DNA of 64,000 bases. Source: Camelus ferus (Eukaryota). The notes under the pieces were generated by a model that worked only from the letters and a program-made list of their open reading frames with translations, was not told the DNA's origin and searched no databases. Location of the stretch: positions 26,102,001 to 26,166,000 of the forward strand of contig NC_045717.1 of NCBI RefSeq assembly GCF_009834535.1, in the 5' to 3' direction. Position numbers and translations under genes: made by a program. Shown here in pieces: positions 1-64,000 of the stretch (positions are counted from its first letter, which is position 1; each line of letters opens with the position of its first letter).

Positions 1-600
1 GGGAGGAGGTGCGGGTTGGAAGCAGGGAGGTGGCAGAGGTCGGGGGAGCCACGGACGGTCCACTTGGCGCGGTTTCCTGGGAGAGCCGCCGGGGCTGCTC
101 TTGGCAAGCGGGCTCCTGCGGGCTGCGGGCTGCGGGCTGGGGGCGGGAGCCCTCCAGAGCCGGGGGCTTGGCAGCAGCACTTGAAGAACAGGGGGAGCCC
201 ACGGGGAGGGCAAACGTGGGCGGGGGCGGGACCCCGCACTGCCGTCTCCTTCACGCTCACAGCCGGCCCGGAGGAGCGGGCCCCCCCGTGTCACCGATGA
301 GGCAGGAGCTGAGTGGAAGGGAGTTTCCCCTGAACCCTAATGGAGAGACCCGCTCATTTCAGACACCGTCGAGGACAGGATACAGAAGCCACCGTCACTG
401 CTGATGGTGGCGGCGCGCCCCCCCCCCCCCGCCCCCGGCCGGGGCGCCGCCTCCCCGGGCCTGCGGAGCCGGCCCTGTCCGTGTCCCCGGTAACGCGGGC
501 CAAGTGGTCCGCTCCCCGAGACGCGGGCACAGAGACCTCACGACCCAAGCCTTCCACGCAGCTTCTGCTGAACCTCAGCACTGGGGCTCATCAAGACAGA
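1..600. promoter_or_regulatory. CpG-rich island with GC boxes, about 12 kb upstream of BTBD2 exon 1
   Basis: Dense CpG, GGGCGG boxes (~219-231, ~430-450) and (GCGGGCT)3 at ~115-140. No recognisable coding exon. Confidence 0.6.
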
Positions 601-1164
601 GCCCCGTTATGTGGAGGACTTTGGGTTTTCCGAGTCCCGAGAGATCGCAGGTTTGAGCACGGTGGAGGGACAGAGGCAGGATCCCAGCCGCTTCCATTCA
701 GGTGCCACCACTCATTTTACTAAGGTTCCTGCGAGCTACATCGTCCTTCCTGAGCAGGACATAAGGTTCTTCTGGAACATTCCAGAACGTTTTAGAATCT
801 TCCAGCTTGTTAAATACTCATTCCTGGCCAACGTCCCTGGAGTATAACCGTCAGCCTTGAAGCTTATAAAACTTTAGGTCATTGGGCTAATCTCTAGAAT
901 ACCTTCGATGTAGGAAAGAGAATTTGCTCAGTTGAGTTGCAAAAAAAAAAAAAAAAAAAAAATCAGTGTGTTAATCAGACACAACACTCTGTGACCCTCA
1001 CAGGCCCTTCTGTGTATTTGGAAAGCTGTAGGCTCTCAATTCTATTTTTTCCCCTTGCTGTCTTTCTTTTGGTCCAGGTTTCCCAGAAGCAGACCCTGAG
1101 ACACAGATTTCTGGGAAGGCAGTTAATTAGAATTTCCTGGGAAAATCCAATAGGGTAATCCTGA

Positions 1165-1365
1165 CTCAGGAAACACTGGGTGACCTCTGGGGACGTCTGT
1201 GGTTGTCACGACTTTGTGGGGCTCCTGGCATCGAGTGGGTGGGGTCCGGGGATTCTGCTCCAATACCCTACAGTGCCCAGGACGCCTCCCCACCCATAAC
1301 CAAGAATTATCCGTGCCCCGGGGCTATCAGACAAGGTCCCCTGTTGGAAATCTGGAAACACTGAG
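1165..1365 (+). mobile_element. MER20 (hAT-Charlie) DNA transposon remnant
   Basis: 'ggacgtctgtggttgtcacgact...ggcatcgagtgggt...cagtgcccaggac...aagaattatcc' follows the recalled MER20 consensus. Confidence 0.75.
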
Positions 1366-2749
1366 GGTCACATCTCAGTTGTCCCACCTGAGGCAAGGGA
1401 GCTGGGGCATTTGTACCCCACACCTGTCAGTCATTGGACAGAACTCCCCCGTATTCCCAGCTCTCCTGAGTCCAGGTGAAGTAGGTTCCAGCTGCCCGAG
1501 GGCAGAGAGAAGGTCCTGGTTGCTGGGGGGCAGGTGTGCAGGAGGACAGGGGCAGGACACTGGGGTCGACACATAGCATCTGCTCCATGCCGTGTAAGCC
1601 AAATAGAAATGGATGACAACCACCCATATGTGACAACAGACCAGACAGGTGGCCGAGCCCCAGAACCCTCCCCTGTTTAAAAACCCTGCACTTGAGGGTC
1701 ACTCAGGTGGAACTGCCGATTCTCGTTGCCTGTCGCATTCTGGATCCTGCAAGTTCATTCCCTTCCCTCTCCGTGGTCACCAGGGCTCTGAGATGGCTCC
1801 TCCGTGACCGTGCCGTCAGACACTCCTGCCCTGTGTAGTCCTTGCCCACATGGAATAGGATGGGCCGGAGGCCGGGAAATGATGGGGTGTGGCTTCCCTG
1901 GCTGTCTTCAGGCTCACCATGCTCGAGTCGGGGAAGCCAGCCGCTGCGTTGTGAGGACAACCAAGCAGCGGAGCAGAGACACCCACGTGGGGAGGGGCTA
2001 AGACGCCCACCAGACGCCCTTTTCTCCTGATCAGACTTCCTGCAGAGAGTAAGCCCCCTGTCCTGCAGAATGTCACCTCTGGCAGCTCCAGTGGCCTTAG
2101 CTCATTTCCTGCCCCCGACCCCGAATCTCTGACAAGTGGGAAATTGGATTCAAAGACTTGATGAAGTCAGCTTGAGTACTTCCCAGGTGGTACTGGGTGG
2201 GAACCCCCTTGTGTCACCTAAGGTGATATTTGGTGGGTCCCTGTTCTTCGATTTATCCTTGAACTAGAGTGACTGCAGACACCTAGTGGCTTGATTTCCC
2301 CTTTCACGACTCACCTGGTTATCTGATCACTGCTGATGGAACCAACAATTTCATCAAGAGCTTCAAACTCCTGGCTGGTCTCCACTGCAGTTCCTTTCCC
2401 CAAACGCAGTCACATCCTTAATTCCTGATCTAATGAAGGCCATGCTGTCCCCATGGGTGAATATTCTATTCTGTGCCCAGACAAACCCCACAGTCTGACT
2501 GGGTGTGAGACTTTAAATGGCCCAGAGATTAAATCTAGGCAGAGCCCCTGGGCCCCAGGCACCTGGGCTGGGCTCGGCTGGGCCCCACCTGTTTGGGGGG
2601 TCACTGACCCCCTTGTAGGCTGTCCCCCCGGTCCAGGAGGTCAAGGAGAAGACTAGGCTGTCTTATCGGAAGTGATTCCACCTTAGACACCGGCTAATTA
2701 GAACCAAGAAACATCAACCCACAGCTACCTCATTGGCAAACTTCATTTG

Positions 2750-3410
2750 TGTAAGTGAGGAAAATCTTTCCCTCTACGCTCTTAAGCTGTGAGTGAGGGC
2801 CTGCAAATTAAACTGAGAAAAGATATTTCAATAGGAGAAAAAGCATAAAACTGTATTACTTACTTTAATTTTCTTAATTTATTATTATTTACACATTTAT
2901 ATTTATTTTATTTTTGTGCGTTTTTTTTTTTTTTTTTGATGGGGAGCTAATTAGGCTTACTAACTTACTTTTTAGAGGAGGTACTGGGGATTGAACTCAG
3001 GACTTTGTGCATTGCTAGGCATGCGTTCTACCACTGAGCTATCCCCTCCCCCACAAACGTATTAATTTTTAATTTTATATGCTTGGGGCACCACAGAAAG
3101 AAGTGAATCCCCCAAGGAGCAGTGAGGCTTGAGAGCTCATGTACCATTGTCATAGGGGGAAGGGAGGAGAGAAAGGCCATGTATGGGGGAGCAAATGAAC
3201 GTTAGGAAAGGGCCTCAGGAGACCAGGCCGGAGATGTGAATGGCGAAGTCTGTCTGGGAGCTGTCTTGTCTTCTCCGAGAAGACAGAATTAGAGTTGATT
3301 CCAGGCAGGGATTTCTGACGATATGAGGCTCTGTTTTTAGGCAGATAAGGGATTTCAGGAACTCAAGTTGCCTTCAGCTCAAAATCACTTGAATTACCGG
3401 GGGTGGGAAA
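2750..3410 (-). mobile_element. ERV1-like LTR remnant interrupted by a SINE
   Basis: Motifs such as 'gccttcagctcaaaat' and 'ctctacgctcttaag...gagggcctgcaaattaaactga' resemble reverse-strand ERV1 LTRs. Family not determined. Confidence 0.4.
2921..3052 (-). mobile_element. tRNA-Ala-derived SINE (camelid Vic-1-like)
   Basis: Reverse complement reads GGGGAGGGGATAGCTCAGTGGTAGAACGCATGCCTAGC...GTTCAATCCCCAGTACCTCC...CCTAATTAGCTCCCC followed by poly-A. Confidence 0.9.
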
Positions 3411-3611
3411 TCTTGATCTCCAGATGCTCCTCCCCAACTTTTTGCTTCCTCTCCAAATGTTTTCTTCGATGGCGGGCATTTTTGGTGTGAATGCTGTCCT
3501 CTGGGACAGCCCCAGTGTCCTAGACTCCGGGAAGTGGCTGAGAAGTGACCTTGGCACCTTGCTTGCAGAAGCCCAGAAATAAAGGGAAACTCCTGGGATT
3601 GGCTGTGTAAA

Positions 3612-3630
3612 CAGCGCCCTCTAGAGGCCG
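3612..3630 (-). promoter_or_regulatory. CTCF motif
   Basis: Minus strand CGGCCTCTAGAGGGCGCTG versus consensus TGGCCACCAGGGGGCGCTA. Confidence 0.6.
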
Positions 3631-4523
3631 CCACCGGCTCAGACAGGGCGGGGGAGTGGTTCGGCGACCCCTGGGTCGCACGAACACCCTCAAAGAATTA
3701 CCGCGAGGAGCTGGGCAGGTGTGAGATCAGCGAACAGGAAACGTGTCAGTGAGGAGAGGCGAACAGGCGTGGCGATGTTCCCTGGTCACCCCCGCGGCCG
3801 GGTGGGCTCAGGCTCAGCTTTCTGCATTCACAGCTGATTTCTGTGTCTTTGAAAAGATGTCAGACCTGAAGGTAAAAATGTAATATTTTTATACCAGCTG
3901 AACTTAACTGAGATATAGTTGACTTACGGTGAACCTCACAGATTCCAAGTGTAGCTTGATGAGTTTAGGCAAAAGTAGGAACCCATGTTAGCTACACCCC
4001 ATCAAGACCTAGAACATTCGGGCACCCCAGGAAGTTCCCTCCACTCCCCAGCCAACCTTTCCCCGATTCTAGCACCACAGAAGTTATGGCTGTTCTGAAA
4101 CATCTAGATGGGACCGCACGAGATGTCTTCAGCGTCGGTGCGAAAGGGCTGTGACTCTGCAAACACATGACATGAGGTGAGAAAGTTTGTGCTCCAGGAC
4201 ATCTAAAGCTTTTTTTTTTCACTAGCAATATAAGCACTTGCATTGATCTCTTCCTGGATAGGCATGGAAATGCGATTTGTGTAAAAAATGAAGAGCTTGT
4301 AAGTTATTTCTCAAAAGTAATTGAGCTCGCTTGACCATCCGTGGGTCCTGAAAGCGGTGATTTGAAATAGCCCTCTGTGGTCAGTTCATCAGTTTAGGGA
4401 GTTCATCCTGATTTGCTTAGAAAAGATAATCTTGCCAACGAGGATAAAGTGCAGAGATGGAAGATGCTCTGATTGGAATCATCAGTTCAGCCATTTCCAG
4501 GCTCGGACATTTCAAAGAGGGGT

Positions 4524-4650
4524 GGGGGAGGGTGTGGCTCAGTGGGAGAGTGAGTGCCTGGCATGGAAGGGGGGTGTCCTCGGTTCACTGCCCAGCACCA
4601 CCATTATAAGTAGATAAGTAAACCTAATTACCTGCCCTTCCCCTCAAAAC
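4524..4650 (+). mobile_element. Vic-1-like SINE, diverged
   Basis: GGGGAGGGTGTGGCTCAGTGG head and the diagnostic 'taaacctaattacc' tail. Confidence 0.85.
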
Positions 4651-4864
4651 CCCAAGCAGAGAGGGGAGGCTGGCAGTCCCCGTCTCTGTCCAAAGGTTTG
4701 TTTGGTTTTTTTAAAGTTCCTATTTACAAATTAAAAATGGTCTCAAATCTAGGGACTATCAGTTTAAAATAGAATACAGCATATGGCATATTAAAATTGA
4801 ACACTTCTTCTCACATTTCAGAATATTTCCTTAGGTATTGCTAAAAGACGTGTGTCTCAGAGTG

Positions 4865-4901
4865 TTTTTTTTGGTTTTGTTTTGTTTTGTTTTTGTTTTT
4901 T
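4865..4901. repeat. (TTTTG)n simple repeat
   Basis: tttttttggttttgttttgttttgtttttgtttttt. Confidence 0.9.
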
Positions 4902-5161
4902 GAACATTTTGATTCCTCTCTGTAGCAACAGGACATTTTCAACAAGATGCAACACTGAGGCGAAAGCAGCACCTGGTTTACGTCCTGAGAAGATCCGTGT
5001 TTCTACATCAATGTTGAATGGCTAAAGCTTCCTGAATTCCCTGTGTTTGCTTTCATAAGAACTCTACCAGCAGGTGAACTGCTAGTCTAGACAATGTGAA
5101 ATAAAGTGTGACCATGGCTTTATACCAAAATTTGTTATGATCTAACTTACTGATGTCTTTT

Positions 5162-5286
5162 GTCAATTTTGTTTTGGAAGGGGAAGTAATTAGGTTTATT
5201 TATTTTGAATGGAGCCACTGGGGATTGAACCCAGGAACTTCTGTATGCTAAGCACATGCTCCACCACTGAGCTATCCCCTCCCCCC
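5162..5286 (-). mobile_element. Vic-1-like SINE with 16-bp target-site duplication
   Basis: SINE body flanked by identical CTTACTGATGTCTTTT at 5146-5161 and 5287-5302. Confidence 0.92.
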
Positions 5287-5309
5287 CTTACTGATGTCTT
5301 TTAAAACAT

Positions 5310-6560
5310 CATTTGTGAAAACCTTTTTATCGTGAATTGTGATGCATTTTCAGAAAAGTGCATGCGATAGAAACACATAATTTAACAAGTTATTATCAAA
5401 CCAATACATGACCACTGCTAGGACCTTAGAAGCCCTCCCCCACCCCCTTGCAACCATAAGACCCATATGAATGCAGTCCTCCCTTCCCCCAGTGTAGCCA
5501 GTAATTTGAGTTTTATGATTATTACTTTCCCGCTTTGTTTAGTTTGACCACACGAGTATGCAGCCCTTCGAAATGCAGTTTTACCTGTTTAAAACATTAC
5601 TTAAGTGGAATTACATTGCATGTATTCTTTTGTGTCTGGTTTCTTTCAATTAATATTCATCAAGGTGGTTCTATGTACCTGTGTGTATTCATTTTCATGA
5701 CTGTGTGAATATACCACCAAATTATGTACCATTTGACTTGAATTATTTTTGGATTTGGGCTGTTACCAAAGAAAATGTGGCTATGAGTATGTCTGGCTAT
5801 ATGTGTGCATGCGTTTCCCTAGGGTATATACACCTAAGACTGGAGTTGCCAGGGTGTGGTGTTTGCGAATCTCCAAACTCACTTGATTACATTAAACACA
5901 TCCCAAAGTCGTTGTGCCAGTTGACACTGCCACCCACCACGAGGGTGTGACAATTCCTATCGCCTTTCACCTTCGCCAGCACTTCTCATTAGCACATCTG
6001 GAGTTTTGTTCCCATCCTGTTGGGTCTGTAGTGCTATTTCATTGTGGGTTTCATGTCCATTTCTCTGTTAATAAGGCTGAACATCTTTTTGCAGTTCATT
6101 GGCCATTCGGATTTCCCCCTTTTGTGAATTATGTGTGGCCCAGTTTTCAACTTGGCTGCCTGATTTTCTCTCAGTGATTCCTCGGAATTCTTTATAAATT
6201 CTGGAGATGAGCCTTTTATCCGTTGTATGCATTACAAAAGCCTCCTTTGTGACTTGCCTTTTCACTCTCTTAAGTTGTCTTTTGAACAGTTCTTAATATT
6301 ATATAACCCAGTGTTTCCTTGTTTTCCTTTATTATCATGTTACTTGTTTCAGAAATCATTACCACAAGATTATGAAAGTATTACCTCTATCACCTTTGAA
6401 GTGTTATTGTTTTATCTTTCACGTTTAGGTCTTCAGTCCTCCACAGGTTGTCTTTGCGTTTGGTGTGAGGTCGGGGTCCCAGCATCTTTTGTTGTGTGAC
6501 TGTCCTTTCTGCACTGCTCTGCACTACCACCTCCATCATAAACCCACCCTCAATGTGGAT
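5310..6560 (-). mobile_element. Old L1 (L1M) 3' region
   Basis: The minus-strand ORF 6068-6265 contains 'TTDKRLISRIYKE', resembling the L1 ORF2 C-terminus. L1 3'UTR-like sequence adjoins it. Confidence 0.75.
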
Positions 6561-7209
6561 ATGGTCTGTCTTGGGCTCCTCACCTCTCCAGTGTCTATCC
6601 TTCAGCCCCTGTCTTACTGACTACAGCTGTTTGAGAAGTCTTGGTAGCAATATGAGACAGTATTGTGCGTGATGAGAATCACACTTGTTCAGTGTTCCAG
6701 GTCCCCATCCACAGTGGACCCAAGGGTCTCAAAACCATCAAGAATCTTTGCCTGAATCAATAATTTCATGAAGAGCTGCGAGCTCTTGGGGATATCACCT
6801 GCTTCCCCAGCCTTCAAGCCTGGAAAGCCCAGAAGCCCTCCAACTTCAGACGAGGGTCATGCAGTCAGGCGGGGCCAGAGCAGACTGCATGCATTTGAGT
6901 TGTAACTAGTCCCATGTACAAATTCCACTGCAGGTGGGTGGTCGTAGGGTCTTTTCATGATGTCTTTGGACACTGCATGGCTTACATTGTTTTACTTCTG
7001 TCTCACAGAGTGAACTGCCTAGAGGTGACCTTGCTGACCTTCCAGTCACTAAATGCCATTATCAAGTAAGAACTGATGGCCGAAAACTACCAAGTAAGCA
7101 GTATCAGGGGTCAGAACAGCTGCTAACGAAACATGAACTTAAACAACTGACCCAAAGGACTTGGGTGGGTTGTGCAGTGACTGCAAATTCCTCCCATCCT
7201 GACATGCCT

Positions 7210-7570
7210 GCCCCTTTGCATATCGGCTCCTCCCATCCAGAGGAGGGTTCTGTTTCTCCACCCGTTTAAATCTAGGCCTGGCCGTGTAACTTGCTGTGAT
7301 CTATAGAATGTGGCAGAAATTAGGTGTGGGAGTTTGATCGTCATGATGTAAGGAACCAGTGTAGCCTCTTGGAGGCTGTGAGGCCCCAGGGGGAACTGAG
7401 GCCTCCCAGTCAGCAACCAGCACCAACTGCTCAGTATGCCAACAAAGCCGTCCTGGACCGCCAGCAAAACCTACCCAACCTTCCCGGCGTCTGTGGTCTC
7501 ATAGATCAGCTCAGATGAGATCAGTAGAAGTGCCCACTAACCCACAGAATGGTAAAAAAATAATTCAGGG
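7210..7570 (+). mobile_element. MLT1 (ERVL-MaLR) LTR remnant
   Basis: 'ctcctcccatccagaggag...aaatctaggcctggcc...tagaatgtggcagaa...cacagaat' pattern. Confidence 0.6.
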
Positions 7571-7964
7571 TTTTCCCCAGCAATATTTGATTTTGAAAAA
7601 TTTCAAACATATATCAAAGTTTAAATAATTGACAGTAAACACCCGTATTCCTAACACGTTCCTAATGATAGAAATTCTGTCATTCCTATTTTATTATACC
7701 TGTCATCTCCCCATCCCTTTGTCCATCCATCACTTCATCTATTTTTGATGCATTTTGCAGTTGCAGACATCAGTCCACTACTCCCTGAGTAATTTGGCAT
7801 GCATATCATTAGCATATGATTAAATAATTTGATATTTGTCTATTTTTTCTTTTGAAGTAAAATTTACAATGACTTGCATAAAACCAAAGGATGCATTTGC
7901 TGAGTTTTGACAAGTGCACACGTCTGTGTGACTAGGACCTCTTATTGAGGTCTAGAGCATTCTA

Positions 7965-8130
7965 TTCACTGTGTGATCAGCACAATAATGGCCCCAAGGA
8001 TGTCCACATCCTGATCCCCAGAGTTTGTGAATGTGTTATCTTACATGGCAAAAGGGATTTTGCAGATGGGATTAAATGAAGGATCTTGAGATGGGGAAAT
8101 TATCCCAGATTATCCCTGTGGACACACCAG
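7965..8130 (+). mobile_element. MLT1D-like LTR 5' part
   Basis: 'aataatggcccc..gatgtccacatcctgatcccc...ttacatggcaaaagggattttgcagatg...gagatggggaaattatcc'. Confidence 0.75.
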
Positions 8131-8143
8131 GCAACTGTTTACA

Positions 8144-8630
8144 CAATCGGCCCTCCCTGTCAGCAGGCTCTACCTCCACAGTTTCAACCAACTGCGGATT
8201 GAAAATATTAAAAAAAACAAACCAATTTTCAGAAAATTCTAAGAAGCCAAAGTTAAATTTGCTGTGCACAGGGAGTAGGGTATAGCTCAGTGGTGGAGTG
8301 CATGTTTAGCATGCGTGAGGTCCTGGGTTCAGTCTTCAGTACCCCCGCTTAAAAAAAAAAAAAAAAAGAAAAAAGAAACATAATTACCTTCTTCCCCCCA
8401 AAAAAGCTTAAAAATAAAATATAAAAAAATTGCTGTGCATAGCCAGCTATTTACGCAGTATTGACATTGTATCAGGTATTGTAAGCAGTCTAGAAGTGAT
8501 ATGTGTATCATGCGTGCATAGGTCAGGTACAAATACTTTGCCATTTTATGTAAGAGGCTTAAGCATCATCGGATTTTGGTATCCAAAGGGGTCCTGGAGC
8601 CAATACCCCCAGGATACCGTGGGACGACTG
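8144..8630 (-). mobile_element. MER2 (Tigger-type) DNA transposon, interrupted by a SINE
   Basis: Terminal repeats caatcggccctcc (8144) and gggacgactg (8630), with an internal 'ggattttggtatcc' motif. Confidence 0.8.
8272..8426 (+). mobile_element. Vic-1-like SINE with imperfect TSD
   Basis: GGGTATAGCTCAGTGGTGGAGTGCATG...GGTCCTGGGTTC head and A-rich tail. TSD aaatttgctgtgcacag (8255-8271) / aaattgctgtgcatag (8427-8442). Confidence 0.9.
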
Positions 8631-9226
8631 CAAATAACCACAGGGCGTCAGGGATGATTATAACAGAAGCAAGGACAGTCACTTCCCTGTCCGTCATTAG
8701 CGGGAGGTGTTCAGAGGAGGCCACCAGGGTCAGCTGCACCTGGGTCAGTTACATGCCTATGGTCACAGAACCTGACTCAGCCTGCTTTACTCCATAAAGA
8801 GATTTATTAGTTTACAGAATAAATAGCCCCGAGCCAGGCAGCCTCCAGCCTTTGGATGATCGGCACCCCCCCCCCCCCCCGCAGGGTTTCCTCTCCTCTC
8901 ATTGGCCAAGACGGGTCACATGCCCGGTCTCTGACCCAATCAGCGGCGAGTCATTCGCACTCGTCCTGACAGCCTCTGTGATCGTAGGTCTTACTTCCTA
9001 ACCAGCAGTTGTTTTAAATATGTTGCTGTTACTCTCGTGGCCTGGACTTCTATTTTATGCCGACAGCTAAGAGGAATAAGAAATTACACAAATTCTAAAA
9101 AGAATAGAAAAAAGAAAAGAAAAGAAAAAAATTACACACGTTCTAATAGGATCTTCAGAGACTTATGTGGGTCACCAAATGCTAGAAGAAAAAAATAAAA
9201 TTAGACTTTGGGTGAGGCATTTCTAG

Positions 9227-9440
9227 AGCAGGGATCTGCAAATGTTTTCTGTAAAGGACCAGAGAGTAAATATTTTCATTTTCCACTTTGCTGGCCCCTC
9301 TGCAGCAACTACTGGAATCGGCCCTGGAAGGTGGGACGCGGCTGTCGGCCACATGTCAGCGTATGGGCGTGGCTATGTCCCAATAAAGCTTTATTTACAA
9401 AGACAGGTGGTGGCCGGGGCCTGGCCCGCAGGCAGGCTGT
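9227..9440 (+). mobile_element. MER58A (hAT-Charlie)
   Basis: 'cagggatctgcaaatgttttctgtaaaggaccagagagtaaatatttt...ccaataaagctttatttacaaagacagg'. Confidence 0.8.
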
Positions 9441-10142
9441 GTTGCTGGGGCAGGTAATACGGAGTACTGTTAGAGCTAAATTAGAAAGAGCAAGGCGAGC
9501 TCGCAGTTGTTGAAACGTTACTTCTACCTGAGCACTGAAGTAGACTTTCATCAGTTTTCCATCACAAATCTGTGCGCAGTAATCAGCGACGGGCCCACCA
9601 TATCCAAAATGCGTTCGTCAGGACTTTCCCCACCCCTAGAATGAGGGCTCATTGGAGAACCGCTGGTTTTATGTTTCAGGGCAGGGAATGTGCCCATGGA
9701 CGGGGAATATCTCGTTACCAGAGAGAAGGGATGCTCTTCCTAAAGTTCCCGGGGTGCTGAAGGCCCCCAGGGGCCTCCTTGCAGCTATCCCTCATCAAAA
9801 ATGATTCGTCAATGTCCAGTTCAGGAGACGACTCGTCTGAATGCCGTGAATTCATAATAATCCTCAAAAGACGAGATTCAGGATTTTCAGTCTATCAAGC
9901 CGCTACTTCTCTTCCCGCAGCCTGATTCTGTTAGGATGTACTGTTTTTTCGCATCCCCACATGAAAAGGCCGACAGTCCCTCGCCAAATGATGTAAAAAG
10001 ATTCTATCTTTGGAAAAAAGATAATAAATAAATACACTAAAGTGTTATGACTGGTTAGTTTTGGGTAGTCAGGTGATAGAAGGTACTCGTGTTCTTTTCC
10101 TGTATTTTCCTGGCATTTCCAAGTTCCTGGTTTTATTATTAT

Positions 10143-10282
10143 TTTTTTTCCTTCTGTTTTATGAGGGGGAGGTAATTAGGCTAATTTATTTATTTATATT
10201 TGGAGGAGGTGATGGGGTTGAACCCTGGACCTCGTGCGTTCTAACTAAGTTTGCGCCCTCCCACTGAGCTACGCCTACCACC
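10143..10282 (-). mobile_element. Vic-1-like SINE, diverged
   Basis: 'gggggaggtaattagg...ttgaaccctggacctcg...ccactgagctac'. Confidence 0.85.
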
Positions 10283-10794
10283 ACTCCCCGCGTTTATTTT
10301 TTATATAGTACTTTTAGAGTGAAAAAAAAAGTCTTTGGAAAGCAATGTATCTCCTGGTTGGGGACATGTTTGTTCGTGGCTATAACATTGTACTATCTGG
10401 CCTTCAGTAAATGCCTCACCCCGAGGAGCAGAGGCAGCGGGCCGGCAAGGTGGGATCTTATAAACTCTAGAGGCCAAGCACATGGGACAGGAGAACTTCC
10501 TGTGAGGTGGGGCTGGAAAGTGTTGAGCCCAGAGGGCTGGTGCAGTCTGCAGAACTGGGTCCTTACCCCTGGGGTAGAGGATGTCCCCAGATGAAGGGGT
10601 CTGGCTTTCAATGAGGGGGTCCCTGGAGGGCTTTAAGCAGAGCTTCCAGAGACCTGGTTTAAGCTGGGAGGAGACTAGATTTTAAAACATGTGAGGAAGG
10701 GTAGGTGGTTGGGGCTGGGGGTTGTAGGGAGAGGGCTGGGCAGTTTTAGATGACGATGAAGGAGGAGTGGGGCCTGCGCCCCTGCAGAATTCCA

Positions 10795-10900
10795 GGGGGA
10801 CAGTGCAAAATGAAAACACGGGGCCCCTTATTAAAAAATTATCACACATTTCACGATGGTGACAGCAGAGTAGTAAATTAAGTGCAGAGGCTGCACGCTG
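10795..10900 (-). mobile_element. MER45A (hAT-Tip100) fragment
   Basis: 'cagtgcaaaatgaaaacacggggccccttattaaaaaatt...ggtgacagcagag'. Confidence 0.65.
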
Positions 10901-11689
10901 GTGAAGGCAGGCCTCGTGGGGCTCTGGGGAGGGGCGGGCTCAGGGTCTGCTTTGGAGGGAAGAGCCGGCCCAGGAGTCGGGCAGAGACTGGAAGCGGAGA
11001 CGGGCTGTCTTGCCTGGGGCTCTCCTGGGTGTCCACGGAGAATTCCCTCACGCAGAAATCCCTTCTCCACGGTACCAACCAGGCCCGAGACCCCTGGGGG
11101 TCTCCACCACTTTTGAGATGCTAAATTATCACAGGTGTTACTGAAGTCCCAGGCACAGGAAGGGGCTGGAGGAGGACCCCACACGTGCCTGTGGGGCCGG
11201 GTCTGTGCTGACCAGCTGCTGACCCCTCACGCCCCCCATCTGCCCAGCCTCATGCATCTCTGCGACTTGAAATAGGCTCCCCCAACCCCTGCCCCGCCTA
11301 TTCATTTTCCCGACCCTGAGTCACTGGTCAGCAACCCTTCCTCCAGGAAGCCCTCCCTCAGGCTGCCCTCTTGCACCCCTGAAGTTGTAACCCCCCTACA
11401 ACCTTCAGGCTGCATCTCCAGGTTGTGACCCCCAGCTTGTTCCAGGGACTCCAGTTTTTGCCCCTAGCTCCATGTGCCTCCTCAACAAAACAGTCAGGCC
11501 ATAAGCCACGGTGGGTGCAGCAGCTTTTCGGGGTTCCAGCTCTGTCCACCCCAGGCAGCCAGACCCAGCCCAGAGAAGGGCCCTGTGGGTCTGCTGAGTC
11601 TGGGTGCACTGAGCACCCCCTGCACTCGGAGGCAGTCTCTGGGATCGTGCCTTGAGCCCTCTGTGCAGTGGGGTCCCCTCCACTGGGCA

Positions 11690-12300
11690 GGCAGACCACT
11701 TGGGGCTGGGGGCTGGGGTCCAGGATCCCACGTCTGGAGTTTGGACTCTGGAGTCAGACCTGGAGTTGGAATTGGGGGTCCTGGGTCAGAGATTGGGATC
11801 TGGGTTTCATGGGCTGGGGTTGGGTTCTGGGTTTGGGGATCTGAGGTCTGGAGTTTGGGATCCAGAGCCTGGGGTCTGAGGTCTGGGGCCCCCGGGACTG
11901 AGGATCTAGGATCTGGGGCTGGCGATCTGGAATCTGAGGTCAGGGGTTTGAGGTTTGAGGTCTGGGGTTGCAGTTCCTGGTCTGGGCTCTAGTGTATGGG
12001 GTCCAGGGTTTGAGGTTCGCGATTTAGAATCTGGGGCCCGAGGTGTGAGGTCAGGGATCTGGGGTCCAGAGTCCAGGGTCCAAGGCAAAGGATCTAGAGT
12101 CCGGAGTCAGAAGTAAAGGATCGAGAACCCGGGGTCCGGGGTCTGAAGTGAGAGATCTAGAATCCAGGATCCAGGATCCGAGGTAAAGGATCTGGAGTCC
12201 GGGGTCTGGGCCCCGGGTCTGAAGTATGAGGTCTAGCACGTGGGGCCCCTGTCTGAGGCCAGCGGTCTGGAGGCGGGGCCCAGGGTCTGAGGCACCGGGT
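11690..12300 (+). repeat. Degenerate ~7-bp periodic G-rich repeat (GRGRTCT-like)
   Basis: Units such as gaggtct, ggggtct, ggaatct, aggatct and gaggttt recur for ~600 bp immediately upstream of BTBD2 exon 1. Confidence 0.75.
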
Positions 12301-12830
12301 CTCCTCCCGCTCGCCCCCGCCCCGCCCCCTCCCTCCTCCCCAGCCCACCCGCCCCGCCCCCCGCCGCCCCGCCCCCACCCGCCTCGCCCCGCCCCGCCGG
12401 GCGCCGCACCGACAAGATGGCGGCGGGTGGGAGCGGCGGGCGCGCGTCTTGCCCGCCGGGGGTCGGCCCGGGCGCGGGGGGCGGCCCCGGGCCCAGCGCC
12501 AACGCCGCCCCGGCCCCCGGCAACGCGGCCGCCGCCGCCGCGCCGGCCCCCGCCGCCCCCGGGCCGCCCCCGCAGGTGTCCGGGCCGGGCGCGCAGGCCG
12601 CGGCGGGCGGAGAGCGGGCGGCCGAGGAGCCGGGGGCGGCGGCGCTGCTGCGCGAGCCGGTCTACAACTGGCAGGCCACCAAGCCCACGGTGAAGGAGCG
12701 CTTCGCCTTCCTCTTCAACAACGAGGTGCTCTGCGACGTGCACTTCCTGGTGGGCAAGGGGCTCGGCGCGCAGCGCATCCCGGCGCACAGGTGGGCCGCC
12801 GTCCCGGGACCCGGGACCTCCCCGGGACCC
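12290..12830 (+). promoter_or_regulatory. BTBD2: BTBD2 CpG-island promoter and exon 1, TATA-less with multiple Sp1 boxes
   Basis: Repeated CCCCGCCCC/CCCGCCC at 12310-12400, very high CpG density, directly before the ATG. Confidence 0.85.
12417..12790 (+). CDS. BTBD2: BTBD2 coding exon 1 (374 nt)
   Basis: [15 protein letters not shown]...[42 protein letters not shown]. Donor AG|gtgggc at 12791. Confidence 0.96.
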
Positions 12831-14451
12831 TGCCATCCCCGGGACACGCCATCCCCTGGACCTGGGACCCGCTGTCCCTGGGACCCTGCTTTTCTCAGGA
12901 CCCACCATCCCGGGGCCCCACCAGCCTTGGGCCTTGCGACCCTGCCAGGTTCCCATCCACCTGGTACCCCAGATATTAGCCAAATCCTGGTCCTGCACCC
13001 CCTACCCCTTCGCCCCCATTGGAGACCCCTGGCTCTGTGACCCCTGACCCTGCCACCTTGGCCAGGATCTCCTGAGCCCAGTGACCTTCCACCTCCAGCA
13101 TCCCTGTGACCCCTCCACCCCTGCTGGGCTCTCCAGGCCCTGCAAAGTTCAGTCTGGCCAGCCACAGGACCCCCAGACACTGCTGTCTCCCTCCGCTTCC
13201 TCCGCCCTGGGCTCTGCCATCCTGCCCCAGTGCCCTCCTCCCTCGAGTGCCCCATCTTTCTGGGACTGTGACCCCCAGAGCCCCACCTGACTCCCACCTT
13301 GTGAACCCAGGACCCCCAGTGACCCCCCCAAGCTCTGTTACATCCCCCCTCCCTGACCCCCCAGCTCCCAAGCCTCCTCTTCAAAGAAGGGTGTTTTTGG
13401 TCCAGGCCCCATTCCTCTGCTAGTCTCCAGGGCGCAGCCTCCAGACTCCCGGGTGGGGTGGGGCTGATGTCAGACCCCACCTTGCCCACTGCTGGTCCCT
13501 CTGATCCTGCTCGCTGGGGGTGCTGGGGAAGGTTCTGTCAAGGGAGGGGGCTGGTGGGGGGTTCTTGTCAGTCTGCCTGGAGTGTCCCTCAACCTGCAGT
13601 GAGCGTCCTCCCCACCTTTCGGACATGTAGCCTTTAACTTGTGCCTTCAAGAGGCTTCTTTCTGGCCTTTCTTGGTTATTTATGTACAGCTCTGTCTGGA
13701 TTCCTGTCCGAGGAAGGTCCCAGGCCTGCGGCTGGGTCCCCAGGGCCTCCTGCCGGGAGCAGGCTGCTGGTTGATGGGCCGCCCTGTGTCTTTCTCGTCC
13801 CATATTCCTGCTCTATGGACCTCCCCGTCGGAGGTTCTAGTTCATTGTCTTCTTTTCAGCCTTTGGGTGGTTATTTCATACGTGTTGTTGAGGTTTTGCC
13901 TGCAGTGGTCAGGTAGCTGACTGCCCAGTGGGTGATCTGGGCTCTGAGGTGCCTCAGTTTCCCCGCGGTGACTCAGGACCAACCACTCAGACACCACCTC
14001 CCCCGGGTGGCTGGGAGGATGGATCCAGTGACCTAACGAACCGCTTATCCCAGTGGCCCGGGGCTTGTCCCATAGACGGGCTGTCTTAAAACAAAGCTGG
14101 GGACAGAACCCAGAGCATAAACACCCCTCAGCCTCACTGATAAAACACGTACGGGAGCGGGGAGGGGACGGAACTTCCTTATGGGAGAATTCCTAATGAT
14201 GTGTCTCATTCTGCCTGGCTGGACCGAATTCCCAGCTCCCTCCTGGGTGGCCTGGATGTGGGGAGCTTGCGTGTGAAGAGTAGACTGGAACCTGACCTTG
14301 GGGAAGGAAACCCGGCAGATGCCACTTAGCTAGGTGGTCGAGGGCGGCCTCAGGGTGATGTCCGGGGGGGGGGGGGGTCAGGGCCCCGCCAGTGGAAGTG
14401 ATGAGAAGGACACTGCACCTCAGTGTGTTCGCCCCAAACCCATGACCCCAG

Positions 14452-14884
14452 TGTAGTGGGTTGAATGGTAGCCCCCAAGAAGGCCTGTCCACGTCCTGAC
14501 ACCCAGAACTGGGGAATGGGACGTAATTTGGAAAAAAGGTCTTTGCAGATGTGAATAAGAGTTTCAGAAAGAGACCATCCTCAGTTTTCTCAGTGAGCCC
14601 TAAATCCAGTGACAAGTCTCCTTCTCCTTATAAGATACAGGAGAAGCCACTGATGACAGAGGCAGAAACTGGAGGGACGCAGCCACAAGCCAAGGGAGGC
14701 CTGGGGCCCCCAGGAGCTGGAAGAGGGGGGAGGACCCTCCCCGGGAGCCTCTGCGGGGAGCACAGCCCTGTGACATCCTGACCTTGGACGTGTGGCCTCC
14801 CACAACGTGAGAGGATAAATTCCTGTTGTTTCAAGTCACCCAGTTTGCAGGACTTTGGCAGAGCAGCCCCAGGAAACCAGTGCA
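14452..14884 (+). mobile_element. MLT1B/C LTR, near full length
   Basis: Starts tgtagtgggttgaatggt. Internal 'gcagccacaagccaagg' and 'ataaattcctgttgtttcaag'; ends 'gcagccccaggaaaccagtgca'. Confidence 0.85.
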
Positions 14885-15789
14885 CCTGGTCTAACTGGAG
14901 AAAATAACAGATAAACCCAGCTTGGGGACATCCTGCAGGACACCTGCCAGTCTTCCAGACAGTCATGGGAGGAGCCTGAGGACACAGTTTAAAAAGCAGA
15001 GTAGGGGAGGAGCTCACGCTGACTTTGAGGAAGGCCATGGGGTCTGGACCCGCCCTCTCCCAGGACCCACATGGGAGGTGGTCTTGGGTGAGGCTCAGAG
15101 TGGTCATGACTCTGGGTGCATGGTGACCGGGGGCGTGGGGCATCAGAGGGCCGGGGTCTGGCTTGGCATTTGTGACAGTGGCAGGCGCTGGCCCGGGTCT
15201 AGGCAAGCTCAGGCCTCACTAGGAGCCCCCCCCCCCAAGATTAACTTTGCAGCCCCCGCCCTCGGCCCAGGAGAACAGCTGGCGCACAGCAGGCACTCAG
15301 GAAAGCCTTGTCCCCTACCTGGCCAAGTCCAGCGTGTGCACTCACGGGCCCCCTCGGAGGGAATGCTGAGCACCTTCAGGGAAGCGCCGTGTGCCCTGCT
15401 GGCGGCCCTACGACATTAGCATCGAAAACATTCATCACAGAAAGCTCAGCCTGGCAGAGAAGTCCAGGAAGTGGAGCAGCCTGTGTCCGGGGTCCCTTGT
15501 CCTTCATCCACTTCCTTGTGCGAGCTTAGCCCAGTAGCACGGCTTCTGATGACTGTGGCTGTGGTGTGTTTCGAGAATTGCTGAGGGTGTTCTTCCCAGT
15601 CTTACTCCTTGTCAGGACTTTTTCATCTAGTCTCACACACTTAGCTCTTCCAGAATCAATCACCCATCCGTCCGTCCCTCCTTTCCTCCAGCAGCCATTG
15701 AAATGGTGCTGCCAGAAAACATCTCTTTGTCCTTGTGGACCTTACCCTCCAGCGCAGCACCAGCGAATTTGTGTCGAGAGCCAGAGAGT

Positions 15790-15960
15790 AAAGACTTGCC
15801 GCCGGCCACGCGGCCTCTGCCCCAGCTGCTTAACTGTCCAGAGCAGCACAGATGGAGCAACACATACATGCGTGGGCGTGTCTGTGTGCCAATAAAACTT
15901 TATTTACAAAAACAAGTGATGGGCCAGATTTGGTCCAAGGGCTGTGATTGGCCAGCTCTC
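15790..15960 (+). mobile_element. MER58A fragment
   Basis: 'gggcgtgtctgtgtgccaataaaactttatttacaaaaacaag...gggccagatttggtcc'. Confidence 0.7.
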
Positions 15961-15999
15961 CCCTTACTGATTCCCGGCCGGACTGGTCTTCCCAAAGTT

Positions 16000-18900
16000 T
16001 GGGGGAGCTGATCGTTTAGAATATGAAGTCTGTCTGGGAACACGGCTCTTTCCGTGTATCCAGGGCGTGTTTGTGTGTCCTTAGGAAAGTGGTGTAATTT
16101 CTCAAGTAGCTTGTGCGTGTTCACTGTGGAGTTTTTGCTTAGTTATTTTTTGTTTTTTTCCTCTGTTGTGAGTAATTTGTTACATTTTTTTTTCTAGCTG
16201 GCTCCTTCTGGGGAGCTATAGACTTCTTGCTTATGTATCTTTATCTGATGCGAACAAGTTCTTCTGAAGCCGTCTTCGTGTTGGTAATTTTTCAGCTGGT
16301 TCTGTGGTCTGGCGCTGCCCAGTAGGCTTTTCTGTAACGACGGGAAGGTTCTAGCTTTGTGCTCTCTGGGCCTGGCCACAGTCACACGTGGCTGTTGAGC
16401 GCTTGAAGTGTGGCTCTCGCAACCGAGGAACTGAATCTTCTATCTCACTTAATTTTAATTTAGATTTACATAAGCCCTGTGTGACTAGCAGCAGTGACGC
16501 TGGACGGGGCAGTCTTAGAATTTCAGATGAGAGAATCGCGGCATGGGCAGTCAGTTTCTCTTTCCCACTCGTGTTTCTGCCTCGTGTTTTTCTCTGTTCT
16601 GGCTGCACTTCCGACCATCCAGGCACTGCTCCGTGTCAGAGATGTTGTTTGCAGTTAAATGTGGGCATTGATGCTGGTCTCTGACAAATTCTCTTTAACA
16701 AGAGAACAAGTTTCTTTCCATTCCTTGTTCTCTGAGAGCGTCCATGAAGTCTGGGTGGGGGGTGCTACCGAGAGCTTTGACTGGAGTCCGGTTTGTTTGA
16801 TCTGACAGTGGGCTGTGTGGAGAGTCTCTGCACTGGTGGGACACCCGGTGGCGCCCAGCCTAGGGGAGCTGCCGTCACCCCGAAAGGCCCCTGTCTCCAC
16901 TTGCACCAGCCCTCCTCCCACCCCGAAGCCCGGGCCATCGGTGATCTGTTTTCTGCGTCTCTAGTTACGCTGTTCTAAGAAATTTCATACGGGAGCGATG
17001 GAATCTGTGGGCTTTGGTCTGGCTTCTTTCACTTAGTGTCCTGTTTTTGAGGCCCATCCACGACTTGGCATCAGCAGCGCGTTTCTGTTTCTTGCTAAAG
17101 GAAGTCACTGCTGAACTCCACTGCATGGGTGGACCGCGGCTGTTCCAGTCCCCCGTCAGGGGCCGTTTGGGTTGTTCCCAGCTTTTCCCGACGGGGAGTG
17201 ATGCGGCTGTGAACGGCTGTGTGGAAACCTGTGTGTGGAGGCGTCGCTCCCTCTCTTGGGCAGATACTCAGGGCTTGGATGTTGGAATTACAGGGTGACG
17301 CTTGTACATGACATTTTAAGAAACTGCCAAGCTGTGCTCCCAGGTGGCCTCCTCGCGGTGCCCCGGCCTCCACGGTGTCTTTGGCCTCAGAGGTGAGCTG
17401 GGAAGCGTTCCCGCCTCTCCTCTCGGGACGAGTTTGTGCAGCGTTGGTGTTACCTCTCCTGGCGTGCTTGGCAGCGTTCCCCTGGGAATCGGCTTTTCTT
17501 TGTGGGAAGACTTTTTTGGGGGAGGGGGAGCTAGGGTTATTTGTTTACTGGGATTGAACCCAGGGCCTTGCGCACGTGCTCCACCCTCCCTGCCGTGGGG
17601 GGGGGGTTCCACTCCTGCTTCACTTATTTGCTCCCCGTTTGCTTAGGCTCCCCCCTCTCCGTGAGTTCTGACAGTCCGTGTCTTCGAGCACTTTAGGGCC
17701 TGTAGTGGTGCTCCCTCTTTCAGCCGTGTTTTTGGTAACCTGTGTCTCTCCCTCTTCTTGGTCAGTCTCTCCAAAGTTCTCGCCATGGTTGACTTCCCCC
17801 TAAGAGAGCAACCTTTCAGCTTCGTGGGTCTGGCTCTGTTTTCCCACCCCCGGTTTCAGAGATTCCTGCTCGCACGTCTGTTGCTCCCTTTGTGCTTTGG
17901 GTCGGACTTGCGCTTCATCCTCCAGGTCCTGGAAGCGGGAGCGCACCCCGCGGACTTCAGGTCTGTACTGACGCGTGTGTGCCGTGCGCCTCGGAGCCCT
18001 ATTGCGGCTGCACCCCTGACACTCTGATGAGCCGTGTTTGCATTTTCAGTCCGGTCAAGAGCCTGTCTAGGTCCCCTTGTGTTCCTTCTCTGACCCGAAG
18101 GCTGCTTAGAAGGGTTGGTCCGTTTCCAGATACTTGGGGACGTCTCCGATGTCTTTCTGTTGTTGGTGTAGAGTTGAACTCCTCCGTGTGTGGCCGCTCT
18201 CAGGGCTTCCACGTGTCTGGGTGTGGCCTCGGGCTGGCGTGCCCCCGAGAATGGGCCGGCGTGCTCGAGGGGAGCCTGCCTCCCGCGCCGTCGGCGGAGG
18301 TCCCGCAGCGCTGGGCTGGCCATGCGGCCTCAGGCTCGTGTCCCGGCCGGTGGTGCTAGGTTGTTCTGTCCGTTTTGGAGACTGAGGCATCGGAACCTCC
18401 AATGATAATGGGTAGATTGTCCCATTGTCCTCAGTTTCTGCTTTGTGTACCTGGGGACCCTGTTTCGCGTTCATTTGCATCGTTACCTGTTGCTGGTGTC
18501 CTGACCCTCCGTTCACAGGAAACTTCCGTTCCCCAGGGAGGCTCCTCGCCTCCCCGTCTGCTGTGTCTGCTGTGAGTGCAGGCACTCGGCTCTCCGGCGG
18601 TCTCCGGCTTTCCCTGTCTTCTGCCTTCATCCCTCTGTGTGTCTGGATGTCACACGTTGGTGTGTGTCCTTCTCCATGTATTGTGTCAGGAGCCTCTGAC
18701 GTCCCTCTGTCCCATCTCCTGTGACGTGAGTCTTGGCCTTGGGGTAAGTTCCCCCCTGGATGTCACCCTCCCCGAGGGATACTCTGGGACTGTACAGACC
18801 CCCCGCTTTCCTCCTACTTTGTGCGCTGGTGCAGCACCGTGGGCTGGTGGCTCTTGCTGGAGAGGGTCATTTACGCTGGCGTCCGCCGTATGATGAGTGC

Positions 18901-19300
18901 CTGTTTCTGTAACTCCTGCGTTTGCTAACTGGAATTCTAAAAGGAAGAGCTGTTCCTTAGCCCTAACACATTCCTCGAGTTACATACTCCATCCTCACCG
19001 GCTCGTGGATGTCTGTGTTACTGTGTGGGTCACCATCTGGTAGGAATGTCATTTGGTTGCTCCTGTGGTCCCAGGTCTGGCTGTCGGGAGTCCGAACAGC
19101 TGGCTTCTGTGTCTCTTCCCTTCAGCATCTCCCCCTCACGTTGGGAGCATTTCTTTACTTCCTGGCCCCACAAGATCCTCCAGGCTCTTTGTGGCACCTC
19201 CCCTGCCCAGCCCCAGCCCTGGAAGGAGCCTGGGTCCTTTTAGTGGAAGGTGGTATTTAGCAGCCAAGGTGTGCATTCTGAGTGTGCCCAGGGCTGCTGG
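16000..19300 (-). mobile_element. Fragmented old L1 cluster (ORF2/3' parts), strongly GC-enriched
   Basis: L1-like phrases 'gtctgttttctg...gtctggcttctttcacttag' and 'ttttctttagtggaagtggtatttag'. Boundaries approximate. Confidence 0.55.
17513..17590 (-). mobile_element. Vic-1-like SINE remnant with internal deletions
   Basis: 'ggagggggagctagggttatttgtttactgggattgaacccagggccttg'. Confidence 0.6.
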
Positions 19301-19715
19301 GGTGTTGATGGTTAGAGACGGTCTGAGCAGATGGAGCGAGGAAGTGCACTGACACACACATCCCCCTGTTCACTTCGGTCTCTCTCCATCCACCCTTCCA
19401 TCCATGCACCCACTGAAAGCCATGAGATCATCCTGAGTCCTCTGACTCCGGTTCAGCCCTGCAGAGCTCATTCCAGCCTCCCCTCCCCTCCCCTAACTCT
19501 CTTCTCCCTTGATGAGAACCCCGGCTCTTACTCTCCACACTTCTGCTTGGTGGCGCAGACCAAGTGCGTAGAGTAACCCTCACCCGTGAAGAGTGCTCTT
19601 CCCGAGTGAAGCACAGACTCTGGGTGCAGTTCTTCTGGCCTGTAACCCGTTTCCCAAGGGTACGTAGCTGGTCTTTTCTTCTCCTCCCCTTCAGGGTAGT
19701 ATTTAATTGAAAATA

Positions 19716-20420
19716 TTTTTTTTAATTGTGGTAAAATACACAGACCATAAATTCACCATCGTAACCACTCGTTAGAGCTCAGCTCAGCGGCGTTAAGCTC
19801 ATTCACACTGTTGTGCCGCCCTCCCCACCACCGTCTCCAGGACTTTCTCATCTTCCCAAACTGCAGCTCTGGCCCCATGAAACACCGACTCCCCCTCCCC
19901 TGCCCTGGTCCCACCATCTACTTCCTGTCTCTGTGGATGCGACTCCCCCAGGGACCTCCTGTGAGTGGGATCAGGCCGCATCTGTCCCGTGTGTCTGGCT
20001 CTCCCCCTGAGCATCTTGTCCTCAGGGCCGTCCACGTTGTAGCCTGCGTCAGAATCTCCTTCTGTTGAAGCTGATTGGCACTCCTTGCACAGAGGGACCG
20101 CACTGTGTGTGTCCATCGCCTGTCAGTGGACGCTGGGTTGCTTCCATCTTCGGCCACCTGGGGGCTGTGCTGCCGGGAGCACTGGTGCACAGGGTTTGTG
20201 TGGACGTGAGTGCATCTCTCTTGGGCACACGCTGCTGGGCCAGGTGGCCACTCTGTGTTCAGCCCCAGCCTGGCTTGCACCACGGCCACATACCTTACGT
20301 GCCCACTAGCCGTGCACGAGGGCTCCGATTTCTCCACATCCCTGGTGACTCTTGCCATTGCTTGTGTTTCTTATTCCAGCTGGCGGTCCTGGTGGTGCCT
20401 TGCTGTGGTTTTGATTTGCT
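19716..20420 (-). mobile_element. L1MB-type 3' end
   Basis: 'ttttttaattgtggtaaaatacacagaccataaattcaccatc'. The minus-strand ORF 19918-20358 has L1 ORF2-like 'DVEKSEPSCTASGHV'. Confidence 0.8.
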
Positions 20421-20829
20421 ATGTTTACACGGTTTTGAGGATGGATAGAAGAGGCCCTGCGGGGACGGGCTTGGTGGCCAAGGGTCCGGGCAAGCAGGGC
20501 TGTGGGTGGAGGAAACATGCGTTTGATCAGACGAGCCCCTCGGACCCGGGCCTTGCCGGTCCTGGGGCTGTCACTGCACCCGCCGAGGGCTCTGGGGGTG
20601 TGTGACCGTCTGGCATCCCGGCTCCACACAGACACACCAGGCCCAGCTGGGCGACTCTTCCTGACAGTGAACCTTTGGGGGAGGTTTTCCCCGCAGAAGG
20701 TCAAGCTGCCGTGTGAGATCCAGGCAGAGAGGAGGACAGGAAGCTACTTTCTTTGTTCAGCACGTGCGGGAGCACAGCTCTGGGCCGGGACCCGGCCTCC
20801 GAGGATGCGGTGGGGCTGCGAGCTGAGTT

Positions 20830-21190
20830 GGAGGGGCGTCCTGCAGCGGCCGCAGCAGAGCACCACAGGTGGCTGGGCAAGACCCCAAGGCCCCCCTTGG
20901 TTCTGGAATCTGAAGTCCAAGAGCCAGGGGTGGCAGGGCCAGGCTCCCTCCGGGTGCCCCAGGGGTGCAGCTTCAAGGGGCTCCGGGCATCCTGGGCTCA
21001 TGGCCACCTTGCTCCGGTCTCCCCATGTGTGGGTCTAAAGCTCCCTTACAAGCCACTGTGCTGGGGCCCAGCCTGGACCAGGGCGATCTCATCCTAGCTG
21101 GTGTCACCTGCGCAGACCCGACTTCCAAATGCAGTCCCACTGTGACGCTCCAGGTGGACGTGATGCTGGGGACACTGCTCACCCCATGTC
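20830..21190 (-). mobile_element. MLT1 LTR remnant
   Basis: 'gagcaccacag...gttctggaatctgaagtccaag...cagggcgatctcatc...acttccaaat'. Confidence 0.65.
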
Positions 21191-21934
21191 ACTCAGTTTC
21201 CCACCTGGCCCTGGCTTGGGTCTGGCCCTCGGGGTGCTCGTGAGCCCTGGGCCGGATTGGGGACTGAGACAAGGGCCTGGCAGGGCCCGGAGGCACACGT
21301 CCCACCATGGAGAAGGAGGTGGGAGGTGGGGGAGAGAGGGTTCTCGGGGAGAAGAGGGCACTGCTCACTAGGGGCTGTGGGAAGGCCGCCCCAGCACTGG
21401 GCAGAGGCCAGGAAGTGGGCTGAGGGGCTGGCTCTGCCCCATCTGCCAGTTCCAGAGGTTTCCAAGTCAGGGTGGTGGCTCAGAGCCCTGCCTGTGTCAC
21501 AGTCGGGACCCTGGGAGGGGCTGTGATGCAGGGGCCTTGCAGACCCAGAGGACAGGGGCTTTGCAGGGGCAGCCATTGAGCTGGGCCCCAGGCTGACTTT
21601 GCCTCTGGGGGGACGCTGTCTGGAGGCAGGCCCTGGGGACCGTGGGTGGGCAGCACAGAGTGGGCATGTCATGAAGGGCAGACCCCAGTGGCCTCCGCGA
21701 GGCCACTCGCCTCCTAATGCTCCCCTGGCCTTGACGCCCTTCCCTGCGGACTCAGCCCGGTTCCCCTGTCCCCACCAGGCCTTCCCTGACCCTTGCTTTG
21801 CCACGGCCCTGTGTCCTCCTTTCTACCCCACTGTCAGGCTGTCTGTGCGCTGGACCCATGGCCGCCTCCCTGCAACAAGGCCAGGGTTCCCATGCTCTGG
21901 CCCGAGCACAGGGGAGCTGTGTGCAGAGCAGGCG

Positions 21935-22020
21935 AGGGAGTGAGTGAGGGAGTGAATGGTGGGGGAGAGTGAATGAGGGAGGGGGAGTGAATGAGGGAGG
22001 GAGGAGTGAAGGGGGAGTGG
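21935..22020. repeat. Purine-rich (GAGTGAATGAGGGAGG)-like tandem repeat
   Basis: gagtgaatgg/gagtgaatgaggga units are visible. Confidence 0.8.
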
Positions 22021-22317
22021 GCACCAGCCAGAGCGCAGGTGCAGTGGGAGCTGGCAGAGCCCTAAGCCCTCTGTCCCAGGGAAGTGCTTCTGCTTCTCTG
22101 GCCTCTGTCGCTGTTGACCCACCTCCACTGCCTTCTTGCTCCTTGGCGCCTTCCTTCCGGAAGCATCCACTGCAGGCTGCTCCGGGCATAGCGTCCACTG
22201 CGGTGCTGGCAGGGGAGCCACAGCTGCGGGGACCCTCCCTGACACACCCTGGGGTCCCCGACGGCCCCCACCCCACCGGGCTCGGGGAAGAGGGACTGGT
22301 GGGCCACCAGCAGGTGA

Positions 22318-22461
<144 letters not shown>

Positions 22462-22619
22462 TAAGACTCCCCAGGTCCTTGCTGCGCGGGTGCGGGACCG
22501 ATAGCCTGATGTTTAAAAAATACAGACCCCTGGTGACGTGGCGTCCAGAGCCCCCAGCTTTCTAGAGGTTCCTAGAACTCGCCTCCCCAGTGAGGGGTGG
22601 GCTCTGGAGGCCCCTGCCC

Positions 22620-23000
22620 CACATCTGTTTTTGTGTTTTTTGTATCAAGATGTAATTCACATACCACATACCACATACCACATATCACACATCACACAGC
22701 TCACGCACTTAAAGTGTACGGTTCAGTGGCATTTAGTACATTCAGAGTTGTGCCCAATTCCTCTGCCCAATTCCAGAACATGCCCTCAAAAGAAACCCCA
22801 TCCCCATGAGCAGTCACACCCCTTCCTCCCCCAGCCCCTGGCAGCCAGGAGCCCCCTCCCCGTGTCTGGGGACTGGCCTGTTCCGGACGCCTCACATCCG
22901 TGGACTCACGCTGTGTGTCCTCCTGTGTCTGCTTCTCTCCCTGAGCACCGTGCTCTCAGGGTCCGGCCCCGTGGGAGCGCGTGGAGGTCCCTCAGTTTTC
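22620..23000 (-). mobile_element. L1MB-type 3' end containing a (CACATAC)n microrepeat
   Basis: 'agatgtaattcacataccac...cacttaaagtgtacggttcagtggcatttagtacattcagagttgtgc'. Confidence 0.8.
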
Positions 23001-23109
23001 ATCCTCTGTGGTCAGTGGAGTTTTGGAAGGAGTAACCTAATGTAAGAATTTAAAATTTCATCTATGTACTGTTTTGAGTTGCAGGTCTCGTCTCCCAAGC
23101 GCTGTAGGA

Positions 23110-23235
23110 CAGCGCAGTGGGCGCGGGGCGGGGCCTCGCGCGCGGGGGCGGGGCGGTGGGCGGAGCCCCCAGGCCGGCGCCCCGCCCCGCCAGGCCCCTT
23201 TCTTCTCCCGAGGCGCTGGCGTAGATTGGGTGACT
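23110..23235. promoter_or_regulatory. Small intronic CpG cluster with four GC boxes and an inverted CCAAT box
   Basis: GGGGCGGGG at 23125 and 23145, GGGCGG at 23158, CCCCGCCCC at 23180, ATTGG at 23225. Confidence 0.55.
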
Positions 23236-23739
23236 TTAAGGGTTATCCCAGCAGTGCAAATAGCTTTTTAATCGTCGAGTTAATTTTTTCCCCTTCAGAT
23301 TATAGAAATGGTATTGGCTCACAAAGAGAGAGTACTGAGAAGCGTAGGGAACAAAATGCACTGGGCGTGTGTCCCTCATCTCAGGGACAACGCAGCGGGG
23401 CCTCGCAGGCCAGCCGGTTTACATCGTGTGCCCCCCCTCCCCGCAATGTCCTGTCTCCTTTCCCTGTCTGGTGCTCACAGTCCCCCGCTGGGTGTGAATT
23501 GGTTCCAGTCACCTCCATGTGACATCCTTGACGCCTGTGGGCTGATCCTCTGTCTTTTTGCAACTTTTCAGAAGGTCCCCTCAGACCAGGGGCGGCAGGC
23601 TGCCTGCAGGGTTGGGGGCTCTTGTCTCCACGCCCCTCCCCCTCCCACTGCCAGAGCAACCTCCAAGGATTTCCAAACTGTGGGCAAGGCTGTGTGCCGA
23701 GAAAGCTTTATTTACAAAACAGGTGACAGAACCAGTGAG

Positions 23740-24455
23740 AGAAGCTTCATACTGTCCAGGATGGCTATTTTTAGAAAACAAAAAACCCAGAAAGTAACAA
23801 GAGTTGTCTCCAGGATGTGGAGAAATGGGGACCCTTGTGCACTTCCGGTGGGAACATGAAATGAGGCAGCCGCTGTGCAAAGTCCAGAGGGTCCTCAAAA
23901 AACTCAACATAGAATCACCATGTGCTCCAGCAGTGCCACTCCTCGGTGCATCCTGAGAGAAGGGAAACCAGGGACTTGAGACATTTGCACACCTGTGTTC
24001 ACAGCAGCACAAGGTGGGGACACCCCAAGTGTCCGTGAACAGATGATAGACGAACAAAATGTGGAGCACAGTGGAATATGTTACTCAGCCTTACAAAGGA
24101 AGGAGATTCTGGCACCTGCTACAACGTGGATGAACCCGGAGAACATGACACTCAGTGAGAGAACCAGACACAGAAGGACACACACTGTGTGATTCCACTC
24201 ACAGGAGGTCCCTGGAGGAGTCACATCCACAGAGACAGGAAGTAGGACGGTGGGGCCAGGGCTGGGGGAGGGGCTGGGGAGTGAGTGTTTCGTGGGGACA
24301 GAGTTTCAGTTTGGGAAGATGAGAAAGCTCTGGAGACGGTGGTGGGGATGGTGGCACAACAGTGTGAATGCACTTAACGCTGCTGAGCTGTGCACTTAGA
24401 AATGGTTAAGATGGTAAAGTTTATGTTACGCGTATTTTACAATAATTTTTAAACC
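23740..24455 (+). mobile_element. L1MB-type 3' end
   Basis: 'ggatgtggagaaatggggaccc...cagccttacaaaggaaggagattctg...aatggttaagatggtaaagttttatgttacg'. Confidence 0.85.
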
Positions 24456-25373
24456 TAAAAAATTTGAAAGTCATGCAAAAAAAAGAAATCCAAACCAAAA
24501 ACAGGTGACAGGTCGCAGTAAGCCAGACCCTGCCTTAGACTGACCTTGGTGGGACCTAGGGTGGAAGGCTGTGCTGTCCCTGTGTCTCCTTGTCTGTCTC
24601 TCTCCCTATCTCTGTTTCCATCTCTATCTCTGGGCTTTGACAACCGTGGCTGCCCTCCTGAGAGGGTGACACTGTCTCCGTCGGTGTGAGGGGCTCCGCC
24701 ACCCCGTCTGCAGGCGTCCTGGGCTTCCCCGTTACAGGGCCTCCCCGGCACTGCAGACTTAGTGGTCATTCTCTGTCCCTGACCCCACAGGACACCAGCT
24801 GCTGCTATGCCGGCTGCTGGTGCGTTCTCAGGGGGGCTGAGTCCCAGGAGAGGGGACCCCTTCCAGGAATTTGCTCTTTGGGCTCCTCCAGACGCCGGGT
24901 GGGACACTCTGGTTGTTTTGCGTGGGTTGTACTGCTGTGAACCGGCATGGCCTCCTTTCTCCTGGGCACCGGGTGTGTGTGGGAGGGGCATGGGGCTGGG
25001 AGCCCCCAGCTGCCTTTGAGGCACTGCCACCAATGTGGCCAGAGTTCCGGCTTCTCCAGGCCTCAAGATTCTTCCGCTGGTTTTGTGATCTACCCTGGAC
25101 TTCTGACCCACATGTAGCGTCGGGCTGGTGGCGGGTGGCACTTCATCCCTGAAGTGGCCGAGCGTGGCAGTCAGCCTCACGGCCGAGTCAGGGGCTGTGA
25201 AAGCCTCTCTGCCTCCCAGGGCAAATCCCGTGGTGCCCACGGAGGAGCCAGGGGCTTCCCCCCAGGGCCACGCGCGGGGCCATCCCGTGGGACAGAGGCC
25301 TGCCTGCTGTGCAGACACGATTCCTGGTGCTGGCATCGTGAATCTGCTGAGCCTCGCAGCTTTTCCCGGGTAA

Positions 25374-25802
<429 letters not shown>

Positions 25803-26690
25803 TGAGTTTGGGGCGCCCTGGTAAATCTTGCCCCCGGGTGAGTGTCTCCCTCACCTCGCTAACCCTGACTCCAGCCCCTCCCCTGGTGGCACACGGTGAC
25901 TTTCTAGGTGGGTTTCGTTCAGTGCAGATTGTTGACGGGCTTCGCTACACTAATTAGGCTAAAAGTTTCCAGTTGGCGTTTTGGTGCCTTTTTGCGGGGG
26001 TCAGGTGTGGGGAGAAAAACACTGCGTTATTAGGTTTCTCAGAGGGGGCCCCTTTCCCTGCTGTAGGGTCCCACTGGCTGTGGCGGGGTGCCGGGAGGCC
26101 AGGTGCAGAGTCGCAGGGACAGGGCGGCCCCGAGTGGTCCGGTATCTGGGCCTCAGCTCTGACTGAGTCGCTGTGAAGGGTCAGAGCCAGGCCAGTCATG
26201 CGGGAACCACTCTTGGCCATTTGCTGAGAGCTGCCACCGTGAGAGGTGTCCCGGCCTCCAAGTCGGCCCCAGGGGGTGGGGGTGGAGCTGCCCCACAGCT
26301 TCCTTGGGTACATGGAAGCAGAATCTTCTCCCTCCCTGGCCCTGCCTGTCCCCTGTGCGAGTTCCCGGACCGTCAGAGGCACAGCACTGCGTGTCCTGCG
26401 GGTGGTTCTTGGCCCTCTCCCCAGGGCTCCTGCCTGACCGGAGTGGGCGGGCAGGGCCCGTCTCCAGCCTGAACCTCTAGGTGCCCAGTTGAGAGGTGCA
26501 GGCCTGGAGCAGACGTCACCTGACCCCCGCCCAGGCCGTTGGTTACTGTGAACCATAAGGAAGAAAATCCGCTGGCGCCTCGGCTGACACCTGTGCCGGC
26601 ACCCCCACCCCCCACCCCCAACTTGAAAGCCAGGACCAGTCTGAAGCCAGGGTCTGCCTGGGGCTGTGCTGACATGCTCTCCCTCGACAG

Positions 26691-26796
26691 GCGAGACTCT
26701 TCGACGAGCCACAGCTTGCCAGCCTGTGCCTGGAGAACATCGACAAGAACACGGCCGACGCCATCTCGGCAGAGGGCTTCACGGACATTGACCTGG
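26691..26796 (+). CDS. BTBD2: BTBD2 coding exon 4 (106 nt)
   Basis: [35 protein letters not shown]. Donor G|gtaagg. Confidence 0.96.
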
Positions 26797-26941
26797 GTAA
26801 GGCTGCTGGGCCGGGGCGGCCGGCTTGTCCTGCAGGGGCCCTGCCAGCCTGAGTTCCGCCTTCCGTTTGGCCCAGCCTATTCCCTGGGCCGAGCGGAGGC
26901 CAGAGTGCTGGGCCCACACGGCTGCTGGCCCCTCCCTGCAG

Positions 26942-27139
26942 ACACGCTGGTGGCCGTGCTGGAGCGGGACACCCTGGGCATCCGGGAGGTGCGCCTGTTC
27001 AACGCCGTCGTGCGCTGGTCGGAGGCCGAGTGTCAGCGGCAGCAGCTGCAGGTGACGCCCGAGAACAAGCGGAAGGTGCTGGGCAAGGCACTGGCCCTCA
27101 TCCGCTTCCCGCTGATGACCATCGAGGAGTTCGCTGCAG
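26942..27139 (+). CDS. BTBD2: BTBD2 coding exon 5 (198 nt)
   Basis: [35 protein letters not shown]...[13 protein letters not shown]. Donor G|gtaacg. Confidence 0.96.
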
Positions 27140-28029
27140 GTAACGGTCAGGGGGGCCGAGCCGCTGCTCTGGAGGAGCAAGACCCCCAGGGACCCCCAGT
27201 GTGACTCAGTCACGTGTCCCTTGGCCCGGCCACAGTGGGTCAGGGCCGGCTGCATCCACCTCAAGAGCCCCGCCAGCTTCTTTGTGCCGACAACACACTC
27301 GCCGTGTCCAGGGGAGAGGTTGCCCAGGCTCGAGAGTGTCACACTGGAGTCACCCACAGACGCTGACCCTCCCAGGTCCCCGCCTTCCTTTCCCCCCGCG
27401 TCTCGTGTATCCAGGCACGTGCGTGAGTGTGCAGGGCCCGGGGGGGGTCCTTGTCTTGGGTGCACTTCCTGGGGGCCAGGCTCTGGCGTCATCGTCCTTG
27501 ACAAGCCCCGTGAAGGGCTGGAAGTGCCTGGAGCTGAGGGGGCCACTGCTGCAGGGCCTTGGGGGCTCGGGCCCAGGTCCGGGTGGCCCTGACCCTGCCT
27601 CCCACCCCATGGGAATGCTCCTGTCTTGGCTGTGGCCAACTTGGGACCCACTGGGGCTAGGCCTCCCCTTTCTGTCAGTCTCATGGCTGGTGCCGACCGT
27701 GGTCCTGGAGCCAAACTGGCCTGGAAGTTTCTGGATGGGGCTCCATGATGCAGCCCCGCAGCTGCCCTGTCTCTCCTGGGTCCGTGCTGCCCCTGCTCCC
27801 ACCTGGGCTTAGGGTCGCCAGATTGAGTGACAACAGCCAAGAAACGAGGTTTTAGTGTTATCTCCCATGTGCAGCTGGCAGACATTTATCATACAGATCT
27901 GAAATTCAGACTTGACCAGGTGTCCTGCGTTTTAGCTGGCGGTCGCAGTGTTACGTCAGTGCTGGGGTGATCTCTGTGCTCTGGGAGTCACTCATCTGGC
28001 AGAGCCTTGGCGCCTCCCTAGTACCAGGC

Positions 28030-28200
28030 CTGGGGGCACAGCGGGGGGCTGCAGACGTGGGGCCAGGTCGTCCTCTGTGGGACGTCCTGGGGGGTGTGGA
28101 GCAGCCTCCCAGTCCCCACCTGCTCGATGCCAGAAGTCCCTCAGTCATGACAACCACAGATGTCCCCAGACATTTCCCAGTGCCCCCAGGTGAGAACCCC
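28030..28200 (-). mobile_element. MER20 remnant
   Basis: Reverse complement 'aatgtctggggacatctgtggttgtcatgact...ctggcatcgag'. Confidence 0.75.
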
Positions 28201-29243
28201 AGGCCAGGCTACGTGAGCCTACAGGAGCCTTGCTGGGCCCCTCTCTCTCCAGCCCTGCTTGCTCCCCCAGAACCGCTCTCCTCACAGTCCCTCAGCCCAC
28301 CTGGCCACCAGAGCCCCCTGGGGTCTCAGGCCCCTGTGACACCGCCACCACCTCCTGGAGTGCCATCCCCCCACCCGTGGCCATCTCACCACGCCTCCCG
28401 AGGGCCCCCCAGGCCGAATAGCCACCAACCACCCCCAGCTTGCCGGCGCCTGGGATGTGTGTGTCTGTCCTTCGGCATGAGCTGGGCCTGTGGCCTTGTC
28501 CCTCTGCGGCGGTGCCCACGGGGCTTCAGCTGTCACTCAGTGTGTCCTAGAGGATTCTCCTGCTTGTTCTGTTTAACTTGAAAATACAAGAATGTAGAAG
28601 TTTGAAAAAAAAACTTGCCAAAAGACTCGTGCGGCTGAGCATGTCCTGGCTGAGGTCTGATGGAGTTTCCCTTCTGCATTTTCCATACGGAGATTAAAAA
28701 AGTGGTTCATGTCTGGATTCAGTTTTGTATCTCACTTATTCACGTGCTCCATGGAAATCTCGCTCCCGTTGCTAAGATCTGTGCGTGTGGGGTGCGGGGG
28801 CTGTGAGCTGTGGCCGCCCTGCGGCAGAAGTGAGCTCAAAGCTGGTGAATGAGTGATTCCTGTCAAATGAGGACCGGGTCCTGGAGGCCTGGCGGGAGCC
28901 CTGTCCTGGGGCACGGGGTGGGGTGGGGCGGGCAGGGGGCGTGTAAGGCCCACCCCCCGTGGCCTCCCTTCGCTGTCTCATCGCTGTACCACGGGTCCCC
29001 TGTTTGGGGGCAGCGTCTCCCTGTTGCTGTAGGTGCCCCAGTGGACGAGCAGGGCAGCATGTGCTCTGTGGACCATCGGTGGTCCCAGGTGGAGACTGGG
29101 GAGTTCTGCCCAATTAGCCAGCGAATCAGAGCACTGGCTCCGGGTCTGCGTCAGACCGCTCCCCGGCGAGCAGAAGGGCATCGGCCCCCCGCGGGCGCTG
29201 CTTGTTCCCGTGCTGTTTTCCAGAGGATCGACCTCTGCTCTGA

Positions 29244-29612
<369 letters not shown>

Positions 29613-29645
29613 TAGTTCAGCATCTTCCTCCTCTGACCGAGTCAG

Positions 29646-29733
29646 GTTCTCCGTCAACAAGCGCATCTTCGTGGTTGGCTTCGGACTTTACGGCTCCATC
29701 CACGGGCCCACAGATTACCAAGTCAACATCCAG
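29646..29733 (+). CDS. BTBD2: BTBD2 coding exon 7 (88 nt)
   Basis: [29 protein letters not shown]. Acceptor gtcag| and donor |gtgccg. Confidence 0.93.
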
Positions 29734-30094
29734 GTGCCGCCCCGCCTCCAGCCCCCCCATATCCTTCTGCCGCCGCCTCCCTCCCCACCCCCCACCTCTC
29801 CCTAAGGTCGAATGTCTTCCCAACCCTCCCCGGCTCCGTATCCTTCCCCCTCCTTCCTTGTCAGGGGTCTGTCCCGTGTCTCCCACAAGGTAGAATGAAT
29901 GTTCTGGGGTCCACGGGACCCAGGACGATGCCTCCCCATCCCCCATTGGTCTCCTCCTTGAGGGTCACGAGCTGGACCCCACACCGCTGGCCTAGGGCTG
30001 GTTGGGGCTCAGCCCTCGGTCCGCCTTCCCCGGGTCCTGTGGGGGGCGGGGCAGGGGCGCCCGGGGTGAGCTGTGTCCGGCTCCTGCCCTGCAG

Positions 30095-30241
30095 ATTATC
30101 CACACGGACAGCAACACGGTCCTGGGCCAGAACGACACGGGCTTCAGCTGTGACGGCTCGGCCAGCACCTTCCGAGTCATGTTCAAGGAGCCGGTGGAGG
30201 TGCTGCCCAACGTCAACTACACCGCCTGTGCCACGCTCAAG
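30095..30241 (+). CDS. BTBD2: BTBD2 coding exon 8 (147 nt)
   Basis: [49 protein letters not shown]. Confidence 0.96.
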
Positions 30242-30546
30242 GTGGGCCTGATGTGCTCCCCCAACCAGGACCCTGACTGACCCCTACCCAGAACCTGGCC
30301 CCGATCCCTGAAACCAGCCCAGGACCCCAACCACAAACCACAGACTGACTCCGACCCCCAAACCTGAGCCAGGATCCCCACCCTGACCTCTTACCCTGAC
30401 TCCCAGTCCACTCCCCCCCCCCCACCGTGATGGGGCTGGGAGGGTTGCAGCCACGTTGTGGAGGCCATGGAGGGCCTGCTGCCCTGCCCAGCTGGGGTCC
30501 TGGGCCTCCTCCCTGACCTGCTGGGGTCCCCCCGCACCCCACGCAG

Positions 30547-30708
30547 GGCCCGGACTCCCACTATGGCACCAAGGGCCTGCGCAAGGTGACCCACGAGTCG
30601 CCCACGACGGGGGCCAAGACGTGCTTCACCTTCTGCTACGCGGCCGGGAACAACAACGGCACGTCGGTGGAGGACGGCCAGATCCCCGAGGTCATCTTCT
30701 ACACCTAG
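30547..30708 (+). CDS. BTBD2: BTBD2 coding exon 9 (162 nt including TAG)
   Basis: [53 protein letters not shown]. Confidence 0.96.
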
Positions 30709-31572
30709 GCTGCTGGGCCCCGCACGGCCCGGGGACGCCACAGCCCTGATGTCACCCAGCACAAGTAGGCCATCCCATCCCACGCCGCGCTGGGCCCCGC
30801 CCTGCTGCCGGGCACCCCCGCCACGTTCCCAGGCACCAGGAGGCGTCTTCGCACTCCACCGCGGGGCAGCCAGCTGGCCGCCTGCTCCAGGGAGCCGGGA
30901 GGTGGCCGGGGTGGTGGGGGACAGTCCCTCAGGACTCGGGGGGGCGGGGCTGGCCTGACCTCGCCCTGAGCCGGGGGTCGCCTGCCCAGCTGCCTGACCA
31001 CAGGATTTGTGTAGGGCGTCACCCCGTGTGTGTTTCAGCTGCACATGGCGGTGCGTCCGGGATGCCCGTTTCTCTGCTAGGAGACCTCATGCGGGGCCCC
31101 TTGTGTAGGGGGGTGGGGCTCACATCCTGTTTGGTTCACTGGGGATGCTCAGGCCACCCTGACCTGCCCCTTAGACGCAGGCTTGAGCTCTCCCGCGGTC
31201 CCGCAGGCCGGCTTCCTGCCAGGCCCAGGCCTACCCAGCAAAGGGCCATTCCTGTCCAGCCTCTCTGGATGGCCCTTCCCAGCCCTTGCAGATGAGGATG
31301 GGGTGGCAAACCCTGTCTGCCTGGGAGGGGCGATACTGCAGGTCAGCTGGGAGGGCATAGTCCCAGCTGGCCTGCCCGCCCGTGCATCCTGCAGCCCTGC
31401 CCCTGCCTCCCAAGCCTCCAGAGCGCTCTGCATAGAGGTGCTGGAGGGCCAGCCCCTCCCCGGCCCCCAGGTACTGCCCCCTTTCCTATCCCAGTGTCTC
31501 CACCTGGAACCTGTGTCTTCCCCAAAGCCATGGAAGGTGTGTCCTCACACCGCACCCCAAAATGTTTTTTTA

Positions 31573-31578
31573 AATAAA
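31573..31578 (+). terminator. BTBD2: BTBD2 polyadenylation signal AATAAA
   Basis: First AATAAA after the stop (~870 nt 3'UTR), preceded by a U-rich tract. Confidence 0.85.
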
Positions 31579-32379
31579 GGAAAGAAACACACCATCCTGC
31601 CCCACGTGCTGCTTCCCGTCGGAGCCGGCGGTGGGGGGCCCTGGAGCTGGAGACCTGGCCCTTCTCTCTGCAGCTGTTTCCCCCCCAGTTTGGGGGCCTG
31701 GCTGGGCTGGGGGCCCATGGGAGGAGCTGTCTCAGCTTCACGGCCTCCAGATCACGCACTGGCTCCTACTCCCACCCACCCTGCCACAGGGACCCTCCAC
31801 ATGAAACCTCAGGGCCTCCTGTTGTGCTGCTGCTCTCCAGCAGTGGGGGGCCCCCACTGCACTCAGCTGTGCTGGGATCTTGGGCTCTGCCCTCTGGAGC
31901 TGGGGCTGCATGTGGCACACAGCAGGGGCCCAGGTTGCACCCCGAGCTCTGGCCCTCAGGCCCCACGTCTTGCCCTGAGGCCTGCCACGCTGCAGGCTGG
32001 CCCTGGGAGAGGGGCCGAGGGGCAGGTGGCCAGGCCTTCTAGTGCAGCCCCAAGAGCAGCCTGTCCTGGGGGCCACTGTGGTTCAAGGCTGCCTCCTCAG
32101 GAGGACAGGACAGGTGGTGCTGGCCCAGGGCACAGCTGGGCCAGCTGTGGAGGGTGGGCATGAGCAGCAGAAGCACAGCCTTGGCAGCAAGACAGCGAGG
32201 TTACAGAACAGCCCCAGAGACAGCTGCGTCCCAGTCCAGGACCTGCGGCCGGGTCGGGTCACAGTGAGCCATGGCGACTGTCTCCCTGCGGAAAGGAACA
32301 CGTGACGGCCCCCTGGAGAGAGATGGCAGCAGTACCAGCCTCGACTCGTGCTCATGGCAGTGGACCCGTACCCAGACTA

Positions 32380-35300
32380 CAGAGTGAGAGGGGAAATGGA
32401 AACAGATCCACATGCTTCCACTTCAGAGCTGAGATTATCAGAGAATTCATACATTCAAGATAGTAGAGAAAATGATGGACAAAACAGATGTCTTAATGGA
32501 GAATTTCAGCAGAGTTGGAACATCTGTATCTAGACATTCTAGCACTGAAAAATACATTATCTGTAATGAACTTGGTAGCTAGGAGCAACAGTAGCCTGGA
32601 CACCACAACAGAGGGTAATAAAAGTATCCAAGGTGAAGCAAAATGAGAAGAACGCGAGAGCAGCACAGAGACCTGAGAGACGGTCAGAAGGCCTACCGTG
32701 GCAGTTGCATCACCGAGGGGAGGAAGAGGGAGGGTGGGGCAAAGGTTACGTGCGAAGAGAGGTAGCTGAGAATCTTCCAAAATGTGTCAGGACATCAATC
32801 TACATATTTAACAAGTCCAGTGACCCAAAGTAGAATTAAAAACAAAAACACATATAATCTAACTGCTGAAAGCCAAAGGAAACATCTTAAAAGCAGCCAG
32901 GAAACAGAAAGAACTACCAAACTAGAATTCGCTGCCCCTCCCAAGTGAAAATAAAGACAAAAGACAGATGGAGGCAAAGGAAGGTGGACCGCAACTGCAC
33001 CGCAAGCAAGTGGATTGCACTCTCCAGGTCAAAGGTGAGGGCGGCAGACTGGACACGAAAGCAGACTGCTCGGTAGCCGCCAGAGCCTCGCTGTAATCAC
33101 AGAGACACAGAGAGAGGGAAGAGGAAAGGCGGACAGAGTCACTCTACACAAATGCTCACCAAAAGAAAGCATACTTCCACCAGTATCAGAAGCAGCGGAC
33201 TGCAAAGCAGTAAGTGCTGCTGAAAGGACATTTCACAAGGAAAAGAGGCTTAATTGTATTTTTTTTAACAGTCCTAAATACTTATGCACCAGAGAACAGG
33301 TTCAAAGTAAGAGCTGAATAGACGAAACTGAGAAATAAGCAAATCTATGCTCACAGCTGGAGACAGACACCATCACACCTCTCCGTAGAGACAGAAGAAA
33401 TCACAGGTGTTTAAGATCTGAACATGCACAACAGACCTGCCGTAACTGGCACACACACAACCCCACACACCCAGCACCTGCCGAGCACAGGAGGCCATGA
33501 GCGCAGCAGTAGTGTGCTGTGCCGTGACTCAGGCCTGGACGAGGGTCACTCACCTGCAGACTGGTCTCCAACTGCAGGGGAATCGGACTGGAGCCACCCG
33601 TAAAATAACAAGGAATCCCCCAATGTTTGGTAATTAAGAAACACTTTTATATAAAACATAGGCTAAAATAGAAACCATCTGGAAATTGGGAACAATATTG
33701 CAATTGTAATATGCCAGAATTTAAGGACCCTGCTAAAAGCAGAATTGAGGGGGACATTCATACTTTATCCATAGATTGGAAAACAAATGTTGAAAATCAG
33801 TGGTCTAGATTGGAAGAATCAGTGGCATTCAAATGACCACACTATCCAAGGCAACCTACAGCTTTAACACAACCCATGGCATTTCACAGAACTAGAGCAA
33901 GTAATTTTAAAGCTTATACGGAAACACAAGACCCTAAAGAGCCAAGCTAGTCCTGAGAGCCATTAGAACTAAAGGAAGCAGGCTCCCTGACGCCAGACTG
34001 CACGGCTATGGTGACCCTGGCCGTGTGGCGCAGGGGCGGAAGCGGACACGCAGATCAGCGAGCAGGGCGGGGGGCCCAGAACAAGCCCGCGCGCTCATGG
34101 CCAACCGGCCTGCAACGCAGGTGGCGGGACCGCGCGGTGGGGAAGACCGTCTCCTCAGTAAGCGGTGCCGCGCAAAGCGGGCAGCCACGCGTGAGAGGGT
34201 GAAACCAGCACGCTCTCCAGCACCCCGCCTACAAAAATAAACTCGATGGATCAAAGAACTAGATGTGAGACCAGATACTGTAAGACTCCTAGAGGAAAAC
34301 AGACAGAACGCTCTGACATAAATTGCAGAAATATCTTTTTGGATCCATCTCCTAAAATATAGGAAATAAACAAAAATAAACAGATGGAACCTAATTAAAC
34401 TTAAAAGCCTTTGCAGAGCAAAGGGAACCATCAAAAAAAAAAAAAAAAAAGACAACATACTGAATAGGAGAAAATATTTGCAAGTGCTGTGAGTGATAAG
34501 GGACCAATATCGAACAGCTACAAACAGCTCAGACAAACTCAACAGGAGAAAACCAAACCAACCAATTAAAAAATGGGCAGAACTGAATAGATATTTTTCC
34601 AAGGAGAACATGCAGATGGCTAACAGGCACCTGAACAGATGCTCAACATGGCTAATGATGAGGGAAGGGCAAATCAGGACCACAATGAGCCGTCACCTCG
34701 TACCTGTCAGAATCAAAAAGAGCACGAATGCTAAGTGCTGGCAGGGGCGTGGGGAGGAGGGAGACCTCGCGCACCGCGGGTGGGAATGTAAGCTGGCAGC
34801 TCCTGGAGAAAACAGCACAGAGGTTTCTCAGACACCTACAAACAGAGCTACCATATGGTCCAGCAGTTCCACTCCTGGCTCTACATCCCCCCCAAAAAAC
34901 CCCAACAAAAACGCTAATTCAAAAAGACACATGCACCCAACGTTCACAGCAGCGTTATGTNNNNNNNNNNNNNNNNNNNNNNNNNNNNNNNNNNNNNNNN
35001 NNNNNNNNNNNNNNNNNNNNNNNNNNNNNNNNNNNNNNNNNNNNNNNNNNNNNNNNNNNNNNNNNNNNNNNNNNNNNNNNNNNNNNNNNNNNNNNNNNNN
35101 NNNNNNNNNNNNNNNNNNNNNNGAAATAAGAGGACAAATACTGCGCATTACTTACACGTGGACCCTAAAAAATAAAACAAACTGGGGAACGTAACCAAAA
35201 AAGAAGCAAACTCACAGATACAGAGAACAGACTAACGGCCACCAGCACGGGGAGGGGCGACCCCGGGGTGGGGAGAGGAAGCTGCGAACTGCTGGGTGGG

Positions 35301-35400
35301 AGACAGGCTCAAGGCTGTACTGGACAAGGCAGGAACAGAACCAACGTTTTGTAAAAACTAAATGGAAAGTACCTTTAAAAATTGTGTAAAACTTTTTTAA
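32380..35400 (+). mobile_element. Fragmented L1 (ORF1, ORF2 and 3'UTR remnants)
   Basis: ORF 34493-35194 '[26 protein letters not shown]...' matches the L1 ORF2p C-terminus. ORF1- and endonuclease-like remnants lie upstream. Confidence 0.85.
34961..35122. other. N-run (162 nt)
   Basis: Undetermined bases inside the L1 3' region. Confidence 0.99.
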
Positions 35401-35859
35401 AATATTAAATAAAAAATGAGTAAGGAAACTTTAAAAGCACATAATAAAAATAAAATTGATGGTCAAAGCTTTCATCTTAAGAAACTAGAAAATTAACAGC
35501 AAGTTCAAGCCAAACAGGAGAAATAACAAAATAACGAGACCAAAAACGAAGCAGAAAACAAATGAAATACAAACCATTAGTGGGTTCTTGATGAACCCAG
35601 AGCAAAAGGTTCTGTTTTGTTTTAAAGACAACAGGAGACCAGTAGCAGAAGTGAGGAGGGGCTAGCACTACAGCAGCAGGCCCGACAGACATTCGAGAGG
35701 CGATCGAAGGGGCTCAGCTCCTGGTCAGGGTACGGACTGACGCGGCAGACCGCAACTTCAGCTGGTTAGACGTGAAACCAGACAGAAGGACAGAGTCGCT
35801 ACGGAAATCACACACAGGTTCAGTGTCTGCGGAGAGCTCCAAGGACTTAATGCAAGAAA

Positions 35860-36530
35860 ATTTAAATAGAATTACCATGGGATCCAGCAGTCCCGCTTCT
35901 GGACGTGTACTCAAAGGAAATGAAATCAGTTGTCTCGGAGCACATCTGCACCCCCACGTTCACAGCAGCATTATGCCCAGTTGCCGAGACTTGGAGACAA
36001 CCAAGTGTCCAGATGGATGAATGGGCAAANNNNNNNNNNNNNNNNNNNNNNNNNNNNNNNNNNNNNNNNNNNNNNNNNNNNNNNNNNNNNNNNNNNNNNN
36101 NNNNNNNNNNNNNNNNNNNNNNNNNNNNNNNNNNNNNNNNNNNNNNNNNNNNNNNNNNNNNNNNCCTCACTTATATGCGGAATCTAAAGTTAAGATGAAA
36201 TCATGCAGGCAGAGAGAACGGTGAGTGCCAGGGGCTGCTGAGTTTGGGAGGGGGAAGGTGCTGGCTGACGGACACAGGCTTCCAGTCACGAGGATGAGTG
36301 AGCTCTGGGGATCTGGGCGCTCACGTGCAGCACGGCGCCATAGTTACAACACTCTGTTCTGTACTTGAAATTGGCCAGGAGAGTTACCTCCTGAGTGTTC
36401 TCAGCACACACCAAAAAAGGTAACCGGGTGAGGAGATGGCTGTGCTGATCACCTTGATTGTGGTGACTGTCCCACAGTGTGTGTATAAGACCGTCGCAGT
36501 GTACACCCTAGGTTAAATACTCACATGTAG
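35860..36530 (+). mobile_element. L1 3' end (L1MA/MB type)
   Basis: 'agaattaccatgggatccagcagtcccgcttctgg...gtacttgaaattggcc...gtaaccgggtgagg'. Confidence 0.75.
36030..36164. other. N-run (135 nt)
   Basis: Undetermined bases inside L1. Confidence 0.99.
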
Positions 36531-37729
36531 TTGAAACTTCATCAGTGAGATGTGGATGCCGAGGCACCCCGTGGAACTAAGCTGCAGTGAGGAAGCAGTC
36601 CCTCCCAGGGGGGCGGAGGCCAGCATCGCCCCCGGGGCATCTGTGGAGCTGGGGGCAGGGCGTTGCCTGGGGAAGGAGGAGCCAACAGAGAGGCTGGTGG
36701 CCAGGAGGGCTGGCGGAACAGACTGGGGCCTGGAGGAGATGGGCAGACTGTCTCCCACGGGACTTTGCTCCGTGCTGGGCTGTGAGCAGGCTGGGTGGAG
36801 GGCCAGAGTGAAACCTGCAGTCTTTCGTGCTTAGAGATCAGGGAAATCAGAACGCGGGGCTAGCAGGTGAAGACCTAAGCGAGCGTCAGGACCGCTGGGC
36901 TAGAACTGAAGCTGATCAAGGTGGAAGCCCAGCCTCTGCAGCCAGCTCCGCTCCTGGGAGACCCTCCCCCAGGCTCCCCGGGGAGGGAGGGCGCGCTCTT
37001 GCTGGGGGAGAGGCACCTGGCTTCTCGTCCCTTCACACGGGGCTTGGAAGGCAATGAAAACTGGGAACATGGCAAGGAGGGAAATGCTACCCATAATCAA
37101 GAGGGAAACCAGTCGACAGACGCAGACCCACAGAGGCCCCGATGCTGACACCAGATGCCAAGGATGGGAGAAATCACTGCGATGAATCCGGTAAAGAACA
37201 GAGAGGAAAACAGGGCATGGGGTGAAGAGAGAGGATTTCAACAGAGAAATGGAAATGCTACGAAGAGAAAAGAGCCTCTGGAACTGAAAAATACCTGAAT
37301 AGGATGTACCGGATTTGGTCGCTTACAGGAGACACAACCGGAGAGGCCAAATATTTATCTCCAAAGACAGGTCCAAGTTCTCCAGGCTGAAGCCCAGACA
37401 GAAAACAGGGGGAAGGAACCCGGAGCAGAGTATGAGAGACCTGCGGGGTCACATCACGCAGCCCCGCACAGAGGTCACTGGAATCCTGAGGCGCAAAGAG
37501 AAGACGGGCACACCAGGTGTGTGAATAGCTAACAGACTGATGGAAAGTACCAGCCCGCAGACCCACGGTGCTCCGCAAACACGCAGCAGGGTACGTACGG
37601 GAGAAGCCACGCTCCGTGGCCAAGGACCTCCAAGACAAAGGCGAAACACTGAAGGGCAACCAGACAGAAAAGGCTCCTTCCAAGGGTTGATGGTGGCAGC
37701 TCCCCGATGGGACAGCATCTTTAAGATGC

Positions 37730-38215
37730 TAAAAGGAGCCCCGTAGATGTCCACTGACAGACGGCTGGATGAAGAAGCCGTGGTGTGTGTATGCACGCCA
37801 TGGAACACGACTCGATCGTAAAACCGTAAAATGCCATTTGCAGCAACATGGATGGAGCTAGAGATCATCACTCTAAATGAAGCCGGAAAGAGAAAAACAC
37901 CATAGGGTGTTTTACTCACACGTGGAACCTAAAACAAAGAACACGATGAATTCACCTACAAGACAAACAGACTTGACTCACAGACAGAGTAAGCAATCTT
38001 ATGGTTACTGGGGAAGGGGTGGGAAGGGATAAATTTGGGAGTTTGAGATTTGCAAATGTTAGCCACTACATATAAAAATAGATTTAAAAAGTTTTTTCTG
38101 TACAGCATAGGGAACTATGTTTAATATCGTGTAATAACCTTTAATGAAAAATACAGAAACGAATATATGTATGTATATGCATGACTGGGACACTGTGCTG
38201 TGCCCCAGAAATGGA
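37730..38215 (+). mobile_element. L1 3' end (cetartiodactyl-type 3'UTR)
   Basis: 'tgccatttgcagcaacatggatggagctagagatc...gggagtttgagatttgcaaatg...taactgactgtacttcagtaggaaaaaa'. Confidence 0.85.
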
Positions 38216-38689
38216 CTCACTGTAACTGACTGTACTTCAGTAGGAAAAAAAAAGACACGCAAAGGCCACAGCCACGCCCAAACCGCTGCCAACCCAGAAC
38301 CCCACTCCCGCCGAACATACCTCCTGCCAATGCAGGCGGAAGGTGTCTTCGGGCAACTAAAGGCTGGATTTTTTCACAACACCCCACACCACAGGGAATA
38401 TTAAAGAGAGTGTTTGGGTGGAAAGGCCAGGGTCCTGGAGGGAAGCTGCTGGCAGCAGGGAGAAACAGGGGAGGTGGGAGGTGGTGACATGGGGGTGAAC
38501 ACACGGGAACTCTCCAAAACTGTATCTGTGAGACTTGACCACATAAAACAAACATGGTGACACAGGAATCGCGCACTTTTAACAGACGCCAGAAGTAAAA
38601 TAAATGGCAGAAACAGCACACAGTGGGGGGAGCAGAAGAGGACACTGCCTGCCGGCCTGCACGTGCATCGCCACCTCCTGCGCTTCTCC

Positions 38690-39350
38690 GCTGCTGGTTA
38701 TTATGAACCGGCACGTGATCCTCAAAAAAACAGACAGACTTACCCTCTGATCCAGCAGTCCCACTCCTGGGCATATAAACAGAGGGAACTCTAATTCGAA
38801 AAGATGCGCACCCCAGTATTCGTAATAGCACTGTTTACAACAGCCAAGACATGGAAGCACCCTAAATGTCCATCAACAGGCGGTTGGGTAAAGAAGCTGT
38901 GGTGTATACGCAGCGGAACACGACTCCGCCATTTAAAAAAATGAAATAATGCTATCCGCAGTGACCCGGATGGACCTGGAGATTATCATTCTAAGTGAAA
39001 TAAGCCTGAAAGAGAAAAATACCATACGTTACTTATGTGTGGAATCTAAAAAAAAAGAAAAATGAAAAAAGAGGACACTAAGGAAGTCATCTACAAAACA
39101 GAAGCAGGTTCACAGAGTCTTAACGGTCTGAGGGGAGAGAAAGGGAGCAGGAGAGGGGGACATGGGAGCCTGAGATTTGCAAATGGTGACCACCGTACGT
39201 AAGGACAGATGTAAAAGAACAAACGTCTTCTGTGTAGCACCTGGAACTACACTCAGTGTCTTACGATAGCCTTTAAAGAAAAGTATGTGTGTGCACGCCT
39301 GGGACACAGTGCTGCACACCAGAAACTGACACACTGTAACTGACCGCAAT
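38690..39350 (+). mobile_element. Second L1 3' end of the same type
   Basis: 'tgatccagcagtcccactcctgggcatata...gagatttgcaaatg...ctgtaactgaccgcaattc'. Confidence 0.85.
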
Positions 39351-40926
39351 TCAAAGAGAGAGAGCGCCTGAGTCGGTGCCTCTGGCTCCAGTCCACCCCG
39401 CAGGGCTCGGGCTGGCCTCCCCTCTGCCTTGCTGTCCAGCGCATCCAGCGCGTCCTGGCAGCACCTGGAGCCCCTGGCTTCTGAAAAGGCTACTCCGTCG
39501 TTGCCTCCCTCCCGAGGCCGAACCCTCTCGCTTTGATAAAGATTCTACCTCTTTGCCCGTGGGCCTTGACGGTGATTGTCTTGCAAGGACGTGCCTCATG
39601 GGTGACTGTTCTGATTCACCTGGAGGTTCAGGTCTCTCAGTCTTCAGGTGGTCGTTCTGACCCACATTTTCAAAGATGCAGGTGAAACCCTCCCTCCGCT
39701 GCCACCCGGCACCACCTCCATGCTCCCCACACCACTCACTGCTTCACCTCTGCATTCTCCTCCTGCTTCCAAGGTCTTTTCCCACATCCTTCTCAGCACT
39801 TTGGGCACCTGGCAGTTTATCCTTCTTTTCTAAAGTCATTTTGTTCTCACGCTTCCTTCCCAAATCCCATCAGTTGTTTCCAGGCCTGGGTTCCATCCAT
39901 GTCCCTCCTTAGTTTCTGAATTTCTGAGCCAAGACGGTTTCACATCCTCTGACCCTGTTGGAGTAGCCTTGTGCGCCTGCCCTCCTCCGGCCTCAGGTCA
40001 TCTCCCTGGGGAGGCCGGGCATCCTGTTGCTGGGGCGAAGGACCGTGTTGGGTCGTGCTGTGAACTCCTGCTCCCTTTGCTTCTGGCCACTTGCTGGCTG
40101 CCCCCCATCCCTGCCGTTGCTCCCACAGCCTGACAGAGACGCAGGGGGCCAAGACCCGACGGGGTATCTGGGGACTTCACTTACTTTAGAAGTGTGGGCA
40201 GGACTTTGCACACACCTGGTCTTCCCCTCGGTGGCTCTGACTTGTCCTGAGCAGGCTGGCAGCAGGCAGGGCAGGTGCTGTCAGCATCTTCAGCTTCCTG
40301 GGATCCCTGTTGAAATGTTTATAAAGAACTGTTGCTGATCTGCGTCTTGCCAGTTGCCCGCTGTTGTGAAGGCCTCACCTCCTAACACCATCCTGCTGGG
40401 GGTGGCAACCTCTGGACGCTGAGGGACAGAAACAGTCACTCTGTAGCCACCAGGATCGCTTTTCCTCTGCTGCGTCCGTGGTGACTGGGAAGCCGTCACC
40501 GGGCTTCCCCCTCAGCGCTGTTGGCCTCCCTCGAGACCCAAGCACCCAGACACAGTTGGCGCCTCTTTGCTCCTGGAAGGGAAGCAGCCTGAGTCAGGGG
40601 TCCCAATGTGTGTGTGGAGACCCAGGGGGAGCCCCTGTCCTTCAACGCCCGGATCTGTGGTCTCCCCCTCCCATCACTGTTTGCTTAAGGCTGTTCTTCC
40701 CACCTGCCCCCAATAACCCAGCCCAGTGCTTACCTTCACTTTAGTTCTGCTACTTTGTTTCCCACCATCCACTTCTCCTGAGCAAGGGGCCTGCCACCCC
40801 CTGGCTCCTTTCCAGACTGTCCCACCTCCGCCTGTCCCCCCCAGGGACACTGTATCTGAGCTGCTGCTTGGCTCGGCCAAGCCTCTCGGAAAGACGACAC
40901 CACACTGAGGACTGGTTTCATTTTCC

Positions 40927-40932
40927 TTTATT
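40927..40932 (-). terminator. CSNK1G2: CSNK1G2 polyadenylation signal AATAAA
   Basis: TTTATT on the + strand, followed on the - strand by GU-rich 'gtgtggtgtcgtcttt'. Gives a ~850 nt 3'UTR. Confidence 0.85.
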
Positions 40933-41766
40933 TTTTTTAAAAAAGCCCCTAAGTTCTATGGCTTCCAGGAAGCATCAAAGAAACGGAAGTGCCATTTCTG
41001 TACACTTTGTAAAGCAAGACCTAGACGCACACGCCGTGGGGGCACCCCCAGCCGCTCTGCCCACGCAGGACGCGGGGCTCCAGGGACCACTGGCAGCACT
41101 GACGGGGCTGCCCGCTCCGCACGCACCTGCAGGGCTGGGGACGGGCTTTAAGGCGCTTGTCTCCCACTGCTCGGCCAGCAGCGCACAGCCCACACAAGAA
41201 GCCCGCACGCCCGGCGCTGCCGGCTGGCCACGAGGCAGCGCCCCGAGTTCCGGGCCAGCAGCGGCCCCTTGAGCAGGTGCGCAAAACAGCCCGCGGGCCA
41301 TGCCCGCCGGCCCAGGCTTTGGTGCAGCATTTTGGTTGCCGGCCGCCCCCACCCCGCCTTCCCCTTTGGTTTGGGGAGGCCCAGGACGGGCTCACCCTCG
41401 GCAGCAACGCCCCCGCAGCGCCCCCTCGAGAAAACAGCCTTTGGATCGAGGGAGAAGCTGCATTGAATCACACTAACGGTGGCGGCGGTGGCGGCGGGCC
41501 CACTACTCACTCAGCAGGCGGGCGGGGAGTGGGGCAGGACGGCCGCTGTGGTTTTCTCTTTTCCTTGTTTTAAAGTTAATGCTCTCGGAGGGGAGGACTA
41601 GACACAGGTGTAGAAACCTCGGCCAAAGTCTTACGTGAAGGAAGTGGCCCCCCGTGGGGGCGGCAGCTCAGCCAGCCCTGCAGCTTGCATCTGGCTGTGG
41701 CCACGGGGCCACGGCAAGCTGGCCCGAGGGGCTGCAGCGGGAGGACTCAGGGGCCGCCGCCCAAGG

Positions 41767-41821
41767 TCACTTGTGTCGCTGCAGCGATTTTCTCTTCCTC
41801 CTCTTGAAGAAACAGCAGCAC
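41767..41821 (-). CDS. CSNK1G2: CSNK1G2 last coding exon (exon 12): (K)CCCFFKRRKRKSLQRHK*
   Basis: Acceptor ctcttccag| and TGA at 41769-41767. Confidence 0.95.
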
Positions 41822-41915
41822 CTGGAAGAGGCGGGAACAGGGTGGGCGGTGGGCGCAGGCTGGGGGGGGGGTGAAGGCGGGCGCAGGGGGTGGAAGGGGG
41901 CGGGGCAGGCCTCAC

Positions 41916-42023
41916 TTGGTGTCGTCAGCCACCTCCACCTCTGCGGGGGCCGTGATGGGGGCATTGGAGTGACCGGCGGTGGGGTCAGTCGGCATTCAGC
42001 TCCCCGTTGGTGGAGTTCAGTGC
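41916..42023 (-). CDS. CSNK1G2: CSNK1G2 exon 11 (108 nt, one base longer than the reading frame allows)
   Basis: cag|GCA CTG AAC TCC ACC AAC GGG GAG CTG AAT GCC GAC TGA. The +1 frame resumes [23 protein letters not shown]; donor AA|gtgagg. Confidence 0.92.
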
Positions 42024-42108
42024 CTGCAGGGAAAGTGGGGGAAGGGAAGTCCTGTGGGCCCCGCTTTGCGCCCTCCCGTGTTGTTAGGTCCTCTGCCCGG
42101 CCCCTCAC

Positions 42109-42192
42109 CTGGTTTTTGCTGTGTAGCAGGGCTTTGTCCCGAACTTGAGGCTGCGAGGGCAGGTCGGTGTGGACCGTGCCGATGGGCGTGGG
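42109..42192 (-). CDS. CSNK1G2: CSNK1G2 exon 10 (84 nt)
   Basis: [28 protein letters not shown], flanked by cag| and |gtgagg. Confidence 0.95.
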
Positions 42193-42302
42193 CTGCAGGG
42201 ACAGGACCCAGTGCTGAGGCCCCGGGCCCGCTCTCACCCCCCTCCACGTTGCAAGGCTGGTAGACCAGCATCCCGCCCCCACGCACCGGGGCCCCCACGC
42301 AC

Positions 42303-42451
42303 CAGGGGCTTCCCAGCCCAGTCGTACTCATAGTCGAACACAAAGCCGCTGCGGTCAAAGAGGTCGGTGAAGAGCTTGCGCAGGTAGTCGTAGTCGGGCT
42401 TCTCGAAGAAGTCCAGGCGCCGCACATAGCGCAGGTACGTGGCCATCTCCT
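42303..42451 (-). CDS. CSNK1G2: CSNK1G2 exon 9 (149 nt)
   Basis: [50 protein letters not shown]. Confidence 0.96.
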
Positions 42452-42573
42452 CTGCGAAAAGCGGCATGGCTGGGTGCGTGGAGGCACGGGGACGGTCCGG
42501 AACGGGGGCGCCTGGGGTGGGGGGCCCTGCAGGGAGCAGGGACCCGGGGAACGCGGGGCAGGGCGGCCCTCAC

Positions 42574-42658
42574 CTGGGAAGCTCTCGCAGAGCACCTCGA
42601 TGGGCGTGGCTCGCTTGGTGTCCCCGATCTTCTGGTAGCGCTCCTTGAGCGTGTCCGC
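42574..42658 (-). CDS. CSNK1G2: CSNK1G2 exon 8 (85 nt)
   Basis: [28 protein letters not shown]. Confidence 0.95.
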
Positions 42659-42736
42659 CTGCGGGGAGCTGGGTCAGCGCCTCAGCACGCACAGCACGCA
42701 GGAGACCCCGCCCCGCCCGGGCCCGGCGCCGCCCAC

Positions 42737-42822
42737 CTTGAGCCCCTGCCAGGGCAGGCTGCCGCGCAGGAAGTACATGAACATGTGGCCCAGCGCCTCC
42801 AGGTCGTCGCGGCGGCTCTGCT
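42737..42822 (-). CDS. CSNK1G2: CSNK1G2 exon 7 (86 nt)
   Basis: [29 protein letters not shown]. Confidence 0.96.
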
Positions 42823-42872
42823 CTGCGGGGGGACAGCAGGTCAGCGCGGCCCCCACGCCCCCCCGCCCGGCC

Positions 42873-43012
42873 NNNNNNNNNNNNNNNNNNNNNNNNNNNN
42901 NNNNNNNNNNNNNNNNNNNNNNNNNNNNNNNNNNNNNNNNNNNNNNNNNNNNNNNNNNNNNNNNNNNNNNNNNNNNNNNNNNNNNNNNNNNNNNNNNNNN
43001 NNNNNNNNNNNN
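42873..43012. other. N-run (140 nt) hiding the 3' half of CSNK1G2 exon 6
   Basis: Undetermined bases where the DFG motif to 'THLGK' is expected. Confidence 0.99.
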
Positions 43013-43121
43013 TGTGGATGGCGTGCTGACGCTTGGTGCCCGGCCGTCCCACCAGGAAGTTCTCCGGCTTCACGTCGCGGTAGATGAGGCTCTTGGTGTG
43101 CACGTACTCCATGCGCGTGAT
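42887..43121 (-). CDS. CSNK1G2: CSNK1G2 exon 6 (visible 43013-43121; 3' end inferred inside the N-run)
   Basis: [36 protein letters not shown] is visible. End inferred from an expected 235-nt length. Confidence 0.85.
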
Positions 43122-43220
43122 CTGCGGGCAGGCCGCAGCGGTCGCCCTGTGCCCCGCCCCTCCAGCCCCGCCCTCGCCCGCCAACCCCCCCACCCCGCAC
43201 TCCCGCTCCCGAGCCCGCAC

Positions 43221-43369
43221 CAGCTGGATGGCGATCATGAGCACCGTCTTGAGCGNNNNNNNNNNNNNNNNNNNNNNNNNNNNNNNNNNNNNNNNNNNNN
43301 NNNNNNNNNNNNNNNNNNNNNNNNNNNNNNNNNNNNNNNNNNNNNNNNNNNNNNNNNNNNNNNNNNNNN
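43221..43369 (-). CDS. CSNK1G2: CSNK1G2 exon 5 (visible 43221-43255; 5' part inside the N-run)
   Basis: [11 protein letters not shown]|gtgcgg is visible. Start inferred from an expected 149-nt length. Confidence 0.8.
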
Positions 43370-43387
43370 NNNNNNNNNNNNNNNNNN
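43256..43387. other. N-run (132 nt)
   Basis: Undetermined bases. Confidence 0.99.
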
Positions 43388-43446
43388 AGACTCATGCGAT
43401 GCCCAGGCGGGCTCCTGCTGTGCCCCCGAAACCAGCCCCAGGGTAC

Positions 43447-43516
43447 CTGCCGCGCTGAGCTGCTTATAGAAGCGGTACTCCAGGTGCAGCTGCGGGGCCC
43501 GGGACTTGATGGGCTC
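43447..43516 (-). CDS. CSNK1G2: CSNK1G2 exon 4 (70 nt)
   Basis: [23 protein letters not shown]. cag| and G|gtaccc boundaries. Confidence 0.95.
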
Positions 43517-43634
43517 CTGCGAGGGACGAGGACATGTGCGGATGTTACCCAGGGTGCAGGCCTGGCACTCCTGCTCGGGGTCCCGGGGTAGGGGACAGAC
43601 CAGGCTGGGGGTTGGGGGCAGGGCCTGGACTCAC

Positions 43635-43675
43635 CAACTTGATAGCTACGTATTCGTTTGTGTAGAGATTCTTTC
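43635..43675 (-). CDS. CSNK1G2: CSNK1G2 exon 3 (41 nt)
   Basis: GKNLYTNEYVAIKL. Donor |gtgagt. Confidence 0.95.
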
Positions 43676-45129
43676 CTGCGGGAGGAAAGGCACATCAGGC
43701 CGGCAGGGCCCCGGCACTCAGAAGACCCAGCCCCGCCCACCCCTCCGAGGGGCACCTCCTTCTCCACTGTGAACTTGGCCCAGCCTTCTCAGGCCCGGGA
43801 GGGAAAAGGGCGCCCACAAGGAATGGCCACACCGCTGTGGGCACTGCCATCTGCCCCCGAACCCTCATCTCCTGGGCCCCAAGCTGCCGTCCCGCCCTCT
43901 CCTCAGTCCCCACCCAGCTCTCACCCAGGCACCCCAACCACCCTCCAACCCCCCAGCCCTGCCTCGGCCCACTCAAGGGGCTGTTCCCAAGTCCTCTGCG
44001 GGATCCTTCCCGCCGGCACGCCAACGCGTTCCAATTTCTCCCATCTAGAAAAGGGAAAATAGAACAAAGAGCCCTGGTGACCCCAAGACCCTCCAGCTGC
44101 AGCTGTAGGGAACTCGGAGACACCACACCCCTTGCCCACGCCCTCCCTCCGTCCTGTCCCCCACACCACCTGACCTGCACTCCCCCCCCAGCCCCAGGGA
44201 CCCCCTCATCCCCACCGGTCACCCTACAGCCTGGCTCCTGTAACTCAGTTCAGCTGGGCACGGCCTCCTGCAACCGGAAGACCAGCCCCACCCCCATCGC
44301 TGTGCAGCAAGGACCAGACCAGGAGACACCCCCCACCCCTGCCCTGTAGCTTCCCCGAATGACAGAGCCCAGCAGGGCCGGGGCAGAGCCTGAATCCTGG
44401 GGTTACAAACAGACCCTGGACCTGGACCTCCACGTGCCCACAGAGAACGAGCCAATGTGCTCAACCCCACAAAACTGCAAAAAACCCAAGCTCCAGAACT
44501 CAACAAAGTTCAGACCTAGGACAGGGCAGTGATGCTGCTGGGTGACAGTTCCCACCATGCAGGGGCCGCCGCAGGCCTTTGGTGTGCGTTTGCCAGGAGC
44601 TGCGCACAGCACCGAGTACACCCCCATCCCTCTGCCCCTCCCGCCGGCTTCCTGGGTCCTCAGCGCTGGGAAGGGGGCCCCACGGCGCACTGGCCCGCAG
44701 GCAACTTCACGCCTGAGTCACTGCGCTGCTGCTGGTCTTGTTCCCAAGAGGATCCAGCCTGGAAGAGGCCTCGGCTCGCTCTCCAGCCCGCTGCAGCCGG
44801 ACAGTCTGCACTGGTTTGGCCCCACCCATGTCATGGCCGAGGCACCACCGATCCCACCCCACAGGCGGAGGTCTGGGTTCCCACTTGTCTCTGCCCCACG
44901 CTGGGCGTCTGCATCGTTGGCGCCTGGCCTGGGGGTCTTCAGCTCAGCCTCGGCTCTTCAGCGCCTGGGTTTCCATCAGAGTTTATAGTCAGCTCGTCCA
45001 TTTCCCTAGAAACCTGCAGGGAGGACATCGAGTCGGCAGGAGAGCCGCCCCGGCCACTGCTCCGGGCGGGCCGCTCGGCGATGTTCTCGGCGCTCGGTGC
45101 AGAGGGCTTGCATGGCCTCCGTTAGATGT

Positions 45130-45730
45130 GGGCTGGAGGCACTTGTGGTTTTGGTGCTCTTACGATTGGTAGTGGTTTTAATTTTTTACTTGCCAGTTGT
45201 TGCTTGAACAGAGAAACACAGCTGATCTGTGTTGGCAGAGCAGCAGCCTTGCTAAACACATCATTTCTGTTTCACTGAGAAATCCCTCTGGCATCTGCAC
45301 ATGCATGACTGTGGCATCCAGGGCTGTTCACAGCTGTCTTTCTTCCCCAGTCTTTTCACCTTTACTTCTGGTCCTGGCCGCCGTCTGGAGTGGGTGAGTG
45401 CAGACCCCCACTTGCTCGGTTAGGACGAGCAGATACCCTCTAGCAGGAAAAGAAAGCTTCCTTCCAGTCCTGGTTCTTGGGTTCGGATTAAACAAACAGG
45501 GGTGCCTCTTGTGTTTCCCCTAACATTGTACCATGAAACTTTCAAAACATACAGAAAAAAGGACTGAACTGTGTGCAGTGAACCCCCTAGCCCCGCAGCC
45601 TCGCATCCCACAAGCCACAAGCTGCTCTCTGCACGGCAGCGTATCTACACACCTGTTCCCCGGTCGTCTCATTTTCACATGGATTTCAAAGCTGCAGACA
45701 TCAGTACCCTGCCCCTGAACACTCTGCTCT
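45130..45730 (-). mobile_element. Old L1 (L1ME-like) fragments
   Basis: 'ttgttgcttgaacagagaaacacagctgat...ccttgctaaac' and 'actttcaaaacatacagaaaa'. Confidence 0.55.
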
Positions 45731-46759
45731 GAAGATGAGGTTCCCTGTGTACTTGGTTCTTGGCGCTAACCTGGGAGGCCACATGTACCTGTGGAACGCT
45801 GCATTTGATGAGCTTTGGCAAATGCGTGCTGTGGGCCCCACGACCCCACTGACAGAGAACATCACCGCACCCCACCTCCCAAGAGGGGGACTCACCGCCC
45901 GCCCCTCCCCCCCTGGCTCCCACGGGGCTCGCTCTGGCTTCCTGAAGAGGCACATCCTGCCCCATCGCGGACGCCGCTGGCGTGTGTCCCATGTCCATCA
46001 CCAGAGCGGGGCCCAGGCCTCTCTGCGGGCGGCTGGGGCACTTCTTGGGCAGGCTTGCTGGTTTGTGCCACGCAGACCACACTTCCCCAGGATGAGGCAA
46101 GGGTCCCTCACGCTCCCCAGCCACTCACCCGTCTGCTTCTGTGAGGTGTCCAGATCCCTTGCCCGGTTTTCACTGGAGTGACCATCTTCTTACTGTTGGG
46201 TTGTTGTCCCTTCTTGCACCCTGGGTACCAGCGCTCTGTCAAACGGTGCCCAGCAATGGCCACCTCTCAGGCTGGGGCTTGCCAGCCTGTTGCTCTTCAC
46301 GAGGTTTTCAAATAAGCAGATAGTTTAAATTTCACTGGTGCCTAACTGATCTTCCTGGTAACTGGTAATTTTATCCTGTGTCTTACTGAAGACACCTCCT
46401 GTTTTGACCGCACGTGTAAGTTCTGGGAGAGCCAAAGTCCTGGAGTCCAGCAGAGTCTGAGGCGAGCACATGTGTGTGCACATGTGGGCACGTGCAGTCT
46501 GTGGATTTCCAGACTCCCAGGGGACTTCAGGTGCTCTGGGCTCTGAGAGCCTCACCAACGCCCAGCTCAGCAGTGTATGAGAAAAGCGAGAGGGCAGCCA
46601 GGCCTGAAGGAGGAGGACACCTCCTGAGGGGCTGTGAGCAGAAGATTCCGGGGGCTGCACAAGGCAGGAGGATGCTGGAGCCACAGCCATCCAGAGCACG
46701 GAGACCTCCCTGAACTCCCCCGAGATTCAGCTGAGAACCCAGAAAGCCCATGTATCGTA

Positions 46760-47880
46760 GAGGGGGACTCCACTCCATGAGTCATGTCTGCTCTTGGCCC
46801 ACCCTGTCAGCTGAAAACCAGTCCCTGATGGAGTGAAGATGAGTTGCCAGATCTCATGTGTGCCACCCAGTGTCCAGTATACAATAAAACAGCATTAGAC
46901 ATATGTGAAAAGTGAATAGGACCATAAAAGGAAAGACAGAGTCAAAGGCACCACAGACACTGGCATTTAAAACAGCTACTATAGGGATGTCTGAGGATTT
47001 AAAGGAAGAGATGGGCAAAATGAACGAGTAGATGGGAAAAATCTCAATAGAAAAAATAGGGGAATCAAATCGAAGTGAAATGTACCAAATGAAAAATCCA
47101 ATAGGTGTATCAAATAATACATTGGACAACATAGAAAAAAAGAAGGGTTAACTTACACCAGAGCAATAAAACTATCCAGCCTCAAGGAACAAGAAGGGCT
47201 CAGAGAAAACTGAGAAGAACTTGAGAGACCTGTGGGACACTCAGCATCAGACACTCCTAACAAACGTGTGACTGGAGTATGAAAATGAGAAGAGAGTGAA
47301 CAGAGGCAGAGAAGACATTTGAAGAAATAATGGCAGTTTTCCCAAATGTAATGCAACGGTGTCAGTACACAGATCCAAAAAGCTCAACGAACTCAAGGCA
47401 GGATAAACACAGAGAAAACCACACCTAAACAAGGCAGAATCAAAATTCCAAACCAGAGATAAAAAGAAACTCTTTAAAACAGCCCCAATCCTCCCCAACT
47501 CCCATACTACATACAGGGGAACAACGCTCAATACTGGTCATCAGGAAAAAGCAAATAAACATGAGCAGCGAGGCACCACTTCACATCCACCAACACGCTG
47601 GAAATGGAAGAGCCTGCCGTCCCAAGTGCTGGCGAGGAGGGGCGACACCCAGAGAACCGGTGTGCCGCCTGCGGGAACTTAAAGTGCTGCGACCGCTTAG
47701 GAAGCCAGCCTGGCAGGTTCTCAGAAGCACACGTGACCGAGTACTTTAATGGAAACACTCACACACAAGACTTGGAGAAGGATGCTCAGGGCGTTTTTAT
47801 TCACAATACCCCAAATCTGGGCACAGCCAAATACCCCTGAGCGGGAGGGCACATAAGCAAAACCGGGGCGCAGTCGTACA
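46760..47880 (+). mobile_element. Old L1 ORF1 and 3' fragments
   Basis: 'cccagtgtccagtatacaataaaa...aactatccagcc...gacctgtgggac...tcaacgaactcaaggcaggataaac' is L1 ORF1-like. Confidence 0.7.
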
Positions 47881-48029
47881 AATGGACAGAGTAACAAAGA
47901 GCAACCAACTCCAGGCACGGGAAACAAGCAAGACACTCTCCCAGAGCGCCGAGCGGGAGCCAGGCAAATACACACAGTCGCCCCTCAGCGTCCGTGGGGA
48001 ATGGTGCCGGGAGCCCCCAGGGACACCCG

Positions 48030-48125
48030 AATCTGCAGGTGCTCAGGTCCCTTACGTGAAGCGGCAGAGGACAGTGAATACAGGCAGCCCTCTGCCTCGG
48101 CGGGCTTCAGGTCCTCTGATACGGA
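48030..48125 (+). mobile_element. MER2/Tigger2-derived short element
   Basis: 'aatctgcaggtgctcaggtcccttacgtgaagcggcagagg...caggcagccctctg'. Confidence 0.55.
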
Positions 48126-48962
48126 GCGCCAACTGCACCTCAATTCTCGAAAGGCATCATAAGCTTAAAAACTGCTCCCCCCACCACGCGCTCTCCTGTC
48201 TGCTTAGAGACCTGCGCTGTTAAGGCCGCTGCTCCCAACGCCACAGGCAGGACCCATGACAGCCCTCTGGGTCCCCAGCGTCATACAGGGCACCCTAGGC
48301 TGTGGGCCAGGCCTGGGCCCAGGGGCCTGGGTGTGTTTGCTGGTGCGAGTCTGAGGGTGCACACATGTGCACGTGCTCACCAGGCAGCGGGGGCAGGTCA
48401 AGGCGGCCCCGTCCAGAGGACCTACATGCTGGGCAGGTGGGGGGTGGGCCTTTGGGGCCCCATGCTCCGATCAGGGTGCTGGTCTCTCCCACACTGTCAC
48501 CCCGCCCCTCAGCAGAGTTTGGATTGCCAGGCCTTGACAACCCACGGGACTGGGAACCCTGAGCCCAGGACAATGAGGCCTGAGCCGAACCCCAACACCG
48601 CTGGAACGGCCCAGGTGCACTCTGATTTGGGACAGGCCTCTCTGCCCAGCCCTGTGGGGCTGCTGGGCACGTCAGACTCCACAACGCTGGCTGCCAGGCA
48701 GGGGCTCAAGGTCGCCCACAGCTCCCAATGGACAAGCGCCGAGCAGGAAATGCAGGGCCCCGAGCCCCCAGCTCAGAAAGCGGCAGCTTCCCCGTCGGCC
48801 CTCAGCCCCCAACACGGCTGTTCCCCAGACATGTAGGCGAGGCGGGGCTCCGGCGGCCTGCACAACCTCCTCAGGGGGGCAGAGACACACACACTTACCT
48901 GCGTCCCCGGTCCCGACAGCCCGCCCCCCACCCTGCGCCCCCGACGTGAACGCGGGGCTCAC

Positions 48963-49149
48963 CTAGCCGGAGCTCCCCGAAGTTGCCACAGCCTATCTTC
49001 TTCCCGACCCGGAAGTTGGGGCCCACCATCAGGACCCCCGAGCCGGTCCCCGAGCTCCGAACGCCNNNNNNNNNNNNNNNNNNNNNNNNNNNNNNNNNNN
49101 NNNNNNNNNNNNNNNNNNNNNNNNNNNNNNNNNNNNNNNNNNNNNNNNN
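48963..49149 (-). CDS. CSNK1G2: CSNK1G2 first coding segment (exon 2); ATG inferred at ~49149 within the N-run
   Basis: [34 protein letters not shown] is visible (48963-49065). Donor G|gtgagc. Confidence 0.85.
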
Positions 49150-49205
49150 NNNNNNNNNNNNNNNNNNNNNNNNNNNNNNNNNNNNNNNNNNNNNNNNNNN
49201 NNNNN
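49066..49205. other. N-run (140 nt) hiding the CSNK1G2 start codon
   Basis: Undetermined bases. Confidence 0.99.
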
Positions 49206-49395
49206 ACGGAGACCTGAGGTCACGGCGGCTCTTCGGGGCTAGCACACCATGGCGGCCCAGCGCCCCGGCTAGTGGGACGCGCGCGCGCGCGAGGGCCCAG
49301 CCGCGGCGCTCATCTCAGTGGCCTCGGGGTCGCGCGCGGGGGGGCGGACACATGCTGCTAACAGGTCCCGCGGGCTCAAATCTCGTGGCTCTCGG
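49206..49395 (-). promoter_or_regulatory. CSNK1G2: CSNK1G2 exon 2 5'UTR portion with three uORFs; acceptor at 49396-49397
   Basis: Minus strand ctatttctccgccag|ccgagagcc. uATGs at 49353, 49313 and 49250, each with an in-frame stop. Confidence 0.75.
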
Positions 49396-52300
49396 CTGGC
49401 GGAGAAATAGGCATGGGTTAGAAGGTTGCAACATGCTCCAGGGTCCAGAGCACCGCCCAGCAGGGAGACCCAGGACTGTGCATAACTAAGAGCAGTGCCA
49501 GGAGGGGGCTCTAGTAGGGGAGCGCATTCTGGAAACACCTTTGCGGCACAAGTGTGATCTGTGACCTTCTTGGGGCAGAGGGGTGGGTGACTAGGCCTGC
49601 GTGAATCCCACCTGTCACTGCCCGTCCTCCCCAGGGCTTCAGGACAGCTGTGCTGGGAGGGGATGTCACCAGTCGAATGACAGAGGCCCAACACCTTGAA
49701 GCCAGGCAGGGAGCCCCGAGCTAGGGCAGAAGGTGGAGCCATTAGGGCTCCTGGGAAGAGGGACAGTGACAGACAGAGTAGAAAGGGCCCGAGGCTGGGG
49801 GACAGGCCTTCGCCCCTGGCATGGGAGCTCTGAGCTGCCTCTCCCCACCGCACCCCCACCAACATCCAGGTGGCACCGAGGTCCCTGGGCCTGGTTCCAG
49901 GAGCTTGTGACCAGGTGGGTGACAGCTGCTGCAGGCAAACAAGGCCGGTGAAGAGTATCCAGCTGGAGGGGCTGCGGGTCTCCGGCCCTGGAGGCCCTGA
50001 CTTGGCCAGGTCTCGCTTGGCCAGCGGCCCCAAGGGAAGTCGGATAGGCTCTGAGCATGACAGGGAGCTGTGTGTGCCACCGGTGGTGGGGGGCTCCAGC
50101 TGGGCCTCTTGGGTATCCCAGCAGTCCCCAGGGATGCAGGGAGGGGCCCACCACCCAAGCCAGGGGGGTGGGGAGGGGACACACAGGGCAGGCCCTGAGA
50201 AGCACCCCAGGGTCTGTCTGTGGTGCCAGCCCCTCCCGGGCCATGGGGTCACCCTGCAGACAGGGGTGTTCCTCCACCACCTGTCACTGTCCTCCTACAG
50301 GCCCTCATCCTCTTCCTGTCCCATCTGGCCAATTCTCACACCAAAGCCGTACACATCTCTTTAAGAAGAAAACACTAATTTGCTCCTATAAAGCTTCCTT
50401 CGTCCTCTTTACAATTTGATTCAGCCGCCTGAGGCCTGGTGTGGGGCTCCGCCTGCCCAAGACCCCCTCACCCCCAAACTGCAGCTCACGCCTACGCCCC
50501 GTCCCCGTCTGGCGCTCCAGGCCTGACGCCTGGTTGAGGCCACGGACCCCTGGACGTCTGATGGGGTGAGACAGGAGGCTTGCTGTGGGGGCGCGGTCAA
50601 GGGCCTCAACTGCAGCTCATTCACAGCCTGCGAAGGCCCCTGGAGGGCCTCCCCCAACCCCCAGGCAGGCTGCAGAGGACAAGCACCGCTCCTGGTGCCC
50701 TGGAGAGGCAGTGACAGCATCGTCTCCTACCCACCTCCCTAGGTGTCCAAGCCTGGCCTAGGCTGCCTCCACGGCCCCCAGTGCCTCCCACCCCCCACAG
50801 CACAGATAGACGGAAAAGTCGGCCAGCCACCTCCTGTCACTGACGACACCGGTGCTGAGATCGTAGTTGACTCGGACATGGTGACACCTCGAGGCCTGAC
50901 TTCACCTTTGACCCTGACCTCCCCCACCCTGAGGGAGGGATGGGGCTCTGGGGATAATGAGAGGGGACATGAAAGGGGGGGCCTCTGCATACCAAGCCAA
51001 GGACAGAATCTGCTGTTGGCCCCCCGGGGTGCCCCGAAGAGGGGGTCCTACTGCATGCTCACAGAGGCAAGACCGCCAGGTGAGGGGAGACGTCCACACA
51101 CCGGCTCACACCCGCCCCTGCCGCCCCTCCCAGCAGGGGCACCGGCTCGGAGCGGCCAGACCCAGGAGGTTTCCAGACGAGCTTCAGGGAAAACATCGCC
51201 CTGTAACGCTGACAGGCTCACATCACATTTCCCTACAACGCGAACAGTAGCGCACGGACCGTCCGGCTCCAACAAGAACCGCTGGACGGGACTCTCAGCC
51301 CAGCTCCACGGTGCCGGGCATTCTCAGGCGGCCCTCCAGGTGGGCTGACGTCCTAACCCCAGCGGCGGACAGCCGCCCCGCGGCCGGGTCCACCACTGAC
51401 CAGGATGGGGGGGGGGTCCGGCTGTCTGAACGTGGCTCGGTGCACTCCCACTGTCACGGGCCACCTGCTCCACGGGGAACAGCGCCCTCTGCATGTGTGA
51501 CAGACACACTTGTCATTGGGCTCAGAGAGATACCCGGCCCGGCCCCAAGTGGACTCGGGCAGCAGTCCCGCCCACCATTTCCGCCCCTGGCGGCCACACG
51601 CACGGGAAGCCTGAGCTGCCTGGGTGGACCGTGAACGAGGAGCCTGCGGGCCCAAGTCAGGGGCCGAGGGGCGGCCTGCCTTCACCTCGGCCATCAGGGG
51701 TCCAAACGCAGGGGCCATACCGCCTCCCGCATGTGACCAATCAGTGACTCGTCGGGGGTCGGCTGTTCAACGTCGGGGATTTGGGAGTGAACTGTGAACA
51801 GCTGCTGTGAAAAGGCAAGTCTACGCCCCACGAGGAAACAGCTACACTAAACAGAGGGGCTCCTCAGAGCCCGCCCCGGGATCACTGCTCCGCTCCAGCG
51901 GGCTCTGCCCGCCCGACCGCGGGGAGCCTGGGCGACGGCCACCGCCGCGCCCCACCCCCCGAGACCAGCCTCGCCCGTGACACCTGAGCAGGCTGCCGTG
52001 GTGGCTGCTGCTCCCTGTGAGCAGCACCGAGCACTGGCAGGAGCCCCCGAACCCGATACCGGTCTGGCCTCGTTTTAGGTCTTCCTCCTTAAAGTGAAAA
52101 CCCACTGACCAACGTGCACGGTGACAAGAGTGCGGACCCCACCCGCCTCCTGCAAGAGCAGGCTCTCGGGGGAACGGGCTGGGCAGGGCGACGGCTAGTA
52201 CCAGCCTCCAGTCCAGCCCACACTCACGCCTCACCCGGCCCGCACCTCCGAAGCCATTGCAAGGCTTCGGTCAGGAAGAAACGAGGCCCGCCCACTTCGG

Positions 52301-52799
52301 GGCCTTGCTCGGGTGGACACTGGGGACCAGAGCAGGTGAGGAGGTGCGGCAGGCATGTCTGTCAGCAGCCGGGGCAGACAGAGAGAGAAGGGGGCCTGTG
52401 CAACCCCCATCTGCGCCACACCACCCTGAGCACTGCCTAGACCCTAGACCATGCGAGGAGGAGGGATGGCGGCACCAAGGGGCTGCCCTCTTTCCCTGTG
52501 TCTGGAAACAAGAAGAGTCCCTTCAAGGCACTTGGGGTTTAGCCTAAAAGCATGTCTGTAGGAACAGATCGTAATCTCAAGTTTTCTACTACAAACAAAG
52601 TCCCCACAGACTCCAGCCTCCTCTGAGCCCAGGCCCAGCCCTGCTCCCCAGGGGCGCATCCGGGGAGCAGACGCTTCCTGCGAGAAAAGCCAAGCACTTT
52701 CCTACTGGGAGGTGGAGGCCGCCTGCCTCGGTTTCTAGGTCCCTGGCATGTCCTGATCCCTAGCTCAGAGAGAGGAGTCACAGAGCACACCAAATTCGG

Positions 52800-53420
52800 T
52801 GCTTTTTACTGAGCTGCAGCTTATGCTTATAGAGCTGAGCCACTGTCACCTCTAGTTCCAGGACATTCTCATCACCCCAGAAAAATGCCCCATCCCCATC
52901 TGCAGTCACCCTGCCCCCTCCCCAGCCCCTGACAGCCAGGAACCCCCTCCCTGTGTCTGTGGACTGGCCTGTTCTGGACGCCTCCCATCCACAGAATCAC
53001 ACACTGTGAGTCCTCCTGTGTCTGCTTCTCTCCCTGAGCACCGTGCTCTCAGGGTCTGGCCCCGTAGGAGCGGGTGTCAGGGCTGCTCTGGCTGTTCACG
53101 GCTGAGCGACGCTCCCGTGAGTGGAGGGACACACTCATCCACGTGGGTTGTGAGCACTTCTAAGCTGCTGAGGACGTCTGTGTACAGGTATCTGTGAGGA
53201 CTGTGGTTTGCTTCTCCTGGGCACATATGTAGGGCTGGCACCACTGGGTTGAGAGGAAACGCAACTAAAGGCCGCCTCCCAGTCAGCTGCCCCATCCCCA
53301 GGCTGCACTCTGCACCAGACCTCCCAGCTCACTGTCTGGCTTTGGTACAGCGTCCGGAGGGTGTGAGAGCTCGCTGTGGTTCTGACTGGTGCCTTCCCTG
53401 ATGACTCCTACTGTACCTCC
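52800..53420 (-). mobile_element. L1MB-type 3' end
   Basis: 'tttttactgagctg...ttccaggacattctcatcaccccagaaa...cagggctgctctggctgttcacgg'. Confidence 0.8.
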
Positions 53421-56400
53421 AGGTTCACGTCTCCCCCATCGGGCTGAGATGGCGCCCAGCCTCCGTGCCAGTGCCAGACACAGGGGAGGAGGCCAGACTC
53501 ACTGAAATCAGTGATGATGGCGGAAGACCACAGGAAAGGCATCTGGCTGTTGATGGGCTGAGGGAGGGAGCCGAGGGTCCTCGTGGGGACGCAGGACCAG
53601 CCTGCCCTCGGAGGAGGGCCTCACAGGGGCCCCGTGTGGGGCCCAGGCTCAGAGTGGCCAGACGCCGGACCACACAGGAGTCTGTGCGCATGACTCGGTT
53701 CTGGAGCCGGAGAGGGGCAGGAGGCTGACACTCCTGGGACAGTAACCAGCTGGCATGGAATTTTCGTAGGAAACACCTATACTTGGTAAAAACTCTGAAA
53801 GTACAGGAAACTGAAGCCACAGCTCCTGGTGCCCTGTCTCCCTGGGTCTGCCATCTGGAGCCCTGCACACAGCCAGGCACCTTCTGTTCCCAGATGACAC
53901 ATCTGGACACGTTACCCTCGTTCCTTTGAAAACTTCCTGGATTCCACAGTGAGAGGTCACTCAAATCTATGCACCATCCGCTAACGCACACTCAGAGGTG
54001 GTTTCCAGCCAGACTTTCTTTCCTGTAGGAAAGTAATTAAAAGCACACACATGTGCACACATGCAAAAAGCACACTTGAAACACAAAGGCGCATCAGAGT
54101 CGAAAAGCAAACCCATGAGAATTTCAAGGATTCTATGGAGACACCTGCCCTGTCCCTTTTCATCACCTCTACCCTGAGGATGCCCCGGGCACTACTCTGG
54201 GCACCCCTGGCCTGCAAGCTGCAGAACCACAGGAAGCAGCCAGGACACCCACTGAGCCAACACCTTAGGGACTGCATGGAGGTCCGGAAGGCCACACAGG
54301 TGAGGCCAGGACATGCTGGGGGTGAAGACAGACAGATCTGGCCTTCTTTCAGGCCCAGCGCAGAGTGCTTCCAGAGTGGCAGGAGGGTCTCTATTCTTCC
54401 CGTAGAGCTTGAGGCCCCTCCCACCATGCCTGAGCCAATGCCTGATCCCCAGGAAGACTGACCACAGGAACAGTGCTGGGAGAGGAGGGCATGGAGATCG
54501 GGGCATGATCTCCTGGTCTGAGAGATGCGGACGTGGTGGGCACGTGGAGGTGCTGGGCGGTGGCCAGAGGGCAGGCACCTTGCACTCCCACACCCCTCTG
54601 CTGTGCCCCATGGACCCTGGAGGCAGAAACTTAGGTCTCAGTCCCGCTCTGGGCAAGCAGTTTTTACAGGACGGGGGCACCAACACCATTCTGTTGTCGG
54701 GCACAGGCAAGGAGCCCCTCCAGGGGACCCAGCTCTCTGCATTCCAACTACCAGCCCTTCCCGGGAGCCCCTCCCCAGTTGTTGGCATGTGGCAGCCCCC
54801 GAAACCCCCATGTCCCACTGTGGCAGGCCTCTGTTCTGGGCAGTGACCCCCTGCTTTCAGGTCCAGGTGGGACCTGCTCTTGGCCCCACCCCGATCTATA
54901 GAGGTAACGCCTCTAGCTTCGCCTGGCCTTGTGACCCAGGACGCAAACCCTTCTGAGCCAATGGAGCTACCCTCTGAAGGCCATGAAGCCCTCGGGCTGG
55001 TTCTGAGGCCCCTGGGCCAGGTCGCCACTCCCAGCCCCTGCGGGATGGAAGGCCCAGGGGCTGACAACTCTCCTGTCCACAGAACCTGCTCCAATGCAGT
55101 GGCGGTAGCACCTGGAGTATTTGAGCATCCTCTAAGCACTTGGGGCTTGGTCAGCAATGAGCTGGGCCCTGACCAAGGGTGGGTCACAGAGCCAGGGTGT
55201 CACACAGCCCTCAGCAGGCCCCAATCTCCTGGTCACACTGTCCAGCAGGGGTACTTCCAACCAGCAAGGACTCAAGGTTACAAACATGCTTTCAGTAGCC
55301 AGCAGGGTGAGGGTCAAGGAGGCCCCTGTGCAGGCGATGGGCATGACGGAGCACAGGATGGAACTGAGCCACGTGTGAGCCGTGGGCCTGGGCACAGCCC
55401 ACGCTGAAAGGGGACGCAGCACTGGGGCAACACGGCTCAGTTCACGTGGGGCCCCACCCCTTGGAGTGCACGGGGGTCCCAGTGGGGGCACAGAGATGGC
55501 AGCCAGGCCCAGAACTAGAGGTTCTGGGGTGTAGAGCACCCCACCTCGGGGCCCCATCCACAGCCCCATGTGGTCAGAGGCCAGGACTGAAGCTCACCCG
55601 GGGTCACGGCCTACAGGGAGTTGGGGCACCAGGAGGCAGGTAAAGAGCCCTGGATCCTGACCCTGTGGATGCCAGCCCTGCCAACCCCACAAACGCCCCG
55701 GGGGCCACCTACCACCCCCACAAAGGGCACGCTGGGATGCCCTGAGCCAGATGAGACCTGAGAGAGGGTGACACGAGAGTCACATGCTGGCCGGGGGAGA
55801 AGGGGCAACAGAGTGCCAAGACAGGGCTGAGACCAGGGTCAAACGTCCGCCTGGAGCCGGGGAGTCTGCCATGCGCCATGCCAGCCCAGCACACCCCGGT
55901 GGACGCACACGCGGGTGGACTCGGGGAAGCAGAGGGTCTGTCAGCCCTGGCCCAGGTGCCGCAGGTGAAAGTAGTCAGGGAGGGGTAGGGCACCAATCCT
56001 TCACTCACCCCCGAAACAGAGCCAGTCTCAACCCAACCAACATGGCCCCCAGGTCCTCCCAGGGGCACCTGGAACTCTCCCCACCCCACAGGGAAGGCCT
56101 CCACTCAGGCCCTCGTGGTCAACTGAAATCCCACACTGGGAGGGCTCCCAGTCCGGCCAAACCCTGGCCTACCCCCGTCAGAGCCCCAGGCCGTGGCCGA
56201 CCACTGGCCGTGTCCGGCAGCCCCGGGTGTGGCCTGCCTGCTGGTATCCACACGGCGTAGGTCCTGCAGGGCCGGTGCTGGGGCAGGGCCAGGCGCCTCC
56301 ACCAGTGCCCAGTGCAGCTGAGTTACCTGCCATGTTCTTTTGAGGGTCCTCCATCTTGTCAGGGCCAGGGGCCAGGTCCCCAGGTGGAGGCCCCAGGAAC

Positions 56401-57879
56401 CCCCTTCTCTGACCATCTCCACCCAGTGATGTCACAGTCCCCGGCTGACGTCACGAGCACAGCCCCAGCCCAGAGCCAGGGCATGTCTGGGACAGAGGTG
56501 GGCAGCCTCCTCCCTGGGGCAGGCCCTTCACAGGCTTCTCGGCCCCAATGCGCATGGCAGACGCCGCCAGAGGTGCTACACTCTGGTGCGACCCCAGCCC
56601 CAGCCCCTTGGAGGCACCTCTGGACGCAAGCATCCCTCCCTCAGGCTGAGCCCCACTCTGTCCCTCAGGACCTCCTCCTTGGAGTTGCCCAGGCGAGGGC
56701 ATGGTGCCCCAACAGCCACGAGCACCCCAAGTGCCAGGGCCTGGTGTCACTCCCCGATAGGAAACCGGAGACAGGCCGGCCCTGGGGCTACAGCCGAAAG
56801 GCTCGAGGTCACCACAGCGTGCTGTTACAGCAGAGAGGGAGGAACAGCCCTAATACAGAGACCGGCCCCTGGGACGAGGTCAGCACAGAAATGAATTAAG
56901 CAGCCACAAGTGATTTACAGTACAGGAATGCAACTCTGAATAAACAGGAGCGGGTGGATGTGCTGCACCCTAGCTGGCAGAGGCTGCCAGGGAAGCACCA
57001 CCGGTGACACCCGAACATGGGCCGAGTGTGCCGAGGAGGTGGCCTAGGTCACTTGTTAGTGACCAGAGAGAAGGCCCTGGTGCAGGAGAGTTCCTACCCA
57101 AACCCCACGGGGGAGGGAGCAGGTCTGAGACGGGCCTGGAGGTCCCGGCGCCCCATCTGGAAAGGCGGAGACAGTGGCCAGACATGATGCGGGTGTGCTT
57201 AGGAGGACCCGGGGCCCGGAGCACTTTCCCTGCAGTGCTCCCACAGATGTGAAAGGTTCTCAAAACGAGAGGCGAGGTTCCCGACACTAGCACCCCAGGC
57301 GGGAGGAGTGACACCCAGACACAATGCCTTGGGTGTGTTCAGAGGCGCTGCCCCGACATGGGGGGCGTGCGCCACGTGGCTGGACCACAGGCTCTACCCA
57401 CATTCAGGCTCGCATGAAAACCCATGCAGCGAAGAACTACAAGGAAAATGGGGGTCTGGGGAGGGGCGAGGAGGGACAGAGAAGGCGTCCAATCGTAGGG
57501 ACGGGGGACAGTCCACACACAGACCCTGCGTAACAACAGGTGACACGGGACAACTAGAGGCACAGAGACAGGGCAGGCCTTGCCGCACAGGCGGAGCTGA
57601 CCATCCCGCCCCCGGCTCACAGGCCGGGTGGGCACTGTCCAAGCTGGGTGTCCCCGGTCAGAAGGCAAACACAGAGGAGCACTCCATGGCACCAGGCACA
57701 GGCCGGGGGTCAGCCGTGCCAGGGGCTGGCGCACACTGTCCTGGACATAGCAGATCCAGGACCTTCCCTCACACCAGAGCACTGGCCTCGCCCCACAGCT
57801 CAGCACAGGCGCCCAGTCAAGCGATTGTCCACGCCCAGCTCAGGCTCCTCAAACTGCCCGGGGAACCCACGTGAAGGGG

Positions 57880-58125
57880 GATGGAGAAATCACACAGCTC
57901 GGGGGGCCTGAATGTCACGGGCACGGGGCAGAGAGGACACAGGGGAAGCGTGGACTCGGAGTAATGGTGATGCAGCAACACTGGCTCACCAGCCGGGATG
58001 CGTCCAGCACTCAGGTGAGGTGTGACCCACGGGGACTGGTCGTGGGGCATGCGGGAACCCCCTGAACTATCTTCACTGCCTATCTGTAAAATTAAAACAA
58101 AATCTATTACAGGAAAAAAACAAAA
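57880..58125 (+). mobile_element. L1MC-type 3' end
   Basis: 'ggactcggagtaatggtgatgc...gaactatcttcactgcctatctgtaaaattaaaac' plus an A-tail. Confidence 0.65.
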
Positions 58126-59799
58126 AACCTCTCTGACAGCCTGTGGCAGCCTCTTCTCTATGACACCCTAACTCTGCTCCACATGGTGGCTGGTGGGCAT
58201 GCTCCTGCCTCAGGACCTTTGCACCTCCTCTCCCTCAGTACTCAGCATCAGCTCTGGTCCTTACTCAGATGTCACCCAGCCCAGCCCCTGACCTCCACCA
58301 CGGTGCTCACTGCTGTCGGCAGCATGTCTGCCCCACCGAGCGCGCTCCCCACGGCCGCGGCAGGAGATCAAGGGGCAGAGCGCGGAGCAAAGGCCTCTGG
58401 GAGCCCACTCCACTGCTGACCACACCGTGCCGCGTCTCAGACCACCTGGGATGGAACAGGCGCTGGCCTGAGCTCGGGGGCAGGGACACTTGCACTGAGG
58501 CAAACTGGGCTCTCAGGCCAGGTGAGAGGGAGAAGTCCTTGCTGGTGTGGCAGCAACCGCGCTTCTATAGAAAGGACTCCGGATGGGCAGCCCGGTGGCG
58601 TGTGCCCGCAGGGGTGGAGGCCTCAGGTGGCTCCCAGCTCAGGGCTGCCCTCCGCGTCTCCTGCACCTTGAATCCCATCATCTCCCTGGTAAGCATGTGC
58701 AAACTCCTGTGAACTCACAAATAGTGGGAAAAGCAGTGGGGAGGGGGGGCTCTCAGGGTGTCCCCGCACTCTGCCCCGACTGGGCCTGGCCTGCCCTCTA
58801 GGGACCGCACGGGGAGGGGGGAACTGGCCCACTGGCTCTTCCAAGGGCAAAAGGCAGTGTGAGCAGATGCGAGGGGCTGGACGCCTCACGGCCTTGAACC
58901 CTGCAGAGACACAGGAGGGAGAGCATTAAAGGGCCCCTAAAGCCACTGCAAGCCCATCTTCCCAGTTTTACTGGGGCAGATCGAGGGTCACCCCCAGGGT
59001 CCCGGCCCAGCCAGCTTCCCTGTCCAATCCCAGTGGTGGACTTGACCTTGGCTGGAGTGGCCAGTGGAGGTGCTGCCCGAGCAGTAAGAGGGCCGGGGAG
59101 AGTGGCTCCATTTCCTGGGGGCGCAGCCTGGGATGGTTTCCCTCCCCGACTCGGAGGAGAACCATGGCCACTCCCGAGCAGAAAGCAAGTCCAACGTGCA
59201 GCCAGACCCCACTTATAAACATGCCCTTGTCTCTCAGGTGTCTGGAAGGGCCTCGCTGCAGTGGGACGGCGCCGTTTCCCAGATCCCGAGCGGCAACACA
59301 CAGCATGCTATGCTGTGACGTGCCTCCTCCTCGTCGAGCACATCACCCCTCGCTACTGACAACGGCCAACAAGAGGACACTGGTTTTGTGGCCTCGCGAG
59401 GCCTGCCCATCACTCCAGGACATGGGACACAGACACACCTGCTCAGAGGAGAGCAGGCGAGGGAGCCAAGGGCGTCATGATCGAAGGCCACAGGCCCATT
59501 TGGCTGCCAGTGGTGTCGAAGGGCAGGACCCGCCCCAGCGTCTGACGCAGGAACCGGCATCTCCAGGACACGCTCCATGGGGCTGCGTTCTAGAAAACAT
59601 GGGGCAGCAGGAAGACCATCTTCCGGAAACTGGCCAGAGTCCCCAGACTCTGAGGAGGCAGAGATGCCACAATAAAGCATGACCCCACTCCAGGAGAGGC
59701 CAGGACGCAGAACCCAGAGAATGAGTCAGCAAGGATGCGGAGAAACAGGACCCTCAGCCATGGCGGGTCCTCTTGAAACAGTGCGGCCGCCATGGACAA

Positions 59800-60405
59800 C
59801 AGCAAGCGGTTCCTCACAAATTAAACCCGGAGTCACCACGTGACCCAGCAACCCTACTGCTCAGCGTCCATCCATGAGAACTGGAAACATGCCCACAGCA
59901 GCACAACTCACAACCAAAGGGTACACACAACCTGATGTCCGGCAACCGAAGAGTGAATAAACACGTGTCCCTCCACACACAGGAGCATCGCTCTGCCGTG
60001 AACAGGAGAGCAGCCCTGACCCTCGCTGCCACGTGGACGGACCCTGAGAGCACGAGCTCAGGGAGAGAAGCAGACACGGGAGGACGCACAGTGTGTGAGT
60101 CCACGGATGTGAAACGTCCAGAACAGGCCAGTCCACAGACAGAGGGAGGGGGCTCCTGGCAGTCAGGGCTGGGGGAGGGGCTGAGGGGTGACTGATGATG
60201 GAGACGAGCTTCTTTTGGGATGATGGAAGCTCTGGACAGGGCTTCTTTTGGGGTGACAGAATGTTCTGGACGGGCCTTCTTTTGGGGCGACAACACTCTG
60301 GAACTGGTCCTGGTGATGGTCGCACAGCTCTGAATGCACTAAACGTCACGGGCGTGTGCTCCTTCAGTCAGCTTTTTGGTCTGTGAACTGTATCTCAACT
60401 AAAAA
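59800..60405 (+). mobile_element. L1MB-type 3' end
   Basis: 'gttcctcacaaattaaac...acatgcccacagcagc...gaatgcactaaac...gtgaactgtatctcaactaaaa'. Confidence 0.8.
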
Positions 60406-61879
60406 CAGTGGGGCGTGTGGTATCTCAACAACGCTGTTTAAAAGGACGCAGTGACTGAGGCTCCTCTGACCGGCGCGAATCAAAGTCCCACCCACAGTGG
60501 CTGCCAGAGCCACGCCGCCAGCTCCCGGCCTGGGTTTAAGCAGCTTCTGTGGCAGACGTGGCCTTAAATATTTCAGAGGAGTCGAGGGGTGTGTGCCCAT
60601 AAGAAGTAAAAGATGCAGAAAGCGGTGAGAAGATGGAGAGAGGAGGAAGGGGGGACTCCGGCCTCCCCAGTGGCCCCGGGCTTCATCATGAGGGTTCCAC
60701 TCCGCACCTCGCAGGCCGGCCCCCCACCCTAACCCGCCCGAGCCAGCCTGGCGTGGCCAGACGGAGATAAAAATATACGGCACCCAGGACTTCAGATAAG
60801 CAACGAAGCACTTTTAGTACAACTTTCCTGTGAACCACACGGTACCGGGGGCACATTTATACTAAGCAACTTTGGGTGGTTTGTCTGAAACTTAAATTTC
60901 GCTGGGCCTCCCACTTTTATCTGCTACATCTGGCCACACCTAACAGCAGCGCTGACAGCCTCCTGGCAGGACTCACAGCCCCAAGGGCCCTGAAGTTTTC
61001 TATTCAAGTTCATTTGTTAAAAGCAAGTATTTCCAATGAAATTTCTTCCAAACGATGATAAGCCACGAGTGTAAAATACATACTCACACATAAAGGAAGC
61101 GAACTGCCCCAGCAGTAACCCCCGACGCCGACCACGCGTGCAAACAATCATACCTCGGACAGAAGTTAAACAAGGTGAAACGAATCTCACCTGCAGCCTT
61201 CTAACCACATACCAGCGCACCAGCAGCGCCCAGGTGGCCCACATCCCATCGGCCCGGGGCCAAGGGTCGGCCACAGCACCGCCAGGGGTCTAGACAGAGA
61301 CCTCGGCTCCGAAACCCTGGGCATCGCCCATGAGCCCGGGACCGTCGTGACTGTTTCAGACAGGGGTGCTGAAGCTGGGGTGTGAGAGGCACCGAGAATT
61401 CCCTTCAGCTCGCCTGGGCGAGGAGCCCCAGCCATAGGTGCGTGGGACTGACCAGGCTGGAGCCCCGCTTTGAGGGAGGACAGCGGCGCGTCCGCGTCCA
61501 CCTCTGCCCTCCCAACCCCCAGGGAGCCGGTCTCCTAAGTGGCTCTCCCACTCTCTGCCTGGCGGCAGAGGCGTTGCCCCCACTTCCCGGGCAGTAGCCT
61601 GGAGGACGACGGGGCGAAACCAGAAAGGGGGAGTGAGGGTCGTCGTCGGGTGAGCAGGGGGAGACCCTGCCCCAGGGGGGATCTCGGCCGGCCACCACGG
61701 ACGCTGCAGCTCGGGGTCCAGAAGAGCCACGTTCCCTCCCCACTTGCTTCCACAGCCCTCCAGCTCCCAGGGCGGGACAGGGGCAAAGGCCGGCCTGGAG
61801 GCCCAGAGACGTGCTCAGGGAGCCCCTGAAATGGGTGCCTGCATGCCTCTACCGCACCCACGTGGGTGGGAAATCTGGG

Positions 61880-62030
61880 TGAGAGGGGGCTCACCCGGGG
61901 CGAACACTGGTCAAGGTCTGGGACATCGGTGGTTGTCACAACTGGGGCTGCTCCAGAGAACGACCTGGCACCAATGCCCACAGCACCAAGGGGAGAGCCC
62001 GGGTCTAGACCGCGTCCCTAACGTGAGTGC
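61880..62030 (+). mobile_element. MER20 remnant
   Basis: 'aacactggtcaaggtctgggacatcggtggttgtcacaactgggg'. Confidence 0.65.
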
Positions 62031-64000
62031 TGCCAGACCCGCAGCTACAGCTGCGGGGAAAGGCAGTGGCCGGAACTGGGGTGGGCAGGCCAAGGGGTCC
62101 CCAGCTTGTGCCCAGCTCCCCCAGGGGTGGCTGCGCGGCCAGCCCGGCTCTGCAGCACGGCCTGGCACAGCACGCAGTAGTGTTTCTGTAAAGACAGAAT
62201 TACACCCAAGGCCATTTCTAGAAGTAGTGAGGAAGGAGGCCTCAGGTATCCGCGCCCCAGGCACCGCCCCCATCTCTCCCCAAAGCCCCTGGACTTTCCA
62301 GAATTCTCTACCTGGTATTATTAATCCCTGAGGCAGGCAGGTGAATCCTGGAAACTAAAATGCCCCCAGTCCCTCACAGGAAGATTCCACAGGCAGCAGC
62401 AGATCTGAGGGAGGGGTCTATGGCCCCCACGGTCCCAGGCCTCTAGACAGGCTCCGAGCCACCGGCTGGCCCCGGGGTTCCACTCGGCCCACTCCCTGCC
62501 CAGCCGCCCTGAGGTTCCAGCTGGGTCACCTATTGGACACCCAGTGGAGCCCTGACATGCACCCACCGGCATGGCCTTGGGACCACAACGAGCAGAGACC
62601 CCACGATGGGCACAGTCCTGGGGGAGAACCACCAGTACTCCCCACTGCGGGCTTACTCTGAAACGGGGCCCTAGGGAAGCTGTGAGTCCCGCACCCTCAG
62701 TGGGAAGAGCAGCCTGGCCTCTGGGCGGGGGAGACACCCCAGGGCAGGGCTGCGTCTCACTCGGAGTGGTGGGGGAGTCCAGGCAACGGAGGCGTTAGCT
62801 TCAAGCACAGCTTTCTAAGACTCTTAAGATGCATCACAGATCCACGTGAAGTCATGACACGTAACAACAGGCATCTATGTCTACCAACAGCAACCCCACC
62901 GTGACCCGGAGTGACCTGGGACTGGATCGGGCATCTGGGTCCCCTGCCCACGGCCGGCAGGGGAGGCTCTGAGCCAGCAAGAGGACGCCAGGCAGTTCTC
63001 CACCCCTCCTGCTGGCGGGAGAGGAGTCCCACCCTGCAGGCTCTCCAGGGGCGCCACCTGCCAGCCAGGCCCAAGCAGACCCCCAGCCCCTTCACTCACT
63101 GGGAACCTCCTCGCACCCCACACGGTCTGTGGGCTTCAGTCTCCCAAGGTGCAGTGAGGAACTCACCCCCGCGTGGAGATCTACACAGACAGAAGCCAAG
63201 AGCAGAACATCCATCAAGGGTCTGTTGCACCAGGTAACCCAACTTCTGACACTGGCTGAGAGGAGCTCACAGGAAGGGCCGTGTGACAGCAGGGGGCCCA
63301 GATCCAGGCACCGTCCTGTGTACAGGGGCACACGTGGGGTTCCCAGCAAGCAAAAGACGTGCCACCACCAACTGGCCTCTCTGAGAGTCCCACCAACCCT
63401 CCTGTGGACCCCCCACACCGCAGGGCCAGTGCCAGCGCAGCCTGGACCCAGAGCTCACGTGGGAGACGGGGCAGGAGGGAGAGGGGCCCAGGACACGGGA
63501 GGAGACGGGAGCCCACAGCCCCTTCCAGGTCCAGAGGAGCCTGGTGGCGCCCAGTGGGCACGGAGGTTCCCAGTAGCATAGGTATGTAGCTGGCCTCGTC
63601 AGAGCCCAGGGCCTTCTACTGGAGGTCACTCAGGCCTCACTTGCTCTTCTGCAGGACGAGGACTTGCGGGTCACCCAGCACAGGCTCTCCAAAGCTCCTG
63701 CATGGGGAGGGAGGGGTGGATGCGGAGCCACCGGAGGAGGGGCCCTCCCACACCACCAGGTCCCTTTCCTTGACCCCCTGCCTGGAAGACAACAGCAGGG
63801 TCCCCATCGGACGTGACGGTCCCGGCCAGACACCAGACACCAACAGCGCCCACGACACTAATCAGCAGGCAAGGCCGCTTCACAAGGGCCTGTCTACCCC
63901 TCAGGATTAAAACAAAGGTGGCCAACCACCACCCTGACTCACCCACTGACACCTGGGCCTGCAGGCTGGTGCCCCTGGCCACAACATCCCACACCCAGTA

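What the first reader, a model, noticed from the sequence alone, without database searches (positions are those of the whole stretch)
41981..41992. Apparent loss-of-function frameshift in CSNK1G2 exon 11 that removes the palmitoylated CCC tail
Seen: the minus strand reads AAT GCC GAC TGA CCC CAC where N-A-D-D-P-T is expected. Removing one base (near 41987) restores [24 protein letters not shown] and the phase needed by exon 12; the exon is 108 nt instead of 107. The stop (41987-41985) ends the protein at about residue 374 (human numbering) and lies 69 nt upstream of the last junction, beyond the 50-55 nt NMD rule. Established: CK1gamma kinases need the C-terminal cysteine cluster for palmitoylation and membrane targeting (e.g. 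LRP6 phosphorylation), and CSNK1G2 has been reported to restrain RIPK3 necroptosis in testis. Inference: either a natural null or soluble-kinase allele, or an indel error; nearby N-runs make an error quite plausible.
Basis: partly seen in the sequence, partly recalled or inferred. Interest (0 to 1): 0.72.

Follow-up and report, generated by a model that had tools for sequence, protein, structure and literature searches.

The report
One surplus base in camel CSNK1G2
The stop codon that seems to cut the membrane-anchoring tail off this camelid's casein kinase 1 gamma-2 comes from one surplus letter in the assembly; the best-matching public sequencing run lacks that letter, so the gene is most likely intact and the finding ordinary.

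Summary
On the minus strand, CSNK1G2 exon 11 (42023..41916) is 108 nt instead of 107 and reads GCC GAC TGA CCC. The stop lies at 41987-41985, 69 nt before the last junction, after the residue that matches human D374.

It is very probably not biology:
- The run that holds this region best (X1, 0.96 of sampled words) has a contig at word depth 44.9. It lies on 41957-42075 with no other difference and one letter left out at 41988. That gives GCC GAT GAC CCC, which is A-D-D-P in frame.
- A 60-nt query in which every 31-mer spans the surplus base found no listed run, while 20 runs hold the surroundings.
- Everything else visible in the gene is intact. Splice sites are canonical, and the codons after the break are 100% identical to a rhinoceros CK1 gamma-2.
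- All 163 vertebrate CK1 gamma tails fetched keep N-[A/T]-D-D-P-T without a gap.
- The window carries a second surplus single base (43590) against two other runs.
- Earlier notes of this scan, which I did not check, list many "+1" frameshifts in conserved genes of this genome.

Verdict: assembly insertion error (about 0.87). A private or heterozygous allele of the assembled animal is not excluded (about 0.1). Lineage-wide loss is effectively refuted.

The parts
41987..41988 (-). The surplus single base. The tool places the letter missing from the X1 contig at 41988, which gives GAT GAC. If the placement is one off (41987), the true sequence is GAC GAC. Either way the reading is Asp-Asp in frame.
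   Evidence: table 4 and table 8: one letter left out, 0 other letters, contig word depth 44.9. for the window letters.
41985..41987 (-). In-frame TGA created by the surplus base
41916..42023 (-). CSNK1G2 exon 11, 108 nt in the window (107 expected). It reads [12 protein letters not shown] / [23 protein letters not shown](K). The acceptor is cag and the donor is gtgagg.
   Evidence: Both halves are 100% identical to rhinoceros CK1 gamma-2 P0151.
41767..41821 (-). Coding part of the last exon: (K)CCCFFKRRKRKSLQRHK and the natural stop at 41769-41767
42109..42192 (-). Exon 10, [28 protein letters not shown], intact
42303..42451 (-). Exon 9, (E)[49 protein letters not shown], intact
   Evidence: One search gives 100% identity to many CK1 gamma-2 fragments.
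42575..42821 (-). Two further intact exons: [29 protein letters not shown] and [28 protein letters not shown]. Both have canonical splice sites.
43590..43590 (-). A second surplus single base in the window, in an intron. The window reads CCCC[T]ACCCC and two independent contigs read CCCCACCCC.
   Evidence: L001 and L002,

Best explanation
The window's assembly carries one surplus base in CSNK1G2 exon 11. This is a consensus (insertion) error of the assembly, not a change in the animal's DNA. The real sequence reads ...AAT GCC GA(T/C) GAC CCC ACC..., that is N-A-D-D-P-T. The exon is then 107 nt, the frame runs on into exon 12, and the protein ends with the normal CCCFFKRRKRKSLQRHK tail. No truncation, loss of palmitoylation or nonsense-mediated decay follows.

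Shown: the in-frame sequence exists at full contig depth in the closest public run. No listed run holds the frameshifted words. The rest of the gene is intact.

Inferred: the surplus base arose in assembly or polishing rather than in the germ line of the assembled animal.
For: 1; the X1 contig (312 nt, word depth 44.9) covers 41957-42075 with 0 other letters and one letter left out at 41988, which restores the frame. X1 is the best holder of the region at 0.96 of words.
2; a 60-nt query in which every 31-mer spans 41987 (2 sampled words) listed no run. In one search, 14 DNA-like runs hold 0.91-0.96 and 6 RNA runs hold 0.49 of the surrounding 1.4 kb.
3; all other visible exons and splice sites are intact. 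The 23 codons after the break and exon 12 are 100% identical in protein to rhinoceros P0151, so there is no secondary decay.
4; 163 of 163 fetched vertebrate CK1 gamma tails read STNGEL-N[A/T]-DD-PTAGHS (one reads AN) without a gap, and 143 of 145 read CCCFFKRRKRK. Constraint is strong, so the prior for loss is low.
5; the window has another surplus single base (43590) against two independent contigs within 1.6 kb.
6. Leads only, not checked by me: 91 notes on this genome mention frameshifts. Many are '+1' in conserved genes, including MIDN and PALM within 0.9 Mb of this window. One follow-up (OR51E2) called its frameshift an assembly error.
Against: - X1 is a coded run, so I cannot show that it is the animal that was assembled. 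If it is another animal, the assembled one could still carry the base.
- Logan contigs drop minor alleles, so a heterozygous surplus base in X1 would not show.
- Only one run could be laid. X2, X5 and the RNA run X19 laid nothing, and the tool says its filter can cause this.
- rests on only 2 sampled words, and 'none was listed' is not 'none exists'.
- The surplus base is not in a homopolymer, which is the commonest place for consensus indel errors.
Confidence: 0.87

Rival explanations
1. This is a real but private allele. The assembled animal carries a 1-bp insertion in exon 11, heterozygous or homozygous, and the assembly reports that haplotype. The transcript would carry a stop 69 nt before the last junction. 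It would probably be partly degraded by NMD, or it would yield a kinase of about 374 residues without the Cys cluster, hence soluble.
For: The letters are in the assembly. X1 differs from the window at about one further place in 1.4 kb (0.96 of 135 words), so it may be a different animal or haplotype. Csnk1g2 knockout mice develop normally (PMC7673785), so a carrier would be viable.
Against: No listed run holds the words that span the base. The closest run is in frame. There is no secondary decay. Other notes of this scan, unchecked, report the same kind of '+1' lesion in many conserved genes of this genome, and one animal cannot plausibly carry all of them.
Confidence: 0.1
2. This is a lineage-wide loss or remodelling of CSNK1G2 in this camelid species or in camelids generally.
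For: Only the window letters support it.
Against: The best-matching run has the in-frame exon at depth 44.9. Runs labelled with three other organism codes hold the region at 0.91 of words, yet none is listed for the frameshift words. Downstream codons, splice sites and the natural stop are all perfectly kept.
Confidence: 0.02
3. The base is real but bypassed, by an alternative splice site, by ribosomal frameshifting or by stop-codon readthrough, so that the tail is still made.
For: None was found.
Against: The only internal cag in exon 11 would leave 25 nt, which is the wrong phase for exon 12 (read). Skipping the exon also shifts the frame. No relative has a stop or gap here. A simpler explanation is available.
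Confidence: 0.01

Closest known systems
Residual single-base insertion errors in draft long-read vertebrate assemblies, which produce false frameshifts in conserved genes
   Same: There is one surplus base in an otherwise perfect, strongly constrained exon. It is absent from an independent short-read-type contig at full depth. There is a second surplus base nearby. Other notes of this scan, unchecked, report many similar '+1' lesions in the same genome.
   Different: The site is not a homopolymer run. I could not see the assembly's own reads, so the error mechanism (platform, polishing) is not shown.
Mammalian CSNK1G2 (casein kinase 1 gamma-2) orthologues, for example rhinoceros P0151 and human P0190
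   Same: Exon order, phases and splice sites match. Exons 9, 11 and 12 are 100% identical in protein to P0151. The CCCFFKRRKRKSLQRHK tail is present. BTBD2 lies convergent downstream, as expected for this locus.
   Different: In the window, exon 11 has 108 nt instead of 107. Exon 10 differs from the nearest fetched relatives at 2 of 28 residues, which is ordinary divergence.
True unitary gene losses in camelids
   Same: Both present as a premature stop in a conserved gene of this genome.
   Different: A true loss shows several lesions shared between species and individuals. Here there is a single lesion, and it is absent from the closest run.

Membership tests
CSNK1G2 / CK1 gamma-2 orthologue | CK1 gamma kinase-domain and C-terminal exons in the known order, with matching sequence | tested here: met
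   Searches find the motifs [70 protein letters not shown] and [21 protein letters not shown], plus exon 9, in order on the minus strand. Exon 9 is 100% identical to CK1 gamma-2 fragments. The middle of the kinase domain is masked (N) and was not read.
CSNK1G2 / CK1 gamma-2 orthologue | CK1gamma_C tail (PF12605) ending in the Cys cluster CCCFFKRRKRK | tested here: met
   Exons 11 and 12 are identical to P0151, which carries PF12605. A direct Pfam scan of the short exon pieces gave nothing because they are too short.
CSNK1G2 / CK1 gamma-2 orthologue | Conserved neighbourhood (BTBD2 convergent at the 3' end) | tested here: met
   BTBD2 exons lie on the + strand from 12417 to 30705. That this is the expected neighbour comes from my own knowledge of the human locus.
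Assembly insertion error | The base is absent from independent sequence of the same or the closest genome | tested here: met
   (X1 contig, one letter left out, depth 44.9). (no run listed for the words that span the base).
Assembly insertion error | The base is absent from the assembled animal's own reads | not testable with these tools
Whether X1 is the assembled sample is unknown.
Assembly insertion error | Similar surplus bases occur elsewhere in the same assembly | tested here: inconclusive
   One more was found in this window (43590), but it could be a natural indel between animals. Many more are reported in unchecked notes of this scan. The BTBD2 exons in this window show no break.
Unitary pseudogene / natural null allele | The lesion is present in independent individuals or reads | tested here: not met
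Unitary pseudogene / natural null allele | Secondary lesions or relaxed constraint downstream of the first break | tested here: not met
   Downstream codons, splice sites and the stop are intact and identical to a functional orthologue.

The most novel reading that the evidence does not exclude
The surplus base is a real germ-line insertion carried by the sequenced camelid. That animal would be a natural carrier of a CK1 gamma-2 allele that is either degraded by NMD or makes a kinase-competent protein without its palmitoylated tail.
Probability: 0.1. Interest if true: 0.35.

Novelty: not a real feature. Interest (0 to 1): 0.08.

Why it matters
If it were real, a camelid lacking membrane-anchored CK1 gamma-2 would be a natural test of the kinase's role in restraining RIPK3 necroptosis in testis and of tail-dependent membrane signalling. 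The evidence says it is not real. The practical value is a warning. This assembly contains single surplus bases that mimic loss-of-function alleles in well-conserved genes, so '+1 frameshift' findings from this genome need read support before any biological reading. The N-runs here are length-preserving masks and say nothing about local assembly quality.

Tried and rejected
That call was lost and those places were not sent again.
- In the second read-laying run, X2, X5 and the RNA run X19 laid nothing. The tool warns that a filter can cause this, so I have no RNA evidence and no second DNA run.
- I tried to reach other camelid assemblies or transcripts through the protein tools.
  - Representatives search with exon 9 found only fragments from other mammals.
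  - Word search with the 171-aa minus-strand ORF that spans the site and with the 164-aa plus-strand ORF found no near-identical product.
  - Search with rhinoceros P0151, region 169-299, and cluster listing showed no camelid among the representatives or listed members, and none carries the window's exon 10.
- Exact look-ups of window ORFs returned only L001 and L002. Both stop at 42151, 164 nt short of the site.
- A pattern scan of metagenome contigs that allowed either allele found nothing.
- A Pfam scan of single exon pieces found nothing because the pieces are too short.
- A literature search for CSNK1G2 in camels found nothing relevant.
- Rejected readings: rescue by the internal cag acceptor (wrong phase), exon skipping (107 nt is not a multiple of 3), and selenocysteine or readthrough (no relative has a stop here).
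- I did not read or use the letters of L001 and L002 that lie under the window's N-runs.

Full report
**What is in the sequence**

On the minus strand the window holds the 3' half of CSNK1G2. Exon 11 starts at 42023 after the acceptor ...ccctgcag and ends at 41916 before the donor gtgagg. It reads GCA CTG AAC TCC ACC AAC GGG GAG CTG AAT GCC GAC TGA, that is [12 protein letters not shown] followed by a stop at 41987-41985. One base further on, the frame reads [23 protein letters not shown]. With the split Lys codon this joins exon 12 (41821 downwards), which reads CCCFFKRRKRKSLQRHK and ends at the natural stop 41769-41767.

The exon has 108 nt, where the phases of its neighbours require 107. 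The stop lies 69 nt before the last junction. In the human protein fetched as P0190, the last residue before the break is D374 and the Cys cluster begins at 399.

**The rest of the gene**

The visible exons upstream are all open and flanked by canonical splice sites. They are:
- EQSRRDDLE...WQGLK
- [12 protein letters not shown]...CESFP
- exon 9, 42451..42303
- exon 10, 42192..42109

Exon 9, both halves of exon 11 and exon 12 are identical in protein to a rhinoceros CK1 gamma-2, P0151. The break is thus a single lesion with no decay after it.

Among all the CK1 gamma proteins fetched, from sharks and bony fish to mammals, 163 of 163 read STNGEL-N[A/T]-DD-PTAGHS at this place (one reads AN) with no gap. 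In addition, 143 of 145 read CCCFFKRRKRK. The tail is under strong constraint.

**Is the base real?**

A search of public runs with 41300-42700 listed 14 DNA-like runs holding 0.91-0.96 of the sampled 31-mers and six RNA runs holding 0.49. I then asked for 41957-42016, a 60-nt stretch in which every 31-mer spans 41987. None was listed, though only 2 words were sampled.

The second, on 41957-42075, laid one contig of the best holder, X1. That contig is 312 nt long with word depth 44.9. It covers the whole stretch with no other difference and one letter left out at 41988.

Taken literally, that makes the + strand GGGGTCA-TCGGC, so the minus strand reads GCC GAT GAC CCC. If the placement is one off, it reads GCC GAC GAC CCC. 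The three other runs laid nothing. The tool says this can be a filter effect, so they are no evidence either way.

**Assembly quality around the site**

Two contigs from other runs (L001 and L002) are unspliced genomic DNA colinear with window 44180..42151. They yield two points:
- The N-runs 43256-43387 and 42873-43012 replace exactly 132 and 140 bases.
- The window has another surplus single base against both contigs, at 43590 (minus strand CCCC[T]ACCCC), besides three or four substitutions. This could be a natural indel, but it points the same way as the exon 11 lesion.

The BTBD2 exons in the same window (+ strand, 12417-30705) show no break.

Earlier notes of this scan on the same genome list 91 mentions of frameshifts. 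Many are '+1' or 'one extra base' in conserved genes. MIDN and PALM lie within 0.9 Mb of this window, and SLC4A2, CD19, RTEL1 and SIRT7 lie elsewhere. One follow-up (OR51E2) called its frameshift an assembly error. These notes are unchecked, so I treat them as context rather than support.

**Conclusion**

The best explanation is a consensus insertion error in the assembly (0.87). What remains open is whether X1 is the assembled animal, and whether that animal is heterozygous. Logan contigs drop minor alleles and the runs are coded, so a private real allele keeps about 0.1. A species-wide or camelid-wide loss is contradicted and by the lack of any secondary lesion (0.02). Bypass by splicing or recoding has no support (0.01).

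**What it would have meant**

The cited biology holds in the papers read. The C-terminal palmitoylation is thought to place CK1 gamma kinases at the membrane within the WNT signalosome (PMC9157009). Csnk1g2 knockout mice develop normally but show enhanced necroptosis and RIPK3-dependent premature testis ageing (PMC7673785). A real allele would therefore be tolerable in a carrier and of moderate interest. As it stands, the finding is an artefact.

**What I could not do**

I could not see raw reads of the assembled animal, RNA reads across exon 11, or other camelid assemblies. All routes through the protein databases, exact ORF look-ups and a metagenome pattern scan failed to return camelid sequence that covers exon 11.

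Noticed in passing
window 43590 (intron of CSNK1G2, minus strand): The window has a surplus single base (CCCC[T]ACCCC) against two independent Logan contigs, L001 and L002. On the + strand, both this base and the exon 11 one follow GGGGT(C). This may be a recurrent consensus-error context or a coincidence.
   Followed up: partly
window 42873-43012, 43256-43387, 49066-49205: The N-runs lie where kinase-domain exons are expected. For the first two, they replace exactly as many bases as colinear contigs have there (140 and 132). They are length-preserving masks, not assembly gaps. Their letters were not read.
   Followed up: partly
window 12417-30705, + strand: BTBD2 lies convergent with CSNK1G2. 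Its first exon starts [15 protein letters not shown]..., and the BTB, BACK and PHR exons end ...[10 protein letters not shown]. All exons seen are in single frames, and the short intron 29519-29646 has normal splice sites.
   Followed up: partly
window 5210-5282, minus strand: There is a tRNA-Leu-like element (ARAGORN, anticodon TAG; Rfam tRNA at only 33.9 bits against a gathering score of 29). The low score suggests a tRNA-derived SINE or pseudogene rather than a working tRNA gene.
   Followed up: partly
L001 861-1610 and L002 409-1158: Contigs from the two runs that hold L001 and L002 carry unspliced camelid host DNA. The collection's gene caller read a 249-aa 'Pkinase' product straight through exons and introns. 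Such read-through ORFs fill the protein databases with false CK1 gamma fragments (P0001-P0013 are examples).
   Followed up: no
window about 42151-42175 and about 41863: Contigs of three different runs (X1, L001, L002) all end near 42151-42175, and the X1 contig also ends near 41863. This hints at a branching point there, either a variant or a repeated word. Not examined.
   Followed up: no
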